In this document: piece after piece, positions 1 to 64,000 of the stretch
How the letters are laid out: every line of letters starts with the position of its first letter
Numbering within the stretch: the first letter of the stretch is position 1
Assembly (NCBI GenBank): GCA_905233525.1
Contig: CAJOEW010000009.1
Location: forward strand, 11,898-75,897
Source of the DNA: an uncultured Synergistales bacterium
GTDB lineage: Bacteria; Synergistota; Synergistia; Synergistales; Aminobacteriaceae
Direction of reading: 5' to 3'
Length of the DNA stretch: 64,000 nt
Made by a program: the position numbers and the translations under genes
Notes under the pieces: model-generated
What the model saw: only the letters and a program-made list of their open reading frames with translations
What the model was told of the DNA's origin: nothing
The model's database searches: none

Positions 1-229
1 CCCATGAAATTGTATGAGGGCGTTTTAATAAATTTTCGTCAGCGCATAAGACTTTTACTTTTAAAACGCGTGTCATATAAGCTATATCAATTATGTTCTC
101 TTCTTTTACTTCACTTGAAGATTTACACGGCCTGCCATCAAGCCTGACCGCTCCAAGCTCTATCATTTCCTGAGCGATTGTCCTGCGTTTAACAAGCCGT
201 GCGAGCTTTAAAAATTTATCCAGCCTCAT
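1..229 (-). CDS. S4-domain RNA-binding protein (partial, C-terminus beyond window edge)
   Basis: The minus-strand ATG at 229..227 opens a frame that has no stop up to the window edge. It reads MRLDKFLKLARLVKRRTIAQEMIELGAVRLDGRP..., which is the S4 alpha-L motif pattern (RLDKFL..., G.V.v(d/n)G). It is absent from the ORF track because it has no stop inside the window. It lies 6 nt downstream of the pgm stop. Confidence 0.5.
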   Translation of the reverse strand, partial: MRLDKFLKLARLVKRRTIAQEMIELGAVRLDGRPCKSSSEVKEENIIDIAYMTRVLKVKVLCADENLLKRPHTISW

Positions 230-235
230 AAAAAT

Positions 236-1843
236 TTATACTGCTGATGAAACAATTTGAGAGGCTTCGTCTTGAATTTTTTTCAAGTGTTCAGGACTCA
301 CGAAACTTTCAGCGTAAATCTTGCATAAATTTTCAGTACCTGACGGACGAGCAGCAAACCAGCCATTTTCTGTAACGACTTTCAAGCCGCCGATCTTAGC
401 ATTATTTCCAGGAGCATTTGTTAATTTCGCAGTGATCTTATCGCCAGCGAGAGTATCAGCCTTTAAATTTTCAGGTGACAATTTTCCGAGCGCTGTTTTT
501 TGTTCAGGTGTAGCCGGCGTATCTGTACGGGCATAATATGATTTTCCGTATTTAGCTGTAATTTCTGCAAAGTGCTGTGCCGGATTCTTACCTGTTGCGG
601 CTGTTATTTCTACTGCTAACAAGTCCATAATTATTCCGTCTTTGTCAGTTGTCCACACTGAGCCGTCCTTACATAAAAATGAAGCGCCTGCACTTTCTTC
701 GCCTCCGAATCCCATTGAGCCGTCAAGCAAGCCTTCAACAAACCATTTAAAACCTACAGGAACTTCACAAACTTTACGGCCGATTCCATTTGTAACGCGA
801 TCGATTATTGAACTTGAAACTACAGTTTTTCCGACGGCAGCATCTTTACGCCAATTTGATCTCGTTGTGAAAAGATGTTGTACAGCTACAGCAAGATAAG
901 CATTAGGATTCATGAGTCCTTCAGGCGTTACGATTCCGTGTCTGTCATAATCTGTATCATTTCCGAAAGCTATATCATAATCATTTTTGAGCTTGATTAA
1001 ATTCGCCATAGCATACGGTGATGAGCAATCCATTCTGATTTTACCGTCATGATCAGGCGGCATAAATGAGAACGTAGGATCTAAATTCGGATTAACGACT
1101 TCAAGATTTTTAATGCCGTAAATTTCTTTGATAGGATCCCAATAATAAATACCAGAACCGCCCAAAGGATCAGCGCCGATTTTTAAACCTGATTTTGCGA
1201 TTACATCCATGTCCACGACTGAAGCGAGAGCCTTTACATACGGTATAACATAATCTTCAAAATGAACGTTATCTAATTTTATTGCTTTCTCAAAAGGAAT
1301 GCGCTTAATAGAATTTACACCGAGCTTTATTAACTCATTGGCGCGGCTCTGAATTTTATTTGTTGTCTCTGGACTTGCCGGGCCTCCTGAAATCGGATCG
1401 TATTTAATTCCGCCGTCAGTAGGAGGATTATGTGAAGGAGTTATTACCATTCCGTCGGCCTGATGATTTTTATTATTGCGGTTATGTTCGAGAATTGCGC
1501 GTGATACAACAGGAGTTGGAGTCGGTTTAAAATCTTCCTGTAAAATAATTTCAACACCATTTGCAGCAAGAACTTCAACACAAGTGCGCATGGCAGGTTC
1601 TGATAAAGCATGTGTATCTGCTCCGATATATAACGGTCCTGTAACGCCTTCGGCTTTTCTGTGTTCTGCAACGGCTTGAGCGATCGCCAAAATATGAGCC
1701 TCGTTAAAACTATGAAGAGCTGAGCTTCCGCGATGGCCTGATGTTCCGAAAGATACTTGATGAGTTTTATTATCAGGATCCGGCGCAAGTGAATAATAAT
1801 CGCTGATTAAAGCCGGAATGTTTACGATAGTGCGTTTTTCCAT
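236..1843 (-). CDS. pgm: phosphoglucomutase (alpha-D-phosphohexomutase family)
   Basis: The ORF-track ORF contains [10 protein letters not shown] and the phosphoserine loop TPSHNP. I moved the start to ATG 1843 (MEKRTIV...) because GAGGAGG lies about 9 nt upstream, inside the longer ORF-track extension. Confidence 0.9.
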
Positions 1844-1990
1844 AAAAATAAGCCTCCTCAAAAAATTTAAGCGTGTAAGAAATTAAAGAATACTCAAAAA
1901 AAACGCTGTCAAGCATAAAACTTAAATGCATTCAGCGTCAAGGCTAATACTCACCAAAATTAAAGCGTTTAAAAATTTTGCGAGGAGTTT

Positions 1991-3093
1991 TTATTTTTTG
2001 AGTCCGATCCTGTATAAAAATTCGATCCATAACATTTTGACCGTACGTTTTAACCAGTCAGGATAAATTTTATTAAGGATCTTTAAAAATATTCTGATTG
2101 TCCAATGCGGTTTGATTGTGATTTTTTGTTCAGGAACGGCGTTGAGCATAATTTTTGCAAGCTCTTCACGAGTCGTATTTTCTCCCCACGCGGAACGCAG
2201 ATAATAATCCCAATAAAAATATTGTGCCGGCATTCCTGTAACGTTCCATAATTTCGGGCGTGCTGCTGTATGAATGATCGTTCCTGTTAATTCTTCGTGC
2301 GTTTTAGGAAGGATTGTCATTTTATTAAATTTGCTGTCTATAAATTTCACGTGATTATAAAACAATGAGTTCAATATGTCTTGATCATTCCATTCGCATA
2401 AATGTATATAGCGCCGATAATATTCAAGTGATCTTTCAAAAAGATTCATATTCTTACGAATCTCATACAAATTCATAAATATCATACCGGCGTTAAAATA
2501 GGTTTTAATGTCAAAATGATTGAGCCTGCATTTTACGCGTTGAAATTTGTACGGCTGTATCTTATTCGAAAGAATGTTATGTATATATTCATCAATGACG
2601 ACTGCTGCATAATAATTTTCAAGCTCGATATTCCATAATTCGCTTATATCTAAATCAACGATCATATCGCAGTCAAGGTGAATAACTTTGTCTTGTTTAA
2701 TACACGCTGGCACTAGTAATCTAAAAATAATTCCGATTGAGACTCTTCCTATGTTTTGAATAATTTCATTCGAGAGCTGTTTTTCGTATGGACTTAGATC
2801 AATAAAATTTACTTCTTGGTTATATTTTTCGGCTGTACGTAAAAATTTTTGCTTGTTATCGTCTGTTAATGTCTCATCGTGCAAAATATGTATTGTTACA
2901 GGTGATTTCGTGTTCTCAAAAATTGATGTCATTACGACTCCGGCGTGCTGCGAATATTTTCCGGTTGGATCATATAATGATAATGCTACATGAATTTTAT
3001 TTTCTTCGTTCTGATTTTGGGCATTATTAAGGCGATGTGCGATGTGCGATGTGCGATGTGCGATGTGCGATTATACTGGACTTCGTCGTTCAT
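1991..3093 (-). pseudogene. family 8 glycosyltransferase (LPS/general-stress GspA-like), interrupted at a 5' heptanucleotide repeat (apparent phase-OFF state)
   Basis: The body (ORF track 1991..2932) carries GT8-like motifs HLDCDMIV (DxD) and FNAGMIFMNL. The same frame continues upstream without a start codon as ...KIHVALSLYDPTGKYSQHAGVV-MTSIF. A strong SD (GGAGG 3101-3105) plus ATG 3093 sits in a different frame, and the two are separated by the 7-nt repeat tract. Confidence 0.75.
3032..3071 (-). repeat. tandem heptanucleotide repeat: GCGATGT x5 plus a partial copy (coding-strand ACATCGC)
   Basis: Read directly from the sequence. There are five perfect 7-nt units at 3032-3066, followed by GCGAT at 3067-3071. 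Confidence 0.97.
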
Positions 3094-3165
3094 GTCAAGA
3101 CCTCCTGAAAATTTATATTACTACCGCAAAATTCTAACATAATTATTTGATTCATTGTACCGCGC

Positions 3166-3200
3166 AAAATAATACCGCCTCTCACAAATGCAAGAGACGG
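3166..3200 (-). terminator. intrinsic terminator downstream of thrB
   Basis: On the minus-strand RNA, CCGUCUCU...AGAGGCGG forms an 8-bp stem (one G-U pair; plus-strand 3175-3200). It is followed by a U-rich run (UAUUAUUUU), directly after the thrB stop. Confidence 0.6.
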
Positions 3201-3215
3201 AAGATTTAATCGTGT

Positions 3216-4139
3216 TTAACTTTTTTCAATCAATGCGCCGTATTTAGGACAGTTCAATACAAAAAAATGCGACGCTGCTTTACCTTCAGTGAAAATTCTG
3301 CACATGGCCTTGGCTAAATTTCCTGCTTTGCCTCTCACAATAGCAATAACTGTAGGACCGGAACCGCTGATCGCTGTAGCAACACAATCCGGACGCGATT
3401 GGATCTCGTTTAAAAATTTTTCGCCTATACCTGCTGGAAATAATTTTGCTCTGTGATTTTGATGTAAGCGATCTTCCATTCCAACGTGAAGCAAATCCCA
3501 ACGTCCCATCGCCCAAGCTGAACACAATATGCTGGCATGACTGACATTAAATACAGCGTCTTTAAACGGCACGCTTTCAGGTAAAATTTTCCGCGCGTCT
3601 TCTGTGTGAACTTCAAAATCCGGCACTGTTGCAATAATATTAAAATCGCTCGGTAATGCTGGCAGTTTAACATAGCGCAATGTCTCACCGTCCCAGCATG
3701 ATACAGTCATACCGCCTAAATAACACGGCACAACATTGTCAGGATGTCCTTCGATTAAAGTCATTACACGTAATAATTCACCTTCAGTTTTTCGAAGGCC
3801 ATGAATTATATTCGCGATCATTACTCCAGCTACAACCGCCGTCGATGAACTGCCTAAGCCGCGATTTAACGGGATTGCATTGCAGCTCTCAAAATCAAAT
3901 CCGGTTTCAGGAACTCCCCAAATTTCGCAGGCTCTTATATAACTTTTGACGATTAAATTTTTTCGAACGTCTTTTAATTCGTTGACACCTTCGCCAATGA
4001 TCGAACACGTAAAATCACCAGCCGGCAATAATTTTTTTATCGTGAATATATTATATAAGCTCAATGCCATGCCTAATGTATCAAATCCTGAACCTAAATT
4101 TGCTGTAGTCGCTGGAATTTTTAATACTAGTTCTGACAT
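3216..4139 (-). CDS. thrB: homoserine kinase
   Basis: The GHMP-kinase motif PLNRGLGSSSTAVVAG and the N-terminal ATTANLGSGFDTLG are present. The gene overlaps the thrC stop by 13 nt. Confidence 0.9.
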   Translation of the reverse strand: MSELVLKIPATTANLGSGFDTLGMALSLYNIFTIKKLLPAGDFTCSIIGEGVNELKDVRKNLIVKSYIRACEIWGVPETGFDFESCNAIPLNRGLGSSSTAVVAGVMIANIIHGLRKTEGELLRVMTLIEGHPDNVVPCYLGGMTVSCWDGETLRYVKLPALPSDFNIIATVPDFEVHTEDARKILPESVPFKDAVFNVSHASILCSAWAMGRWDLLHVGMEDRLHQNHRAKLFPAGIGEKFLNEIQSRPDCVATAISGSGPTVIAIVRGKAGNLAKAMCRIFTEGKAASHFFVLNCPKYGALIEKS

Positions 4140-5170
4140 AGTACTTTCATTAAGGCTTCGGGAGTGTCATCAATTTCGATCGGGCTTCCTACTTGAGTCA
4201 TAGCTGTGTCAGGATCTTTTAAGCCGTTGCCGGTCAAAATCATCGTTACTAAAATATTTTCAGGTAATCTGTTTTCGCGTTTGAGCTTCATTAAACCTGC
4301 TAACGGTGCACAAGACGCAGGCTCAGCAAAAACTCCGCCTTCACTCGCTAATAATTTTTGAGCTTCTAAAATTTCCTGATCAGTCACTGAATTAAATTCG
4401 CCGCCTGATTCTTTTACTGCTGCTTTAGCTAAATGAGCACTCACAGGATTTCCAATTCTGATCGCAGTAGCAATTGTTTCAGGATTCGGACAAGGCTTAT
4501 TTGTTACAAGAGGTGCCGCTCCTTCTGCCTGGAAGCCGTACATTTTAGGAAGTGCTTTTATTTTTCCCATGTCTGCATAAACGTTATAACCTGCCCAATA
4601 TGCGCTTATGTTACCAGCATTTCCAACCGGTATAGCATGAATATCAGGAGCACGCCCTAGAAAATCGCATATCTCCCAAGCTCCTGAACGCTGGCCGATC
4701 AATCTATAAGGATTAACAGAATTTACCATAGCGCAGCCTGTTCTCTCAGCTCCTTCACGCGCAAGCTCTAAAGCTCTGTCAAAATTACCTTTTACAGCGA
4801 TGACCTTTGCTCCGTACATTAAAGCCTGTGCCAATTTTCCAAGAGCAACTTTACCGGCAGGCAATAAAACAAAACACGGTATACCAACTGACGCAGCATA
4901 AGCCGCAGCTGAAGCCGATGTGTTACCAGTTGAAGCACATATTACGGCGCGCTTACCTTCTTCAAGAGCTTTTGCAACAGCTAACACCATTCCGCGATCT
5001 TTAAATGAGCCGGACGGATTACAGCCTTCAAATTTTCCAAATAAACGAATCCCTAAACGCGCTCCAACTCTTGGAAGCTCTATTAACGGCGTTGAGCCTT
5101 CCTCTAAATTTACGCGCGGCGTTTTGTACGTTAACGGTAATAATTTTTCATAATGCCTTAAAATTCCCAT
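4127..5170 (-). CDS. thrC: threonine synthase
   Basis: The PLP-lysine motif NPSGSFKDRG is present. The length of about 347 aa is typical of short-form ThrC, and the gene is operonic with thrB. Confidence 0.9.
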   Translation of the reverse strand: MGILRHYEKLLPLTYKTPRVNLEEGSTPLIELPRVGARLGIRLFGKFEGCNPSGSFKDRGMVLAVAKALEEGKRAVICASTGNTSASAAAYAASVGIPCFVLLPAGKVALGKLAQALMYGAKVIAVKGNFDRALELAREGAERTGCAMVNSVNPYRLIGQRSGAWEICDFLGRAPDIHAIPVGNAGNISAYWAGYNVYADMGKIKALPKMYGFQAEGAAPLVTNKPCPNPETIATAIRIGNPVSAHLAKAAVKESGGEFNSVTDQEILEAQKLLASEGGVFAEPASCAPLAGLMKLKRENRLPENILVTMILTGNGLKDPDTAMTQVGSPIEIDDTPEALMKVLCQN

Positions 5171-5283
5171 GATTAAAAAAAATTCCTCCCTATTAAAAAA
5201 TTTTCAACGTTCGTATTTTATCTCATAACACTGACGTAAAATTATTTTTTCGTTTTTACGCAGTTGTTATTAAAATTATTCGC

Positions 5284-6774
5284 TCATTCCTCAAAGGCCG
5301 GCTTATTCTGTAAAATTGCGCTGCCGTTCTTTGCAAAAGCTATACTCATGATTCCTATATACTTATCAAAAAATTGTGTAAGCTCCTGCTCAGTCATTTT
5401 GAGGCCAAGGCGGTTTAATACCCTGTTTATAATTGAGAATAGATTCAACGTGCTTAAATAGTTATTCTCAATTTCGTTTATAACGTCCTGCAATACTGAC
5501 TCTGTTTTTAATTCGATATTGCCTGACATGTAAAACTCATCGATGTAAAAAAATTCTATACGGTTATTTTGCAACCGCTGATAATAAGCTTGTGAGCAAT
5601 TATCATATTCAAGCATTACTAAAAATTTTATCTCAGGCGTTAATTCAATCAATGGCCAAAAATCACAATCACTTGAAATTATTACGGCTGAATCTATTGG
5701 CGAACCTTCGTTATTGCATTGCGTGAACTCCCTGTAAAATTTTATAGTCAATGCAACATCTACAGCTGATTTTTCATCTTTGACGCGATCTGTTAAATAA
5801 TATTCGAGCGGTAAATTTTCACTTCGTCTCAACGCACGCCATTGAGTTGACGTATGCTCATCATCAACGAGCAGGACTTTATAAATTTTCTCATTGAGTC
5901 CCTGTTGTTCCAAATGTTTAAATATTCCTATGACTTTACACGGATCGGCATTCTCGCAATCAATAGCTACCAAAATTTTATGAGCATTATTAAAAAATTC
6001 CGTAGGATCATTTAATGCAGCGTCGCCGGCCTCTGTAACTTTGCTCATATCGTAAAATTTATCTCTGTTATGTTCGTAAAGAATAGGCAAAAATTTCGCG
6101 TCATCTCTTAAAATATTTCCGTCACCGTCATCAGGAAGCCAGTTCATATAAGTTTGATACGGGAATAAATCTCGGCATTCTCCATAAATTCTCGCGGCTT
6201 CTTTATTTCCGTCGACAGTGTTGCCTCTTGGAACGAAGAATAAATTTTTTATGTAGTTCCATTTCACCCAGTCAGGAATAAATTTTTGACAGTTCGGAAC
6301 ATGCGGTAATAAATAATTGTGAACGTCAACGATATAATCTTCAAGCTTGCGTCTTGCTCGTACGAACATTATGCCGTCATTTTCAAGAGCCTTTAATGAT
6401 TCTTGCGGTACTAGATCTGGAATTGAGTCAATGTTTTTTATGTCGGAATTCATTTCTGTGAAGATTGCTCTGAAATTTTTTTGCAGCTTAGTTCGTAGAA
6501 TACAAAGATGTCTGACTATGCGTGCCTCTTTATCTTGATTAAGTTCGTCATAAACGCTTCTATAAAATTGAGGATTCATATTTTCAGTTTGGCCTATACC
6601 GAAATATTTTTCATCGATTCCGATTAAATAAGCCACGCGCGAAACAATATCACGTTTAGATTTTGGCGTATCACCTCCCTGACGCAGCATTAAGTCCGGC
6701 AAATTCTCCGAAAAATTTTGCAGCGATGCCCTTTTGTCATCATCTAGCAGGCTGCCTATACTTAGTTCACTCAT
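5284..6774 (-). CDS. NYN/LabA-like (PIN-fold) domain protein with a large unassigned N-terminal region
   Basis: The C-terminal half shows the NYN signature series: ILVAIDCENADP (DxEN), SAVDVALTIKF and AVIISSDCDFWPLIE (SxDxDF). I recognise nothing in the first ~270 aa. The gene is monocistronic and visibly more AT-rich than its neighbours. Confidence 0.55.
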   Translation of the reverse strand: MSELSIGSLLDDDKRASLQNFSENLPDLMLRQGGDTPKSKRDIVSRVAYLIGIDEKYFGIGQTENMNPQFYRSVYDELNQDKEARIVRHLCILRTKLQKNFRAIFTEMNSDIKNIDSIPDLVPQESLKALENDGIMFVRARRKLEDYIVDVHNYLLPHVPNCQKFIPDWVKWNYIKNLFFVPRGNTVDGNKEAARIYGECRDLFPYQTYMNWLPDDGDGNILRDDAKFLPILYEHNRDKFYDMSKVTEAGDAALNDPTEFFNNAHKILVAIDCENADPCKVIGIFKHLEQQGLNEKIYKVLLVDDEHTSTQWRALRRSENLPLEYYLTDRVKDEKSAVDVALTIKFYREFTQCNNEGSPIDSAVIISSDCDFWPLIELTPEIKFLVMLEYDNCSQAYYQRLQNNRIEFFYIDEFYMSGNIELKTESVLQDVINEIENNYLSTLNLFSIINRVLNRLGLKMTEQELTQFFDKYIGIMSIAFAKNGSAILQNKPAFEE

Positions 6775-6932
6775 AAAAAATAATCACTCCTTTACAAATA
6801 TAATAATTATATAAAATTTGAAGGCTTAAATTTCTCATGTTCATGTTCACGTATTCAGCCGGCTCATTTTTTAAAATGTCTATACTATAATTAGCGCATT
6901 CAAAAATCTTTTCATGAAAGGACTGTTACAAA

Positions 6933-9900
6933 TTGAAGCGAAGATTTTTTCTAGCTATCGCGCTTGTAATTATGAGTCTTGTTACTCAGGCTTCAGGCGC
7001 TGCGATGCCGTCTGGTGTTCAAAGTTTTGTGCCGTCTGGTGTAGTTCCTGATAATGTTTCATTCAGGATCGTTTTTAAAAATCCCGTCGTCACTAAAAAA
7101 GACACCGGCAAAAGTATTAAACAGAACAGCGATTTATTCCCGATTGAAATTGTACCGCTGGTTCAAATTGAGGGACGCTGGCAAAATGAACGCACGTTCA
7201 CAGCAAAATTATTATCGCCTCTTCAAAGTGCCACATCGTATACAGCAACTTTAAAGGACTTACGCGACAGAAAAGGCAATAAGATCGGTCCGGGCAGTTT
7301 CAAATTTCAAACAGAAGGACTCAAACCTGAAGACATTCGTGCCTCTATGACAAGAGACGGACGCGCAAATTTTGATCTTAATTTCAATATGAAAGTCGAT
7401 CCGGCGCGTTTGAAAGGCTTCATGAAAATAATCAATCCTAAAGGTAAAGAAATACCTTACACAATTAACGGAGCTTTACCAGGAAAAATGATCCGCGTTT
7501 CATTTCCTGTCGATAAGGTTGCTTCACGCCAGCGCTTCACGGTAAATATTGCTGCCGGTTTGAAATCAAGCGAGGGCGATTTAGGAATCACCAGAGATTA
7601 TTCTGAAAGCGTTGTGCTTGATCCTGAATTGATCGTTCAAGGTCTTTATCCTGATGAAAATTCGATCAGAGTGCCTTTTAATTTCGGTATCGACGCAGAA
7701 ATTGCTAAGAGCTTTATAACAGTTGAACCGGCTGTAAATAATCTGCGTATTGAAAACAGTTACAGCGATGAAATTATTTACCTGCGTTCAGATGAATTTA
7801 AACCGCGTGACAGATTTGTAATCACGTTTAAAAAAGGTTTTCCTGCAAAAGGCGGGATCGTCCTCAAAGAAGATTTTAAACAAGCTGTAATTATGCCTGA
7901 CCTTGATTCGGAGGTTAATTTAGCTTCTGCAGGAACGTATTTAACTTCGTTGAATGATGCTTTAATTCCTGTAGAGCTTTTAAACGTTAAACGCCTTCAA
8001 ATAGATTTATGGAGACTCTACGAAAATAATATACCGTTTGTTGTTCGAGGCGATTATGATTCATTCAAAAAAGATCTTGCGCAGCGGGTTTACACGAAAG
8101 AAATAAATTTATCGCTTCCATTGAACGAACGCGTAAGAAAAAGTATACCCGTTAGCGAAATGGCTAAAGACCAGCGCGGATTATTTTTATTAACGATTCG
8201 CGACGCTGATAAACCGTATTGGGCTGAAAGCTCGCAAATGATTAACTTGAGTGATATCGGCGTTGTGGCTCGTTTATGGGAGGACGGCGTTTTAATCTGG
8301 ACGAACAAATTAACAGAACAAAAAGAAATTGCCGAAGCCAACGTAAAAATTTATTCGTCAGCAAATCAAATCATAGCCGAAGGTAAAACAGATCTTGACG
8401 GTGTATTTTATTTTGATCTCAAAAATAAAACATGGGATGAAGATAATCAGCCGGCTCTCGCTGTAATATCAAAGACTGATGAAAATTCACACACTGATTT
8501 AACTTATGTTGAGCTTAGAAATAATTTATTAGACCGTGAAATTTTTGATACTTCCGGCCGTGCATGGATCAAATCAGGTTATGACGCTGAAATAATTTCT
8601 CCGAGAGATATTTACAGAACGGGCGAGACTGCAGAATTTAAAGCCATTGTCAGAAATCCTGATTTAACGACTCCAGAAGCATTCCCTGTATTATTTACAG
8701 TTCGTGACAGCATTGGACGTAAAGTAATTCAAGAGCCTGTAACACTCAATGACAGAGGCAGCGCTGTTTTTAAATTAAACCTTCCGAATAACGCCGTAAC
8801 AGGTTCATGGAATGTAGCTTTAACGATTCCGGGCAATGATAAAAATTATTTAGCCGTTCATGATTTTCACGTTGAAGACTTTGCACCGCCTCGTATAGAA
8901 GTAAAATTAAGCTCAACGAATGAATTTTTATATCACAAAGATATTTTCACGGCTGATATTTATTCGCGCTGGTTGTTTGGAGTTGACGGAGCCGGCTTAA
9001 AATATGATGCTTCATGGACAGCGAGAGAAGCTAATTTTGTTCCTGAAAGCGAAAATTTAAAGGCTTACACATTCGGAGATCCTGATCGCAGATTTTCATA
9101 CACAGAAGGATTTTTTAACAGCGGTAATCTTGATAATTTCGGTGCTGCTCGTTTAGATTTAACATTGTCAGAACAATGGGAGGCACCTACAGCGATCGAC
9201 GTTACAATTAAAGCGGAAGTCATCGAAGACAGCGGAAGACCTGTAGCAAATTTCATTACGCGCCGTTATTTTCCTGCTAAGTGGTTATTAGGCATTGCTC
9301 CTTTAAGCGGTAAGCTCACAGTAAGAAATGATTTAAAATTCAGCGTGAAGGCCATCGATCCAAAAGAAAAGCCGATCGATCCAGGTGAATTAAATGCAGA
9401 ATTTTTCAAGGTCTCATGGAATTATAATCTCGTTGAAATTGACGGTTATAAACGCTGGCAGAGTTCAGAGGAATTAACAAAGATCGATGAAAAATCATTA
9501 ACGCTTAAAAACGGCACGGGCGAAATTTCTTTCAAGCCTGAGTCTTATGGAACATATCTTGTAAAAATTTCCGATCAGGATGACAGCGCAAGAGCCGTAT
9601 ATAGATTTTACGCTGATGATCCTAAATATGCCGGCGGCTCGTCGCAATTGATTGACCGTGTGGAAATTGAAACAGATAAAGAATTTTATGAGGTCGGCGA
9701 CACAGCTAAAATAAAAGTAAAAGCGCCGTTCGAAGGTTTATTATTAACGACGGTTGAAGGCAGCAAATTATTTTCACGCAGAGTCCAGGCTGTTAAAAAT
9801 TCTGAAACTGTTATAGAAATTCCGGTGACTCAAAATTTTGAGCCTAACGCATGGTTTACAGCATGGTTAATACGTCCTGTTCAAACTATTGACGCTAACG

Positions 9901-12257
9901 CGTGGGCATCACATAGAGCGATCGGTATCAAAAAAATTAACATCAATCTTTCAAGCTATAAAATTGACGTTGCGATCGAAGCTCCTGAAAAAATTGAGCC
10001 TGCTAAAAAATTACCTGTCACGATTAAATTAAAAGCTCTTAACAGACGCATAACAAAAGCCGCTGATGTTTCTGTTGCGCTCGTTGATGACGGAGTATTA
10101 AATTTAACGCATTATAAAGTCCCTGACTTATTAAATTATTTCTGGGGAGTCAAGCGTTTAAATTCAGAGGGCTTTGATATTTACGATCAATTGATTCCGA
10201 TTGAAGACCGAGCGACCGAACAATTAAGACCTGGCGGCGATATGTCGTTAGCAGCGTTAGCCGGTGGAAATGATGTAAAGAGATTCAAAATTTTGTCGCT
10301 TGCGAATTTTACAGCGTCACCTGATGAAAACGGAAATTTAAAAATTGATTTCGATGTGCCGGAATTCAGCGGACGCGGAAAATTATTTGTAGTAGCAGCT
10401 TCAGGAAAATATTTCGGTTCAGCAGAACAGAATATACAAATCGCGCGTGAAGTTGTTACGGAGGCAGGTTTACCGAGATTTGCAGCGCCTGGTGATGGTT
10501 TTGTGATACCTGTTACGATTTTCAATACTGCGAATAATAATAAAGACGTTAAAATTGAATTCGTACCTGAAGGAATGACTCTTGACAGCTCAAATTCAAG
10601 TGTAAGTCTTAACGCTAATGACAGCAAAAAAATCAGTGTTCAGGCTCATGTATTAGACGGCGTGAACGTTGCAAAGTTGAAAATTATTACGAGCTGGCAG
10701 GGAAATTCATTTACGCAAGATTTTGAAATGCCTGTACGTTCAGCATGGCCTGTCACAACGATCGGAGGTTCTGGAATTTTTGACGGAGGCGAGAATCGTT
10801 TAAGCATTCCTGTTAATGAATTTTACGGCGATATTTCAGGCTCATTAACGTTAGCAGATACGCCGGCAGTAAATTTAACGAGGGCGGCAGAATTTTTATT
10901 GAGTTATCCTTATGCATGCCTTGAGCAAACAATTTCGACTGCGTGGCCGTTTTTGGTATTACCTGACGCGATTTCAGAGATCGATTCGTTATTAGTGAAC
11001 AATGAAGACGTTAAGCGCAAGACTCAAGACGCAGTAACACGTATTCAGGCCATGCAGTTATATGACGGTTCGTTCTCTATGTGGCCTGGCTCCGGAACTC
11101 CTTACAATTGGGGAAGTGTTTACGCAGCTCATTTCCTGTTAAGCGCAAAAGCTGCCGGCATAAATTATCCTGAGGACATGTTAAACGGCGTTTTATCATG
11201 GTTGCGTCAGTTCTTAGCTTCAATGCCTGAATACAAAAACGAAGGCGAAGAATATGACGATTTAACAGCAAAAGCTTACGCTGTGTACGTGTTAGCTTTA
11301 AATAACGAGAAGCCTTTAGGCTGGATTGAATATTTACGTGAGAATATAAATACAATGTGGCCGTCAGGAAAAATTTATTTAGCCGGTGCTCAAGCAATCA
11401 TCGAAGGTAAATCGGACGCGTTACGCAATTTAACATTAGGCACTCAAAAAATTTCAGGCTACCGTACTTTAGAGAGTGAAGCGCGTAATTTGTCGATATT
11501 GCTTACAATGTGGCTTAACGTTGATCCTGCTGCCGATGAAGTTCACGAATTAGCGGAACGTCTTGCAAAATTGAGCAACGCTTCAAAATTAACTAACACT
11601 CAAGATAATGCGGCGGCGTTAATGGCGTTAGCCCGTTATAATTCCGAAGTCAACAGCTCACGCAGCAATATTAAAGCGCGTTTAACGACTGAGACCAGCG
11701 ACGAAGCTTTATTAAAATATGAAAAGGGTAAGCCTGCGTCAATAAGCCTTAAAGATTTAAAAGACGGTAACGTGATAATTGAAGCCGAAGGTGAAGGAAG
11801 CGGCTATTATTCATGGAGCATAACCGGAAATTCAAAAGCTCGTCCAAAACCTGAGCGCAAAAATATTTTCATTGAATGCAATTATTACGACGAACAAGGC
11901 AACGCGATCGACATTACCCAGCCTGTAAAACATGGTCTTGTTATTCAATTAGTGCTTAACATTCGTCCGGCTGTACCTGTGAATTATTTAGCGGTGAATT
12001 ATTTATTGCCTGCTGGTCTTGAAATCGAGAATCCAAGAATAAACGACGGCGATAATAATTATTCTGTATTCAGTGACATCCGTGACGACAGGTTAATATT
12101 ATTCTTTGACCGTTTAACTCGCGAGACATCATACGGAATAAAACTGCGTGCTGTTACAAAAGGTACATTTGCCGTTCCTCAAGTATCAGCCTTTGGAATG
12201 TATGATCCTGCGGTGAGATTTACAGGCCGTGCTCAAAGCGATCTGGTAATCAAATAA
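6933..12257 (+). CDS. alpha-2-macroglobulin family protein (thioester-containing, secreted)
   Basis: This is a 1774-aa ORF with a TTG start. The N-terminal signal peptide is MKRRFFLAIALVIMSLVTQASGAA. The thioester motif CLEQ is at 10917-10928 in the context YPYACLEQTIS. Size and architecture match bacterial A2M (YfhM-like). Confidence 0.85.
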   Translation: MKRRFFLAIALVIMSLVTQASGAAMPSGVQSFVPSGVVPDNVSFRIVFKNPVVTKKDTGKSIKQNSDLFPIEIVPLVQIEGRWQNERTFTAKLLSPLQSATSYTATLKDLRDRKGNKIGPGSFKFQTEGLKPEDIRASMTRDGRANFDLNFNMKVDPARLKGFMKIINPKGKEIPYTINGALPGKMIRVSFPVDKVASRQRFTVNIAAGLKSSEGDLGITRDYSESVVLDPELIVQGLYPDENSIRVPFNFGIDAEIAKSFITVEPAVNNLRIENSYSDEIIYLRSDEFKPRDRFVITFKKGFPAKGGIVLKEDFKQAVIMPDLDSEVNLASAGTYLTSLNDALIPVELLNVKRLQIDLWRLYENNIPFVVRGDYDSFKKDLAQRVYTKEINLSLPLNERVRKSIPVSEMAKDQRGLFLLTIRDADKPYWAESSQMINLSDIGVVARLWEDGVLIWTNKLTEQKEIAEANVKIYSSANQIIAEGKTDLDGVFYFDLKNKTWDEDNQPALAVISKTDENSHTDLTYVELRNNLLDREIFDTSGRAWIKSGYDAEIISPRDIYRTGETAEFKAIVRNPDLTTPEAFPVLFTVRDSIGRKVIQEPVTLNDRGSAVFKLNLPNNAVTGSWNVALTIPGNDKNYLAVHDFHVEDFAPPRIEVKLSSTNEFLYHKDIFTADIYSRWLFGVDGAGLKYDASWTAREANFVPESENLKAYTFGDPDRRFSYTEGFFNSGNLDNFGAARLDLTLSEQWEAPTAIDVTIKAEVIEDSGRPVANFITRRYFPAKWLLGIAPLSGKLTVRNDLKFSVKAIDPKEKPIDPGELNAEFFKVSWNYNLVEIDGYKRWQSSEELTKIDEKSLTLKNGTGEISFKPESYGTYLVKISDQDDSARAVYRFYADDPKYAGGSSQLIDRVEIETDKEFYEVGDTAKIKVKAPFEGLLLTTVEGSKLFSRRVQAVKNSETVIEIPVTQNFEPNAWFTAWLIRPVQTIDANAWASHRAIGIKKININLSSYKIDVAIEAPEKIEPAKKLPVTIKLKALNRRITKAADVSVALVDDGVLNLTHYKVPDLLNYFWGVKRLNSEGFDIYDQLIPIEDRATEQLRPGGDMSLAALAGGNDVKRFKILSLANFTASPDENGNLKIDFDVPEFSGRGKLFVVAASGKYFGSAEQNIQIAREVVTEAGLPRFAAPGDGFVIPVTIFNTANNNKDVKIEFVPEGMTLDSSNSSVSLNANDSKKISVQAHVLDGVNVAKLKIITSWQGNSFTQDFEMPVRSAWPVTTIGGSGIFDGGENRLSIPVNEFYGDISGSLTLADTPAVNLTRAAEFLLSYPYACLEQTISTAWPFLVLPDAISEIDSLLVNNEDVKRKTQDAVTRIQAMQLYDGSFSMWPGSGTPYNWGSVYAAHFLLSAKAAGINYPEDMLNGVLSWLRQFLASMPEYKNEGEEYDDLTAKAYAVYVLALNNEKPLGWIEYLRENINTMWPSGKIYLAGAQAIIEGKSDALRNLTLGTQKISGYRTLESEARNLSILLTMWLNVDPAADEVHELAERLAKLSNASKLTNTQDNAAALMALARYNSEVNSSRSNIKARLTTETSDEALLKYEKGKPASISLKDLKDGNVIIEAEGEGSGYYSWSITGNSKARPKPERKNIFIECNYYDEQGNAIDITQPVKHGLVIQLVLNIRPAVPVNYLAVNYLLPAGLEIENPRINDGDNNYSVFSDIRDDRLILFFDRLTRETSYGIKLRAVTKGTFAVPQVSAFGMYDPAVRFTGRAQSDLVIK

Positions 12258-12281
12258 TTTAATATCAACGAATTTTTTAAG

Positions 12282-12313
12282 GCAGTTCTGATTTTTTCGG
12301 AGCTGCTTTTTTT
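12282..12313 (+). terminator. intrinsic terminator after the alpha-2-macroglobulin gene
   Basis: GCAGTTCTG-ATTTTTT-CGGAGCTGC forms a 9-bp stem (two G-U pairs) and is followed by T7. Confidence 0.65.
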
Positions 12314-12376
12314 ATCGCCTGTTTTGATATAATTTGCGTGTCAAATCGTATGAATGGAGGTTGATTTTTTTGGAAT

Positions 12377-13405
12377 TTGCATATAATAAAATTGATCAGA
12401 GATCAGAGATCAGAGCCTGTCCTATTGTCCGTAATCACATCTACTTTCAACCGCGCGGACATGTTAAAAAGATCTGTTGACAGCGTTTTAAATCAAAACT
12501 TAAAAAATATCGAACACATAATAATTGACAATTGCTCCACTGATGATACAGAACAGCTCGTAAAAAATATTCAAGCAAAAGATCCAAGAGTCATTTATAT
12601 AAAAAATACAATAAGCGTAAGACAGGAAGAAAATCGCGGACGCGGATTAACAAAAGCTCGCGGAAAATATATAGCATTCATTGATGACGATGATTATTAT
12701 ACGGACATGGATTTTTTTAAAAGAGCCGTTGAAATTTTTGAGAACAATCCAGAAAAAAATTTAGCCTTCGTTGCCGCTAACGTCGAAATAAAAAATGAAG
12801 ACTCCGGAGAAATTTCACGTAATGATATCGGCGCTACTGGTTATATGAGCGGAATGGATTATATTTTTAATCCGAATAACGATCACCATAAACCGATCTC
12901 AACTTTTCCTGCTGTTCGTAAAGCTGAATATTTAAAGCAGGCTGGATTATGCGATAAATTTATTTTTGATACAAACTCATATTATTATTCAGCTCTGTAC
13001 GGCGGCGTTTATTTGTTACCTGATGTTATAGGCGTGTACGTTGTGCATAATAAAAGCCAGACTGTCGGATATCATAAAGGCGACGATGAATATATAAAAA
13101 AATTTTTGCTCGCTCATTCTGAATGCCTAAAACAATATAAAGAACTCAGAGATATTCTTTACACTCGCATGAATAAAAAAATCGTCAGCAGGTGGTACGC
13201 TTCAACAATAGTCGGTTTCAATCAATGGTGTTTTATTTCCGTGTCTAAGTTCAGCGAACGTATTTATATGTCCTTAAAAACTTGGAGATCATCCGGTTAT
13301 ATGCCAAGAGTTATTTTTTATTTTGTGAAGGCGTTTTTAAGACCAAGGCTCAGTAAAATTACACCGCTCAAAAAATTATATAGATTCCTGAAAGGTAAAA
13401 GGTAA
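12377..13405 (+). CDS. family 2 glycosyltransferase
   Basis: GT2 N-terminal pattern LLSVITSTFNRADML...IIIDNCSTDDT...AFIDDDD is present. The start is uncertain. TTG 12377 is in frame but lies 16 nt from GGAGG (12356-12360). TTG 12370 has better spacing but is in another frame (see findings). Confidence 0.75.
   Translation: MHIIKLIRDQRSEPVLLSVITSTFNRADMLKRSVDSVLNQNLKNIEHIIIDNCSTDDTEQLVKNIQAKDPRVIYIKNTISVRQEENRGRGLTKARGKYIAFIDDDDYYTDMDFFKRAVEIFENNPEKNLAFVAANVEIKNEDSGEISRNDIGATGYMSGMDYIFNPNNDHHKPISTFPAVRKAEYLKQAGLCDKFIFDTNSYYYSALYGGVYLLPDVIGVYVVHNKSQTVGYHKGDDEYIKKFLLAHSECLKQYKELRDILYTRMNKKIVSRWYASTIVGFNQWCFISVSKFSERIYMSLKTWRSSGYMPRVIFYFVKAFLRPRLSKITPLKKLYRFLKGKR
12394..12414 (+). repeat. tandem heptanucleotide repeat GATCAGA x3 within the first codons of the GT2 gene
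   Basis: Read directly from the sequence. There are three perfect 7-nt units. Confidence 0.95.
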
Positions 13406-13420
13406 GTCTGAAAAAATTTC

Positions 13421-13454
13421 TCCCTCTGAAGAATCTTAACAGAGGGATTTTTTT
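13421..13454. terminator. bidirectional hairpin between convergent GT2 and dxs genes
   Basis: TCCCTCTG...CAGAGGGA forms an 8-bp stem with an 11-nt loop, followed by T7 on the plus strand. It overlaps the last codons and the stop of dxs. Confidence 0.5.
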
Positions 13455-15256
13455 ATTTGATTGATTATATTTTCCGGTGTGATTCCAAAAATTTCGCGCT
13501 GCTCGTCAGATTTTGCATGCTGAACACAAACGCACGGCACTTCAAATTTTAAAAGCTTGTTCGTAAAATTATTACCGGCCATGTAACTCGCTATAATTTC
13601 TGAAATTCCGCCGGCCTCATAATTTTCACCAGATACCGCGATTATTTCATATTCTCTTAAAATTTTGTCGAGCTCTTCAAAATCAAACGGCTTCACGCGC
13701 CTGATATCATATACAGCAGGATTAAATATTCCTTCTGATTTTGCAAGATCACGAGCCTTTAAATTTATTCCTGTAGCAATTCCATGACCTATTAACGCAA
13801 TTTTATCGCCTGAATAAATATTTAATATTGCGTTATTATTTTCGTTAGTGATTTTTATTCCGATATCCTGCAAATTTCCGCGAGGATAACGAATCATTAC
13901 AGGCTTTGAAATATTTGCGGTCATGTGCATAATTTCGCGTAATGAATTTTCATCGGACGGCGTGTAAATTTCCAGATTAGGGATCGCACGTGCCCATGAT
14001 ATATCTAATAAACCTTGATGAGTATCGCCGTCAGAACCTACCAAGCCTGCACGATCGACCATTAAAATTACCGGCAAATTCTGTAACGCTATGTCATGCA
14101 TCAATTGATCCGCCGCACGCTGTAAAAATGTCGAATATATAAAAACATACGGCTTCATTCCTCCAGCTGCTAAACCTGCCGCCATTGTTAACATATGACT
14201 TTCAGCTATACCGACATCAAAAAATCTCTTTGAAAATTTTTGTGCGAATCTCTCAAGTTTTACGCCTGTAGCCATTGCCGCTGTTAAACATACGATTTTT
14301 TTATTATTCGGCGCTAATTCGTTCGTGATAATTTCTGAAGCAGCTTCGCTCCATGTACGTTTTTTTATTTCTCCGCGCGGTGATACTTGATGATATTTTA
14401 CAGGATCTTTTTCAGCTTCCGGCATTCCTTTACCTTTGACCGTATTAAAATGCAATAACACCGGCTTATCATAATCCTTAGCCATTTTCATGACGCGCAT
14501 ACATGTTTGAATGTCATGGCCGTCAAAAACTCCCCAGTAATTTATATCCAGCGAGTCAAAAATATTTTCAGGCTTTAATAAATTCTTTACACGGTCGCGA
14601 ATAAATTCAAGCAGCTTAAAAAATTTATGGCTCGAATGTTTTTTAACAGCTTTTTTAAAATTCCTGTAATGGCTGTTCGCTGACAGTCTTGCTAAAATCG
14701 TTGAGAAACCTCCAACGCGCGCGCTTATAGAATGCTGGTTATCGTTCAGAATTATTATTATCTTCGTGCCTGTCTCATGAACGTAATTTAAAGCTTCAAG
14801 CGCAAGTCCGTTAATTAAAGCTCCGTCGCCTATAAAAGCTATTATTTGCCGCTGTTCGTTTAAAAGATCTCTGGCCTTAGCATATCCAAGAGCCGCTGAA
14901 ATTGATGTGCTGCTGTGTCCTGTATTAAAATGATCGCACGGACTTTCAGAACGCCTGGGAAATCCGCACAAGCCGTCTTTTAATCTCAACGTATCAAATT
15001 TATCAAAACGATCCGTCAAAATTTTATAGGGATATGATTGATGGCCGACATCGAAAATAATTCGATCGTTATATGGATTGAACGTCCTTAACATTGCGAT
15101 CGTAAGCTCTACAACACCAAGCGATGATCCTAAATGGCCGCCGTTGTTCGTAACTGTTTTAATTATCTTGTCACGGACTTCAGCAGCCAGATCATTTAAA
15201 TTATTTTCTGGAATTTTTAAAAGGTCGCTGTGTTTGAAACCAGGGTGTAAAAACAT
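13436..15256 (-). CDS. dxs: 1-deoxy-D-xylulose-5-phosphate synthase
   Basis: Contains GHSSTSISAALG and the ThDP-binding motif IGDGALINGLALEALN. Length is 606 aa. Confidence 0.9.
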   Translation of the reverse strand: MFLHPGFKHSDLLKIPENNLNDLAAEVRDKIIKTVTNNGGHLGSSLGVVELTIAMLRTFNPYNDRIIFDVGHQSYPYKILTDRFDKFDTLRLKDGLCGFPRRSESPCDHFNTGHSSTSISAALGYAKARDLLNEQRQIIAFIGDGALINGLALEALNYVHETGTKIIIILNDNQHSISARVGGFSTILARLSANSHYRNFKKAVKKHSSHKFFKLLEFIRDRVKNLLKPENIFDSLDINYWGVFDGHDIQTCMRVMKMAKDYDKPVLLHFNTVKGKGMPEAEKDPVKYHQVSPRGEIKKRTWSEAASEIITNELAPNNKKIVCLTAAMATGVKLERFAQKFSKRFFDVGIAESHMLTMAAGLAAGGMKPYVFIYSTFLQRAADQLMHDIALQNLPVILMVDRAGLVGSDGDTHQGLLDISWARAIPNLEIYTPSDENSLREIMHMTANISKPVMIRYPRGNLQDIGIKITNENNNAILNIYSGDKIALIGHGIATGINLKARDLAKSEGIFNPAVYDIRRVKPFDFEELDKILREYEIIAVSGENYEAGGISEIIASYMAGNNFTNKLLKFEVPCVCVQHAKSDEQREIFGITPENIINQIKKSLC

Positions 15257-16645
15257 TTATTCAAACCTGCGAAGCTCATAAGCTGCAAATTGTGATATAA
15301 GTTGTAACGAAGTTATTTGCGTTTTATCAAGAGCAGATTCTTTTTTCGTAACGCCTGAACCGATTGAGATTATCCCGACTAAATAATTATCATCGCACAA
15401 CGGAAATATATATCTCATTGAATATTCTTTCATAATTTCTTTCCATGGACAGCCGGCTAATCCCCATGATTTAAAAACTTCGTCAGGCGAAATTTCTGCG
15501 AGGTCATAACTTTCTTCCTTGACATTTTCAACTGTTATAGGTCCGTTCGCCGGCAATAACGTTTGATCGATATTAGCTCTGAAATTTCCTGTGCGTCTCT
15601 CTGATAATGTATATCCGTTGCGTAATTTGCTCCATGTCACAAGTAAACAGCTCTGCATTCTGCAATGTTCCATGAAGATCTCAAGAAGCAGTGAGAAAAA
15701 TTTTCCCTGACTGTCTGCCGCGCGTAATACTTTAATGACATTTGAAAGAGACATGATCGTAAATTCACCGGCTGAAGCTCCTTCTTCTGCACGCTGTGAT
15801 TTTATTCTTAATCTTCCAATTGCGATCGCACGTACAGCCAAAGTTCCAAGCAGCTCTAAAAAATTCATGGCCTGTTCGTCTGGAAGCTCATCCCATTGCA
15901 TTACACAAAATAATCTCAAATCACCTTCAGCTATCGGCAGCACAACCTGAAACGGCGTTTGATGTCTTGTTACAACGGGCGAAGGTGTTAATAAATTTTC
16001 GGCGTAGATTCCCTTGCGTTCAGGTATTTTATCTGTTTTGCCTGTGTAAAGCGTTAAATAATTTCCTTCGTCTTTAAGTATTACCAAAAATTTCGGGAAT
16101 AAGCTTTCTTGTATAGCGTCCTTCAAAAATGAGGCGAAATACTGCAGCGGCATAGGCTCAAAAATTGAAGCGAGAGTATTTTTTGTAGCAAGCACCATAT
16201 AAGATAATCTTGATAATTTTTTTTCAGTGTCAGTTACGTGTCTGAAAGTCTGCCATAATTTTATGAAGCCTGCGTAAGGTTTCAATTGATCGATCAAATT
16301 TACAGGATCAAGCGGTTGTTTTTTAAGCAGTATATAAATTTCCCAGTCCTGACTCCTGATTTGAATCACGCCCGGCCATTCTTCAGAGCCTTCAGAATAA
16401 GTTGTATCAAGTGCATGATGAGAAAGAGCGTTTGTAAATAATTTTGTTATATTATTTTCGATAGTGAGACTCTGCGGAACATATCCTCCTGCAGTTTCAA
16501 GAATATTAAGCGTTTTATTTTTATCAAACGGTTCTGCGATGATAGCTTGAAAATTTTGTTGTGTTAAAAAATCGCTCAACATGTTCAAAATTCCGCCGCT
16601 TATTATAAAATCTGTCTGGCTGTATAAATTCTCAATATCGTTCAT
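15257..16645 (-). CDS. hypothetical protein (no family recognised)
   Basis: This is a 462-aa ORF. Its TAA stop (15259..15257) abuts the dxs ATG (15256) directly, so the two genes are in one operon. I found no catalytic motif. Confidence 0.6.
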   Translation of the reverse strand: MNDIENLYSQTDFIISGGILNMLSDFLTQQNFQAIIAEPFDKNKTLNILETAGGYVPQSLTIENNITKLFTNALSHHALDTTYSEGSEEWPGVIQIRSQDWEIYILLKKQPLDPVNLIDQLKPYAGFIKLWQTFRHVTDTEKKLSRLSYMVLATKNTLASIFEPMPLQYFASFLKDAIQESLFPKFLVILKDEGNYLTLYTGKTDKIPERKGIYAENLLTPSPVVTRHQTPFQVVLPIAEGDLRLFCVMQWDELPDEQAMNFLELLGTLAVRAIAIGRLRIKSQRAEEGASAGEFTIMSLSNVIKVLRAADSQGKFFSLLLEIFMEHCRMQSCLLVTWSKLRNGYTLSERRTGNFRANIDQTLLPANGPITVENVKEESYDLAEISPDEVFKSWGLAGCPWKEIMKEYSMRYIFPLCDDNYLVGIISIGSGVTKKESALDKTQITSLQLISQFAAYELRRFE

Positions 16646-16780
16646 AAAAAAATATCCTCCGTCGTTAATCTTAGTTTGGTTATAATTTTATCGCTTTTTG
16701 AATTTTAAATCGTATAATATATTCATTCGTAGCGATTTGTAAAAAAATTCCTGCCGGAAGGATTGAATATAATAAAAATT

Positions 16781-17005
16781 ATGATACAGGTACACAGACT
16801 TAACGGCGAGTCCTTTTTATTGAACTCCGATATGATCGAGACCGTTGACGTAACTCCTGACACAGTCATCCGTTTGTTGAATGGCCATAGATATGTGGTT
16901 CGTGAGAAAACGGCTGAATTATATAAAAAAATAATTGGTTTCAGAAAAGCGGCCGGTTATACTTGCATAGTTGCTAACACCGCTGACGAGACCGAGCAGC
17001 AGTAG
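16781..17005 (+). CDS. flbD: flagellar protein FlbD
   Basis: MIQVHRLNGESFLLNSDMIETVD...RYVVREKTAEL matches the FlbD family pattern, and the gene lies directly upstream of motA. I prefer ATG 16781 over the ORF-track TTG 16763. Confidence 0.75.
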   Translation: MIQVHRLNGESFLLNSDMIETVDVTPDTVIRLLNGHRYVVREKTAELYKKIIGFRKAAGYTCIVANTADETEQQ

Positions 17006-17026
17006 TCAGGAGGCGTTTTAATTTAA

Positions 17027-17800
17027 ATGGATTTAACCAGCTTAATAGGATTTTTAGCGACGTGGATTTTGGTTTTAGCTTCGATGGCATCAGGCGGTAA
17101 TTTTGGAGCCTATATTGATATACCTTCCGTTATGATCACGTTGGGCGGAGCTATTGGAGCTACAGTTATTTCGAGTCCGTCTGATAGATTAAAATCAGTC
17201 GGCGGAAGTTTAAGAAGTGTCTTTATAAATCATGAGGCCGATCTTGTCGGAACTGTTCAAATGATCGTAAGCTTCGCAGAAAAAGCAAGGCGTGAAGGTC
17301 TGTTAGCACTTGAAGGCGATCTTGAAAATCTTGACAATGAATTTATGCGTAAAGCTATTCAATTAGTAGTTGACGGCACGGATCCTGAGCTTGTGCGGCA
17401 AATTTTAGAGACTGAAATCAGCGTTTTCGAAGACAGACACAGCGCTAATAAAGCCGTATTTGATACTCTTGCAGAATTTGGGCCTTCATTCGGAATGATA
17501 GGAACATTGATCGGTTTGATAGCAATGCTTGGAAACTTGCAGGACGTTAGCGCGTTGGGACCAGGTATGGCTGTTGCGTTAATTACTACGATGTACGGAT
17601 CAATGCTTGCGAACATGTTTGCGAGTCCTACAGGTAAGAAGTTAGCCGCCCGTTCAGCACAAGAGTCAAAAGCCATGGAACTCATGGTAGAAGGTATATT
17701 AGCTATTCAAGCCGGTGAAAACCCAAGAATCGTTGAAGAGAAATTAAAAGTTTACATGCCTCCTAAAATGCGTGAAGCTTTCAATCAGGAAGGAGCTTAA
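17027..17800 (+). CDS. motA: flagellar motor stator protein MotA
   Basis: This is a 257-aa four-TM protein of the MotA/TolQ/ExbB type. An AGGAGG SD is present, and motB follows. Confidence 0.9.
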   Translation: MDLTSLIGFLATWILVLASMASGGNFGAYIDIPSVMITLGGAIGATVISSPSDRLKSVGGSLRSVFINHEADLVGTVQMIVSFAEKARREGLLALEGDLENLDNEFMRKAIQLVVDGTDPELVRQILETEISVFEDRHSANKAVFDTLAEFGPSFGMIGTLIGLIAMLGNLQDVSALGPGMAVALITTMYGSMLANMFASPTGKKLAARSAQESKAMELMVEGILAIQAGENPRIVEEKLKVYMPPKMREAFNQEGA

Positions 17801-17803
17801 TAA

Positions 17804-18532
17804 ATGGCGCGTCCTAAGAAACCTGAAGAGCCTGGATTATCTGCACCGTTCTATATGGGAACTTACGGCGATATGGTTACGCTTATATTATGTTTTTTCA
17901 TTTTGCTGTTTGCTATGTCGTCAGTTGACAGTCAGAAATTTCAGCAGGCTTTATTATCATTGCGAGGATCGTTAGGCGTTTTAAAAGGCGGTGTCACTGT
18001 CGAAGAAAGCAACGATCCAAATAAAAGCGGTGAAGTTGGAGCAAGTCCGGGAGCGTCGCCAAAAGTTGAAGTTGATACTCGGCATATAGCTTACACGTTA
18101 AACAGTTATTTACGTTCCGAGAATTTGCAAAAAGATATTCAGGTAACAATAAATCAGCGCGGTGTATCAGTTTCAATAGGCGATCAATTTTTATTCCTGC
18201 CTGGCCGTGCTGATCTCAGACCTGAAGGTGAACGCGTGTTATATAAAATTTCTGAAATTACTCGTGATATAGTCCCTGCTGTAGCTGTTGAAGGCCATAC
18301 GGATTCAGGCATTCTCAGCGGAGGAATATATCGCGATAACTGGGGATTATCCTCGATGAGAGCGGCTGCTGTTGCAAGTTACATGGAACATTCAGGCGGA
18401 TATGATCCTGTTAAACTTCAAGCCGTCGGTTTCAGTTCGTCGCAGCCTGTTGTACCAAATGATACGAGCGAACATAGAGCATTAAATAGGCGTGTTGAAA
18501 TAGTGTTTTTATCTCAATATCCTAAGCGTTAG
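17804..18532 (+). CDS. motB: flagellar motor protein MotB (OmpA-like C-terminal domain)
   Basis: It has a single N-terminal TM with the conserved Asp context (YGDMVTLILCFF). The C-terminal OmpA-like region reads GHTDS...NRRVEI. Confidence 0.9.
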   Translation: MARPKKPEEPGLSAPFYMGTYGDMVTLILCFFILLFAMSSVDSQKFQQALLSLRGSLGVLKGGVTVEESNDPNKSGEVGASPGASPKVEVDTRHIAYTLNSYLRSENLQKDIQVTINQRGVSVSIGDQFLFLPGRADLRPEGERVLYKISEITRDIVPAVAVEGHTDSGILSGGIYRDNWGLSSMRAAAVASYMEHSGGYDPVKLQAVGFSSSQPVVPNDTSEHRALNRRVEIVFLSQYPKR

Positions 18533-18569
18533 AATTAAGCATATAAAAAAAGGATGAGCTGATCTTAAA

Positions 18570-19022
18570 ATGAAACGTATTATAATTTTTGCGGTCGTCG
18601 GACTTGTAATGTTCGGCGTAGGTTTTGGAGGCGGTTTATTATTAGGGCGTTCAATGGCACCTTCGGATGAAGCTTCAGGCATAAATAAAAGCGTTCCGAC
18701 ACCTGGCCCTACGGTATCAATCGGAGAATTTACAAGCAATTTGGCAGGCGGAGGCCGTCATGTAATTTCTTTTACGTTATCGCTTGAGCTTATAGAAAAT
18801 GAAGCGGCTGTCGCACTCGTTCAAACTCCTGCATGGCTTGTAAGAATCCGTAACGAAGTTTTTATGACTGCTAAAGATCGAGTATATGACGATCTTACGA
18901 GCGCTGAAGGTACATTACAATTTGCAGCTGATATAAAACGCAATCTCAATTCAATATTACCTGATGTGAACGGCGAGCCTCCAGTCGAACGTGTATATTT
19001 TGAGAATATAATCCTGCAGTAA
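18570..19022 (+). CDS. fliL: flagellar basal body-associated protein FliL
   Basis: This is a 150-aa protein with an N-terminal TM and a FliL-like core (FTSNLAGGGRHVISFTLSLEL). It lies between motB and fliM. Confidence 0.8.
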   Translation: MKRIIIFAVVGLVMFGVGFGGGLLLGRSMAPSDEASGINKSVPTPGPTVSIGEFTSNLAGGGRHVISFTLSLELIENEAAVALVQTPAWLVRIRNEVFMTAKDRVYDDLTSAEGTLQFAADIKRNLNSILPDVNGEPPVERVYFENIILQ

Positions 19023-19052
19023 ATTTTTAAAACGTTAGGTGGTGATTAGATT

Positions 19053-20084
19053 ATGCCTGATATGATGTCTCAGGACGAAATAGACAAGCTCTTAAAAGGA
19101 GTATCATCAGGAAGCGTTGATGTAAGTACTCTTGATATGAATAACGAGTACGAAAAACTCAAGCTTTATGATTTCAAACGTCCTGACAAATTCAGCAAAG
19201 ACCAGTTACGCGCGATTCAAATGATTCATGAAAGTTTTGCCCGTCAGGTTACAACAGTGTTATCGACTTTAATCAGAAGCATGGTATCAGCCGAAGTCGC
19301 AAGCGTTGAGCATTTAGCATACGAAGAATTTGTAAATTACATGGTTCAGCCGACGGTTATAGGCATGATTGAAATGCACCCATTCTCAGGCAGTATGCTT
19401 CTTGAATTAAATCCTAATCTTGCATTTGCAATAATTGATCGTTTACTAGGAGGGCGCGGAACATTTACAGGAGTCGTGCGTGAGCTTACAGATATCGAAA
19501 AAACTGTTATTGAACGCGTCATAATGAGAATACTTGAATTACTTGAAGACAGCTGGAGCACGGTTGTAGATGTCCGATTTAGATTTGAGAGCATGGAAAG
19601 TAATCCGTTCTTCGTTCAGATATGTTCGCCGAATGATATGGTCTTAGTCGTAATCATGCATTTAAGAATCGCTGACGTTGAAGGCATGTTCAGTTTATGT
19701 TTTCCGTATTTTTTAATTGAGCCTATCATGGATAAATTATCGTCTCAACAGTGGTTCGCTTCAACTTCTCATAAGCAGGACGAAGAAGTACAAGGCTTCC
19801 TACATTCTTCGATCAGACAAGTAAAAATGCCTTTAGCGATGGAATTAGGACATACGATTTTAAGCCTCAATGAAGTTTACGCGCTTGAACCTGGCGATGT
19901 CATAAGACTTGATGAAACCAAGGACAGCGATATAGATGTCAGAGTCGGCAATCAAATAAGATTTAAAGCTCGCCCTGGAACTGTAAACGGTCATATGGCT
20001 GTAGAGCTTACGAAAATAGTATCAGAGGACGGAATAGAAATAATACAGGATCAAAAACGGGAGGGAGATGTGAAACATGCCTGA
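19053..20084 (+). CDS. fliM: flagellar motor switch protein FliM
   Basis: The N-terminal CheY-P binding motif MSQDEIDKLL and the LYDFKRPDKFSKDQLR pattern are present. Length is 343 aa. Confidence 0.9.
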   Translation: MPDMMSQDEIDKLLKGVSSGSVDVSTLDMNNEYEKLKLYDFKRPDKFSKDQLRAIQMIHESFARQVTTVLSTLIRSMVSAEVASVEHLAYEEFVNYMVQPTVIGMIEMHPFSGSMLLELNPNLAFAIIDRLLGGRGTFTGVVRELTDIEKTVIERVIMRILELLEDSWSTVVDVRFRFESMESNPFFVQICSPNDMVLVVIMHLRIADVEGMFSLCFPYFLIEPIMDKLSSQQWFASTSHKQDEEVQGFLHSSIRQVKMPLAMELGHTILSLNEVYALEPGDVIRLDETKDSDIDVRVGNQIRFKARPGTVNGHMAVELTKIVSEDGIEIIQDQKREGDVKHA

Positions 20085-21183
20085 TATTTTAAGTCCTGAT
20101 GAGATAAACGCATTACTTGCAGGCGGAGGCGAATTTAACGAGGACGAAATTTCACCAGAAGACGCAGAACAACTTGATAAAGTAGCTCAGGCTTTTGCAG
20201 ACGCTGAAAAAAGTGTAATCAATATGCTTGCAGGAAAAGACGTTAACGCCGCTGTAGGAACGCCCGAAGTATTAGTACAGGACGATTTCAGAAAAAAGTA
20301 TACTGAACTGCCTTTTCTGTTCTCAAATACTTTCGGAGGACTTGACGATCAGCCGATGTCGCTCGTTGTTGATCAAAAAGGTGCTTTAAGGCTTGCTGAT
20401 TTCATGATGGGAGGAACAGGCCAATCAGTCCCGGAACCTAGCGATTTATACTGGAACGCGGCGCAGGAAGGTTTAAGCCAGATCGTAGGAGCAGCTTTTA
20501 CAACTTTGAGCGGACATTTGGCAGGACGCAGATTGATGCCTGAAAATACTACATCAGCCTTAACTGAAGAGAGTTGGCTGCCGTTGACTCTTGAGCCTTC
20601 AGATACAAAGATTTGGGCGAGTCCTGTTGATATAAATATTACCGGTGTAGAGCCTTTCAGAATATGGACGTGTATGAGGCTTGAAACGGCGTTAGATATT
20701 TCCGGAATGATACGCGATATTCTTGATGGAGTACCGCCCAGACCTACAAGTGTAGATGTACCGGCACAGCCAAAACCTTCAGGAGGTGGAAATAAAGTGA
20801 ATGGAAGTGCAAGACCGGCAGGAAGACCAGTTGATGTAAGGCCAGCAGAATTTCAACCTATAGGAGGCGGCGGCGGATCAGGCGGAACAAGTCCAATAGA
20901 TTTAATCGCTGATATTCCTGTACGTGTTACTGTTGAATTAGGCAAGGCGCGTAAGTCCGTGTCTGAAATTTTGGCATTGACAAGCGGAGCTGTTATTGAG
21001 CTTGATAAAATGGCCGGCGAACCTGTTGACATTCTCGTAAACGGAAAATTGATAGCTCATGGTGAAGTCGTCGTCATTGATGAAAATTTCGGCGTAAGAT
21101 TATTTTTTCAAAATTTAAACGAATATATAATTTTAAATGGGGGAATAATACAAGATGGGCAAAAAAGTTTTGATAGTCGATGA
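20077..21183 (+). CDS. fliY: flagellar motor switch phosphatase FliY (CheC-like N-terminus plus FliN domain)
   Basis: Contains the N-terminal LSPDEINALL peptide and a Gly/Pro-rich linker. The C-terminal SpoA/FliN domain reads IPVRVTVELGKARKSVSEILALTSGAVIELDK...VNGKLIAHGEVVVIDENFGVR. Confidence 0.85.
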   Translation: MPDILSPDEINALLAGGGEFNEDEISPEDAEQLDKVAQAFADAEKSVINMLAGKDVNAAVGTPEVLVQDDFRKKYTELPFLFSNTFGGLDDQPMSLVVDQKGALRLADFMMGGTGQSVPEPSDLYWNAAQEGLSQIVGAAFTTLSGHLAGRRLMPENTTSALTEESWLPLTLEPSDTKIWASPVDINITGVEPFRIWTCMRLETALDISGMIRDILDGVPPRPTSVDVPAQPKPSGGGNKVNGSARPAGRPVDVRPAEFQPIGGGGGSGGTSPIDLIADIPVRVTVELGKARKSVSEILALTSGAVIELDKMAGEPVDILVNGKLIAHGEVVVIDENFGVRLFFQNLNEYIILNGGIIQDGQKSFDSR

Positions 21184-21517
21184 CGCAGCTTTTATGCGCA
21201 TGATGTTAAAAGATATTCTTACAAAAAACGATTTTGAGGTCGTTGCTGAAGCTGAAAATGGTAAAGCAGGCGTGGCAGCGTTCCAAAAATATAAGCCTGA
21301 TATCATCACAATGGATATTACTATGCCTGAAATGAATGGTATCGACGCAACAAAAGCTATTAAAGCTCTCGATCCAAATGTAAAAGTCGTAATGGTTTCT
21401 GCTATGGGTCAGCAGCCTATGGTAATTGAAGCAATTCAAGCAGGAGCAAATGATTTTATCGTTAAACCGTTCCAGCCTGAAAGAGTCGTTGAAGCTATCA
21501 CAAAGGTATTATCATAA
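21155..21517 (+). CDS. cheY: chemotaxis response regulator CheY
   Basis: This is a 120-aa single REC domain with VLIVDDAAFMR, DITMPEMNG, and KPF near the end. Confidence 0.9.
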   Translation: MGKKVLIVDDAAFMRMMLKDILTKNDFEVVAEAENGKAGVAAFQKYKPDIITMDITMPEMNGIDATKAIKALDPNVKVVMVSAMGQQPMVIEAIQAGANDFIVKPFQPERVVEAITKVLS

Positions 21518-21546
21518 ATATAGCAAGTTCAGATTTAACAGGATAT

Positions 21547-21810
21547 TTGATCCGTGTAATATTTATTTTACTTGTTATGTCGATCAGCGCAGTTATTTTC
21601 GTGCGTTACGCAAAGAGGCATAATAAAATATCAAAGAATACGGACGTTGAAGTTTTAGCCTCCCTGCGTTTATCCGGCAGGGATATTTTTTACGTAATTA
21701 AATGCGGTTCACAAGTTATAGCGTTCGTTTCAGGAAGTTCAGGCGCTTGCAAATTAGGTGATTGGAATTATGAAGACTGGATTAAAAACGGCACTGATAA
21801 TAATTTTTAG
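21547..21810 (+). CDS. fliO: flagellar biosynthesis protein FliO/FliZ
   Basis: This is a small single-TM protein located between cheY and fliP. It has a TTG start and overlaps the fliP start. Confidence 0.55.
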   Translation: MIRVIFILLVMSISAVIFVRYAKRHNKISKNTDVEVLASLRLSGRDIFYVIKCGSQVIAFVSGSSGACKLGDWNYEDWIKNGTDNNF

Positions 21811-22582
21811 TTTAATAATTTTCTTGCTGCCTATGTCTGTTCATGCTGCAGAAGCTCCTGTAAATCCTTCGCCTCGTATGCCTATGTATATGCCTTTTCC
21901 TTTACCGTCTGTTCAATTTGGTGTATCAGCTGCTGACAGTCCGAGAGATATAGCTTTAACGTTGCAGGTATTGGCACTGATGACGATTTTAAGTCTTGTG
22001 CCTGCGATATTGTTAATGCTTACGAGCTTCACAAGAATTATTATCGTATTAGGATTCGTTCAGCGTGCAATAGGTTTACAGCAGTCGCCGCCTCAACAGG
22101 TTGTAGCAGGATTGTCATTATTTTTAACGCTGTTCACAATGTATCCAACTTGGAATAACGTTTATCAAAACGGTTTAGCACCATATATCGACGGCAGAAT
22201 TACAGCTCAACAAGCCTGGGTAAATTCGATCGCACCGGTTCGTCAGTTCATGTTCAGATATACAAGACAGGAAGAATTGTCGTTAATAGTTTCTATGTCG
22301 GAAATGGAGCGCCCAAATTCTCCGAATGATGTTCCGACAAGAGTTTTAATACCTGCGTTTATGATGAGCGAATTAAAAACAGCGTTTCAAATGGGTGTAG
22401 TTATTTATATTCCGTTTATGGTTGTTGATATGGTCGTGTCAAGTGTTTTATTAGCGATGGGTATGATGATGCTTCCGCCAATGATGATCTCGCTGCCGTT
22501 TAAAATTTTATTATTCGTAATGGCTGACGGCTGGAATCTCGTTGTAGTGAGCATATTAAAAAGTTTCACGAACGTTCCGTAA
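21770..22582 (+). CDS. fliP: flagellar type III export protein FliP
   Basis: A signal-like N-terminus (MKTGLKTALIIIFSLIIFLLPMSVHA) and the conserved FliP core (LTSFTRIIIVLGFVQRAIG) are present. I chose ATG 21770 because AGGTGA lies about 8 nt upstream. Confidence 0.9.
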   Translation: MKTGLKTALIIIFSLIIFLLPMSVHAAEAPVNPSPRMPMYMPFPLPSVQFGVSAADSPRDIALTLQVLALMTILSLVPAILLMLTSFTRIIIVLGFVQRAIGLQQSPPQQVVAGLSLFLTLFTMYPTWNNVYQNGLAPYIDGRITAQQAWVNSIAPVRQFMFRYTRQEELSLIVSMSEMERPNSPNDVPTRVLIPAFMMSELKTAFQMGVVIYIPFMVVDMVVSSVLLAMGMMMLPPMMISLPFKILLFVMADGWNLVVVSILKSFTNVP

Positions 22583-22621
22583 TTTTTCAAGCTTTCAATT
22601 TTCAGTTAGGAGTGTTTTTGA

Positions 22622-22897
22622 ATGAATGAAACTGTTTTAAGCCTGTATGATATTTTGAGCGGAGCTGTCTGGACGATGTTAAGCGTGTCTCTTCCGATTT
22701 TGTTAGTTGCTATGATCGTAGGATTGTTAATCGGAATTTTACAGACAGCAACATCAATTCAAGAGCAGACGTTAATATTTATTCCGAAAATTTTAGCTGT
22801 GTTCATGTGCATAATAATTTTATCGCCATGGATCGGTCAGCGTATGCTGGTAATGACTCGCGAAATTTTAGGACAGCTCGAAAGATTTATACAGTAG
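22622..22897 (+). CDS. fliQ: flagellar type III export protein FliQ
   Basis: This is a 91-aa two-TM protein with the motif LLIGILQTATSIQEQTL. Confidence 0.9.
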   Translation: MNETVLSLYDILSGAVWTMLSVSLPILLVAMIVGLLIGILQTATSIQEQTLIFIPKILAVFMCIIILSPWIGQRMLVMTREILGQLERFIQ

Positions 22898-22926
22898 GTT
22901 AAAATTTTATAGCTCGTTATCAAAAA

Positions 22927-23712
22927 ATGAACGGCCTGCAAATTCCAACACAACTGTTAATAATTTATTTGCTTGTGCATTTGCGGTACATTGGTCTAAT
23001 TTTCAGTTCGCCGGTTTTTACAGCAGCAATGGCTCCTGCACCTTTCAGATATATTTTTGCGGTCATGCTCACGGCTTCGTCTATAGCTGTAATAAATACG
23101 GATATGATCCCTACAATTTATCTTGACGGCGTTATGACATTAGGAGCGCTCGCTGTTCGTGAATTGTTTATCGGATTGGCGTTAGGTTTTATTTCAGCGC
23201 TGCCTTTATATGCTTTACAGGTTGCAGGAGAATTAACAGGAACGGCTACAGGTTTTTCAATGGCTCAAGTTATGGATCCAAGCTCGCAGACTCAAACGTC
23301 TATATTTGGACAATTATATTTTTTAATGGCAATCTGGATGTATTTTCATTGGAACGGACATTTAATAATGGTGCGTGCTCTTGTTGAAAGTCTTAAGCTA
23401 GTGAAGCTTGGCCAAATAAATTTTTTACCGTCAGGCGATCTCTCAATAGGAAAATGGTTACAAGAATTATTTATACTCGCTGTCAGAATGACTATACCAT
23501 TTTATTGCGCGCTCGTATTATCGGATATAGGCTTAGGATTTTTGGCACGTACAGTCCCTCAAATGAATATATTCGTTGTTGGATTGCCTGTTAAAGTTAT
23601 GCTGGGCTTTATGGTTTTAGCTGTAGCATTACCGCTTGCAATGGATTTCATATTCACAAAATTTGAACATTGGATAGAATTTGCTTTGGCCGTATTATTC
23701 AACTGGAAATAA
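22927..23712 (+). CDS. fliR: flagellar type III export protein FliR
   Basis: This is a 261-aa polytopic membrane protein located after fliQ. Confidence 0.85.
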   Translation: MNGLQIPTQLLIIYLLVHLRYIGLIFSSPVFTAAMAPAPFRYIFAVMLTASSIAVINTDMIPTIYLDGVMTLGALAVRELFIGLALGFISALPLYALQVAGELTGTATGFSMAQVMDPSSQTQTSIFGQLYFLMAIWMYFHWNGHLIMVRALVESLKLVKLGQINFLPSGDLSIGKWLQELFILAVRMTIPFYCALVLSDIGLGFLARTVPQMNIFVVGLPVKVMLGFMVLAVALPLAMDFIFTKFEHWIEFALAVLFNWK

Positions 23713-23733
23713 TTTTTATAGGAGGTTTCATAA

Positions 23734-24669
23734 ATGTTAAAGCTGTTTAAAAAATTTCGTACGCTTTTCAAATTGTTGCGCATGAAAGATTTTGACGGGA
23801 TCAAAGTAAGAATTTTAAACATGATTACTTTTGGTCTTTACGGGAGAATTTATAATGGTGGCATTGATTCGCCTGCTCGTCTTCAGTGTTATTACAAGAT
23901 TGAAAAAGAGTTCTCGCCGTTTGTTGAAGCATACGTAAAAACACCTATGGGGGGGGGGGAGCGATCCAAACACGATAATATAATTTGGTGGTGCTGGCTT
24001 CAAGGAATTGATAACGCTCCTGAAATTTGTAAGGCTTGTTTACACTCATGGCAAAAATTTTATCCTGATAAGAAAATTATTACCGTCGACGAAAAAAATA
24101 TTTTTGATTACATCTCATTACCTGGCTACATCATTGATAAATACAATAAAGGCATTTTCTCACCAACTCATTACAGTGATATCGTCCGCATAGAATTGTT
24201 ATATACTCACGGCGGCGTATGGACTGACTCCACGATTTTATGCACAGGACGCAGACAGGAATATGAACGCGTTTTAAATTTGCCTCTGTTCGTTTTCAAA
24301 AGAAGTAACAGCGCGTGGTGGAGATGGGCAAGTTGGTTCATGGTATCTGATAAACAAAATCCGATTATAGAATTAACACGCGAATTATTTTTTGAGTACT
24401 GGAAGAAATATGATTACACTATCGATTATTTTGTAGTGATAATGTTCTTGACAATGGCTGCACAAAAATATAAAGACATTTGGGCGCAAGTTCCTTATTA
24501 TCATGCTGACGTGCCGTTGTTGCTTGAGAAAAGTTTGTATAACGATTACTCGGACGACATCATGAACGAATTTAAATCAGCCAGCGATTTCCATAAGCTC
24601 ACGTATAAATTACAGCGCGAGCCGTCTCAAAAAAGTTTTTACAGGCACATAATCAACACAGAAAAATAA
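23734..24669 (+). CDS. capsular-polysaccharide-synthesis type glycosyltransferase (Caps_synth/Gly_transf_sug-like), contains a G11 tract
   Basis: Contains IIWWCWLQG...P.ICKACL.SW and SDIVRIELLYTHGGVWTDSTI, which resembles the sDllRy.lLy.yGGiY.D pattern. A GGAGG SD lies 8 nt before the ATG. The gene starts 22 nt after the fliR stop with no terminator in between. Confidence 0.6.
   Translation: MLKLFKKFRTLFKLLRMKDFDGIKVRILNMITFGLYGRIYNGGIDSPARLQCYYKIEKEFSPFVEAYVKTPMGGGERSKHDNIIWWCWLQGIDNAPEICKACLHSWQKFYPDKKIITVDEKNIFDYISLPGYIIDKYNKGIFSPTHYSDIVRIELLYTHGGVWTDSTILCTGRRQEYERVLNLPLFVFKRSNSAWWRWASWFMVSDKQNPIIELTRELFFEYWKKYDYTIDYFVVIMFLTMAAQKYKDIWAQVPYYHADVPLLLEKSLYNDYSDDIMNEFKSASDFHKLTYKLQREPSQKSFYRHIINTEK
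23949..23959 (+). repeat. homopolymeric G11 tract inside the coding sequence (codons ATG GGG GGG GGG GAG)
   Basis: Read directly from the sequence. It is the only long G/C homopolymer I saw in the window. Confidence 0.97.
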
Positions 24670-24688
24670 CCGCAAAGTATTAAAGCTG

Positions 24689-24717
24689 TTAAAAATGCAG
24701 AGCAAAACTTGTATAAT
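24689..24717 (+). promoter_or_regulatory. candidate sigma-70 promoter for the TctC-like gene
   Basis: TTAAAA (24689-24694), a 17-nt spacer, then TATAAT (24712-24717), located about 38 nt upstream of GTG 24755. Confidence 0.35.
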
Positions 24718-24754
24718 CAAAGCGTTTTCAGATTATTCAGGAGGTTTTTTTATC

Positions 24755-25711
24755 GTGAAGAAATTTTTATCGTTAGCTTTGGTTATGATTTTTGCTTTGC
24801 CTGCTTTTTCGGCTGAATATCCTGAGCATGATATTGACGGCGTAATTCAATGGGGAGTCGGCGGCGTGACAGATGTTTTAACTCGCGCTTTGTGCCATAA
24901 AGCTGAAACCTATTTGAATAAAAATATTAAGCTCGAAAATATTCCTGGTGATACCGGCGTTGTAGGATTTCAAGAAGTTTATAACAAACCTGCTGACGGT
25001 TATACACTGCTGCTCGGTGCTGAAAATCCCACGCTGTACAGAGCTTTGAAATTATGTGAACAGACTTATAACGATTTCGAATGCATTTATTTAATCGGTG
25101 ATGTTACTGCCGGCGTAATGGTGAGACCGGATTCAAAATATAAATCATTCAAAGAAATAATTAAAGACGCTCTCGCTAATCCAGGTCAATTGAAATACGC
25201 TACAACAGGCCGCGGCAGTCTTCATTGGATTATGGCAGCGTTCATAAAAGATATCACAGGCGCAACATTTGATTTAAAAGAATATGACAGTAACGGAACA
25301 GCTAAAGAAGCAGTGATCAACGGTGAATGCGATTTTACAGTATGTTTATTACAACAGGCTGCAGATGATATAAGATTAGGACGCGCTAATTTTCTTTGTG
25401 TGTTCTCGTTAGATGTACCTGATTCATTACATGGAGTTCCGGCTGTAATTGATGAATACCCTGAATTTACAAAATATTTTCCATGGGGATCGTTTTACGG
25501 CGTTTTCGTAAAGAAAGGCACTGATCAAAAGATTGTCCAAAAATTAAAAGACGCGTTTATAAAAGCAGGGAACGATCACGATTTTCAAAAACTGCTGATT
25601 GATTACAACGTTAATTTTTTAGGTTATTCCGGTGAAGAAGCTGAACGCTATATATCAAACTGGAAGGGCAATACGATCGACGCATTATTAACAAGCGGAG
25701 CAATCGAATAA
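24755..25711 (+). CDS. tripartite tricarboxylate transporter substrate-binding protein (TctC/Bug family), orphan
   Basis: Begins with the signal peptide VKKFLSLALVMIFALPAFSA, followed by a Bug-family-like core. I chose GTG 24755 because AGGAGG lies 10 nt upstream. No tctA or tctB is adjacent. Confidence 0.6.
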   Translation: MKKFLSLALVMIFALPAFSAEYPEHDIDGVIQWGVGGVTDVLTRALCHKAETYLNKNIKLENIPGDTGVVGFQEVYNKPADGYTLLLGAENPTLYRALKLCEQTYNDFECIYLIGDVTAGVMVRPDSKYKSFKEIIKDALANPGQLKYATTGRGSLHWIMAAFIKDITGATFDLKEYDSNGTAKEAVINGECDFTVCLLQQAADDIRLGRANFLCVFSLDVPDSLHGVPAVIDEYPEFTKYFPWGSFYGVFVKKGTDQKIVQKLKDAFIKAGNDHDFQKLLIDYNVNFLGYSGEEAERYISNWKGNTIDALLTSGAIE

Positions 25712-25721
25712 AAATTTTCAA

Positions 25722-25757
25722 ACATTCCTGTAAAATTCCGCAGGGATGTTTTTTTTT
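25722..25757 (+). terminator. intrinsic terminator after the TctC-like gene
   Basis: ACATTCCTG...CAGGGATGT forms a 9-bp stem (one G-U pair) with a 10-nt loop, followed by T9. Confidence 0.65.
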
Positions 25758-25775
25758 GAGGAGGCTGATTTTTTC

Positions 25776-27719
25776 ATGACAGGAAATTTTTTTCTATTAG
25801 CTCTCGTTTTATGGCCTATGCTCGGCGCGGTGATTAGTTTTATTTCCGGCATGTTCAATAAAAATTTACGCGATTATGTTGCTGATTTAGTGTGTGTTAT
25901 AGAATTGGCCGGCGTTGTTGCATGTTATAAATTTATTGGCTCAGAATTGCATATACCAGACATTTGCGGAACAGGTTTAAATTTTAAATTAGACGGCTTC
26001 AGATTTATATATGCCGTAATAATTGCTTTCATGTGGACGGCGACGACAATATTTTCACGCGAATATCTTGAGCACCATAAAAAACGCAATAGATATTATT
26101 TTTATATCTTGATGACATTCGGATCGATCATGGGCGTTTTCTTATCAAGCGATTTATTTACGACGTTTATATTTTTTGAGATGATGTCATTATTCTCGTA
26201 TGTTATGGTCGTTCAGGATGAAACACCGGAAGCATTAAGAGCCGCTCAAACTTATTTAGCGATCGCAATTATAGGAGGGCTTGCAACTTTAACAGGCTTG
26301 ATATTTTTATATTCACAAACAGGAACTCTTGAAATAAATAAATTATTAAATCCTGCCGTGAAAAATAAAAAGCTCTTATACATTTCAGGCGCGTTAATTT
26401 TTTCAGGTTTTGCTGCAAAAGCTGCGATATTCCCTGCTCACATATGGCTGCCAACGGCTCACACTGCTGCGCCGGCTCCGTCAAGTGCTTTGTTATCAGG
26501 TTTGCTCACAAAATCCGGATTGTTCGGAGTTTTAATATTAAGCTGTAATATTTTCGCAGGCGATAAAATTTGGGCGATGATGCTTTTAATTTTGGCGTTA
26601 ATAACAATGACGTTAGGCGCTGTTCTGGCTGTATTCTCCGTTAATATAAAACGTACGTTAGCCTGCTCTTCAATGTCGCAAATAGGATTTATATTAACAG
26701 GCGTTTCAATGCAGTGTTTTTTGGGACATGATAATGATTTAGCTGTACGAGGAACGATTTTATATATGGTCGGTCATTCGCTGATCAAGCTTGTATTATT
26801 TTTATGCGCCGGTGTAGTTCATATGAATACGCACAAATTAAATTTAAATGATATTCGTGGATTCGGACGCGGTAAAAAAATTTTCATGTTCGCATTTTTA
26901 ATGGGCGGATTAGGTTTAGCAGGCGTGCCGTTGTTAAATGGCTATTTAGGTAAAACGCTCATTCATGAAAGCATTTTAGAATATATCCATGAATTATCAA
27001 ACACTCCAGGCGCTTCGACAAGTTTATTTAAATTTGCAGAATGGTTATTTTTAATTTCAGGCGGCTTGACTGTTTCATATGTCTTAAAATTATTCGCTGT
27101 TCTTTTCATAGCTGAACCTTCTGAAAATCTGCACACGAAAGAAAAATATTTATCGCGCGTAAATTCGATTGTGCTTGTTATTTCCGCGTCAGCATTACCG
27201 ATAATTGGACTCATGCCGTATAAAATTGCTGATGTAATATCTTTCATGGGCGCGCAATTCATGAACGGTTCTGAACATCATCACGCAGTTAATTATTTCT
27301 CGCTCGAAAATCTTGAAGGCGCGTTAATCTCATTGGGAATCGGTGCTGTTATTTATTTATACGTCGTCAAAAAATTCTTCATGGACTCTTATAAAAATTA
27401 TGAGTGCGTAAATTTATGGCCGGCAAAACTCGATATTGAGAATTTAATTTTCAGGCCGGTCATCGCGAATATATTACCGTTTATAGGAGCGCTGTTTGCA
27501 AAATTAGTTGACTTGATCACCGCCGGCGAATTGTCTGTGATTTTAAATCGAGCGTCAAAAATAAAACTAATCAGAGCGCCTGAAGATAAAGAGTTCGGCT
27601 TATACGTTAATGAACCTGAACGAGCTACAGCAGAAATATTATTACCGTCAAGTATGGATTACAGCTTCATGGCCTATTCTGCAGGATTGTTATTTATTAT
27701 AATTTTAATGTTAGTTTGA
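25776..27719 (+). CDS. proton-conducting membrane transporter subunit (NuoL/MnhA/complex I subunit 5 family), stand-alone
   Basis: This is a polytopic protein with the PF00361-like core FIFFEMMSLFSYVMV...AAKAAIFPAHIWLPTAHTAAPAPSSALLSG. I chose ATG 25776 because GAGGAGG lies 11 nt upstream. Confidence 0.7.
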   Translation: MTGNFFLLALVLWPMLGAVISFISGMFNKNLRDYVADLVCVIELAGVVACYKFIGSELHIPDICGTGLNFKLDGFRFIYAVIIAFMWTATTIFSREYLEHHKKRNRYYFYILMTFGSIMGVFLSSDLFTTFIFFEMMSLFSYVMVVQDETPEALRAAQTYLAIAIIGGLATLTGLIFLYSQTGTLEINKLLNPAVKNKKLLYISGALIFSGFAAKAAIFPAHIWLPTAHTAAPAPSSALLSGLLTKSGLFGVLILSCNIFAGDKIWAMMLLILALITMTLGAVLAVFSVNIKRTLACSSMSQIGFILTGVSMQCFLGHDNDLAVRGTILYMVGHSLIKLVLFLCAGVVHMNTHKLNLNDIRGFGRGKKIFMFAFLMGGLGLAGVPLLNGYLGKTLIHESILEYIHELSNTPGASTSLFKFAEWLFLISGGLTVSYVLKLFAVLFIAEPSENLHTKEKYLSRVNSIVLVISASALPIIGLMPYKIADVISFMGAQFMNGSEHHHAVNYFSLENLEGALISLGIGAVIYLYVVKKFFMDSYKNYECVNLWPAKLDIENLIFRPVIANILPFIGALFAKLVDLITAGELSVILNRASKIKLIRAPEDKEFGLYVNEPERATAEILLPSSMDYSFMAYSAGLLFIIILMLV

Positions 27720-27730
27720 TTTTGAAATGT

Positions 27731-27763
27731 ACTCCCTTCAAAAAATCGGAGGGAGTTTTTTTT
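27731..27763 (+). terminator. intrinsic terminator between convergent genes
   Basis: ACTCCCTTC-loop-GGAGGGAGT forms a 9-bp stem, followed by T8. Confidence 0.65.
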
Positions 27764-27778
27764 CGGCTTAAATTTTTT

Positions 27779-29308
27779 TTATTCCCATTCGATCGTTGCA
27801 GGCGGCTTTGAAGTTACATCAAGAACAACACGATTAACGCCTTTAACTTCGTTGCAAATACGTTTTGAAATTTTATCAAGAGTATCAGGATCAATTCTGA
27901 ACCATTCCGCCGTCATTGCATCTTTAGAATTAACAGCGCGTAATGCTACAACTTCATTATATGTCCTGCTGTCACCCATGACTCCAACTGTACGAACAGG
28001 CAATAAAACGCAAAACGCCTGCCAAATTTTTTTATACAAGCCTGATTTTTTAAGCTCGTCTCTGAAAATAAAATCGGCTCTTCTCAAAATGTCAAGACGC
28101 TCTTTATTTATATCGCCTAAACATCTGATCGCTAAACCAGGTCCCGGAAAAGGCTGACGGTTAACAATTTCATCAGGTACATTTATTATTCTGCCTATAA
28201 CCCTGACTTCGTCTTTAAATAAATCTCTGAGAGGCTCCAATAATTTTAAATTCATCTTCTCAGGTAATCCGCCGACGTTGTGATGAGATTTTATTAACAC
28301 AGCGCCTTTTTTGTTTTTCATACCGCTTTCAATAACATCAGGATAAATTGTGCCTTGTAATAACCATTTAGCGCCGTCAATTTTTTTAGCTTCGTCTTCG
28401 AAAACGTCTATAAATAATTTTCCGATTATATGCCGTTTTTTTTCAGGATCGTTCACACCTGCGAGAGCGTTTAAAAATAATTCTGAGGCATTTACATATT
28501 TCACATTCAAGCCCATATTTTCATAAGACTTCATAACGCTTTCAGGCTCGTTCAATCTCATAAGACCGTGATCAACAAATACGCATTGAAGACGATTCCC
28601 GACAGCTTTATTAACAAGAGCAGCAGCTACACTCGAATCAACTCCGCCTGATAATCCGCATATAATTTTTTCGCCTGCTGTTATCTCTTGAATATGGCGT
28701 ATTGTGCTTTCTGTGAAGTTCTCTAAATCCCAATCGCCTGAACATAAACATATTTTAAACAGGAAATTTTTTAATATATCCGTGCCGTATTGAGTGCTGT
28801 TGACTTCAGGATGAAACTGCAAACCGTAAAATTTTTTTTCGGCGTTCTCAAATCCTGCTGTAACATTTCCGGAAGTTAAAGCCGTTATTCTAAAACCGTC
28901 AGGCAATTTTGAAACGTTATCGCCATGACTCATCAAGACATTTATTTTTTCAGGCACGCTGTTAAATAATGCGCCGTGTGTAATTTGAATCTCTGTTACT
29001 CCGTATTCTTTATTGTTGTCTGACGAAATTTCACCGCCTGATAATTTTGCGATTAACTGCATTCCGTAACATATGCCTAAAATCGGACAGGGAATCTCTA
29101 AAATTTCAGGATTGATCATTATTGAGTCAGGATCGTTTACGCTGTCAGGGCCTCCTGAAATTATTATACCGTTAGGATTTAGAGCGATGATCTTTTCCGG
29201 CTCAACGTCCCAAGAAAATACAACGCTGTGAATTTTTAATTCTCTTAAACGCCGAGCGATCAATTGTGTAAACTGCGAACCGCAATCAATTATTATTATG
29301 TTCTGCAA
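27779..29308 (-). CDS. guaA: GMP synthase (glutamine-hydrolysing)
   Basis: Contains the GATase Cys context ICYGMQL and the PP-loop GLSGGVDSSV, and ends in the conserved ATIEWE. The start is TTG with an AAGGAGA SD. Confidence 0.92.
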   Translation of the reverse strand: MQNIIIIDCGSQFTQLIARRLRELKIHSVVFSWDVEPEKIIALNPNGIIISGGPDSVNDPDSIMINPEILEIPCPILGICYGMQLIAKLSGGEISSDNNKEYGVTEIQITHGALFNSVPEKINVLMSHGDNVSKLPDGFRITALTSGNVTAGFENAEKKFYGLQFHPEVNSTQYGTDILKNFLFKICLCSGDWDLENFTESTIRHIQEITAGEKIICGLSGGVDSSVAAALVNKAVGNRLQCVFVDHGLMRLNEPESVMKSYENMGLNVKYVNASELFLNALAGVNDPEKKRHIIGKLFIDVFEDEAKKIDGAKWLLQGTIYPDVIESGMKNKKGAVLIKSHHNVGGLPEKMNLKLLEPLRDLFKDEVRVIGRIINVPDEIVNRQPFPGPGLAIRCLGDINKERLDILRRADFIFRDELKKSGLYKKIWQAFCVLLPVRTVGVMGDSRTYNEVVALRAVNSKDAMTAEWFRIDPDTLDKISKRICNEVKGVNRVVLDVTSKPPATIEWE

Positions 29309-29406
29309 TTATTTGAATTCTCCTTATTTTAGCGGTAAGTATTATACTATATGCGCTTTGTTTCTAATTTTGGAGGCGTTTTAATTTTTTAAAGGAGGTT
29401 TTTTTT

Positions 29407-30516
29407 TTGAATGTCATAGCTTTTATATTCGCTTTAGGAGGAGCTTATGCAAACTTCTGTCAGCCGATCGAAAATTTAGAGCATTCGTTATATTCTGCTT
29501 TAATGATGTTCGTTGAATTTTTCAAGACAAGCGGTTTTTCATCGCTTAACGTTCCTGAGATCGTAGGCTTAATAATTTTCGCTGTACTATGTTTAATTCC
29601 GTTAGCGGCAGCCATTCAAGGTATATGCGCGTTATTAGGTGTTGGAAGACATATCAAAAGGAATTTATTTATATGCGCATTGCTGACAGGTTTACTTGCA
29701 GGCGGTGTTTATTATTTGCAGGTAGCTGATATTTCTTCGAACGAGTTTTTAAAATCGCCCTACATTGAAAAATTGATACCGCTGGCACAACGAATTGATT
29801 GCGCGATTCCGGCAGCTTGGGCGGTATGTTATTTGCTGGCTTCGATATTTGCAAGAAACGCAGCACCTAAAACTCAAACTCAATCGCAAAACGCACGCAC
29901 GCCTGTAAATTCTGCTAACACTTTCACGCAGGCTAATGCAAGTCCAGTAAGCTTAACAAAAGGCCAGCGCGTTGACCTCACTAAAAACCGTCCAGGACTT
30001 TCAAAATTATTGATTGGTCTTGGTTGGAGCGTTAATACTGGTTACGGCGATGATTTTGATTTAGACGCGTCAGCATTTTTATTAGGCTCAAACGGTAAAG
30101 TTTTAAACGACGGCGATTTTATTTTCTATAACAATCTTGAACACGCTTCAGGCTCTGTAAGATCTATGGGCGATGACAGAAAAGGCGGAAGCGGTGGAGA
30201 TGATGAACAAATTAGAATCGATCTCGCCCGTGTTCCTGATAATATTCAAAGAATTGCATTTACTGTAACGATTCACGAAGCAGAAGAGCGCGGCCAAGAC
30301 TTCGGGAGAATTTCAGAGGCTTATATACGCGTCGTTGATGATTTAAATAATCGTGAGATCATGCGTTACGATCTTGCAAATGAATTTTCAAATGCGACGG
30401 CCGTTGTAGTAGCTGAAATATATAGAAGTTCGGACGGATGGAAATTCAATGCGATCGGCGGAGGTTTTAACGGCGGCTTAAAAGCTTTATGCAAACAATA
30501 CGGAGTAAACGTTTAA
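29407..30516 (+). CDS. TerD-domain stress protein fused to an N-terminal multi-pass membrane region
   Basis: The C-terminal ~190 aa carry TerD hallmarks: GDDFDLDASAFLL, GDDRKGGSGGDDEQI and WKFNAIGGGF. The N-terminal ~150 aa are hydrophobic (about 4 TM). The TTG start is formed by the end of a T10 run after GGAGG. Confidence 0.8.
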   Translation: MNVIAFIFALGGAYANFCQPIENLEHSLYSALMMFVEFFKTSGFSSLNVPEIVGLIIFAVLCLIPLAAAIQGICALLGVGRHIKRNLFICALLTGLLAGGVYYLQVADISSNEFLKSPYIEKLIPLAQRIDCAIPAAWAVCYLLASIFARNAAPKTQTQSQNARTPVNSANTFTQANASPVSLTKGQRVDLTKNRPGLSKLLIGLGWSVNTGYGDDFDLDASAFLLGSNGKVLNDGDFIFYNNLEHASGSVRSMGDDRKGGSGGDDEQIRIDLARVPDNIQRIAFTVTIHEAEERGQDFGRISEAYIRVVDDLNNREIMRYDLANEFSNATAVVVAEIYRSSDGWKFNAIGGGFNGGLKALCKQYGVNV

Positions 30517-30563
30517 AAATTTTTTTAAGTGCAAAAAATTCATAAGCACATGGAGGTTTTTTA

Positions 30564-31847
30564 ATGAATAATAATTATAAATTCGAGACCATACAAACCC
30601 ACGCAGGCCAAGAAAATCCAGATCCGGCTACTGACGCGCGAGCAGTTCCTATTTATGCAACGACATCATATGTATTTAAAGACTCGGCAACAGCGGCAGG
30701 ACGTTTTGAATTGAGCATACCAGGCAATATTTATACAAGGCTCATGAATCCGACAAATGATGTATTTGAAAAACGTGTAGCAGCTCTTGAAAACGGAGCG
30801 GCAGCACTTGCAACGGCTTCAGGTTCAGCGGCGATTACTTATGCTGTTCAGAATATTGCTTCAGCCGGCGATCATATTGTTTCGTCAACGAATTTATACG
30901 GAGGCACATATAATTTATTTGCACACACTTTACCAGAGCAAGGAGTTAATACGGATTTTGTAGATCCTTCGAATCCTGAAAACTTTGAGCGCGCGATCAA
31001 ACCTGAGACAAAATTATTATATGCTGAAACGTTAGGCAATCCTAATTCAGACGTTATAGACCTTGAAAAAATTTCTGATATTGCTCACAAGCACGGAATA
31101 CCTTTTATTGTCGATAACACTTTTGCTACACCGTATTTATTAAGACCGATTGAGCACGGCGTTGATATAGTTGTACATTCTGCTACAAAATTTATGGGCG
31201 GCCATGGAACATCAATGGGAGGAGTTATTGTCGACGCAGGTAATTTTGACTGGGCGCAAAATAATAAATTCCCTGGACTGTCAAAGCCTAATCCTTCATA
31301 TCACGGTGTAATTTTTACAGAGGCAGCCGGAAAATTAGCGTATATCATAAAATTAAGAACAACTTTAATGCGCGATCAAGGTGCTTGCTTATCGCCGTTC
31401 AATTCGTTTTTATTTATTCAAGGTCTTGAAACGCTTTCATTACGTGTTGAAAGGCATGTTTATAACGCTTTGAAAGTCGTTGAATTTTTGAAATCGCACC
31501 CAAAAGTTCAATCCGTCAATCATCCTTCATTATCAGCAGGACATGAGCTTGAGCTGTACAAAAAATATTTTCCGAAAGGCGCGGCCTCGATATTTACATT
31601 TGACATCAAAGGAAATTCAGACACAGCCAAGAAATTCACGGAGAACTTAAAATTATTTTCACTCCTGGCTAACGTTGCTGACGTGAAATCATTAGTAATA
31701 CACCCAGCATCAACAACTCACTCGCAATTAAACGAACAGGAGTTATTAGCGTGCGGAATACGTCCAACGACAATCAGATTATCTATCGGAATTGAACATA
31801 TCGATGACATTATCGCCGATCTTCAAAGAGGATTTGACGCGGTATAA
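30564..31847 (+). CDS. metY: O-acetylhomoserine sulfhydrylase / aminocarboxypropyltransferase
   Basis: This is a Cys/Met-metabolism PLP enzyme with the lysine motif [16 protein letters not shown]. Length is 427 aa. Confidence 0.88.
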
Positions 31848-31871
31848 AATTTTCAGGTTAATAATTTTCGA

Positions 31872-31905
31872 GCGGTTCTGATTTTTTGTCAGGACTGCTT
31901 TTTTT
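31872..31905 (+). terminator. intrinsic terminator after metY
   Basis: GCGGTTCTGA-TTTTTTG-TCAGGACTGC forms a 10-bp stem (two G-U pairs), followed by T7. It overlaps the stop of the convergent gene. Confidence 0.65.
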
Positions 31906-32722
31906 ATATTCTAGTCAGGTAAATTATCAGCGCCGTTAATAAAAATGATATACAGCCTGTAATAATTATTATTCGCGTTAATTTTTTGAGGCCGGTTTGA
32001 TATTTTTCGAGGGCGTTTTTTATTTCGTTTTGTATTTTTTCGCCAATTGATGAAATTTCGGACGCAGTTATTTTTTTTATTTCATGTATCAGAGCTGCAT
32101 TATTATTATTTTGGAGCGAGCGTAACCCATTCGATAAAGATTCAAGCTCATGAGTTTGTGCCTTGTCATGAGAACGTATAACGCCTTCAAGATCCGGTAA
32201 TGCTTTGTTTAATAAATCGTCAAGCTTAAGATTATAATCAGGCGCGTTTGAAACGTTTAAATTTTGAGATTGTCCAGACGTTAAATTTTTATTGTCAGGC
32301 TCTTTAACCTGTTCAGTTTCATTTTTACTGCGCCATTCGTTATAAAAATCTTTAATAGAATTTTCAAGCGCATTCAAAGAATTAAACAGCCTTTCAAAAT
32401 CAGGTTCATGATCAATTTTTTCGGCTTTATCAGGCGTGTTAGTGCGTTTGATCGAATAAATTTCCTCTCTGATTGAACTTACAGAACGCATAAGAACTTC
32501 ATAACCTGCCCGCGTTTCGTCTGAAGATGTTTTAATTGCGCCGGATAATTTTTTTACAGCGTTTTCAATCAGGATATTATTTTGATTTTCGTTAATGTTT
32601 TTGTCTGGAAATTCGGCCGGCTGAATTTTTATCTCGCTCAATGTTTTTTCAAGAGGCGGTAATATACGCGATGACAATTCATTGACAAGCATTTCAGTAG
32701 TCGGATCAAGTTCTTCACTCAT
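31904..32722 (-). CDS. hypothetical coiled-coil protein with a C-terminal transmembrane anchor
   Basis: This is a 272-aa protein rich in Glu/Lys/Asn/Leu heptad-like sequence. It ends with one hydrophobic helix (IIIITGCISFLLTALIIYL). Confidence 0.55.
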   Translation of the reverse strand: MSEELDPTTEMLVNELSSRILPPLEKTLSEIKIQPAEFPDKNINENQNNILIENAVKKLSGAIKTSSDETRAGYEVLMRSVSSIREEIYSIKRTNTPDKAEKIDHEPDFERLFNSLNALENSIKDFYNEWRSKNETEQVKEPDNKNLTSGQSQNLNVSNAPDYNLKLDDLLNKALPDLEGVIRSHDKAQTHELESLSNGLRSLQNNNNAALIHEIKKITASEISSIGEKIQNEIKNALEKYQTGLKKLTRIIIITGCISFLLTALIIYLTRI

Positions 32723-32781
32723 GATTTCAAAAGCCCTCTCTAATTTGCTTTAACTGCCAGCATTATACAACAGGCATATAT

Positions 32782-32816
32782 AAAAAAATAAAACGGTCTC
32801 AAATTTAATGAGGCCG
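32782..32816 (-). terminator. intrinsic terminator downstream of the flavodoxin gene
   Basis: On the minus-strand RNA, CGGCCUCA-loop-UGAGACCG forms an 8-bp stem (one G-U pair), followed by a U-rich run. Confidence 0.55.
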
Positions 32817-32844
32817 CCTTTTTTATGTCTGCGATAGAATTTTT

Positions 32845-33267
32845 TTACGCTAATTTTGCTCCGAGCGCTTCACATTCTTTTAAAGCGTCTTCATCAGGTT
32901 CGAGATGGGCTTTTACTCCATCAGCAACAAGAACAGCTCCTGCTTCTTTGACTCTGTCTGCCCAAGTTCTTAACCATTCGCCGTCTCCCCAATCGTACGA
33001 ACCAAATACAGCAACTTTTTTACCGCTTAATTTTGTGATCGCGTCGCTGAAAAATGGTTCCATCTCCGATTCTTCGATTACCTCTGAACCCATTGCAGGC
33101 GATCCGAATGCTACGTAATCATATCCGGAAACTTCATCGGCTGACGCTTCAGAAACATTCTTACAAGTTACATCAGAGCCGGCAGTTTTTGCACCTTTAG
33201 CGATCGCTTCGGCCATTTTCTCCGTATTGCCTGAACCAGTCCAGAAAACTATTAAAACCTTTGCCAT
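32845..33267 (-). CDS. short-chain flavodoxin
   Basis: The FMN-binding N-terminus MAKVLIVFWTGSGNTEKMA is present. Length is 140 aa. Confidence 0.88.
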   Translation of the reverse strand: MAKVLIVFWTGSGNTEKMAEAIAKGAKTAGSDVTCKNVSEASADEVSGYDYVAFGSPAMGSEVIEESEMEPFFSDAITKLSGKKVAVFGSYDWGDGEWLRTWADRVKEAGAVLVADGVKAHLEPDEDALKECEALGAKLA

Positions 33268-33291
33268 AATAAAAACCTCCTGAAAATTTTT

Positions 33292-33915
33292 TTATACTGC
33301 GTGCCAGCTCGTCAACATGTTCAGAGCAGCATCGTATTCAGCTGTTTTATAACGTTTAAAAATTTTTCCTGCGCGCTCAACATTTCCGTAAACTTTCCAG
33401 TAACCTTTACTTAATAAATTTCCTGCCTGTCTGTTTTCAATAAAGCCTTTTACGTCTTCAGCAGGATAATCTAAAAAGATTCCGACCTCGTGAGGAATTT
33501 CAAAGGCAAATTTTTTTGTAAGATGTTTCAAACACGCGTCCACGTTCGGCACCGGATAGTTATAACTCAATAATAATTCACGTGCTGCAGGTCTTGACAA
33601 AGCCCTTTTTAAAAGCGTGCGTCTGAATATTAAAACCAGTGCATTTTTTGAAGCGCTAAACTTATTTAAAAGCACGTTCTCAATATTATACGGCTCAAGC
33701 CATTTGCCTGCGTACGAAGTCCATAAATTTTTTATATCTTCGCTGTTACGTTTCAAATTTATGAGACACGCTGATTTTATGCCTTTTATAGTTGGCGCGC
33801 CAAAACAAAATAACATACCTCGCACAAAATCTATATTACTAGAATTTTTTAATACATTCATGAAATTTTGTATCACAAGCTGATTATTTTGATAATCCAT
33901 TTTTATATCAGGCAT
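33292..33915 (-). CDS. DUF3793-like protein
   Basis: This 207-aa protein contains IPHEVGIFLDYPAEDVKGFI and YWKVYGN. From memory this resembles the DUF3793 family, which is often next to flavodoxin in anaerobes. The family call is tentative. Confidence 0.45.
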   Translation of the reverse strand: MPDIKMDYQNNQLVIQNFMNVLKNSSNIDFVRGMLFCFGAPTIKGIKSACLINLKRNSEDIKNLWTSYAGKWLEPYNIENVLLNKFSASKNALVLIFRRTLLKRALSRPAARELLLSYNYPVPNVDACLKHLTKKFAFEIPHEVGIFLDYPAEDVKGFIENRQAGNLLSKGYWKVYGNVERAGKIFKRYKTAEYDAALNMLTSWHAV

Positions 33916-34064
33916 AAAATTTTTTCACGTCCATAATTTTTTAAGTTTGATATTAAAAACTTATAATAATCCGTGAATTTTGTCAAGCATAATAAAAAAA
34001 CGACAGACCGCTTAAAATTTAAAACAGCCTGCCGAATTATGACCGCGGTTAAATTTTTTATGAA

Positions 34065-35576
34065 TTATTTTGAACTCTTAACCGCTTCTTTCATTACAAC
34101 GTCATGCGCTCCGCCTTCGATAAGTGTTACAGGTGAAACGAGCGTTAATTTTGCTTTCTCACGCAGTTCTTTTAACGTCAATGCTCCGCAATTACAAAAC
34201 GTTGATTTAATTTTGCTGAGTGTTTCATTTACATTATCTCTTAACGATCCTGCATAAGGCACATAACTGTCAACGCCTTCCTCAAATGATAATTTATCCT
34301 GATTCGAGTCGCCACTGTCATAACGCTGCCAATTACGTGCACGCGATGAACCTTCTCCCCAATATTCTTTAACGTAATTTCCATTCACCATGACACGATT
34401 ACCAGGGCTTTCATCAAAGCGTGCAAAATATCTTCCTAACATGCAAAAATCAGCACCCATAGCGAGAGCGAGCGTTATATGATAATCCATTACAATGCCG
34501 CCGTCTGAACATACAGGTACATAAATTCCAGTGCGTTCGTAATATTCATCACGGGCTTGTGCAACTTCGATAACAGATGTAGCTTGGCCTCGTCCGATTC
34601 CTTTTGCTTCACGCGTTATACAAATTGAGCCGCCTCCGATCCCGACTTTAACAAAATCAGCTCCGCAATCAGCTAAAAATTTAAAGCCTTCAGAATCAAC
34701 GACGTTACCGGCACCAACTTTTACGCTGTCACCATAATTATCACGAATCCATTTTAATGTGCGTTTCTGCCATTCTGTAAAGCCTTCGGAAGAATCTATA
34801 CACAAAACATCAGCACCAGCCGAAATTAAAGCCGGTACACGTTCTTTATAATCGCGGGTGTTAATTCCTGCACCTGTCACATATCTTTTTTGGGCATCAA
34901 GTAATTCTAACGGGTTAGCTTTGTGCGAGTCATAATCCTTTCTGAAAACGAACGCGACCATATTGCCATTATCATCAACAATCGGAAGAGCGTTTAATTT
35001 ATGTTCCCATAAAATATCATTGGCTTCACTTAATGTTAATCCGTCCTTAGCTAAAATAATTTTATCGATCGGTGTCATAAAATCTTTTACAACCGCGCTC
35101 GGATCCATTCGGCTGACTCTGTAATCGCGTCCGGTTATTATCCCTAATAATTTTCCTGTTAAGCTTCCGTCATGAGTTACAGCTACGGTTGTATGTCCTG
35201 TTTGTTCTTTTAATTTCAATACATCCGCGAGAGTCTGATCAGGACTTATTGAACTGTCATTAGCAACAAAACCGGCTTTATATTTTTTCACGCGTCTGAT
35301 CATTTCAGCTTGGCATTCAATCGGCTGAGAACCGTATATAAATGATAAACCGCCTTCACGAGCAAGAGCTATCGCTAAATTATCATCTGATACGGATTGC
35401 ATGATCGCACTTACTAACGGAATGTTAATACTTAACGGCGGCACTTCTCCCTTTTTGAAGCGGCACAAAGGCGTTCTTAGTGAAACGTTTGACGGGATAC
35501 AATGCTCTGAAGAATACGTAGGTATTAAAAGATATTCTGAAAATGTGTGCGACGGTTCATTATAGAAAAATGCCAT
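34065..35576 (-). CDS. guaB: IMP dehydrogenase
   Basis: The catalytic loop [12 protein letters not shown] and a CBS-pair region are present. I chose ATG 35576 ([12 protein letters not shown]) because GGAGGG lies about 10 nt upstream, inside the longer ORF-track ORF. Confidence 0.85.
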
Positions 35577-35687
35577 CGGAAAAAATCCCTCCTGTTTTGA
35601 AATTTCAGGTATGATAGCACGTTTAAAACAGCCGGTCATTTTTGTGCATGTGTATAATTAAACAAAATTAAGGAGCGTGATCACAAA

Positions 35688-36155
35688 ATGATAATCGGCG
35701 AACTCAAAGACTATAAATATTTTTCAGGTCTCGGCGATAATTTCCTGGCCGGTCTTAAATATCTTTCTGAACACAGTTTACGGACGCTTACAAATAGAAA
35801 ATATGTCATCAACGGCGATAAATTATATTTTGAAGTCAGCGATCTAATGACAAAACATTCGGAAGAGAAATTTTTTGAAGTCCATAAATATTACGCTGAT
35901 ATACATATTACACTGAAAGGCAGCGAATTTTACGGTTGGGCGCGCGATCAAAAACTATTAAAACAATACAGCGCTTATCATACTGAAAGAGACACAAGTT
36001 ATTATTTATTTGGAGGAACTACAAATTATTTTCAGGTGCCGGCAGATTGTTTTGTGATCTTCATGCCTGGAGAAGCTCATAAACCCGGACTCGGTGCTGA
36101 TAAATCTGAGGCAGTCCGTAAGCTCGTCATGAAAGTAAAAGTTAATGATGACTGA
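35688..36155 (+). CDS. YhcH/YjgK/YiaL (EbgC-like) family protein
   Basis: This is a 155-aa protein with an EVHKYYADIHITLKG...FMPGEAHKPG pattern. An AAGGAG SD is present. Confidence 0.6.
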   Translation: MIIGELKDYKYFSGLGDNFLAGLKYLSEHSLRTLTNRKYVINGDKLYFEVSDLMTKHSEEKFFEVHKYYADIHITLKGSEFYGWARDQKLLKQYSAYHTERDTSYYLFGGTTNYFQVPADCFVIFMPGEAHKPGLGADKSEAVRKLVMKVKVNDD

Positions 36156-36606
36156 TGAATATTTCATGACGCAGGCAATTCATCAAGCTTTGCTCTCACG
36201 TGAACGCGGTGATGTTCCGATCGGTGCTGTTATTATAAATTCGGCTGGAATAATAATCGGCTCCGGCAATGACGAAAAAAAACATGATCCTACAGCTCAC
36301 GCCGAAATAACCGCGATAAGAGAATGCGCACGAAAATTAAATAACTGGAATTTGCATGGCTGTACTATGTATGTAACTGTTGAGCCTTGCCCAATGTGTG
36401 CCGGCGCTTGTGTAAATTCCAGACTCTCAAAAATCGTTTACGGCGCTAAAAATTACAAGTCAGGCGCTGGCGGAACGTTGTTTAATATTTTGAATGACTC
36501 AAGATTAAATCATCGCTGTGAAATAAAATCAGGCGTTCTTGAAAATGAATGTTTAAAATTATTGCAGGATTATTTTTATAACAGGCGAGCTAAAAAAATA
36601 TCATGA
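36145..36606 (+). CDS. tadA: tRNA adenosine(34) deaminase
   Basis: The CDA zinc motifs HAE and PCPMCAGA are present. Length is 153 aa. Confidence 0.88.
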   Translation: MMTDEYFMTQAIHQALLSRERGDVPIGAVIINSAGIIIGSGNDEKKHDPTAHAEITAIRECARKLNNWNLHGCTMYVTVEPCPMCAGACVNSRLSKIVYGAKNYKSGAGGTLFNILNDSRLNHRCEIKSGVLENECLKLLQDYFYNRRAKKIS

Positions 36607-38321
36607 TCCAGAAATGCTCTAAAGATAATCTTAAGATTTTCGCTCATCCCACTCCTGAAACAAAAAAACTTGCTGATATTCTGGAATGTTCCGAATTAAC
36701 AGCAGGCGTTCTTGAAATGCTGCGAGGCTCTTCAGATCTTGAAATCCTTCGTGAATGGATTAAACCGGATTTTAAAAAGCAGATGCAAAATTTAAATTTA
36801 GGTGAAGCCGGCGAAAATGCTAAAAAATTATGGAACTCTAAAAGCTCATTCGGTAATGTCTTAGTATACGGCGATTACGATACCGACGGCGTTTGCTCTA
36901 CAGTTCTTGCGATGGAAATATTCAGGAATAAAGCCGCGCAATTCAGATATTTTATTCCTAAAAGAGATGTTCACGGTTACGGATTGAACGCTGATATACT
37001 CGAAAAAATTGCCCGTATAGGTTGTAATACGCTGGTTGTTGTTGACTGCGGTACGAACGATTCAAAAATGTTATCGCAATTACAATCAGCAGGCGTTAAA
37101 AATATTTTCGTCTTCGATCATCATGAAGTTTCAACGGAGATAACTATACCGACGATCGTTAATCCTTATAATGCCGGCGGCGCTCATGATAATGAAAATA
37201 ATGACAACACCCAAAAATTATGCGCGACTGCTGTTTTATGGTGCTGGGCATGGAACGCTGAAATAATCCCTCACGAACGTTTAAAATATGATGTCGATCT
37301 TGTCGCTTTAGCTACGATAGCCGATTGTATGCCGCTGAACAGTCTTAATAGATCGCTTGTACGTTACGGACTTCATTTAATGCGAAATAATCCTCGGCGA
37401 GGTTTAAAAGCTCTGTTTGAATGTTTAGGGATCAACCGCGAACAATTATCAGAGGAACATTTATCAATGAGAGTTATACCGTGTATAAATGCTCCCGGGA
37501 GAATTTCGAGCGCTGATATTTCTGTGAGGGCATTGATCGGCGCTGGAAATAATGAGGCTGTGTACTCATGTGTGAATGATTTAATGAGGACTAACCGCAA
37601 GCGGCAATCATTAACTGAAAATATCGTACGTGAAATTGATGACGGCATAAATAATAATTCAGGGCATATCGATCAAAAAGTCATGTTTAATTCTTCTTGG
37701 CCTATTGGTGTTTTAAGCGGAGTTGCGAGCCGGATTTGTGCACAATACAACAGGCCGATCGCTTTAGCTTCACAAGTAAATAAAGATATTATACGAGGAA
37801 CATTAAGAGTTCCTGAAGGCGGTAACGCATTTAATATTCTTGAAAGAATTTCTGACAGGCTCGACGCTTGGGGAGGTCATAAATACGCCGCCGGATTCTC
37901 TGTTTTAATAAAGAATTGGCCTTCAGTTAAAAACATGCTTGAGGAAATGCTGAATAACATCGAAATTCAAAACTCAGATACAACGCCCGTAATAAGTATT
38001 GCGCCGTCGGATATAACTTTATCGGACTGGAAGGCTATAACAGAGCTTGGGCCTTTTGGAAATGATAATCCCTCACCTAAATTTTACACAGGCATGAATT
38101 TATCAGCTACGGAAATAAACCCGCTGGGTAAAGATAATCGGCACAGTTATATAAAATTGCGTAACGCTAAATTATTGGCATTCGGCACGCCTGTACCTGA
38201 TGTTGTTCGTGATATAAATAAAATTCGCGGTTGGGTATATCATCCCAGATTAGATTACTGGCAAAACCGTGAACAGCTTCAATTTATTTTGGACTATGCT
38301 GTAATTGAAGGCGGTGAATAA
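36603..38321 (+). CDS. recJ: single-stranded-DNA-specific exonuclease RecJ
   Basis: The DHH family motifs VYGDYDTDGV and FDHH are present. The start forms an ATGA overlap with the tadA stop. Confidence 0.88.
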   Translation: MIQKCSKDNLKIFAHPTPETKKLADILECSELTAGVLEMLRGSSDLEILREWIKPDFKKQMQNLNLGEAGENAKKLWNSKSSFGNVLVYGDYDTDGVCSTVLAMEIFRNKAAQFRYFIPKRDVHGYGLNADILEKIARIGCNTLVVVDCGTNDSKMLSQLQSAGVKNIFVFDHHEVSTEITIPTIVNPYNAGGAHDNENNDNTQKLCATAVLWCWAWNAEIIPHERLKYDVDLVALATIADCMPLNSLNRSLVRYGLHLMRNNPRRGLKALFECLGINREQLSEEHLSMRVIPCINAPGRISSADISVRALIGAGNNEAVYSCVNDLMRTNRKRQSLTENIVREIDDGINNNSGHIDQKVMFNSSWPIGVLSGVASRICAQYNRPIALASQVNKDIIRGTLRVPEGGNAFNILERISDRLDAWGGHKYAAGFSVLIKNWPSVKNMLEEMLNNIEIQNSDTTPVISIAPSDITLSDWKAITELGPFGNDNPSPKFYTGMNLSATEINPLGKDNRHSYIKLRNAKLLAFGTPVPDVVRDINKIRGWVYHPRLDYWQNREQLQFILDYAVIEGGE

Positions 38322-38324
38322 ATT

Positions 38325-40643
38325 TTGGCTTTATCTACAGATATTTCTTCAATAATGAACACGTTGCCGTCGCTTGAAGATAATTCGGCTAATTATATTC
38401 GCGACATGGCCAAGCTAAGAGATGATTTCTTTTCAAAAATTCCTGAGTGTGAACAAACAGAAACAGTACGAACAGTTTGGCAGAACCTTTGGGCAAAAGC
38501 TATGATCACTCTTACGCCTGAACAAATGAATAAATTAGGCGGAGCTTTTGTATTTGCTGCAGAAGCTCATAAAGATCAAAAACGTAAATCCGGCGATCCT
38601 TATATTATTCATGTTTTGAGCGCGGCTTTAATTCTTGCTGGAATGCGTTTTGACATGGCCACATTAGAAGCTGCGTTATTACATGACACACTTGAAGACA
38701 CAAACACAACAAGCGAAGAGCTTCAGGAAAAATTCGGCTCTGATGTTGAAATGCTTGTTAAAGGCGTTACGAAATTAGCCGGCGATGAAGTTAAAAAATT
38801 TATGTCGCGTGAAGATCTGACCGGTGAAAATTTAAGGCGTATGTTTATCGTTATGGCGCGTGATATTCGAGTCGTGTTAATAAAACTTGCTGACAGGTTA
38901 CATAATATGCGCACGCTTGATGTTATGGCACCTGAGAAACAAAAAAGAATCGCACGCGAAACAATGGAAATATATGCGCCTCTTGCTCATAAGCTCGGAA
39001 TATATCAACTGAAACGTGAACTCGAAGATCTTTCATTCATGTATTTACACCCTGATTTATATAACGAGATCAAAGACCGCGTAAAAAAACGTATGCCGGA
39101 AATGGAGAGCGTAATTAAAAAAGCTATTGAAGTTCTCGAAAAACGTTTGCAAAAGGATAATATACCCTGCAGAATAAAAGGACGTTCAAAACATTATTAC
39201 AGCATATACGAAAAAATGCAGCGCAAAAAATTATCGTTCGATGAGCTTTATGATATTTTGGCCGTTCGTGTTTTAGTTTCGGACGTTTCGACGTGTTATG
39301 CTGTTCTCGGAATCGTTCACGCGCTTTGGGTTCCTGTGCCTGGTCAATTTGATGATTACATAGCGCAGCCTAAAAGCAACATGTATCAATCTTTACATAC
39401 AACAGTAATGGCTTTCGGCGTTCCTTTGGAAGTTCAAATACGTACTCACGAGATGAATAACTTAGCTGAATACGGTATCGCTGCTCACTGGTTATATAAA
39501 TCCGGCGGAAGTAAATTAAAAGGTCTTGACGCTCGCTTAATGTGGATAAGACAAGCTCTTGAAGCCGGCCAAGATGATAATAACTCAGGCGAATTTATGG
39601 ACGTTCTTAAAAGCGATATATTATTAACAAGTGAAGTATATGTCTTCACGCCTCAAGGAAAGCCCATGATATTGCCGAACGGCTCAACGATTTTAGACTT
39701 TGCTTACGCTGTTCATACTGAGATCGGAAATCATTGTGTAGGAGCTACAATAAACGGCCGTATAGTTCCATTGAATACGCAGTTACATAACGGCGACAGA
39801 ATAAATATATTAACTTCACCTCAAGGCTCGCCGTCGAAAGACTGGTTAAGAATCGTAAGTTCAGGCAAAACACGCAGCAAGATCCGAAATTATTTCAAGC
39901 AGGCCGAAAAATTAGATCGTGATGAAAAATTAGAACGCGGCTGGAAATTGATCGAACGTGAATTACGCGCGCGAGGTCTTTTAGATGTAACGCACGATGA
40001 TTTTAATGACATATTTAATAATATCGACGAACAGTTAATCGCAGTAGGTTCAGGAAGTCAAAACGCTAAAGAGACCGCACAGAAATTAGCTTTAATATAT
40101 TTACAGCATCATACGCCTACAGCTCCGTTAGTTCCGATTGTGCAGGCAGATACTATCACTCAAACACACAGAAAACGCGACAGCAAATCACCTGTTCTTG
40201 TTGAAGGTGAAAGCGGCGTGAGTGTTGTTTTAGCAAATTGCTGCAGTCCTGTACCTGGTGACGAGATCATGGGATTTTCCACGAACAGGCGCGGAATTAC
40301 TATTCACAGAGTCGGCTGCACAAGCATAAATTACGAACGCGAAAAGGCCGCCGGCAGAATAATAAATGTTTCATGGGCGCAAGCTGATCCGATTTTATCA
40401 AACAGTACTTTATATATAGCGAGACTGAAAGCTGAAGGAGTCGACCGCGATGAATTGATAACTGACGCTACAAAAGCAATCGGACTCGCTGGCGGGAGCA
40501 TTGTAGGAATAAAAGCTACTATGGTTGGTAACAGCTTAATGCGTATGAAAATCGAAGTGCGCGTGAAAAATCTTGAGCATTTATATTCAGTCATGGCCAG
40601 ATTAAATGAAGTCCGCGGTATTATGGAAGTCATAAGAGGGTGA
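38325..40643 (+). CDS. rel: bifunctional (p)ppGpp synthetase/hydrolase (RelA/SpoT family)
   Basis: Contains the HD domain (HDTLEDT), a synthetase region (YQSLHTTV) and TGS/ACT-like C-terminal regions. The protein is 772 aa with a TTG start. Confidence 0.9.
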   Translation: MALSTDISSIMNTLPSLEDNSANYIRDMAKLRDDFFSKIPECEQTETVRTVWQNLWAKAMITLTPEQMNKLGGAFVFAAEAHKDQKRKSGDPYIIHVLSAALILAGMRFDMATLEAALLHDTLEDTNTTSEELQEKFGSDVEMLVKGVTKLAGDEVKKFMSREDLTGENLRRMFIVMARDIRVVLIKLADRLHNMRTLDVMAPEKQKRIARETMEIYAPLAHKLGIYQLKRELEDLSFMYLHPDLYNEIKDRVKKRMPEMESVIKKAIEVLEKRLQKDNIPCRIKGRSKHYYSIYEKMQRKKLSFDELYDILAVRVLVSDVSTCYAVLGIVHALWVPVPGQFDDYIAQPKSNMYQSLHTTVMAFGVPLEVQIRTHEMNNLAEYGIAAHWLYKSGGSKLKGLDARLMWIRQALEAGQDDNNSGEFMDVLKSDILLTSEVYVFTPQGKPMILPNGSTILDFAYAVHTEIGNHCVGATINGRIVPLNTQLHNGDRINILTSPQGSPSKDWLRIVSSGKTRSKIRNYFKQAEKLDRDEKLERGWKLIERELRARGLLDVTHDDFNDIFNNIDEQLIAVGSGSQNAKETAQKLALIYLQHHTPTAPLVPIVQADTITQTHRKRDSKSPVLVEGESGVSVVLANCCSPVPGDEIMGFSTNRRGITIHRVGCTSINYEREKAAGRIINVSWAQADPILSNSTLYIARLKAEGVDRDELITDATKAIGLAGGSIVGIKATMVGNSLMRMKIEVRVKNLEHLYSVMARLNEVRGIMEVIRG

Positions 40644-40654
40644 AATTTTCATAA

Positions 40655-41125
40655 ATGAGACTATTAGTACAACGTGTTAAGCGTGCGTCAGTGATAATAA
40701 ACGGCGTTGAAAAGCGTAATATTTCCCGCGGCATGTGTATATTTTTCGGAGTTACTCACGGTGATAACGAAGCCGGCGCGGATTGGTTAGTTAAAAAAAT
40801 TTCAGGCTTAAGAATTTTCAACGATAACGACGGCAAAATAAACCTGTCAATGAATGATATCAACGGCGAATTTTTAATCGTGTCGCAATTTTCGTTATAC
40901 GCTTCATGTTCACACGGACGCAGGCCAAGTTTTACGGACGCAGCACAACCTGACGAAGCAGAAAAATTATATGATTACTTCGTTGAAAAAATGCGTTCTG
41001 TAAATATTGCGAATAAGATTATTACCGGTGAATTTGGCGCAGATATGGAAGTTGAAATAATAAATGACGGTCCTTTAACGTTTATAATAGACGCTCCTAA
41101 AATTGGAGGTATTGAGAAAATTTGA
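40655..41125 (+). CDS. dtd: D-aminoacyl-tRNA deacylase
   Basis: The N-terminus MRLLVQRVKRASV and the SQFSLYA...GRRPSF motif are present. Confidence 0.88.
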   Translation: MRLLVQRVKRASVIINGVEKRNISRGMCIFFGVTHGDNEAGADWLVKKISGLRIFNDNDGKINLSMNDINGEFLIVSQFSLYASCSHGRRPSFTDAAQPDEAEKLYDYFVEKMRSVNIANKIITGEFGADMEVEIINDGPLTFIIDAPKIGGIEKI

Positions 41126-41766
41126 TGAACTATAAAAATTTTTCGCTCGGCGAATTATGGACTAACGGCTATTTATTTTGGGATGATTATACGCGTAATG
41201 CTTTTTTTATAGATCCGGGCGGTAATATGTCCGATGTATTGAGTTATCTTCAAGTTCATGATCTGAATTTAAAAATGATATTACTGACTCACGGTCATAT
41301 TGATCACATCGCCGGAATTCCTGATATAGAAAATAAAAATCTCGTTGGCGATGAAATTTACGTACATCATAATGACGCATGGATGTTAACAAATCCGCCG
41401 GAAGATCTGCAATCATTGTTAAATGTTCATTTCGGAGCGATTACGAATTTTAAAGAGTTGAATCCCAAACAAATGATCACGTTTGACAGCTTTAAAATTA
41501 AAATTATTGAAACACCAGGCCATACAGAAGGCAGCGTATGTTTTTTAATAACGGACGCACAAGATCATAAGGTCTTAATTTCCGGTGATACTTTATTTGC
41601 TCAGAGTGTAGGACGTACAGATTTGCAGGGCGGAGATTATTACAAGCTTGAGCAGTCATTAAAACTATTAAGCACATTGCCGGATAATTTACGCGTTTTG
41701 CCTGGACATGGATCAACTACTACGATCGGCACTGAACGCGATTTAAATCCTTATTGGCCAAGATAG
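41122..41766 (+). CDS. MBL-fold metallo-hydrolase
   Basis: Contains the HxHxDH motif (THGHIDHIAG). An alternative start is ATG 41125, which overlaps the dtd stop by 1 nt. Confidence 0.8.
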   Translation: MMNYKNFSLGELWTNGYLFWDDYTRNAFFIDPGGNMSDVLSYLQVHDLNLKMILLTHGHIDHIAGIPDIENKNLVGDEIYVHHNDAWMLTNPPEDLQSLLNVHFGAITNFKELNPKQMITFDSFKIKIIETPGHTEGSVCFLITDAQDHKVLISGDTLFAQSVGRTDLQGGDYYKLEQSLKLLSTLPDNLRVLPGHGSTTTIGTERDLNPYWPR

Positions 41767-41783
41767 GAGAATTATAAAAAAAT

Positions 41784-42836
41784 ATGTTCAAACATTTTTC
41801 AGGAATATTAGGTCTTGATGTTGGAATCGATTTAGGTTCTGCAAATATAGTCGTTTATGTCAAAGATAAAGGAATAGTTTTGAGCGAGCCTTCAGCCGTT
41901 GCAGTAAGAAAATTACCGCGCAGTAAAGGACTCGAAGTTATAGCCGTTGGCCATGATGCTAAGGCTATGTCCGGAAAAGTGCCTGACGGCGTGGAAGCTA
42001 TATGGCCTCTTCGTGACGGAGTGATCGCAAATTTTGACATGACTGAAGAATTGATTAAATATTGTCTCAAACGCGTGAGCGGTAATGGAAATTTTGTACA
42101 TCCTCGCGTTGTGATTTCAGTTCCGGCAGAAGTTACAGAGGTTGAGCGCAAAGCCGTCGTTGATGCAACATTAGGAGCAGGAGCAAGCGAAGCATACGTT
42201 GTTGAAGAACCTATAAGCGCTGCTCTTGGAGTCGGACTTCCAATTGATAAGCCTAACGGCTGCATGATAATTGATATCGGCGGCGGCACAAGTGAAGTAA
42301 GCGTAATATCATTAGGCGGAATCGTCGTAACAAGTTCATTAAGAACAGCCGGCAAAATGATGGACAATGCAATTATTGCAATGATTCGACAGCGTTACGC
42401 ATTGCTAATCGGTGAAACGACAGCCGAAGAAGTTAAGAATACAATCGGATCAGCACTGCCTTTAAATCCTGAACTTGAAATGAACGTAAAAGGCCGTGAT
42501 CTTTCAGCAGGCTTACCAAAAAGCGATAAAGTATCTTCCGTTGAAGTTCGTGAGGCCATGGAACCAATATTTACAGGTATTGAAGACATGGTAAAAGTGG
42601 CGTTGGAAAAAATGCCTCCGGAATTAGCTAAAGATGTCGTTGACAGAGGCGTTATTTTAACCGGCGGTGTAGCTTTAATGCGAGGCTTTGACGAAAGATT
42701 ATCACGCGCTATAAATACTCCTGTTATAGTTTCTGAACAGCCTTTATATTCCGTTGCTTTAGGAGTCGGGAAAATTTTGGACAATCTTGGAACAATGCGC
42801 CGTGCAATATTTTCAGTTGAGCGCGGTTCACGTTAA
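41784..42836 (+). CDS. mreB: rod shape-determining protein MreB
   Basis: This is an actin-like ATPase with the motifs IDLGSANIVVY and IIDIGGGTSEV. Confidence 0.93.
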   Translation: MFKHFSGILGLDVGIDLGSANIVVYVKDKGIVLSEPSAVAVRKLPRSKGLEVIAVGHDAKAMSGKVPDGVEAIWPLRDGVIANFDMTEELIKYCLKRVSGNGNFVHPRVVISVPAEVTEVERKAVVDATLGAGASEAYVVEEPISAALGVGLPIDKPNGCMIIDIGGGTSEVSVISLGGIVVTSSLRTAGKMMDNAIIAMIRQRYALLIGETTAEEVKNTIGSALPLNPELEMNVKGRDLSAGLPKSDKVSSVEVREAMEPIFTGIEDMVKVALEKMPPELAKDVVDRGVILTGGVALMRGFDERLSRAINTPVIVSEQPLYSVALGVGKILDNLGTMRRAIFSVERGSR

Positions 42837-42850
42837 TAAAACGCTCTTGA

Positions 42851-43615
42851 ATGGACAATAAGCACACTGTAGAGTTAATACACGGCCTGACAGCTTTAAT
42901 ATTAGGATTATTTTTGCTCGGTGTAAGTTCAGGACTAGGAATAACAAAAAGCATCGTTGATATTTGGGCGGCTGCGTTGCTTGTTCCAGAATATCCGGCT
43001 GTTGTTCTGCGTGATCTTTATTTAGATTGGCAGTCGTATTCAAATGACAGAGATTTTTTAAATGCCGAAGTTAAACGCCTGCGTGATGAGAATTCGGAAT
43101 TAAGACGCGAGCTTTCAAAATTAACGAACGCGAAAATTTTAGAATCGACAAATAAAAAAAATGTCCGTGCTGCCAGAGTAAATTTACGTGCGCCGTTAGC
43201 ATGGTGGGACGAAATCAGAATCGACCGCGGAAGCAATGACGGAATAATTTTAGGTCTTCCTGTTTTCAGCAATGGATATCTTGTCGGACGAGTCAGCAAT
43301 GTTTCTTTATTGTCATCATGGGTAGAGCTTATTACTTCATCATCGTTTATGATACCTGCTGTTATTGAAGAGACTCGCGAGCTTGGAATAATTGCAGGCG
43401 GAGGAGATGGAAGCGTGTTATTAAAATATATCCCTGCAGGACGCGGACTTATGAACGGAATGACAGTCAGTACAGCTTTAGTAGGAGAACAATTAGCACC
43501 AGGACTTCCAATCGGGATAATTTCAGGAGAGGTTGAAAATTCTGCTGATGGTTATGTTACGTATAGAATTTCTCCAGGTGCGAAATTAACAAGAGTTTAC
43601 AGCGTGGATTTTTAA
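42851..43615 (+). CDS. mreC: rod shape-determining protein MreC
   Basis: It has an N-terminal TM, a coiled coil (EVKRLRDENSELRREL) and a beta-rich C-terminus. It lies between mreB and mreD. Confidence 0.85.
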   Translation: MDNKHTVELIHGLTALILGLFLLGVSSGLGITKSIVDIWAAALLVPEYPAVVLRDLYLDWQSYSNDRDFLNAEVKRLRDENSELRRELSKLTNAKILESTNKKNVRAARVNLRAPLAWWDEIRIDRGSNDGIILGLPVFSNGYLVGRVSNVSLLSSWVELITSSSFMIPAVIEETRELGIIAGGGDGSVLLKYIPAGRGLMNGMTVSTALVGEQLAPGLPIGIISGEVENSADGYVTYRISPGAKLTRVYSVDF

Positions 43616-43621
43616 GAAAAA

Positions 43622-44092
43622 ATGTTTTTTGTTTTTTTATGGCTTGTTCAGGATTTAATCACGGTTTTTGCGGGAGGTAGTGCCAGAGTTCCGCAATTAT
43701 TTATACTAGGACTTGTTTACGGAATAATAACAGATGAACGCGATGAAATAAAATTATCGGCTATATGGGCATCATTTGCAGGCGGAATATTATGGGATCT
43801 GCGTTGGGTCGGCGTGCCTGGATTTTTCACAATCGGATATGTTTTAGTTACGTTAATCGTTATTCATATATGGAACTTAATACCTCCTCAAGGCCGTTCA
43901 TCCGGTACAGGCTGGATCGTTTTTGTAATGCTGGAGCTTTCGCAAATAATACCGCCGTTATTTCCAGTTTTGATATTAGGCGGAGCGACCGGTTTACATT
44001 TTTTTGTCGGTCAGCAGTTTTATTCATTACCTGTAATAATATTCTGTATGTACTTGCGCGCCGTAAAAATGAAAAACGAGAACAACCCTTAA
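43622..44092 (+). CDS. mreD: rod shape-determining protein MreD
   Basis: This is a 156-aa polytopic membrane protein located after mreC. Confidence 0.75.
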   Translation: MFFVFLWLVQDLITVFAGGSARVPQLFILGLVYGIITDERDEIKLSAIWASFAGGILWDLRWVGVPGFFTIGYVLVTLIVIHIWNLIPPQGRSSGTGWIVFVMLELSQIIPPLFPVLILGGATGLHFFVGQQFYSLPVIIFCMYLRAVKMKNENNP

Positions 44093-44105
44093 AAATTATT
44101 CGATT

Positions 44106-45818
44106 ATGGAAATATTAGACAGCAGACTAAAATTTTTTTTATATTCAATAGCGTTATCATTCGTAATTTTATTCATAGGTCTTTACACGTGTCAGATCTA
44201 TCACGGCGATAAATATGTCAGTTTAGCTTACAGTAATAGATTGCGTTTGATTCGTTATGCTGCGCCGCGCGGTGAAATATTTGACCGCAATGGAGTGCCG
44301 CTCGCTGTGAATGAAACTACTTTCAGCATTATGGGATATCCTTTAGATCTTGAAAAGGTTGATAAATTAGAAAACCTCTCGCGCATTCTTAAACGTCATG
44401 GTATTCCTATGAGCGTAAATGATTTGCAAAAGACTATTAAACAGCAGCGATTAGCACCTTACAGAGCGATGAATATCATACCGAATTTAACTATGTCTCA
44501 AATGGCTGATTTAATTGCCGATGTTGAATTCCCTAAAGAATTATTCCCTATGAGTGTTTGGCGCAGAACATATCCGGCCGGAAATATCGTAGCGAATATT
44601 TTGGGATATGTCAGCGAAATTTCAGAAAGCGAGCTTGAAGAATACACCGAAAAAGGTTACATGGGAGGCGACACGATCGGCAAAACAGGAATTGAAAGAT
44701 CTTACGAGGAAATTTTAAGAGGTAAACCAGGTCAGGAGGCTTTGGAAGTTGACGCGCGAGGCAGAAAAATCAGAACGCTCGATCTAAATTCTGCAGTCAA
44801 AGGAAATGATTTAACACTTACTCTTGATATGGGCGCTCAACGTTTGGCCGTGAGTTTGATAAAAAATCATAAAGGCGCGCTCTTAGCTATGGACGTTCAA
44901 ACCGGTGCTATATTGGCTTTAGCTTCGAGTCCTGTTTATGATAACAATCCTTTAACATGGGGAGTATCTGGACGCGAATGGAATGAGATAATAAATAATC
45001 CTGACAGGCCAATGCTTGATCGTGCGATTGCCGGTTTATATCCTCCTGCCAGCACTTTTAAGGCTTTTATGTCTGTAGCAGCTCTTGAAGAAAACGCTAT
45101 AAATCAATCAACTGTTTACGTATGCAGAGGCGGCTTAAGAGTCGGCTCTCATTTTTTTAAATGTTGGCGGCACAGCGGTCACGGAAGCTTAAATGTAATC
45201 GGAGGCTTGCAGCATTCTTGCGACGTATTTTTTTATCAGACAGGTTTAAGAACGGGAATCGATAAGCTTGTAAAATGGGCGCGTAAATTTCATTTTGGAG
45301 AATTGACAGGAATTGATTTACCAGGCGAGCGATCCGGATTGTTAGCCAGTCCTGAATGGAAAATGAGAAGATTCAAAAACGGCTGGATGAATGGCGACAC
45401 CGTAAATTATTCTATCGGTCAAGGTTATGTTTTAATGACTCCTATACAAATCGCAAGGACATATGCAGCAATTGCTAACGGAGGAAAATTGGTAACGCCT
45501 CATTTAAATAAAGCCGGCTATAAAAAACCTGAAGACATAGGCATAAATCCTGATAAGCTTGCGATCGTTCAAAAGGGACTCGATTACGTTGTCAGCCGCG
45601 GTACAGGAGCAAGAGCCGGACGTTTTGGAGTCAGCATAGCCGGCAAAACAGGAACAGCTCAAAATTCACACGGAGCCGACCACGCATTATTTGCAGGTTA
45701 CGCGCCTGTTGATAATCCTAGATATGTAGCCGTCGCCGTCGTTGAAGCAGGACGATCAGGAAGCGGAACAGCAGCGCCCATGGTAGGACAATTATTAGCG
45801 CATTTGTTAAGCCATTAA
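44106..45818 (+). CDS. mrdA: penicillin-binding protein 2 (elongasome transpeptidase)
   Basis: The motifs ASTFK and KTGTA are present, along with an N-terminal TM. It lies between mreD and the min genes. Confidence 0.88.
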   Translation: MEILDSRLKFFLYSIALSFVILFIGLYTCQIYHGDKYVSLAYSNRLRLIRYAAPRGEIFDRNGVPLAVNETTFSIMGYPLDLEKVDKLENLSRILKRHGIPMSVNDLQKTIKQQRLAPYRAMNIIPNLTMSQMADLIADVEFPKELFPMSVWRRTYPAGNIVANILGYVSEISESELEEYTEKGYMGGDTIGKTGIERSYEEILRGKPGQEALEVDARGRKIRTLDLNSAVKGNDLTLTLDMGAQRLAVSLIKNHKGALLAMDVQTGAILALASSPVYDNNPLTWGVSGREWNEIINNPDRPMLDRAIAGLYPPASTFKAFMSVAALEENAINQSTVYVCRGGLRVGSHFFKCWRHSGHGSLNVIGGLQHSCDVFFYQTGLRTGIDKLVKWARKFHFGELTGIDLPGERSGLLASPEWKMRRFKNGWMNGDTVNYSIGQGYVLMTPIQIARTYAAIANGGKLVTPHLNKAGYKKPEDIGINPDKLAIVQKGLDYVVSRGTGARAGRFGVSIAGKTGTAQNSHGADHALFAGYAPVDNPRYVAVAVVEAGRSGSGTAAPMVGQLLAHLLSH

Positions 45819-45841
45819 AAAAAATAATATAAAATACGCAC

Positions 45842-46603
45842 ATGAAAATATTATCAATATTGGCAAGACTTAAAAAAACAGAAGCTCAGATTAAAATCGA
45901 AAGGACTCACTACGGAATAAAATTTTATTTGCCTGAAAATGTAAGTGAGGACGATCTTTTAAAGACTCTTGCTGGAATACCTGCCGGAGTTTATAAACTT
46001 CCTGACAATGAAGGACTTGCGCTTGATTTTCAGTCTCGTAAATGTTCAGGCAAGCTTGTTTTAAAATTATTTGCAGGGCTTATTTGGCGGAGCGGTATAA
46101 AAATTATTGCCTGGCTTTCATCTGATGATGATACAAGAAAATTATTTAAGCTGTCAGGTTTTAATACAATAGAGCCGGCTCAGGAAATAAATTTACAAAC
46201 TGCGCCTGTCTTAAATGAAAACGCTGACGAATCTGAAAATAATAATTATCCAGGCTGGAAAATACTTTATAATTCCCTGCGTTCCGGTCAGCGTATCGAA
46301 ACTGAAGGAGATGTTTTGCTGTGGGGACATTTGAACGCCGGCGCGGAAATTTCAGCAGGAGGAAGTGTTATTGTAGCCGGTAAGATGCACGGAATAGTAC
46401 ACGCCGGAGCATTTGGAAGAGAAGATGTTTTTATCTGGGCAGGAACTTTTGAAACGCCTCAGGTAAGAATAGCTAATAAATTATGTTATGCGGATAAACA
46501 GTCGACTAAAGGCTGGTTAAAGAGCGTTTTAATAACTTTAGAAGCTGGAACGCCTTTAATCCGCGAAGATAAATTCATTAAACCACGAACGGAGGATAAA
46601 TAA
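45842..46603 (+). CDS. minC: septum site-determining protein MinC
   Basis: The C-terminal beta-helix pattern is present (SGQRIETEGDVLLWGHLNAGAEISAGGSVIVAGKMHG). minD follows. Confidence 0.85.
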   Translation: MKILSILARLKKTEAQIKIERTHYGIKFYLPENVSEDDLLKTLAGIPAGVYKLPDNEGLALDFQSRKCSGKLVLKLFAGLIWRSGIKIIAWLSSDDDTRKLFKLSGFNTIEPAQEINLQTAPVLNENADESENNNYPGWKILYNSLRSGQRIETEGDVLLWGHLNAGAEISAGGSVIVAGKMHGIVHAGAFGREDVFIWAGTFETPQVRIANKLCYADKQSTKGWLKSVLITLEAGTPLIREDKFIKPRTEDK

Positions 46604-46605
46604 TT

Positions 46606-47365
46606 TTGCCAGCACGTGTAATAGTAATAACATCAGGCAAAGGCGGAGTCGGTAAGACAACATCAACAGCTAATATCGCAGCAGCTTTAGCCAAATTCGG
46701 AAAAAAAGTAGTAGCAGTTGACGCGGACGTAGGATTAAGAAATCTTGACGTTATCATGGGACTTGAAAACAGAGTCGTATTTAATTTTATTGACGTTATC
46801 GAACAGACCTGCAAATTAAATCAAGCACTCGTAAAAGATAAACGCGTTCCAGGATTATATTTACTGCCGGCTGCTCAAACAAGAACAAAAGACGCTGTTA
46901 ACCCTGAACAAATGATAGCGTTATGTGAAGAATTAAAACCTGAGTTTGATTTTATTTTGCTTGATTGTCCTGCAGGAATTGAAGGAGGTTTTAAAAATGC
47001 TGCTGCCGGTGCTGAAGAAGCTCTAGTTGTAACAACGCCGGAAATACCTGCAGTTAGAGACGCTGACAGAATAATCGGAATGCTCGAATCAATGGGAAAA
47101 TCTCCTATCAGGCTAATAATAAACCGCTTACGCCCTAACATGGTTCAGGACGGAGATATGTTGGCTAAAGATGATATTCTTGACGTGCTTTCAATTGATT
47201 TAATCGGTGTAGTGCCTGAAGATGAAAGCGTTACACGCTTATTTAAATATAGCTGAAAGGATTTTGGGCAATGATGTTCCGTTAATGGATCTTGAAAGTT
47301 ATACATCACGAGGAATATTAAGCTGGATCAAAAGGCTGTTCACACGTAGAGCGAGGCAGCGTTAG
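46606..47365 (+). pseudogene. minD: septum site-determining ATPase MinD, disrupted by an internal deletion and frameshift
   Basis: The frame with the deviant Walker A motif (SGKGGVGKTT) ends prematurely at 47256 (...GVVPEDESVTRLFKYS*). The +1 frame (47222-47365) encodes ...AYLNIAERILGNDVPLMDLESYTSRGILSWIKRLF..., the canonical MinD C-terminus. That frame ends just before the minE SD. Confidence 0.75.
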
Positions 47366-47376
47366 AGGTGAGTACT

Positions 47377-47655
47377 ATGGAATTTTTAAAACGGCTGTTC
47401 GGTGTAGGAAGTGAAGGTTCAGGCGCAAAGGCTAAAGATCGTTTACGTATTGTACTCATTCACGACAGAACAGATATATCGCCTCAATTATTAGATAGCC
47501 TTCGTGAAGAAATTGTCTCGGTGTTATCAAAATATATGGACATCGATAACGATAAAATCGAAATAGATCTGGATCGAGATGAAAAAGCTGTAGCATTAGT
47601 CGCTAATATTCCGGTTTTAAGAATTAAGCGCGGTAATGTCGAGATGAAAGACTAA
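47377..47655 (+). CDS. minE: cell division topological specificity factor MinE
   Basis: MEFLKRLFG...AKDRLRIVLIHDR is the classical MinE pattern. I chose ATG 47377 because GAGGTG lies 6 nt upstream. Confidence 0.88.
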   Translation: MEFLKRLFGVGSEGSGAKAKDRLRIVLIHDRTDISPQLLDSLREEIVSVLSKYMDIDNDKIEIDLDRDEKAVALVANIPVLRIKRGNVEMKD

Positions 47656-47700
47656 ATCAAAATAAAAAATTTTTATCCTGCAATTAAATTAAAAACTTAA

Positions 47701-48825
47701 ATGAAAGTTTTTTTTGAACGTCTCCGCGAGATATTTGCATTGACCGACAGAATTTTGTTGTTCAGTGCTGTTATTCTTGCTGTATCAGGAATTTTTTGTA
47801 TATACAGCGCTGCTTCCGGAGCTGTGAATAGCGGACGCGGATTTGATTTTGCAATGCGTCAGTGCAGCTGGTTTATCGTGAGCTTGCTTCTTATGTTCAT
47901 GGTAATGTTCGCCGGATATTATAAATTATTAGACGGTGCTTACCCATTGTACGGCCTTATGTTGTTGTTATTATTATTGACGGCTTTACTTGCTCCAAAA
48001 GTTAACGGTGCTCAAAGCTGGCTCGGATTTGGCGGTATAAGATTTCAGCCGAGTGAATTTGCAAAAATTGTAATTATTCTCGTAATGTCAAAATTCTTGA
48101 GCCGTTATCCTCCGATTGATTTTAAAACTTTCATGGCCGGTATCGGTATAGTAATGCTGCCTGTAATTTTGGTCTTGCTACAGCCTGATGCAGGAAGTGC
48201 GCTTGTATATCTTGTTATAGCGTTTGGAATGCTTTTAGCTGCCGGAACGCCTTTTAAATTTTTGGGAAGTCTTGTCGGTTTGGGACTGGCTGTTATTCCG
48301 ATCGCTTATTTTTTCGTTTTAAAAGAATATCAAAAAATGCGGATACTCGTTTTTATGGATCCAATGCGCGATCCTTTAGGAGCCGGCTATAACGTAATTC
48401 AATCGCGTATCGCTGTAGGTTCGGGAGGTTTTTTCGGTAAAGGCTTTTTAATGGGAACTCAGAGCAAATTAAAATTTCTTCCTGAGCCTCACACGGATTT
48501 TATATTCAGCGTATTTTCAGAAGAGTTCGGATTTTTCGGCAATATGATTTTTATTTTGTTGTTCGGAATTTTATTATTCAGAGTAATTTTTGCAGGACTC
48601 AAAACTAAAGACCGCCGCTGTAAAATTCTTGTATCCGGTATTGTGTCGTGGCTATGGTTTCAAATGTTTGAGAGTGCCGGAATGAGTATCGGAATAGTGC
48701 CTGTTACAGGATTGCCGATGCCTTTTTTGAGTTATGGCGGAAGCTCGTTATTAGCAATTTTTATAGCGCTCGGACTTGTCGCAAGTATTAGTATTGAAGG
48801 AGCAAATAATAAACGTGTCCTTTGA
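47701..48825 (+). CDS. rodA: rod shape-determining protein RodA (SEDS family)
   Basis: This is an FtsW/RodA/SpoVE polytopic protein containing FQPSEFAK and PEPHTDFIF. Confidence 0.9.
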   Translation: MKVFFERLREIFALTDRILLFSAVILAVSGIFCIYSAASGAVNSGRGFDFAMRQCSWFIVSLLLMFMVMFAGYYKLLDGAYPLYGLMLLLLLLTALLAPKVNGAQSWLGFGGIRFQPSEFAKIVIILVMSKFLSRYPPIDFKTFMAGIGIVMLPVILVLLQPDAGSALVYLVIAFGMLLAAGTPFKFLGSLVGLGLAVIPIAYFFVLKEYQKMRILVFMDPMRDPLGAGYNVIQSRIAVGSGGFFGKGFLMGTQSKLKFLPEPHTDFIFSVFSEEFGFFGNMIFILLFGILLFRVIFAGLKTKDRRCKILVSGIVSWLWFQMFESAGMSIGIVPVTGLPMPFLSYGGSSLLAIFIALGLVASISIEGANNKRVL

Positions 48826-50614
48826 ATTTGAAGAATTTAAAAATCCTGAATGGAAATTATTAACTCAGGTCGCAAGGCCATCACGTTATGCAGGCTGCGA
48901 ATTTAACCCGTATGAAAAAATTGACTGGGATAAAGCAAATTTAAAAATATGTCTCGCTTTTCCTGATGTGTATGAAACTGGAATGAGCTATTACGGTTTT
49001 CAATTGATCGAAGGTTTTATTTACTCGCTGAATAAAAATTATCTCGTTGACCGCGCTTATTCGGTATGGCCTGATATGGAAAATAAATTACGTGAAAATA
49101 ATTTATTACTGCGTTCGATTGAGAATAAAAAAAATCTTAACGAGTTCGATATTATAGGCTTCACATTACCGCATGAGTCAAGCTATACAAATATTTTAAG
49201 CATGATCGAATTGTCAGGGCTTGCGCTCAAAAATATTGATCGTCAAAAAAAAAATATGCCTCTGATAATTGCTGGAGGTTATGGAGCGTATGTACCTGAA
49301 ATTTTAGCCGATTTCATTGATATTTTCTGCGTCGGTGAAGCTGAAGCCGTATTACCTGAATTATTAAACGCCGTCGAAAATTCTAAAGGTCTCGAAAAAA
49401 ATTTAATCCTCAAACATTGCGAAAATATACCAGGTTTATATATTCCGGAAATTTTTAAATCAGGCCATGTCGTAAAACGTCAATATGCTCAAAAAAATTT
49501 CATTCCGGAATCTATGATCGTTCCAAGTGTAAATATCGTTCATGACCGCGCCGCTGTTGAGTTGTTCAAAGGCTGCGGAAGAGGGTGCAGATTTTGTCAG
49601 GCCGGCATGGTGAACAGACCTGTACGAGAAAATGACGTTAACGAAATTTCAGAAGCTATTTTAAAAATTTTACGCTCAACAGGTTATGAAGAATTAGGCT
49701 TATTATCGTTAGCTTCATGTGATTATTCTGGAATTGATTTTTTAATAGACGCTCTGTTTGATGAAATGAAAGCACGAAAATTAAAATTAAGTCTTCCAAG
49801 TTTACGCATGGACGGTTTTTCGGTCGGATTGGCTGATCGGCTCGTCAAATTAAATTCACGTCGAGGCGGTATAACTTTTGCTCCAGAGGCCGGCACTCAA
49901 AGATTACGCGATGTAATTAACAAAGGCATTGATGAAAATACAATCAAATCATGTTTAACCGGCATATTCTCAAAAGGCTGGGAACATGTCAAATTATATT
50001 TCATGATGGGTTTACCGACTGAAACTGATGATGATTTAAATGCAATTCCTGAAATCGCTTATGAGACTCTGAAATTAGCGCGCTCATTAGGACGTAAACG
50101 TGCAAGCGTCACAGTTAGTGTATCTGGATTCGTTCCGAAAGCTCACACGCCTTTTCAATGGGAACGCCAAAATAATATAAACGAATTGCGCGAAAAAGGA
50201 CGTTATTTAAAATCAAGAGTGCGAGACAAAAATATTACGCTGAATTATCATGAGCCTGAGCTGACTTTTTTAGAAGGCGTTTTATCACGAGGCGACAGGA
50301 AATTATGCAAAGTTATTGAACGAGCTTATAAAACCGGCGCGCGCTTTGACAGCTGGTCAGAATGTTTTGATTTGCAAAATTGGCTGAACGCTTTTGAATT
50401 TTGCGGACTCGATCCTGATTTTTATACTCGCGAACGTTCGGAGGATGAAATTTTGCCGTGGGATTTTATAGACGTTGGAGTAACTAAAAATTTTCTGCTG
50501 CGTGAACGTCATAAGGCTTATTCGGGAATTTTAACGGCTGATTGTAAATCCGGTTGCGGTGTGTGCGGTTTAGAATGCAAGAACAAAAATTTTAGGCAGG
50601 TTGAAAAATTATGA
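48815..50614 (+). CDS. TIGR03960-type radical SAM protein
   Basis: The CxxxCxxC motif CGRGCRFC is present. The gene has the conserved position upstream of a TIGR03936 (DUF2344) gene and rng. GTG 48815 is preferred as the start, but the ORF-track ATG 48776 is also possible. Confidence 0.75.
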   Translation: MSFEFEEFKNPEWKLLTQVARPSRYAGCEFNPYEKIDWDKANLKICLAFPDVYETGMSYYGFQLIEGFIYSLNKNYLVDRAYSVWPDMENKLRENNLLLRSIENKKNLNEFDIIGFTLPHESSYTNILSMIELSGLALKNIDRQKKNMPLIIAGGYGAYVPEILADFIDIFCVGEAEAVLPELLNAVENSKGLEKNLILKHCENIPGLYIPEIFKSGHVVKRQYAQKNFIPESMIVPSVNIVHDRAAVELFKGCGRGCRFCQAGMVNRPVRENDVNEISEAILKILRSTGYEELGLLSLASCDYSGIDFLIDALFDEMKARKLKLSLPSLRMDGFSVGLADRLVKLNSRRGGITFAPEAGTQRLRDVINKGIDENTIKSCLTGIFSKGWEHVKLYFMMGLPTETDDDLNAIPEIAYETLKLARSLGRKRASVTVSVSGFVPKAHTPFQWERQNNINELREKGRYLKSRVRDKNITLNYHEPELTFLEGVLSRGDRKLCKVIERAYKTGARFDSWSECFDLQNWLNAFEFCGLDPDFYTRERSEDEILPWDFIDVGVTKNFLLRERHKAYSGILTADCKSGCGVCGLECKNKNFRQVEKL

Positions 50615-51198
50615 GCGTCCGAATTAGATTGCAATATTCAAAAAGAGGCGGAGCTTGTTTTGTGCCTCATATAGCTTTAGCACAGGTATTTTCACGTTCA
50701 GCGACAAGAGCAGGCTTAAAAATGGAAATGACTCAGGGATTTTCACCGCGTCCGAAAATTAGTTTTGCTCCTGAACTGCCTGCCGGTGTAGTTGCGTTAA
50801 ATGAACTCGTTGATATTTATTTTGAAGACGTGCCTGGAAATTTAAAAGAGCTTTTAAATAATTCGCTGCCGGACGGTTTTAAAGTGAATGAAATTATTTA
50901 TCCGCTTGAAAATTCTGTATCGCTCGGCAAAATTTGTAAGCAGGCTCTATATTATTCTAAATGCGAAAATAAACAAGCGCATGATCTTAAAATGCAAGCC
51001 GAAAATTATTTTAACGATCAGATTCTGAAAATAAAATTAAACGCTGAAAACTGGTTAATATTCGTCGTGAGTAATCCTGCTCAAAATAGTATAGGAGGCT
51101 GGATAAAAAATATGATAGCGAATGATTTTATAAAAGGCTGGCACGAAATAAATCTAGTCAGAGCAGCAATAGGAAGCAGTGTGAATTTTTATGACTGA
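50611..51198 (+). CDS. TIGR03936/DUF2344 radical-SAM-associated protein
   Basis: Contains RIRLQYSKRGGACFVPHIALAQVFSRSATRAGL...QGFSPRPKISF. Its start forms an ATGA overlap with the preceding gene. Confidence 0.7.
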   Translation: MSVRIRLQYSKRGGACFVPHIALAQVFSRSATRAGLKMEMTQGFSPRPKISFAPELPAGVVALNELVDIYFEDVPGNLKELLNNSLPDGFKVNEIIYPLENSVSLGKICKQALYYSKCENKQAHDLKMQAENYFNDQILKIKLNAENWLIFVVSNPAQNSIGGWIKNMIANDFIKGWHEINLVRAAIGSSVNFYD

Positions 51199-52750
51199 TG
51201 TAAAAATAATAGCCGACGTAAAAGAACATGAACAAACGCGCGTCGCAATTCTTGAAAATAATAAGCTCGTTGAATTATTTATAGAATATGACTTTAATTT
51301 GCCTGCGTCAGGATTTTTGCGCGAGGGTGATATTTTCAAAGCTCGTGTTGATAATATTGTACCTGGAATAAATGCCGCGTTCGTAGCTTTGCATTCTAAG
51401 AATTCAAATTCAGAAGCTCCAAGAAATGCATTTTTATTTTTAAGTGATACCGTTAACGAGATCAAACACGGTAATGAAATTATTGTACAGGTTGTAAAGA
51501 ACGCCCGGAAGAATAAAGCGCCTCGAGTTACTGAAAAAATTTCGATTCCAGGCCGTTGGGTGGTTTTGATGCCTGATAATGATGAGATAGGCGTTTCAAA
51601 AAGAATATTTGACGATAACGAGAGAAAACGCTTGAAAAAAATTGCTGTTAATCTGAAAAATTCTCTTCATGAAAATTTAAATGAAAATTTCGGCGTGATA
51701 ATCAGAACAGCAGCAGAAGGCGTTGACGAAAATTTATTACGCTCTGATCTTGATAATCTCATAAATTTATGGAACGAGATCAAAAATAAAGCTGATAATA
51801 ATCACGCGCCCTGCTTGTTATACCGTGATACAGGAGCTTTAGGAAAAGTTTTGCGCGATGAAATTTCAGGACATATCGATGAAATAATTTTAGATGACGC
51901 TGAAGAATTTCAACGAGTGAAAGATTTTACAGAGCGTTTTTATCCTGATAAGCCTGAAATAAAAATTTATGACGGAATCTCGCCGATATTCGAATGTTAC
52001 GGAATTGAAAGCGAAATCGCAAGAGCCGTTGACCGTAAAGTGTGGTTGAAGAGCGGAGCTTATCTTGTTATCGATCAGACAGAAGCATTAACAGTTATTG
52101 ACGTTAACACCGGAAAATTTACAAGCGCGCCTGATATGAGACATACTATATTATCAACGAATTTAGAAGCAGCCGAAGAGATCGCACGCCAAATAAGATT
52201 AAGAGCAATCGGAGGAATCGTTGTTGTAGATTTTATAGATATGAATTTTGATGACGACCGCCGGGAATTATTAACGCATTTTGAAAAATTATTATGCCAT
52301 GACAGATTAAAAGCGCGTGTATTCAGTATTACCCAGCTCGGATTAGTAGAATTAACACGCAAAAGAGGACGGCAGGATTTAAAAAGCATCATGACGCGTA
52401 ATTGTCCTTTGTGCGGCGATAACGGCTGGGTGTTAAAAGAAGAGAATATAGCCATGAATGTAAAACGCTTTATCAGAAAAATAACACGCGCAAATAATTC
52501 AAAAGCCTTTTTGATTCAAGTTCATGCCTCGATCGCTGAATATATAAATAATTTTCTGGAAGATTGGGAAAATGAATTCAACCGCAGAATTTTAATCGCA
52601 GCTATGCCTACTCATTCATGGGCGTGGAGTAAATACAGAGTCGAAGCTCAAGGCGGTATAAATGAAATTGAAGCCTGCGCAAATGATTTAAACGTCAGGA
52701 GCGGAGGACGGATAATAATTTTTGATACGGCTAAGAAAAATTTTTCATGA
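51191..52750 (+). CDS. rng: ribonuclease G/E family (Rne/Rng)
   Basis: Contains an S1-like N-terminus (GDIFKARVDNIVPGINAAFV) and the catalytic core (VIDQTEALTVIDVNTGKF, GGIVVVDFIDM). Confidence 0.88.
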   Translation: MTDVKIIADVKEHEQTRVAILENNKLVELFIEYDFNLPASGFLREGDIFKARVDNIVPGINAAFVALHSKNSNSEAPRNAFLFLSDTVNEIKHGNEIIVQVVKNARKNKAPRVTEKISIPGRWVVLMPDNDEIGVSKRIFDDNERKRLKKIAVNLKNSLHENLNENFGVIIRTAAEGVDENLLRSDLDNLINLWNEIKNKADNNHAPCLLYRDTGALGKVLRDEISGHIDEIILDDAEEFQRVKDFTERFYPDKPEIKIYDGISPIFECYGIESEIARAVDRKVWLKSGAYLVIDQTEALTVIDVNTGKFTSAPDMRHTILSTNLEAAEEIARQIRLRAIGGIVVVDFIDMNFDDDRRELLTHFEKLLCHDRLKARVFSITQLGLVELTRKRGRQDLKSIMTRNCPLCGDNGWVLKEENIAMNVKRFIRKITRANNSKAFLIQVHASIAEYINNFLEDWENEFNRRILIAAMPTHSWAWSKYRVEAQGGINEIEACANDLNVRSGGRIIIFDTAKKNFS

Positions 52751-53469
52751 ACACGACTTGCGACGAGCTTTTAAACGGAAAATTAAAACTCATTCAGCCA
52801 AAACAGGGACCGCGCGTAAATCTTGATACGGTTCTATTAGCTTCATGGGTAAGATTTCGTGCTCGTCATAATAATTATATTGAATTAGGTTGTGCTGCAG
52901 GAGCCGTTACGATTATGTTAGCGCAGCGCAATTTAAAAATAAATATAACCGGAGTTGACATTCAAGAGGATTTAATAATGCTTGCGCGTGAAAATTTGAG
53001 CCTGAATAATTTTAATGATTCCGAACGAATAAAATTTATCGCCGGTGATCTTCGTGATAAAAAAATTTTGCCGGAACAATTTTTTGACGCTGCAATTATG
53101 AATCCTCCGTACACTTCAAATAAACATGGACGAGCCAGCGGTAATAAATCACGAATGACGGCGCGTATTGATGATAATTGCACACCTGAAGATCTTGCGC
53201 GTGCTGTATATAGAATTTTAAAATCCCGCGGGCGTTTCTTTACGGTTTTTAAATCCGAGCGCATGGCCGAATTTTTAGCGGTTATGATTAAATTCAAGCT
53301 TATGCCTAAACGAATAAAATTTATATTTCCAAAACACGGCTCGGACTCAAATATTTTTTTATGTGAATTTATAAAAGACGGTGGAGAAATTTTAGAGATA
53401 ATGCCGCCGATGTTTGTATATAATTCCGACGGATCTTACACCGAAGAATTATTGAGCGCGTATAATTAG
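52747..53469 (+). CDS. tRNA (adenine-N6)-methyltransferase-like SAM methyltransferase (TrmN6/YfiC-like)
   Basis: Contains the NPPY motif (IMNPPYTS) and a SAM-binding ELGCAAGA motif. Confidence 0.65.
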   Translation: MNTTCDELLNGKLKLIQPKQGPRVNLDTVLLASWVRFRARHNNYIELGCAAGAVTIMLAQRNLKINITGVDIQEDLIMLARENLSLNNFNDSERIKFIAGDLRDKKILPEQFFDAAIMNPPYTSNKHGRASGNKSRMTARIDDNCTPEDLARAVYRILKSRGRFFTVFKSERMAEFLAVMIKFKLMPKRIKFIFPKHGSDSNIFLCEFIKDGGEILEIMPPMFVYNSDGSYTEELLSAYN

Positions 53470-53472
53470 CCT

Positions 53473-54531
53473 ATGTTTGGATTATTATTAATAGTTACAT
53501 CGTTGTACTTGCGCATGAAATTACAACAAGCCGGCGTTAATTCGCTTGTATTAAAAATTTTTATGGCGTTCACAATTATAAGCGTTATTGTTTATGAAAC
53601 GGCGTTCTTCTTTAAAAAATTTTATCCAGGCCGTTCAGGTGAGATATTATATGCTGCAATATTCACGGTCATAATAATTTTCTTATTGGCTTCGTTGTCG
53701 TTCGGACTTGTTGATTTGTTAACATGCTTCAAAAAATTTACACGCAGTAAAATTATTATCGCGCTCGCAATTACATCAATAATTTCAATTTACGGATTCT
53801 GCGAAGCGTATTTTGTGAGGCCGGTTTTTATTGAGCTTAAGACTAATAAATTACCTGTTGATATAAAAAAAATCAGGCTCGTTTATTTAACAGATGTTCA
53901 TTTAGGAGGAATTTATACGCGCTGGCATTTCGATCGAGTCATGAATATCGTAAACGAAGCAAAACCTGATATTTTTATTTTAGCTGGCGATATTGTTGAC
54001 GGCGATATTAGTTACAGAGAATACGAATTAAATTTATTACGTGCAGCAGCTGAAAATTCAAAATACGGCGCTTTCGCAGTCAATGGTAATCACGAGTATT
54101 ATCACATTTTTGAAGAAGACGTTGAAAATATTATACGTGAATACGGATTTGATTATTTAATCGACGAACGAAGGGAATTACAAAATTTAAATATGGTCGT
54201 TATCGGTTTTGATGATAAAAAATTCGGCTGGATAAGTCCCTATTTACATGAAGACGATCATAAAAAATTCATACTGGTTATAAAACATCGTCCAGGCTTA
54301 CCGAATGACGCTGAAAATAATTTTGATCTCCAAATATCCGGACATACTCATAACGGTCAATTTTGGCCGCTGGGATATTTTAAAAATTTATCGTCAAAAA
54401 GTTCGCAGGGCTTATCTTACAAATCAGGCGGAGTTGTTTACGTTTCAAGCGGTGCCGGTTTTAATGGGCCTGCTATGAGAATTTTCGCACGTCCTGAAGT
54501 TACGATAATAGATCTGGTGAACGAACAATGA
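53473..54531 (+). CDS. membrane-anchored metallophosphoesterase
   Basis: The calcineurin-like motifs DVHLGG, GDIVDG, GNHEY and GHTHNGQ are present, along with N-terminal TM helices. Confidence 0.8.
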   Translation: MFGLLLIVTSLYLRMKLQQAGVNSLVLKIFMAFTIISVIVYETAFFFKKFYPGRSGEILYAAIFTVIIIFLLASLSFGLVDLLTCFKKFTRSKIIIALAITSIISIYGFCEAYFVRPVFIELKTNKLPVDIKKIRLVYLTDVHLGGIYTRWHFDRVMNIVNEAKPDIFILAGDIVDGDISYREYELNLLRAAAENSKYGAFAVNGNHEYYHIFEEDVENIIREYGFDYLIDERRELQNLNMVVIGFDDKKFGWISPYLHEDDHKKFILVIKHRPGLPNDAENNFDLQISGHTHNGQFWPLGYFKNLSSKSSQGLSYKSGGVVYVSSGAGFNGPAMRIFARPEVTIIDLVNEQ

Positions 54532-55361
54532 GCTTATTTCTCGTGGCAACTCCGATCGGAAATCTTGAAGATATAAGCTTGCGTGCGTTAAGAATTTTGC
54601 GTGAAGCCGATATTATTGCGTGTGAAGATACAAGAACTTCAGCAATTTTATTAAATAAATACAACATCAAAAAAAAATTAATCTCGTTTCACGTCCATAA
54701 CGAAAACGAAAAAATACCTGAGCTTATAAATTTATTGCAGGCTGATAAAAATATCGCTGTGATTTCCGATGCCGGCACACCTGGAATTTCTGATCCTGGC
54801 TGGATTTTATTAAAACGCGCTCAAGATTTGGGAATATATTGCGATGTTATACCTGGAGCAAATGCAATCATACCGGCAATTTTATTATCAGGCATAAATC
54901 CAGGACGTTTTATATTTTTGGGCTTTCCTCCTGAAAAATCTTCTGCTCGTAAAAAATTATTATCAAGCGTAAAAAATTTGCCGTTCGCATTATGTTTTTA
55001 TATTTCGCCTCATAAAATTATAAAAGATTTGGCTGACATTCTCGAAATTTTGGGCGATCGTAAATGTTCATTAGTGCGTGAAATTACAAAAATACATCAG
55101 GAAATTATAAGCATGAGTATAAAAAATCTGCTCGATAAGATTTCAGCTGAAAACATCCGCGGCGAGTTGGTTTTAATAATTTCCGGCACTGATGAAAATT
55201 CGTGTGATGACTCTTGGCAAAATGAAGCAGGTAAATTATTTAACGACGGCGCAAGCGTGAAAACGATCATGAATTTATTAGCGGCCAAATATGATTTAAA
55301 AAACAGCGCCGTAAAAAATTATTTGAACAGCTTAAAATCAAATGACAGCGAAAAATTTTAA
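54528..55361 (+). CDS. rsmI: 16S rRNA (cytidine1402-2'-O)-methyltransferase
   Basis: Contains the N-terminal LFLVATPIGNLEDISLRAL and CEDTR motifs. Confidence 0.88.
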   Translation: MSLFLVATPIGNLEDISLRALRILREADIIACEDTRTSAILLNKYNIKKKLISFHVHNENEKIPELINLLQADKNIAVISDAGTPGISDPGWILLKRAQDLGIYCDVIPGANAIIPAILLSGINPGRFIFLGFPPEKSSARKKLLSSVKNLPFALCFYISPHKIIKDLADILEILGDRKCSLVREITKIHQEIISMSIKNLLDKISAENIRGELVLIISGTDENSCDDSWQNEAGKLFNDGASVKTIMNLLAAKYDLKNSAVKNYLNSLKSNDSEKF

Positions 55362-55434
55362 GCCTTGTTATTTTTATAAGCATTATATATAATTTTCATA
55401 TATAAAAAATTTATATCGGAGGTTAAATGATTTT

Positions 55435-55857
55435 ATGAAGGCTACGTATGAGAAATTTATAGAAGAAAATCAGGTTTGTAAAAATTTAGCTGATAACCGC
55501 GACGCAAAAGCGATATTTGAAATTTTAAACCGCAATGAACAAATTTATGATGCTATAAGCGCTTCTGATAGAGGAAGGCCGGCATTAGCTCCTAACGTTG
55601 ATTTACTCGAAGAATATATAAATTCGCGCGGCGAGGCTACTACGTTTGATCTGTCATCAACTTTTCATCGTACAGCCGTCGGACGCATGGAGAAAACAAT
55701 TTTAAAGCCTTTTGGTTATGAGCCGTCGAACGTCCAAAAATCTTTAATAGCTGGTCATTTCAAATCAGCCTCATGTTATGAATACGTCGGTAATGAAGAG
55801 ATGAAGCTCGTTATTAACGCAGTTGAAGCCAAAGAAGATAATAAGACAAAAAAATAA
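55435..55857 (+). CDS. hypothetical protein
   Basis: This is a 140-aa ORF with a GGAGG upstream. I recognise no family. Confidence 0.45.
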   Translation: MKATYEKFIEENQVCKNLADNRDAKAIFEILNRNEQIYDAISASDRGRPALAPNVDLLEEYINSRGEATTFDLSSTFHRTAVGRMEKTILKPFGYEPSNVQKSLIAGHFKSASCYEYVGNEEMKLVINAVEAKEDNKTKK

Positions 55858-55948
55858 TTTTTATTCTCAAATATTTATTCAAACTCAAAAAAATGCGGCA
55901 AGCTCTTAAAAAATTATCATGGCCTGCCGTTTTTTATTGCCTGATAGA

Positions 55949-57559
55949 TTACTTGATTACTTTCATGCGTTCCTGCGACCTGTCATATATTTCAGGAACG
56001 AGCGTAAATTTTTTAATATAATGCGCCAAAACATCAGCAGCTACACTATATTCAGGTTCGATTAAAACAGCGTCCGTAAATAAATGTCCATCGCCTCCGC
56101 TCCGTAATGTGTATGACGTGCTTGCGATTTTATAATAACGTTTCGGATCAATTTCTTTGCCGTTGATCACTACGTTAAAAACTCTCCTGCCTTCTGAAAT
56201 ATCATATAAACGATTCTTATTATCGATCTTAACAGGTGAAGGAATATTTATATCTACCATGTAAGTAAGTCCGGCCACGTGTAATAATCCTCCGCTGTTA
56301 TTCGGCATAAGCCTGACACCCATCTCAAGCTCATCAAGAATCGTCTGGCCTGAAGCTTCGATTATGCATACCGTGTTATTAAACGGCAATACATTCAATA
56401 CATCGCTGTAAAGAATTTCGCCGCTCTCAATATTTGCACGAATACCGCCCGCGTTAAATAATGCTATGTCAGCTTTACCTGTCATTGTGTCGGACGTTGA
56501 GTCTAATATAGCGTCAGTAATCAGGTCGCATAATCCCGTTTCATTATTTCTTATGAGCCATTTGCCCTGATCGTCTACAGCTCTGAGTGTGAAATCAGCA
56601 AAGCTTAATTTTTCATCGAGAATACTTTGATAACGTTCTTTTATGTTTTCGATTAAGGCTGTTATTTCTTCGTCGCGTTCGTCAACATGATCGATCAGTT
56701 CTGTTTTTATTTCGCCGTCGGTTGTAATTTTCATGAGGCCGATATTATTTAATCTTGCGCCGGTTTGAGTGATTATTGTTTCTTTTCCGTCAGCGTTTTT
56801 AATTTTCATGGCCTGAACTTCTTCACGCGAATGACCGTCAATAAATGCATCAATGCCTTTCGTGTGAGCAGCTATAAAAGGAGCGCTCCAGACTTCTATA
56901 ACTTTTTCTTTCTCACCTAAATGACAGACAGCTATCACGAAATCCGCACCATCTTTTTTTGCATCGTCGACGGCCTTTTGAATTGAAGCGCATAATTTAT
57001 TACCGGTATCATCTCCGCAAAAGTCATAAATATATTTTCCTTCTCTGTTCATAAAAGTTGACGGCGTTGATTTTAATAATGACTCAGGCGTACAAATTCC
57101 TACGAAGGCGATTTTTATATTTCCGTAATTGAAAATCTTATAAGGCTTAAAAACTAATTCATCAGTCGTAAGATCTTTAAGATTACATGAAATAAAACCG
57201 CATTTTAATTTTTCAGAGAAATTTAAAAACTGACTCCAGCCGTAATCAAATTCATGATTGCCGGGAACAGCGACATCATAATTTAAAGCATTCATTATTT
57301 CGACGATATAACGGCCTTGAGAAATTGCGCCTATAATTTCACCTTGAGACCAATCGCCGGCATCAACAAGTGCAACGTATGGAGATAATTTTTGGATTTG
57401 TTTTTTGAAAGATTGTAAACCTGCGTAACCGATATTTTCATTTACGGAGCAATGAACATCGTTAGTATAAATAATAAAAATATCTTGATCCGGATTTGCA
57501 CCATAACAATTGACGCATGAGAGTATCACAAAAAAAGCTGTTATTAAAAATTTTTTCAA
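55949..57559 (-). CDS. secreted bifunctional metallophosphatase/5'-nucleotidase
   Basis: Contains a signal peptide (LITAFFVILSCVNCYGA), the motifs NDVHC and GNHEFDYG, and a C-terminal 5'-nucleotidase domain. The start is TTG with a GAGGTGA SD. Confidence 0.8.
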   Translation of the reverse strand: MKKFLITAFFVILSCVNCYGANPDQDIFIIYTNDVHCSVNENIGYAGLQSFKKQIQKLSPYVALVDAGDWSQGEIIGAISQGRYIVEIMNALNYDVAVPGNHEFDYGWSQFLNFSEKLKCGFISCNLKDLTTDELVFKPYKIFNYGNIKIAFVGICTPESLLKSTPSTFMNREGKYIYDFCGDDTGNKLCASIQKAVDDAKKDGADFVIAVCHLGEKEKVIEVWSAPFIAAHTKGIDAFIDGHSREEVQAMKIKNADGKETIITQTGARLNNIGLMKITTDGEIKTELIDHVDERDEEITALIENIKERYQSILDEKLSFADFTLRAVDDQGKWLIRNNETGLCDLITDAILDSTSDTMTGKADIALFNAGGIRANIESGEILYSDVLNVLPFNNTVCIIEASGQTILDELEMGVRLMPNNSGGLLHVAGLTYMVDINIPSPVKIDNKNRLYDISEGRRVFNVVINGKEIDPKRYYKIASTSYTLRSGGDGHLFTDAVLIEPEYSVAADVLAHYIKKFTLVPEIYDRSQERMKVIK

Positions 57560-57750
57560 GTATGATTCACCTCGAGAAATATTATAAAATCAATCCGGCT
57601 TCGTGATAATCCTGTGTATAAATACAAATCGCCAAAAAAAAATATTTGTGCGATAATTGCAGACATAAGATCAACTCATAAAAATTTTGCAGGTGTGAGA
57701 GATTGCCCGCTTGCTCGTAATTTTTTTAATAAAAAGGAGTTTTTTTACTA

Positions 57751-59496
57751 ATGATTCAGAGACTACACCGCAGCGATTTAGGAAATTCTTTAAGAACGCT
57801 GATGGAGAACGATCCGGCTTTCCGTCCTGTAGCTTATTTTTCTATGGAAGTCGGCTTAAAGGAATCAATACCGACATATTCAGGAGGTCTCGGCGTTTTA
57901 GCGGGTGATATTCTGAAAAGTGCTGCAGATCTCGGAGTTCCTATGGCCGGCGTAACGCTGTTATATAAAAAAGGCTATTTTGTTCAGGAATTTAATCAGG
58001 ACGATTGGCAGAAAGAAAAGCCGGTTGTTTGGGATCCTGCCAAAGAATTAACAATGCTTCCGAATAGAGTTAAAATCACCATTCAAGGCCGTGAGATTCA
58101 AATTGCCGTATGGGTGTATGAAATTATCGGTGCGACTGGTTATCCGCTGCCTGTTTATTTTCTTGATACTGATATTGAGCCTAACCACCCTGACGACCGT
58201 AAATTATGCTGGTATTTATATGGCGGTGATAATCGTTATAGATTATGCCAGGAATTTATTTTAGGTGTAGGCGGTCTGCGTATGTTGAGAGATCTCGGAT
58301 ATATGAATATTGATACGTTCCATTTGAATGAAGGCCATGCAGGATTTTTAACACTTGAACTCATGCGCGAGCAAGGTTATTACGATCCTGATAAGATCCG
58401 CGATCAGGTTGTATTTACGACTCATACGCCTGTACCTGCCGGCCATGATTATTTTGAGTTTAACATGATCGATCAGGTTTTCCCAGATGACGCACGCAAT
58501 ACTATTCACAGAATGATGCCGGATATGCCAGGAGTTTCAATGACTGAATTAGGATTACGTTACAGCCGTTATGTTAATGGTGTTGCCAAAAAACATGCTG
58601 AAGTCAGTAATGCTATGTTCAAAATGGAAACGGTCGACTGGGTTACAAACGGCGTTCATCCTACAACATGGGTAAGTTCGGGAATGCGCAAGCTTTATAA
58701 TAAACATATTCCAGGCTGGGAACTCGATCCAGGGCGTTTAGTGCAGGCTTTGACAATTCCAAAAGAAGAATTATGGGCAGCTCATCAGGCTTCAAAATTG
58801 AGATTATTCGCAAGAATTGTTGAAACTAACGGCGTACAGCTTGATCCGGATATATTAACATTAGGCTTTGCACGCAGAGCAGCAACTTATAAACGTGCGG
58901 ATTTATTATTGACGGATATCGAGAGGCTCAAAAAGATTGCAGGTAAAAAACGCGTTCAATTTGTTTTTGCAGGTAAATCACACCCTCATGACGACGGCGG
59001 CAAAAAATTATTACAGAAGATCCGCAGAGCTTCACGGGAACTTGAGGACGATATCCCAATAGTGTTTATTGATAATTACAATATGGAAATCGCTTCATTA
59101 TTGACTCAGGGTGTTGACGTTTGGCTGAATACTCCTGTAAGACCAAGAGAAGCCAGCGGAACAAGCGGAATGAAATGCGCAATGAACGGAATTATGAATT
59201 TCAGCGTGCTTGACGGCTGGTGGATCGAAGGCTGGATCGAAGATGTTACAGGCTGGTCAATTGGTCCTGAACCAACAGAAACAGAAGCCGACGCTCATTA
59301 CGATGAAAATCTTGACGCGATAGATTTATATGAGAAACTCGAAAAAAAGGTAATACCTGCCTATTATGAAAATCATGATAAATGGGTAGATATGATGCGC
59401 CACACGATTGCATTGGACGCAAGCTTCTTTAATACTCACAGAGTCGTCCGTGAATACTCGTCAAAGGCGTATTCAATAGATTTCAGAGGCATGTAG
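57751..59496 (+). CDS. glgP: alpha-glucan phosphorylase (GlgP family, short TIGR02094-like form)
   Basis: Contains YFSMEVGL...GGLGVLAGD and the PLP-lysine context EASGTSGMK. Confidence 0.85.
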   Translation: MIQRLHRSDLGNSLRTLMENDPAFRPVAYFSMEVGLKESIPTYSGGLGVLAGDILKSAADLGVPMAGVTLLYKKGYFVQEFNQDDWQKEKPVVWDPAKELTMLPNRVKITIQGREIQIAVWVYEIIGATGYPLPVYFLDTDIEPNHPDDRKLCWYLYGGDNRYRLCQEFILGVGGLRMLRDLGYMNIDTFHLNEGHAGFLTLELMREQGYYDPDKIRDQVVFTTHTPVPAGHDYFEFNMIDQVFPDDARNTIHRMMPDMPGVSMTELGLRYSRYVNGVAKKHAEVSNAMFKMETVDWVTNGVHPTTWVSSGMRKLYNKHIPGWELDPGRLVQALTIPKEELWAAHQASKLRLFARIVETNGVQLDPDILTLGFARRAATYKRADLLLTDIERLKKIAGKKRVQFVFAGKSHPHDDGGKKLLQKIRRASRELEDDIPIVFIDNYNMEIASLLTQGVDVWLNTPVRPREASGTSGMKCAMNGIMNFSVLDGWWIEGWIEDVTGWSIGPEPTETEADAHYDENLDAIDLYEKLEKKVIPAYYENHDKWVDMMRHTIALDASFFNTHRVVREYSSKAYSIDFRGM

Positions 59497-59544
59497 GAAT
59501 CAACGTAATATTATTGATTGAAAGGAATGTAATTTTAAGAAGCC

Positions 59545-60999
59545 ATGACTAAAGGCAATAGGTTAAAAGTGCTGTTTGTGACAACTGAGCTTGCACCGTT
59601 CTCGAAAGTTGGAGGGCTTGGCGATGTTGCCGGTTCGTTACCAAAGGCGTTAAGTCAAGCCGGTGTAGATGTAAGAGTCGTAACTCCTGCTTGGCCTGGT
59701 GTTCTTGAGAAGGTTGCGGAGTCCGGCCTCAAAACTACGAACATAAAAACAAAAGTGTATTCAGCTTATGATTGGCGTATACATTCTGCGCAAATAGTTA
59801 AGGCTGACGTTAAAGGCGTTACAACATATTTTTTAAAGTCCGATGATTATTCAGGCGCTATGTATCCATCGCAGTTAAATTATTGGACAGCTTCGCCGTT
59901 CGCAATATTCTGTATGCAGGCTTTAGAATTAAAAGATGCCATTGACTGGACACCTGATATTTATCACTGCCATGACTGGACATCAGCTTTTTTACCGTGT
60001 GCTTTAGCTTGGCACCGTTATTACAGGCAGGTAGGCGGAAAAAGCATAATGACCTTGCATAACGTTGCTTATCAGGGAATTTTTGAGCCGTCGCCTTTCT
60101 TGGAAGCGTCAGGTCTTGAGCCTTGGAGCTTCAGTTCTTCAACAATGGAATTTTACGGACAAGTTAATTTACTTAAAGGCGGTATTGTTTCAGCGAGTGC
60201 CGTTACAACAGTTTCACCGACTTATGCGAATGAGATCCAGACATACGAGTCAACGCGCGAATTGTCAGGGATTTTATACCAGCAGCGCAGCAAGTTACGC
60301 GGAATTTTAAACGGACTTGATACGAAATATTGGGACGCTGAAAAAGATAAGTTAATACCGAAAAATTTCAGCACAAAAGATTTAAAGGGTAAAACGGCCT
60401 GCAAAAGAGAATTATTAGAGCGAGCGGGATTTGATACGGAAAATGATGCTCCTGTTATAGTTGGTGTCAGCCGTTTAGTTGAGCAAAAGGGATTCGATCT
60501 CGTTCTGAACGGAATCAACGAAATAAAAGAAATGGGCGCGAAGTTGATAATTTTAGGCTCCGGCCAGGATTGGATCGAGAACGGTTTGAGCCAGGCTGCC
60601 GAAGCTAATCCTGACTGTATAAAATTCTTCAAAGGTTATGACGAGCCTTTATCACATGTTTTATATTCCGGCGGAGATATTTTCTTAATGCCGTCAGTTT
60701 TTGAGCCGTGCGGATTATCCCAAATGATTTCGATGCGTTACGGAACTGTACCTGTAGCTCGTGAAGTTGGAGGCTTGCGCGATACAGTATTTGACGTTGA
60801 CAGACCTGAAGGCGGTAACGGATTCACTTTCCAGACCTGCGACACCGAGGGCATGTTATGGGCGTTGCGCCGTGCTGTTGAACGTTATCAGAATAAAGAC
60901 GCTTGGCGCGATATTATGCTTGAAGGAATGCGCGAGGATTTTACGTGGGATAAATCAGCGCTGTTATATAGAGATTTATATCAGGATTTAATGCAGTAA
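59545..60999 (+). CDS. glgA: glycogen synthase
   Basis: Contains the motif SKVGGLGDV and a GT5-type C-terminal domain (PSVFEPCGLSQM). Confidence 0.9.
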   Translation: MTKGNRLKVLFVTTELAPFSKVGGLGDVAGSLPKALSQAGVDVRVVTPAWPGVLEKVAESGLKTTNIKTKVYSAYDWRIHSAQIVKADVKGVTTYFLKSDDYSGAMYPSQLNYWTASPFAIFCMQALELKDAIDWTPDIYHCHDWTSAFLPCALAWHRYYRQVGGKSIMTLHNVAYQGIFEPSPFLEASGLEPWSFSSSTMEFYGQVNLLKGGIVSASAVTTVSPTYANEIQTYESTRELSGILYQQRSKLRGILNGLDTKYWDAEKDKLIPKNFSTKDLKGKTACKRELLERAGFDTENDAPVIVGVSRLVEQKGFDLVLNGINEIKEMGAKLIILGSGQDWIENGLSQAAEANPDCIKFFKGYDEPLSHVLYSGGDIFLMPSVFEPCGLSQMISMRYGTVPVAREVGGLRDTVFDVDRPEGGNGFTFQTCDTEGMLWALRRAVERYQNKDAWRDIMLEGMREDFTWDKSALLYRDLYQDLMQ

Positions 61000-61008
61000 A
61001 TAACATAA

Positions 61009-61058
61009 TCCTCCTGTCTGAATGCCTGAAAAAATTTTTTGACGGGAGGAATTTTTTT
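61009..61058 (+). terminator. candidate intrinsic terminator after glgA
   Basis: TCCTCCTGTC...GACGGGAGGA forms a 10-bp stem (one G-U pair), followed by T7. The loop is long (22 nt), so confidence is moderate. Confidence 0.45.
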
Positions 61059-61082
61059 ATAACATAAAAGGAGGCTTTTAGC

Positions 61083-62338
61083 ATGTACACAGGTAAGCAT
61101 GGCCGAGTATTGGGTATAGTCTTAGCCGGCGGTAAAGGTGAGAGATTGATGCCGTTGACGCGCTACCGTGCAAAACCAGCAGTATATTTTGCGGCGAAGT
61201 ATCGAATAATTGATTTTGCTTTATCGAACTTAATTAACAGCGGTATTTATTCGGTATCCGTTCTCGTTCAGTTTAAGAGTCAGTCATTAAATGAACATAT
61301 CGAGCGCGGTTGGCAGTTCGGCGGAGCTATGAGAGGCCGTGATTTCTTTGTAACGCTTGTGCCTGCTCAGATGTGGAGCGGTGAGCATTGGTTCCAAGGT
61401 ACGGCTGACGCTGTATATCAGGCAATGCATTTAATAACACGTTACAGAGCTGACAGAGTTTGTATATTTGCAGCAGATCATATTTATAAAATGGACGTTG
61501 ATCAAATGCTCTCATGGCATGTAGCTCAAAAAGCTGACGTTACGATCGCTGCTAATGTTGTTCCTGTTGAAGAAGCGACGCAGTTTGGCTGTATCAGAAC
61601 AGACAAGGCTATGTCTCAATGGGTAATTACGTTTTTGAGCGTAAAGTTCTCGAGGAGTCTTTAACAGATGACGCTATGCAGGAATCCAGCCATGATTTTG
61701 GAAAAGATATTATCCCGAATCTTGTTGAGCATGGTATGAAAGTTTGCGCGTATGATTTTTCAAGTAATGTTCTGCCACATCCGAGCGCTGAGATCGAATT
61801 AGTTCACCAATGGCGCACTGATAAACCTTATTGGCGCGATGTAGGAACGTTGCAGGCTTATTGGCAGGCTCATATGGAATTGATAGGCCATGAATCCGAA
61901 ATGACGCTCTATAATCCTATGTGGCCGATTCGTACGGTTTCATTTGGTGATCCTCCGTCATACTGTTATCCTGACAGCGGCCACGAATGCGATATTAACA
62001 GAGTAATGTTATCAGAAGGCAGCCGCATTTTTGGAGCTTCAGTTAAAAATTCCGTTCTTGCCCGTAATTGTTTAATCCAGGCCGGTTCAAAGATCGATCA
62101 AAGTATTATCGGCCATGACGTTGTAATCGGACGCAATTGCAGAATTACAAAGGCCATAATTGACGGACATAATATTATCCCTGACGGAACAGTAATAGGC
62201 GAAGATCCTGAAGAGGACGCGAAAAATTATTACGTCGATAAAAAATCCGGTCTCGTTGTTATGGGCGTGCCGAAAGAATTTTATCAGACAGGCAACGACA
62301 ACAGCGAAGAGGCTGCAAGCTGGGACTCTTTAGGTTAA
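61083..62338 (+). pseudogene. glgC: glucose-1-phosphate adenylyltransferase, disrupted by an internal deletion and frameshift
   Basis: The N-terminal ORF (LAGGKGERL...FGCIRTDK) runs out of frame and stops at 61664. A second frame, open from 61571, carries ...GYVSMGNYVFERKVL...SHDFGKDIIP...YWRDVGTLQAYW and the left-handed beta-helix C-terminus up to 62338. Confidence 0.75.
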
Positions 62339-62364
62339 ATTTGAGTTTAGTTAAAAAAATTATT

Positions 62365-62396
62365 AGCCTTCGGTTTTTGTGCCGGAGGCTTTTTTT
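62365..62396 (+). terminator. intrinsic terminator after glgC
   Basis: AGCCTTCGG-loop-CCGGAGGCT forms a 9-bp stem (one G-U pair), followed by T7. Confidence 0.65.
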
Positions 62397-62399
62397 ATG

Positions 62400-62945
62400 T
62401 TAGAACTTGAAAATTATTCCTACTATTGCAGAAAACGCTATCCAGAAAACAGGATGAAGCCCGCGTGTGAATTTTATTGCGTGCGTAAATATCAAAAGTA
62501 TTACAGCGAGAGCAACAGCCTTGAAATTTAAATTATTGCCGTTCAAAAAAGTTACATGAGCAACTATTAAGCCGGCCGATGTTATCATTGCAGAACTCGC
62601 AGGACGAAGACCGTAAAAAGCTCCGTTAACATATTTATTATCACGAAAAGCATAAAGAAATGCTCCAATGATTAAAATTATAATTATGCTCGGAGTAATT
62701 AGTCCTAACGTCGCAATTATTGAGCCTGTTAAACCTGATGTAATATAACCTGCGTATGTGGCCATGTTCACACCGATCGGGCCTGGTGTCGATTCTGATA
62801 CCGCTATCATATCCGCTAATTGATGACGCGTAAACCAGTTAGTACGATCTGCAATGTCATATAAAAATGGAAGTGTCGCCATACCTCCGCCGATCGCAAA
62901 TAATCCGGTATTAAAAAATTCAAGAAATAATTTTAAATACATCAT
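62400..62945 (-). CDS. chromate transporter family protein (second half-size paralogue)
   Basis: This is a 181-aa polytopic protein with the CHR motif FAIGGGMATLP. It overlaps the upstream half-gene by 4 nt. Confidence 0.8.
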   Translation of the reverse strand: MMYLKLFLEFFNTGLFAIGGGMATLPFLYDIADRTNWFTRHQLADMIAVSESTPGPIGVNMATYAGYITSGLTGSIIATLGLITPSIIIILIIGAFLYAFRDNKYVNGAFYGLRPASSAMITSAGLIVAHVTFLNGNNLNFKAVALAVILLIFTHAIKFTRGLHPVFWIAFSAIVGIIFKF

Positions 62946-63484
62946 GATTTTTTCACGCTCAAAATAATTCCAGCTATACCGGCCAATATCACAAATACAA
63001 CCGGCGAAATATTTAATGTCATCGCTCCAGCTAATACAAGCAGATAAATTATTAACGTCTTCTTATCGATTATGGCCTTGTTGAATAATTTAATAACAGC
63101 GTTGAAAATTAAAACACATACACAAACACGAACGCCCGCAAATGCATTTTTTACCCATTCAAGAGAAGCATAAGCCTTAATTACACCGGCCAATAATGAA
63201 ATTATTACAACTGACGGAAAAACTACAGCTAACGTCGCAATAATACCGCCTAAATTTCCTGCTGTCTTACGCCCTACAAACGTAGCTACATTTACAGCAA
63301 TTACACCCGGTGTACATTGTGCGATCGCATAATAATCCGTGAGTTCCTGTTCTGTCGCCCAATGTTTATTTTGAACGATCTCACGCAGTAAAATCATTAA
63401 CATAGCGTAACCGCCTCCGAATGTAACAGCGCCGATCTTTGAAAATGTTATAAACAGTTCGATTAAAATTTTCAGCTTAGACAT
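62942..63484 (-). CDS. chromate transporter family protein (first half-size paralogue)
   Basis: Contains the CHR motif [12 protein letters not shown] chose ATG 63484 ([11 protein letters not shown]) because the longer ORF-track extension would overlap the gyrB coding sequence. This ATG overlaps the gyrB stop (ATGTCTAA). Confidence 0.75.
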
Positions 63485-64000
63485 CAATATTTTTAGCTTC
63501 ATGAGCATTCGCGATAATAAATTCCCTGCGAGGCTCAACCTTTTCACCTAAAAGAATATCAAAATATTCATCAGCTAAGAAATTATCATCAAGTTCAATT
63601 TTCTTTAATATACGATTTGCAGGACTCATGGTCGTTTCCCATAATTGCTCGGGATTCATTTCGCCTAAACCTTTATAACGCTGTACACTAACTTTTGAAG
63701 GATCTGCAGCATTATCAACGATTGAGCGCAATTCTTTATCAGTGTAACAATAATTTACGGTCTTGCCTGATTGAACACGGTACAACGGAGGCTGCGCTAA
63801 ATATAAATATCCTTGTGATAATAATTCAGGCATATGTCTATAAAAGAAAGTTAATAACAATGTGCTTATATGCGCTCCGTCAACATCAGCATCGGTCATT
63901 ATAATAATTTTATGATAACGTAATTTGCCAGCGTCGAAATCGTTACCAATTCCGCAGCCTAAAGCCGTTATTATCGTTTGGATTTCACGGTTAGCCAGCA
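63477..64000 (-). CDS. gyrB: DNA gyrase subunit B (C-terminal part; N-terminus beyond window edge)
   Basis: The frame is open to the window edge and reads ...[53 protein letters not shown]...[19 protein letters not shown]. Confidence 0.92.

Follow-up and report, generated by a model that had tools for sequence, protein, structure and literature searches.

Introduction

Phase variation of glycosyltransferases through SSRs is textbook biology, the standard example being lgtC of H. influenzae and Neisseria, which encodes a GT8 LOS α-1,4-galactosyltransferase and whose repeat is the tetranucleotide GACA in the former and poly-G in the latter. The lic1 and lic2 loci of H. influenzae, with (CAAT)n tracts, have start codons in more than one frame, and in promoter-spacer switches, the type reported for hif, porA and opc, the repeat lies between the −35 and −10 elements. 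Heptanucleotide repeats are also on record. In particular, such a repeat governs phase variation of the glycosyltransferase PglE in Neisseria meningitidis (PMC7157529), and (ATCTTTC)n tracts are found at hmw1A and hmw2A of H. influenzae (PMC2651432, PMC12721329). For hmw1A, experimental evidence indicates that transcription from the adjacent promoter is required for a change in heptamer copy number (PMC12721329). A 2025 review asks whether multi-locus phase variation is restricted to pathogens (PMC11868660).

In the literature searched, we found no description of phase variation in Synergistota. Here we analyse a GT8 glycosyltransferase gene in a 64,000-nt stretch of DNA from an uncultured Synergistales bacterium, the whole of which we call the window. 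We consider it very likely that the repeat tract at the 5′ end of this gene is a slipped-strand contingency switch, which turns a surface-glycan glycosyltransferase on and off at translation.

Results

A heptanucleotide tract places the start codon out of frame with a GT8 glycosyltransferase

The features of the locus are as follows, listed from upstream to downstream; L002 and L213 are related loci described below.

3216..4139, minus strand: upstream gene, a homoserine-kinase-like GHMP kinase (Pfam)
3165..3200, minus strand: intrinsic terminator of the upstream gene, an 11-bp stem (6 G-C pairs) with a loop of 4, then TATTATTTTG
3131..3139, minus strand: candidate promoter P1, extended −10 TGtTAGAAT, 25 nt upstream of the Shine-Dalgarno (SD) sequence; kept in L002 and L213
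3101..3106, minus strand: SD AGGAGG, 7 nt before the ATG; AGGAG is kept at the same position across the family
3093..3098, minus strand: −35 TTGACA of the embedded candidate promoter P2, overlapping the A of the start codon
3091..3093, minus strand: leader start codon ATG (MNDEVQYN...); the same start is found in L002 and L213, there in frame with the enzyme
3070..3075, minus strand: −10 TATAAT of P2, read as Tyr-Asn; the final 2 nt share the register of the repeat
3032..3071, minus strand: heptanucleotide tract, reading (ACATCGC)x5 with 5 nt of a further unit on the coding strand; the plus-strand unit is GCGATGT
2986..3093, minus strand: dead-end ORF of 35 codons, read from the SD and ATG with 5 units in the tract
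1991..3070, minus strand: GT8 (LgtC-like) glycosyltransferase frame, 359 codons open, DxD and metal-binding His intact
2978..2995, minus strand: β1 codons (IHVALS) of the GT-A fold, ahead of the Met at which the ORF is mechanically called, located from homologues and an AlphaFold model
2930..2932, minus strand: internal Met, residue 57 of the 6-unit protein, inside helix α1; the 313-aa ORF of the mechanical call and of the database annotation starts here

Tandem Repeats Finder reports a single array at 3032-3071 with a period of 7, 5.7 copies and 100% matches, and its score of 80 is the highest of any repeat in the window. A pattern of three units gave 0.00 occurrences in 100 dinucleotide-preserving shuffles. 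The tract is 40 nt long and perfect, starts at codon 8 of the gene, and has a unit length that is not divisible by 3.

The leader frame reads MNDEVQYN RTSHIAH RTSHIA LIMPKIRTKKIKFM and ends at TAG 2988..2986, giving a 35-aa ORF. The GT8 frame opens after TAA 3073..3071 and stays open from 3070 to the stop codon at 1993..1991. There is one usable start frame: reading from ATG 3140 or from TTG 3098 ends at the TGA of TTGACATGA. With a unit of 7 nt, which 3 does not divide, the start codon is fused to the enzyme only at n = 3, 6, 9... Specifically, in-silico editing of the copy number to 3, 6 and 9 units yields full-length proteins of 362, 369 and 376 aa, and editing to 1, 2, 4, 5, 7 or 8 units yields a stop after 12-42 codons. 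The 5-unit tract of the window is the OFF state.

The coordinates of the tract, SD, ATG and stop in the initial annotation are all confirmed, and its prediction that a gain of one unit or a loss of two restores the frame proves correct on in-silico editing. Its statement that the GT8 frame has neither a start codon nor an SD of its own holds in the first part, as a minus-strand reading of the window finds no ATG, GTG or TTG in this frame upstream of Met 2932, and calls for a nuance in the second: GGAG stands 5 nt ahead of Met 2932, spelled by the conserved Ala-Gly-Val codons.

The segment upstream of the internal Met is part of the enzyme

The initial annotation had read the frame upstream of Met 2932 as part of the enzyme, including its first β-strand, and had suggested an alignment of the 6-copy translation to the GT8 HMM. 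Pfam PF01501 matches the 6-unit protein at 121.4 bits, compared with a gathering threshold of 24.3, over residues 47-265, and this alignment begins 10 residues ahead of Met 2932. In the AlphaFold model (pLDDT 84), β1 comprises residues 36-41 and α1 residues 48-63 (6-unit numbering), and the upstream segment forms β1 and the first half of α1. Furthermore, the segment IHVALSxYDPxGxYSQHAGVV is almost invariant in 15 homologues, and the substitutions in the β1 region relative to L002 are mostly synonymous. Both readings are thereby borne out. A functional start at Met 2932 was considered and rejected, as it would remove β1 and as several relatives have Ile at this position.

LgtC is the top PDB match by sequence (E 3e-15), and LgtC (1G9R) is also the top structural match to the AlphaFold model (E 3e-17, TM 0.75). 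In the homologue alignment, residues D143, D145, D239 and H277 are invariant; LDCD (D143, D145) aligns with LDID of LgtC, and DQD is kept. Membership in the GT8 family and an LgtC-like GT-A fold with an N-terminal β1-α1 nucleotide-binding unit are therefore firm. Homologues carry the source name LPS glycosyltransferase, and the product may decorate LPS or another surface glycan; for its acceptor, sugar and surface location, it is family membership only that gives an indication. In exact look-ups, the conceptual 362- and 369-aa proteins were absent from the protein collection, and the 313-aa ORF matched the source contig alone.

ON and OFF alleles occur in near-identical strains

L213, a contig from another sample, is syntenic with the window and 99.86% identical to it over 18.2 kb. 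Its tract has 6 units (5 ACATCGC and ACACCGC) and is in frame, encoding exactly the predicted protein. L002, a paralogous or orthologous locus, has the same leader followed by 3 units and is also in frame. Natural ON (L213, 6 units) and OFF (window, 5 units) alleles of the gene are thus present in near-identical strains. The informative alleles of this exact gene number only two (5 and 6 units), and a single historical indel is possible for the GT8 locus taken alone, because the sixth unit of L213 has one substitution. In L001, the gene body is 99.6% identical to that of the window and the 5′ end is replaced, which makes this locus uninformative on copy number; a guess that the foreign ORF of L001 is AbiEi-like was dropped, Pfam giving no match.

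The initial annotation had proposed a slipped-strand contingency locus and a comparison with related genomes. The copy number does vary among these genomes, both in L213 and in homologous loci that are polymorphic in length and in ON/OFF state, and this variation between strains, together with the N-terminus result, supports the proposal.

A second cassette in the window varies among near-identical contigs

A GT2 glycosyltransferase gene in the window has a similarly built 5′ end, with the following features.

12325..12415, plus strand: whole GT2 cassette, the second cassette in the window
12325-12333, plus strand: extended −10 TGaTATAAT
12356-12360, plus strand: GGAGG
12361-12366, plus strand: −35-like TTGATT
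12370-12372, plus strand: SD-proximal TTG
12382-12387, plus strand: TATAAT
12394-12415, plus strand: tract (GATCAGA)x3.1
12377..13405, plus strand: GT2 glycosyltransferase body, a mechanical ORF from a TTG without SD; in the source annotation the gene begins at an internal Met (314 aa)

In the window, three units put the SD-proximal start out of frame (OFF). In 99.8%-identical contigs of the same species, the tract has 3, 3, 5, 8 and 10 units, and the 5- and 8-unit alleles are in frame from the SD-proximal TTG.

These alleles bear on how fast the tracts change. They could be real indel hotspots at which changes are rare, giving slow strain-level polymorphism instead of rapid, reversible bet-hedging within a clone, and all of the variation is indeed between samples or assemblies, none of it demonstrably within one clone. 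However, among contigs that differ at ~0.14-0.2% of bases, the GT2 tract differs in three of four comparisons (8, 10 and 5 units versus 3 in the window) and the GT8 tract in the sole comparison possible, so that tract changes are far commoner than point substitutions. In addition, some tracts attain 10-16 perfect, uninterrupted units, a length that calls for ongoing slippage. We consider slow polymorphism quite unlikely, and infer that, within a clone, switching is probably both frequent and reversible.

Tract-bearing GT8 loci form a family in Synergistaceae

We identified 23 GT8 loci with 5′ tracts in Synergistaceae, comprising nine different units in 2.7-16 copies. Across the Synergistaceae loci, units of 7 nt, with 5-nt units now and then, were the sole SSR class observed; the unit sequence turns over between paralogues, while the position of the tract is constant. 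The homologous tracts are hypervariable. At one orthologous locus (gyrA / GT8 / pterin-binding gene), there are 5.57, 8.57 or 9.57 units between samples with identical flanks, and members of 90%-identity protein clusters differ by a repeat peptide of 7 or 14 aa, with short "Met-57" calls present. Lengths are fixed, and the start is a plain SD-ATG-IHV, in the tract-free relatives (F. fastidiosum, L017, L030). Of the tract-bearing loci, about 9 have the start in frame with the enzyme and about 12 do not. Such a ratio of ON to OFF, roughly 1:2, would be expected just as well if the frame were irrelevant.

About half of the related loci have a second ATG (tcATGAAAGGAG) in another frame, with which two of the three phases could be translated at different efficiency. 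For example, L211/P0133 at 9.57 units is in frame with the second ATG. L009, L022 and L033 have no in-frame start whatever. A scan of metagenomes with the leader pattern gave 0 matches. With three repeat units, it gave at least 120 loci; among the matches listed, none encodes the GT8 family and most are from unrelated environments, indicating that the repeat unit itself is not diagnostic.

The breadth of the family also bears on whether the 5-unit state could be a dead pseudogene or a MAG assembly error. The window is from a metagenome assembly in which the source annotation has only the 313-aa ORF from Met 2932, the L213 contig ends soon after its tract, and assemblies do break at tracts (an N-gap in L037, an N-run in L205, and L021 beginning inside the tract). 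Nevertheless, the 40-nt tract is shorter than a sequencing read, and the GT8 gene is not decaying: its 359 open codons have no other lesion and its catalytic DxD, DQD and His motifs are intact. Both ON and OFF alleles are found among contigs that are 99.8-99.9% identical, and this architecture turns up again, with many different units and lengths, in two gene families and dozens of independent assemblies. Decay or misassembly is, in our judgement, extremely unlikely.

A candidate promoter matching the consensus lies between start codon and tract

The GT8 gene is its own transcription unit, because the terminator at 3165..3200 ends the upstream gene. A transcript from P1 would include the SD and ATG, and P1 is probably the promoter that makes the translated mRNA. 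An extended −10 upstream of the SD, mostly 11-25 nt away, is present at 18 of 26 cassette loci compared with a background of 2%, and in non-repeat paralogues (L017) the homologous promoter stands directly before SD-ATG-IHV. The window contains no tRNA genes or Rfam families, and the GT8 5′ end hence has no riboswitch or known RNA element.

The order of elements in the cassette is extended −10, SD, TTGACA at the start codon, 17 nt, TATAAT and tract. The embedded candidate promoter P2 (TTGACA-17-TATAAT) matches the σ70-type consensus at 12/12 positions with a 17-nt spacer. Across the family, its hexamers carry 1.6-1.8 bits per column (1.8 in the −35 hexamer) versus ~0.5 bits in the spacer, and position 3 of the −10 hexamer is the least conserved, as in σ70 promoters. 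The −10 hexamer ends 0-1 nt ahead of the tract in 19 of 21 GT8 loci, and conservation of the embedded consensus promoter is confined to loci with a repeat.

Coding constraint was rejected as the reason why TTGACA and TATAAT are kept: the start codon sits anywhere from 0 to 10 nt beyond the −35 hexamer and in different frames, whereas the hexamers stay 16-18 nt apart. A switch of the promoter-spacer type was rejected as well, as the 16-18-nt spacer of the GT8 loci is non-repetitive and the tract starts 0-1 nt after the −10 hexamer. It is unlikely that tract variation strictly needs an optimal promoter geometry, since L022 and L033 have a 20-nt spacer and tracts of 8.1 and 11.1 units. No correlation between promoter score and tract length is evident by eye.

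P2 would initiate inside the tract and give RNA without SD or ATG, which a simple translational model leaves unexplained. An account that starts from P2 holds that the tract is an untranslated 5′ leader, transcribed from the embedded promoter, whose copy number tunes expression gradedly as in hmw1A, the frame being irrelevant. The consensus promoter adjoining the tract is conserved family-wide, an ON:OFF ratio near 1:2 is what frame-indifference predicts, and the transcribed heptamer tract of H. influenzae hmw1A is a precedent (PMC12721329). Such a transcript, however, would find no ATG, GTG or TTG between the tract and the β1 codons in the window and in most relatives, although β1 and α1 are under protein-level constraint and are required for the GT-A fold. 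The account also leaves aside the SD and start codon conserved upstream of the tract, together with the upstream extended −10. Furthermore, an RNA hairpin of the hmw type was rejected: the tract RNA is less structured than shuffled controls (z = +1.92; 196 of 200 shuffles fold at least as well), and a complementary arm is absent. An untranslated leader is accordingly a very unlikely reading of the tract.

Our leading guess is that P2 maintains polymerase loading and transcription directly on the tract, with an effect on its instability or on expression. More speculatively, the repeat may be part of a portable "switch cassette" whose own consensus σ70 promoter loads RNA polymerase in such a way that the first repeat units are covered by the open complex and by initial transcription. 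The promoter would then be either a built-in, locus-specific mutator, causing slippage targeted by transcription or stalled replication at the tract, or a device that makes polymerase slip or pause on the tract at the RNA level, the cassette being installed 5′ of unrelated GT8 and GT2 genes with interchangeable 7- or 5-nt units. We give this idea a small but real chance of being right.

Discussion

In the translational switch that we favour, the mRNA, probably made from the extended −10 promoter at 3139..3131, would carry AGGAGG, ATG 3093, eight leader codons and the (ACATCGC)n tract in that order, and the tract would be translated as a disordered RTSHIAH-type peptide ahead of the LgtC-like GT8 enzyme. 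At n = 5, the copy number of the window, ribosomes would halt after 35 codons and functional enzyme would not be made; initiation at Met 2932 would lose β1 and half of α1. Strand slippage would add or remove units and so toggle the state. The GT2 gene at 12377 in the same genome appears to be wired likewise and, because at least this one other glycosyltransferase is, the cells of one lineage could show differing combinations of surface glycans.

Two things appear to be new, namely phase variation in Synergistota and a conserved cassette with an embedded promoter, and the family of cassette switches is apparently undescribed so far. With our analysis, SSR phase variation at several loci reaches a phylum whose members are commensals of the gut, rumen and mouth, and in which uncultured Synergistaceae probably diversify their surface glycans stochastically; this bears on phage and host interactions in the rumen. 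There are practical consequences for MAGs as well, in that assemblies break at the tracts and in that gene callers and MAG annotations systematically shorten these genes to an internal Met (313-, 314-, 301- and 309-aa calls). Finally, a near-consensus promoter set against a hypermutable tract, taken with the transcription requirement at hmw1A (PMC12721329), offers a testable handle on how localized hypermutation is targeted and tuned.

The initial annotation had known of no description of the heptamer. The unit sequence and the phylum appear to be new, but heptanucleotide control of a glycosyltransferase is known from pglE (PMC7157529), a precedent it had overlooked along with the second gene in the window, the embedded promoter and the like behaviour of the whole gene family.

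Among known systems, lgtC is alike in enzyme family and fold, in having an SSR in the first codons, in ON/OFF control by frameshift and in the presence of several such glycosyltransferase genes per genome. It differs in that the unit in the window is 7 nt and the host is an uncultured gut or rumen member of the Synergistaceae instead of a proteobacterial pathogen, and in that the Synergistaceae loci have a consensus promoter between the start codon and the tract and show unit turnover at a fixed position. The lic1 and lic2 loci resemble the present ones in carrying an SSR directly after the start codon or codons, and find a parallel in the second-frame ATG of about half of the related Synergistaceae loci, whereas the GT8 gene of the window has a single usable start frame.

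The pglE switch is alike in that a heptanucleotide repeat sets the ON/OFF state of a glycosyltransferase extending a surface glycan, and unlike in enzyme family, organism and unit sequence. In Neisseria, moreover, the heptamer is an exception among poly-G tracts, whereas the Synergistaceae loci use 7-nt, and occasionally 5-nt, units only. To our knowledge, no promoter embedded against the pglE repeat has been reported.

The hmw1A and hmw2A loci share with the present family a 7-nt unit, a promoter immediately upstream and a transcribed tract, and hmw1A provides a precedent for a functional link between promoter and tract instability. However, the hmw tract lies in the 5′-UTR and works as a rheostat, by means of a long hairpin in the RNA, which has a G-rich arm and is cut by RNase III, whereas the tract of the window's GT8 gene lies inside an ORF, after codon 8 of the sole ORF able to encode β1, and would act by frameshift.

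The GT8 tract lies between the SD-linked start codon and the enzyme body

Tandem Repeats Finder, applied to the whole window, revealed one perfect array at 3032-3071 (period 7, 5.7 copies, score 80), which is the strongest repeat within the window, and three-unit runs did not occur once in 100 dinucleotide-preserving shuffles. The elements of this LgtC-like glycosyltransferase (GT8) gene and of a second glycosyltransferase (GT2) gene are as follows.

3139..3131, minus: TGtTAGAAT, upstream extended −10, window copy of a family element
3106..3101, minus: AGGAGG (SD); ATG 3093 begins 7 nt on
3098..3093, minus: TTGACA, −35 of an embedded promoter, overlapping the ATG
ATG 3093 to TAG 2988..2986, minus: leader frame, MNDEVQYN plus five ACATCGC units, 35 codons
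3075..3070, minus: TATAAT, embedded −10, 17-nt spacer from TTGACA, last bases entering the tract
3070 to stop 1991, minus: open GT8 enzyme frame, closed upstream by TAA 3073..3071
12325-13405, plus: GT2 cassette region and gene; extended −10, GGAGG, TTGATT, TTG, TATAAT, then tract
12356-12360, plus: GGAGG, serving the TTG at 12370
12394-12415, plus: (GATCAGA)x3.1, small array at the 5′ end of the GT2 gene

The repeat observation is confirmed, as the repeat, SD, ATG, leader and stop described in the initial annotation were each re-read in the sequence. The enzyme frame, said to have no start codon of its own upstream, indeed contains no ATG, GTG or TTG between 3070 and Met 2932. When the copy number was edited in silico, full-length protein was obtained at 3, 6 or 9 units only, in agreement with the proposal that gain of one unit or loss of two would fuse the leader to the enzyme. 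Strand slippage in replication or repair would alter the unit number, ATG 3093 would be joined to the enzyme by 3n units only, and from the five-unit allele of the window a peptide of 35 aa, but not the active enzyme, would be produced.

Alleles in both states, ON and OFF, exist in nature and conform to this frame logic. The contig L213 (ENA ERZ27234818) shares synteny with window 2894-21092, at 99.86% identity across 18.2 kb. At its end, the SD, ATG and leader are those of the window gene and precede six units, of which five are ACATCGC and one is ACACCGC, a synonymous variant. Its in-frame translation, MNDEVQYNRTSHIAHRTSHIAHRLNN...IHVALSLYDP..., is exactly the predicted ON protein. The copy-number difference sought in related genomes therefore exists (six units, ON, versus five, OFF), and the reading of the tract as a slip switch, presently OFF, is supported by this allele and by the 35-aa dead-end frame at five units. 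In addition, L002, a GT8 family member that is 52% identical and lies in another genomic context, shares promoter, leader and unit with the window gene and has three copies, in frame.

A further contig, L001 (ENA ERZ1667815), is 99.6% identical to the GT8 body, and its whole 5′ end (promoter, tract and β1) is replaced by an unrelated 102-aa ORF (L001 1-340, equivalent to window ~2921), which is joined at TTTTGAGAACACG and has no Pfam match. This structure reflects either a genuine deletion/insertion allele in which the gene is locked off, or a chimera of the assembly.

The next gene downstream of GT8, also on the minus strand, encodes a phosphoglucomutase/phosphomannomutase (236-1861); it has its own weak promoter-like site (1941..1912) and may be functionally tied to the GT8 gene via sugar-nucleotide supply. 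A bacterial alpha-2-macroglobulin of 1774 aa (6933-12257, plus), with domains including MG2, bMG3, bMG5, bMG6, bait region, TED and bMG10, is located between both switchable glycosyltransferase genes. Two large ORFs of 496 aa (5284-6774, minus) and 462 aa (15257-16645, minus) are conserved in L213 and have no Pfam assignment, with a sub-threshold NYN-domain match in the 496-aa ORF only.

The segment upstream of Met 2932 is part of the enzyme

The source annotation (P0121, 313 aa) and the mechanical ORF call both begin at Met 2932, which is residue 57 of the six-unit protein. The Pfam GT8 match of the six-unit translation (121 bits versus a cut-off of 24.3) starts at residue 47, ahead of this Met. 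In the AlphaFold model (pLDDT 84, pTM 0.83), residues 1-30, comprising the leader and repeat peptide, are disordered, while β1 spans residues 36-41 and α1 residues 48-63, and therefore Met 2932 falls mid-α1. The upstream frame thus supplies β1 and the beginning of α1, as expected from its earlier assignment as the first β-strand and N-terminus, and any protein started at Met 2932 would, according to the model, lack β1. Furthermore, the IHVALSxYDPxGxYSQHAGVV segment is nearly invariant in an alignment of 15 homologues, and the differences between L002 and the window in this segment are mainly synonymous third-position changes. LgtC is the best solved-structure match by sequence (E 3e-15) and, as 1G9R, by fold (E 3e-17, TM 0.75), and the DxD, DQD and His motifs are kept, as judged by homologue comparison.

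The GT2 gene carries a second tract

With three units, the frame read from TTG 12370 does not match that of the GT2 enzyme, which is hence OFF in the window; 2, 5, 8 or 11 units would restore the frame. Other samples supplied contigs of 99.8% identity, in which the GT2 tract has 8 units in L212/P0200 (356 aa, beginning MEFAYNKIDQRSEIR...), 5 in P0231 (349 aa), 10 in L214 (OFF) and 3 in L213 (OFF). GT2 relatives have pentamer tracts in the unchanged position, (CCAGT)n in L215 and (GCACA)n in L216.

Tracts vary throughout the Synergistaceae GT8 family

Scanning species-representative genomes yielded 78 loci. A perfect 5′ tract is present at 23 GT8 loci of Synergistaceae/Fretibacterium MAGs, mainly from ruminant guts, and in most cases precedes the TSIFENT motif by 120-190 nt. 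The tracts use nine units (ATCGCAC, GAGCAAC, CACGAGC, GCAACGA, GCCCAAA, CGCCCAA, CGACCAA, GGAATCA and the pentamer CATCA) in 2.7 to about 16 copies, with the enzyme in frame with the SD-proximal start at ~9 loci and out of frame at ~12; several paralogues per genome are common. When the window and roughly 250 kb of related DNA were surveyed for perfect short tandem repeats (period 4-9, length 18 nt or more), all of them had period 7 (26) or period 5 (2). No tract was found in GT8 relatives from Selenomonadaceae, Quinella and Paenibacillus or in the Synergistaceae paralogues L017, L028, L029 and L030, and the human-oral F. fastidiosum orthologues have no tract and a fixed length of 345 aa.

Inside 90%-identity clusters, which also include short calls from internal Met, repeat peptides differ by 7 or 14 aa (P0028/P0122, P0040/P0133, P0002/P0184), and at one orthologous gyrA/GT8/pterin-binding gene locus nine assemblies with identical flanks have 5.57, 8.57 or 9.57 units. 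Tracts are hypervariable both family-wide and, within a single species, at two glycosyltransferase genes. All named homologues of the GMP synthase, GT8 and GT2 are from Synergistaceae, and the host is an uncultured member of this family.

A second ATG, overlapping the SD in another frame, is present at roughly half of the related loci (L211 and L202; 'ATGAAAGGAG' in L006, L008, L012, L018, L019, L025 and L037), and in P0133, which has 9.57 units, this ATG shares the frame of the enzyme. At such loci two of the three phases could be translated, possibly at unequal levels, a likeness to lic1, with its more than one translatable phase. L209 and L210 encode one and the same 309-aa enzyme body and match exactly past the tract, while their promoter/leader modules (VSEYSAKIA versus LTGKDSTIA) and copy numbers (13.6 versus 5.6) differ, a pattern suggestive of paralogous cassettes having recombined at the tract or close to it. 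Assembly breaks or N-gaps lie at or beside tracts in L037 (~3040), L205 (1-121), L021 (1-82), L006 (1-55) and L213 (contig end), which fits, and does not prove, length heterogeneity in the sampled populations. Downstream of the tract-less GT8 paralogue in L017, (CCAACGC)x3 (4120-4140) follows TTGACG-17-TACAAT by 3 nt, its gene being cut by the contig end.

A consensus promoter is embedded between start codon and tract

A promoter scan of the GT8 coding strand gave a 12/12 match to the σ70 consensus. At least 9/12 consensus positions are matched in 19 of 21 GT8 tract loci (8 perfect), where the spacer measures 16-18 nt and only 0-1 nt separates the −10 from the tract. Leader codons located between the two hexamers vary freely (MNDEVQYN, MTDETDTM, VSEYSAKIA, VNDNNGII, MQNSQII), and across cassette loci the start codon floats 0-10 nt past the −35, in varying frame. 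Conservation is 1.8 and 1.64 bits per column in the hexamers versus about 0.5 in the spacer, and the −10 is weakest at position 3, like genuine σ70 promoters. The promoter is found in 21/23 tract loci versus 0/6 tract-less Synergistaceae paralogues (Fisher p = 6e-5), is kept where the tract has collapsed or degenerated (L018, L011), and is also present in GT2 cassettes. Among L002-L041, L215 and L216, a near-consensus σ70 promoter is conserved at the position of window 3070-3098 (minus) in the loci with a repeat only.

In 18/26 cassette loci (background 2%), the upstream extended −10 (TGnTAnAAT) is located no more than 55 nt from the SD, usually 11-25 nt. This element is homologous to the only promoter of tract-less paralogues such as L017 and is therefore the most likely source of the translated mRNA. 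The embedded-promoter transcript would start about 7 nt past the −10, inside the first unit, and would lack SD and start codon.

Three roles are candidates for the embedded promoter. First, it may keep RNA polymerase at work on the tract, through continued loading, melting and transcription there, and so promote or tune slippage; at hmw1A, copy-number change was strongly impaired once the promoter preceding a heptamer tract had been deleted (PMC12721329). A strict promoter requirement for slippage is disfavoured, because L022 and L033, with a 20-nt spacer, still have long tracts unlike each other. Second, it may compete with or occlude the upstream promoter about 45 bp away, as an extra regulatory layer. 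Third, a σ-dependent pause may couple translation to transcription before the tract or permit RNA-level slippage.

Comparison with known systems

An hmw-type rheostat was ruled out, the GT8 tract being coding, its RNA unstructured (z = +1.9) and without a partner arm, and so was a promoter-spacer switch, because the tract sits downstream of the −10. Our literature search returned no link of Synergistota or Fretibacterium to SSR phase variation and no promoter abutting a coding SSR, absence there not being proof in either case. Heptamer SSRs are known in H. influenzae (PMC2651432), and heptanucleotide control of a glycosyltransferase is known from pglE of N. meningitidis (PMC7157529). The switch mechanism itself is of an already known type, and in function the GT8 switch corresponds to classical contingency loci such as lgtC and lic. 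Three features set it apart and make it worth follow-up: its lineage, repeat units of 7 and 5 nt only, and a conserved cassette that GT8 and GT2 genes share and in which a consensus promoter abuts the tract.

Follow-up and report, generated by a model that had tools for sequence, protein, structure and literature searches.

In Campylobacter jejuni, poly-G/C contingency genes are found in the capsule, LOS and flagellin-glycan loci, with Cj1295, wlaN and cgtA among the examples. The LOS switches of Neisseria and Haemophilus carry poly-G tracts (lgtA, lgtC, lgtD) or tetranucleotide repeats (lgtC/lic2A), and the enzymes they control are GT-A transferases of the retaining type, each decorating a surface glycolipid with a single sugar. 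What is known of phase variation by simple repeats comes, to our knowledge, almost entirely from work on a small number of pathogens. The slippage mechanism acting on the poly-G/C tracts of C. jejuni is described in the accessible portions of PMC8355987 and PMC8437040, and the accessible portion of PMC3068675 deals with poly-G genes that modify the flagellin glycan of this species. As for the enzyme family treated below, the same pair of Pfam domains is present, according to the accessible portion of PMC10327509, in GtrOC27 and GtrOC33, predicted LOS outer-core transferases of A. baumannii.

The window, i.e. the whole 64-kb stretch of Synergistales DNA analysed here, was found to carry a run of eleven G residues (G11, positions 23949-23959, + strand), a proposed slipped-strand switch within a glycosyltransferase gene (23734-24669, + strand). 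As in C. jejuni, this is an intragenic G run of at least 8 in the gene of a surface-glycan enzyme, where gain or loss of a single G causes a frameshift and a truncated product; the length of the tract varies (in C. jejuni between strains), and several repeat-bearing glycan genes are present per lineage. Unlike in C. jejuni, the hosts are Synergistota, namely uncultured gut and rumen commensals and a Fretibacterium MAG, the enzyme belongs to the PF05704 or GT32-like family, and the tract is conserved at one loop across a deep clade, beyond the strains of one species; compared with that of C. jejuni, the Synergistota switch is a predicted one. With the LOS switches of Neisseria and Haemophilus the locus shares a GT-A transferase with a 5'-proximal coding repeat, LgtC being among its fold matches, and a GT8 gene of the window has a 7-nt repeat in the style of lgtC. 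It differs from LgtC, a GT8 enzyme, in being GT32-like and in sharing only ~10% sequence identity with it, and its host, unlike those of the Neisseria and Haemophilus switches, is not a known pathogen. GtrOC27 and GtrOC33 have the same Pfam pair and fall in the same GT-A clan (CL0110), but their genes belong to loci devoted to polysaccharides, and the passage on them in PMC10327509 mentions no homopolymer switch, whereas the Synergistota gene is solitary and has a conserved poly-G tract.

Results

Sequence and reading frame of the G11 tract

The tract codes for Gly73-Gly75 and the first base of Glu76, an ATG (23947-23949) standing directly before it, and the frame across it, ATG GGG GGG GGG GAG, is open within the 311-aa ORF at 23734-24669 (+). 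At its current length the gene is therefore in frame (ON), as the initial annotation had it. No other G/C homopolymer of 6 or more is present in the window, whose GC content is 38.9%: the remaining G runs are eight of G4 and one of G5, and the longest C run is of four. The statement that no comparable run exists elsewhere thus holds for the whole 64 kb, where the next longest is of 5, and the number of G/C runs of at least 11 expected per 64 kb is 0.0005-0.002. GGG accounts for 36 of the 1113 glycine codons of the window (3.2%) and is the rarest of them; three such codons in succession have p = 2.6e-5 if only Gly-Gly-Gly is required.

Slippage was simulated by changing the length of the run. 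G10 leads to a product ending in MGGGSDPNTII (82 aa) and G12 to one ending in MGGGGAIQTR (81 aa), which reproduces the truncation near residue 80 that had been translated before and places the stop at about residue 81. Lengths of G9, G10, G12 and G13 all give a stop at 80-83 aa, and G8, G11 and G14 a product of 310-312 aa. Translation from the ATG before the tract, by which OFF cells might make a shorter active enzyme, was considered and rejected because this ATG has no Shine-Dalgarno sequence upstream and there is no start codon at this place in the homologues L004, L007 and L009. Transcriptional slippage on G11 could blur the ON and OFF states.

Three DNA runs, all from one study and with Logan contigs at 3-6x depth, matched the stretch; no RNA run did. 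None of the Logan contigs mapped at 95% and 80% likeness spans 23842-23970, and at 80% likeness the conserved IWW block was matched only by homologues from other organisms. Assemblies often end near the tract, as do L008 (a scaffold gap ending in the tract itself), L164 and the Logan contigs X1 and X2. At a depth of 3-6x these breaks were rejected as weak evidence of length heterogeneity, and they are not specific to the tract, since joins by N10 to unrelated sequence are present elsewhere in the same assembly series, e.g. in L003 at ~314-366.

Family and fold of the glycosyltransferase

The protein matched PF05704 (Caps_synth) over residues 52-306 with E = 1.3e-69 and 235.1 bits (cut-off 24.5), and PF04488 (Gly_transf_sug) with E = 1.5e-7 and 32.4 bits (cut-off 23). 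Both matches exceed the curated Pfam cut-offs, in agreement with the family proposed in the initial annotation; no NCBIfam model was found for the protein. Its AF2 model (mean pLDDT 91.7) places residues 73-75 in a loop between the helix at 47-69 and the strand at 83-87, so that the tract-bearing loop joins an N-terminal segment of three helices (residues 1-69) to the catalytic domain, of which 83-87 is the first strand. Foldseek against the PDB retrieved, with probability 1.00, YeGT (8ovt, 1.7e-7), SetA, Och1 (9n3s), glycogenin and LgtC (1g9r), with TM-scores of only 0.35-0.42, and a profile search of PDB sequences pointed weakly to the same structural group. Alignment of 45 homologues disclosed a conserved block, HYSDIVRxxLLxxHGGxWxDST, in which R152, G160, G161, W163 and D165 are invariant and D149 nearly so; the position of the canonical DXD motif reads D-S-T, not D-x-D. 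On the Pfam and fold matches, the enzyme is a predicted Caps_synth, GT32-like glycosyltransferase of the GT-A fold. Many database entries for this family begin at MWLQG or MGG.

Tract length and frame in homologues

In the fetched Synergistota homologues a poly-G run occupies the same loop, with 8-12 codons between it and the IWWxWLQG strand, and tract-less copies were seen only twice (in L168 and as the first of the L172 paralogues), both of them intact. The run lengths in 13 genes are 7, 7, 8, 8, 10, 10, 11 (four genes), 13, 14 and 15, and among the approximately 13 tract-bearing genes 7 are OFF and 6 ON. The ON state goes with G11 in the window and L003, in L004, in L009, and in L166 and L167, and with G10 in L169, while L165 (G13) is in frame at the tract. 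OFF genes have G7 (L007, the Fretibacterium MAG), G8 (L001 and L002, from two samples, and L088), GGGTG7 (L005 and L006), G10 (L170 and L171, from two assemblers), G14 (L015) or G15 (second paralogue of L172). The consensus lengths G13-G15 derive from low-coverage Illumina assemblies and are possibly off by one; the OFF calls at G7, G8 and G10 are more secure, three of them having been obtained again from independent assemblies.

When viewed in three frames, the OFF genes displayed a single break, located at the tract, with an open homologous N-terminal ORF before it and the full C-terminal ORF after it, and, wherever this was worked out for an OFF gene, the addition or removal of one G brings the frame back. 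The sequences flanking the run vary between homologues and the run itself persists. Close relatives differ at the tract: L005 and L165, with 96.5-98.5% DNA identity, have GGGTG7 and G13, respectively, L165 also having ~87 nt of extra sequence inserted in its N-terminal coding region, and L169 and L168, with 96.2% DNA identity, have G10 and an interrupted tract, GGGGAAAGTGG, by which the gene of L168 is locked ON. As to whether the length is fixed in related strains, a point raised in the initial annotation, the homologues range from 7 to 15, whereas within the species itself both resolved assemblies (the window and L003) have G11.

Phylogenetic distribution of the tract

In a tree restricted to the C-terminal domain, the 13 tract carriers, with L168 nested among them, formed one clade with SH-aLRT 100, every named member of which belongs to the Synergistota. 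The run is missing from the homologues of Treponema, Prevotella, Clostridia and Streptococcus, and in the other homologues of the tree no run of at least 6 G was found in the 75 nt before the motif, apart from the pair L067 (Selenomonas, G7) and L116 (G9), which have shorter runs in this stretch. These two make up a small clade of their own, in GC-rich DNA, and their runs were not counted as the same tract. Tract presence requires 3 changes on the tree, and none of 500 shuffles gave a number as low. The tract is retained down to ~41-57% protein identity, and its place, a single loop in a single enzyme family, is the same in genera of 35% to 54% GC.

Gene neighbourhood

The gene follows fliR (PF01311, 22927-23712, +), the last of the series motA-motB-fliL-fliM-fliY-cheY-(fliO)-fliP-fliQ-fliR, on the same strand and with a gap of 21 nt between the fliR stop codon and its ATG (23734). 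A Shine-Dalgarno sequence, GGAGG (23721-23725, +), is present 8 nt before the ATG, so that the placement right behind fliR with a ribosome-binding site of its own was recovered as first described. The further statement that no terminator intervenes was also upheld: no terminator-like site was found between the two genes, the first one downstream being a hairpin at 25720-25751, and read-through from the flagellar operon is therefore plausible; however, a promoter-like site, TTCACA-16-TAGAAT (10 of 12, a consensus match only), is present inside the 3' end of fliR (23653-23680, +), and the glycosyltransferase gene may therefore also be transcribed alone. No sigma-28-type promoter pattern was detected around the gene.

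Downstream is a gene for a TctC-family binding protein (24757-25711, +), followed by the terminator-like hairpin. Its longest ORF starts at 24695, and the probable start is the GTG at 24757, which stands behind AGGAGG and gives a signal-peptide-like N terminus; a promoter-like site lies at 24689-24717. Since there is no terminator between the glycosyltransferase and TctC genes, an OFF frame could exert polarity on the latter.

Among the fetched homologues, adjacency to fliR was restricted to the species from which the window comes, with the same arrangement in all three samples (window, L003, L164). A tblastn search with FliP, FliQ, FliR and FliM detected flagellar genes, among the loci then searched, in L003 only; L164, which was outside that set, has fliR upstream of the glycosyltransferase. 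In other species the gene lies between speE and hisS beside EpsG genes (L005, L166, L169, L170, L172) or adjoins unrelated housekeeping genes (L001, L004). Among the ORFs of the window scanned, no Maf, Pse/Leg (nonulosonic-acid) or flagellin genes were found. The link to flagellar glycosylation suggested in the initial annotation is not borne out by these contexts, and, judged by gene order, the position behind the flagellar genes looks incidental.

Other repeats

Five copies of GCGATGT stand in tandem at 3033-3067 of the window, ahead of the GT8 gene, and in L170 an EpsG gene is split by a C11 run.

Discussion

Throughout the Synergistota branch of the family the same loop holds a run of 7 to 15 G residues, whether in frame or not, which makes an on/off switch very probable. 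Thus, on the comparison of homologues, G11 very likely represents a hypermutable contingency locus at which slipped-strand mispairing switches the translation of a GT-A glycosyltransferase, and the phase-variation reading of the initial annotation gains strong support from the polymorphism of length and frame and from a tract that extends over the clade. With G11, and equally with G8 or G14, the full enzyme of 311 aa would be made; since the tract lies in a surface loop between the helical segment and the catalytic domain, the gain or loss of glycines in frame should be tolerated. With G10 or G12 the ribosome would stop at about residue 81, and no enzyme is expected because the stop precedes the first beta strand of the catalytic domain. 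The switch appears to have been inherited across the Synergistota branch of the gene family and kept at the DNA level, and not to have been invented in this genome; in the present species it would operate reversibly and at a high rate. The most likely role of the enzyme is the addition of a single sugar to a polysaccharide of the cell surface, be it LPS/LOS (core or O-chain), capsule or EPS. In that case cells that have this sugar and cells that lack it would coexist in a population, which would hedge against phages or the immunity of the host.

A second reading of the locus has the transferase, as part of the flagellar export operon, modifying flagellin or another flagellar component and so varying the flagellar surface. 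The strand and 21-nt spacing shared with fliR, the lack of a terminator-like site until 25720-25751 and the identical arrangement in two further samples of the species (L003 and L164) agree with it, as does the precedent of the C. jejuni poly-G genes that modify the flagellin glycan (PMC3068675, accessible portion). Nevertheless it is decidedly unlikely, given that the fliPQR linkage is confined to this species, with speE/hisS and EpsG or housekeeping contexts in the others, that Maf, Pse/Leg and flagellin genes were not found among the window ORFs scanned, that the family is of the capsule/LOS type, with the Pfam pair of GtrOC27 and GtrOC33 (PMC10327509, accessible portion), and that the gene could be expressed on its own from the promoter-like site at 23653-23680.

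That the run is a static poly-glycine linker, or an artefact of assembly such as a two-colour poly-G sequencing error, and that no switching takes place, is very unlikely. G11 in both resolved assemblies of the species and the frequent breaks near the tract (L008, L164, X1, X2) are in keeping with this explanation, but the run is internal and in frame, its flanking coding sequence matches that of the homologues, 13 independent genes have a run at this codon position, the differences in run length not being multiples of three, and the run persists while the flanks diverge. Moreover, a need for glycine at the protein level would not yield a G homopolymer, because GGG is the rarest glycine codon (3.2%). 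A family of decaying pseudogenes, in which the OFF homologues are dead and the tract is a mutational weak spot that kills irreversibly, is scarcely tenable: 7 of ~13 tract-bearing genes are indeed out of frame and L165 has its additional N-terminal insertion of ~87 nt, yet both halves of every OFF gene examined are open and conserved with the tract as the sole break, the tract is kept to ~41-57% protein identity, and the two copies without it (L168 and the first L172 paralogue) are intact. An unselected homopolymer in a genome of 38-54% GC should be interrupted quickly, and the finding that seven genes are each broken once, and at one common place, disfavours the view of the OFF homologues as young pseudogenes.

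For the slipped-strand switch, the retention of the tract at one loop while the GC content goes from 35% to 54% argues that selection acts on mutability itself. Its retention across genera likewise argues that the 'frameshifted' or 'truncated' copies in MAGs are states of the switch, and not errors or pseudogenes. The mechanism is a known one, in a phylum for which the literature search found no description of it: full-text searches returned no paper linking Synergistota with phase variation.

A broader proposal, which we consider unlikely, is that Synergistota of the gut, rumen and mouth possess a 'phasome' of surface-glycan genes, and that in this species a poly-G transferase has in addition been wired into the motA-fliR operon at its end. 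The evidence in hand for a phasome consists of the poly-G glycosyltransferase, the poly-C EpsG gene and the GT8 gene with the 7-nt repeat. If phasome and operon wiring were both true, the variable sugar would be made only while flagella are being built, and might be attached to a flagellar or sheath component; alternatively, the OFF frame might be polar on the downstream TctC and antiporter-like genes.

The slipped-strand switch itself would be the same device as in pathogens, now in a poorly cultured commensal phylum of the gut, rumen and mouth. In practice it may serve for better gene annotation, as a strain-level population marker, and as a handle on the pressure that phages and host exert on Synergistota surfaces.

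A G11 tract in the glycosyltransferase gene

The first gene 3' of fliR, a glycosyltransferase ORF of 311 aa on the forward strand (23734-24669), was found to carry an uninterrupted run of 11 G (23949-23959), positions 23944-23964 reading cct ATG GGG GGG GGG GAG cga. The window allele is ON, the reading frame being open through the tract. The initial annotation, which had described this run, was correct in position, frame and ORF, and the peptides that it gave for slippage to G10 and G12 were reproduced exactly when the tract was edited in silico. In these edits G8, G11 and G14 yielded proteins of 310-312 aa, and G9, G10, G12 and G13 led to a stop at 80-83 aa.

The window has a GC content of 38.9%, and its 64 kb contain eight runs of G4, one G5 and the single G11, the longest C run being four; 0.0005-0.002 runs of at least 11 would be expected in 64 kb under a base composition or first-order model. 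Both resolved assemblies of the species, the window and L003 (99.95% identical), have G11. In a third, L164, N10 and 98 unrelated bases stand in place of window 23873-23965. This join (L164 1008-1115), directly 5' of the tract, was discounted as a biological variant, as scaffolds of the GLEN20-2 assembly series show the same type elsewhere, at L003 314-366 (window position ~21101); in these joins N10 leads into 40-100 nt of unrelated sequence. None of the Logan contigs from three runs, at 3-6x depth, spans the tract; heterogeneity of the tract within the population, its switching rate and its reversibility are properties that we infer.

The tract in related loci

A search of a 5.8-billion-protein collection returned 61 homologues, many of the closest being only 206-240 aa in length with query coverage of just 63-77%. 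These are short because the reading frame splits at a poly-G run, as seen in the DNA of the homologous protein P0002 (57% identity), where G8 at the homologous codon position divides the gene into ORFs of 70 and 240 aa in two samples (L001 and L002); G9 restores the frame. Loci were drawn from genome, metagenome and assembly collections, and the 75-90 nt 5' of the conserved IWWxWLQG motif were scanned in each.

The tract was ON at G11 in L004, L166, L167 and the goat Synergistaceae locus L009, and at G10 in L169; L165 (G13) is in frame at the tract. It was OFF at G7 in the Fretibacterium MAG locus L007 (= L087), at G8 in L088, at GGGTG7 in L005 and L006, at G14 in a second goat Synergistaceae locus, L015, and at G10 in L170 and L171 (Synergistaceae MAG protein MBQ7543454.1), for which the MEGAHIT and Logan assemblies agree. 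L172 holds tandem Caps_synth paralogues between speE and hisS (1763-3624), the first intact, homopolymer-free and 297 aa long, the second split by G15 and thus OFF. In L008, from a red-deer Synergistales, a scaffold gap ends within the tract and neither length nor state could be read. The lengths G13-G15 come from low-coverage assemblies and may be off by one. In every OFF gene that was inspected in three frames, the ORFs from Met to tract and from tract to the normal stop were both open and homologous, the tract being the sole break.

The C-terminal domain alone, without the tract columns, was used for a maximum-likelihood tree. The 13 tract carriers, together with L168, formed one clade (SH-aLRT 100) whose named members are all Synergistota; L168 is intact and homopolymer-free, reads GGGGAAAGTGG at the site and shares 96.2% DNA identity with L169. 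On this tree the tract label needs three changes, fewer than in any of 500 shuffles. The third change falls on a separate pair, L067 (Selenomonas, G7 at 5070-5076, in the stretch 5' of the motif) and L116 (G9, ~60 nt 5' of the motif at 2216), whose runs lie in GC-rich DNA and were not counted as the same tract. L017, a Selenomonadaceae locus of the same family, has G11 at a different site (4949-4959), ~50 nt before the match start. The runs of L017, L067 and L116 may be independent poly-G switches of rumen Selenomonadaceae or relatives. No run was found in the 75-90 nt before the motif in homologues of Treponema, Prevotella, Clostridia, Streptococcus and others.

In L165 the transferase gene is interrupted in its N-terminal coding part by an insertion of ~87 nt (284-370) that L005, 97% identical, lacks. 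The insertion is flanked by the direct repeat CTCTCTCCG; it could have arisen by duplication, be a small mobile element or reflect an assembly artefact. In higher-GC Synergistaceae a conserved palindrome, TCCCCC-(about 15 nt)-GGGGGGA, lies on both sides of the transferase gene (L005 1405-1440 and 2350-2385) and was located just upstream of the gene in L006, L165, L009, L015, L088 and L166-L170; these palindromes may be terminators that make the transferase monocistronic, or a repeated extragenic element. On the Synergistaceae MAG contig L026, G12 (2923-2934) occurs ~2.2 kb downstream of a partial transferase match.

Family and fold of the transferase

The proposed assignment to PF05704/PF04488 was borne out by HMM search, with PF05704 (Caps_synth) matching residues 52-306 at E = 1.3e-69 and PF04488 (Gly_transf_sug) at E = 1.5e-7; no model was found among NCBIfam. 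The homologues share the block HYSDIVRxxLLxxHGGxWxDST, in which R152, G160, G161, W163 and D165 are invariant and D149 nearly so. An AlphaFold2 model from an alignment of 45 homologues had a mean pLDDT of 91.7, and Foldseek placed it among GT-A retaining-type transferases: YeGT, SetA, Och1 (GT32), glycogenin and LgtC (GT8). A sequence-profile search of the PDB retrieved the same group weakly. The Foldseek matches have a probability of 1.00, yet TM-scores of only 0.35-0.42, hence a close solved structure is absent.

In the model, the tract glycines (73-75) form the loop joining helix 47-69 to the first beta strand (83-87, IIWWC). As this loop precedes the first strand, the OFF frame is predicted to remove the entire catalytic domain, and in the model in-frame changes merely lengthen or shorten the loop.

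Gene context and the flagellar cluster

The transferase is preceded by motA, motB, fliL, fliM, fliY/N, cheY, a small fliO-like ORF, fliP, fliQ and fliR. It is followed by the gene for a binding protein of the TctC type and by that for a single Proton_antipo_M subunit, the whole stretch from the flagellar genes onwards covering 17027-27719. The flagellar cluster itself stops at fliR, and flhB and flhA are absent there. The fliR ORF ends, stop codon included, at 23712 on the forward strand, 21 nt from the transferase ATG, which has GGAGG 8 nt upstream. The remaining scanned ORFs include housekeeping genes (dxs, guaA, guaB, recJ, relA, mreBC, PBP2, minCD, rodA, RNase G and glgA), one GT8, one GT2 and one alpha-2-macroglobulin gene. 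The MinD-like ORF (46606-47256) is just 216 aa long, with Pfam CbiA/ParA matches spanning residues 4-212.

The initial annotation had noted the absence of a terminator between fliR and the transferase, and this held: the consensus scan gave no terminator-like hairpin from fliR to 25720, and folding of the two junctions revealed nothing of the kind. Terminator-like sites were found 3' of the TctC gene (25720-25751) and 3' of the antiporter-like gene (27731-27756), and promoter-like sites within the 3' end of fliR (23653-23680) and 5' of the TctC gene (24689-24717). Given these promoter-like sites and the lack of a terminator, read-through from the flagellar operon would be possible, and so would transcription of the gene on its own; a search for RNA runs containing the stretch returned none. 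Through its place behind fliR, the transferase may have its expression tied to transcription of the flagellar genes, and an OFF frame may be polar on the two genes downstream, for TctC and the antiporter-like protein.

The further proposal, of variable flagellar or surface glycosylation, draws on the position of the gene next to fliR. The adjacency is real, but among the loci searched it is restricted to the window's species; the capsule/LOS family of the enzyme and its other contexts in relatives also speak against glycosylation of flagellin, and no flagellin-glycan genes occur among the scanned window ORFs, which makes flagellin an improbable acceptor. A surface polysaccharide fits better with the context in higher-GC Synergistaceae, where the transferase lies between speE and hisS with EpsG-family genes adjoining. 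In L170 a C11 run (5440-5450) cuts an EpsG-family gene into ORFs of 120 and 246 aa; the run encodes PPP, against APSP (gctcccagtcct) in the intact orthologue of L166, and is a candidate second poly-G/C switch of this speE-GT-hisS-EpsG locus. The same Pfam pair is given for predicted A. baumannii LOS outer-core transferases (PMC10327509). Because of the capsule/LOS family, the EpsG neighbours and the C11-split EpsG gene, the product is likely one sugar on a surface polysaccharide. In the window, a second repeat-associated sugar transferase, a GT8 on the reverse strand (1991-2932; Pfam Glyco_transf_8, 2e-31), has (GCGATGT)x5 just upstream (3033-3067).

Discussion

The poly-G tract is a real feature, and selection targets the DNA run rather than the glycines, since a glycine loop alone would be met by GGA, GGC or GGT. 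The bases around the run vary among homologues (ATG-G11-AG, CA-G11-AC, CC-G11-CA and others). In the window genes GGG accounts for 36 of 1113 glycine codons (3.2%), three of the 36 sitting in the tract; it is strongly avoided, as are G or C runs generally, the 64 kb holding just nine G runs of at least four and six runs of four C. Such avoidance would fit selection against slippage-prone runs away from switch sites.

The window gene displays every feature of a contingency locus that can be checked in DNA. Slipped-strand mispairing at the G run would toggle translation of the transferase; this proposed mechanism is the same as that of the C. jejuni poly-G contingency genes and of the Neisseria and Haemophilus lgt genes. 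Full-text literature searches brought up no paper that links phase variation to Synergistetes, Synergistaceae or Fretibacterium. What is new is the lineage, and how deeply a single tract has been conserved at a single loop within one enzyme family.
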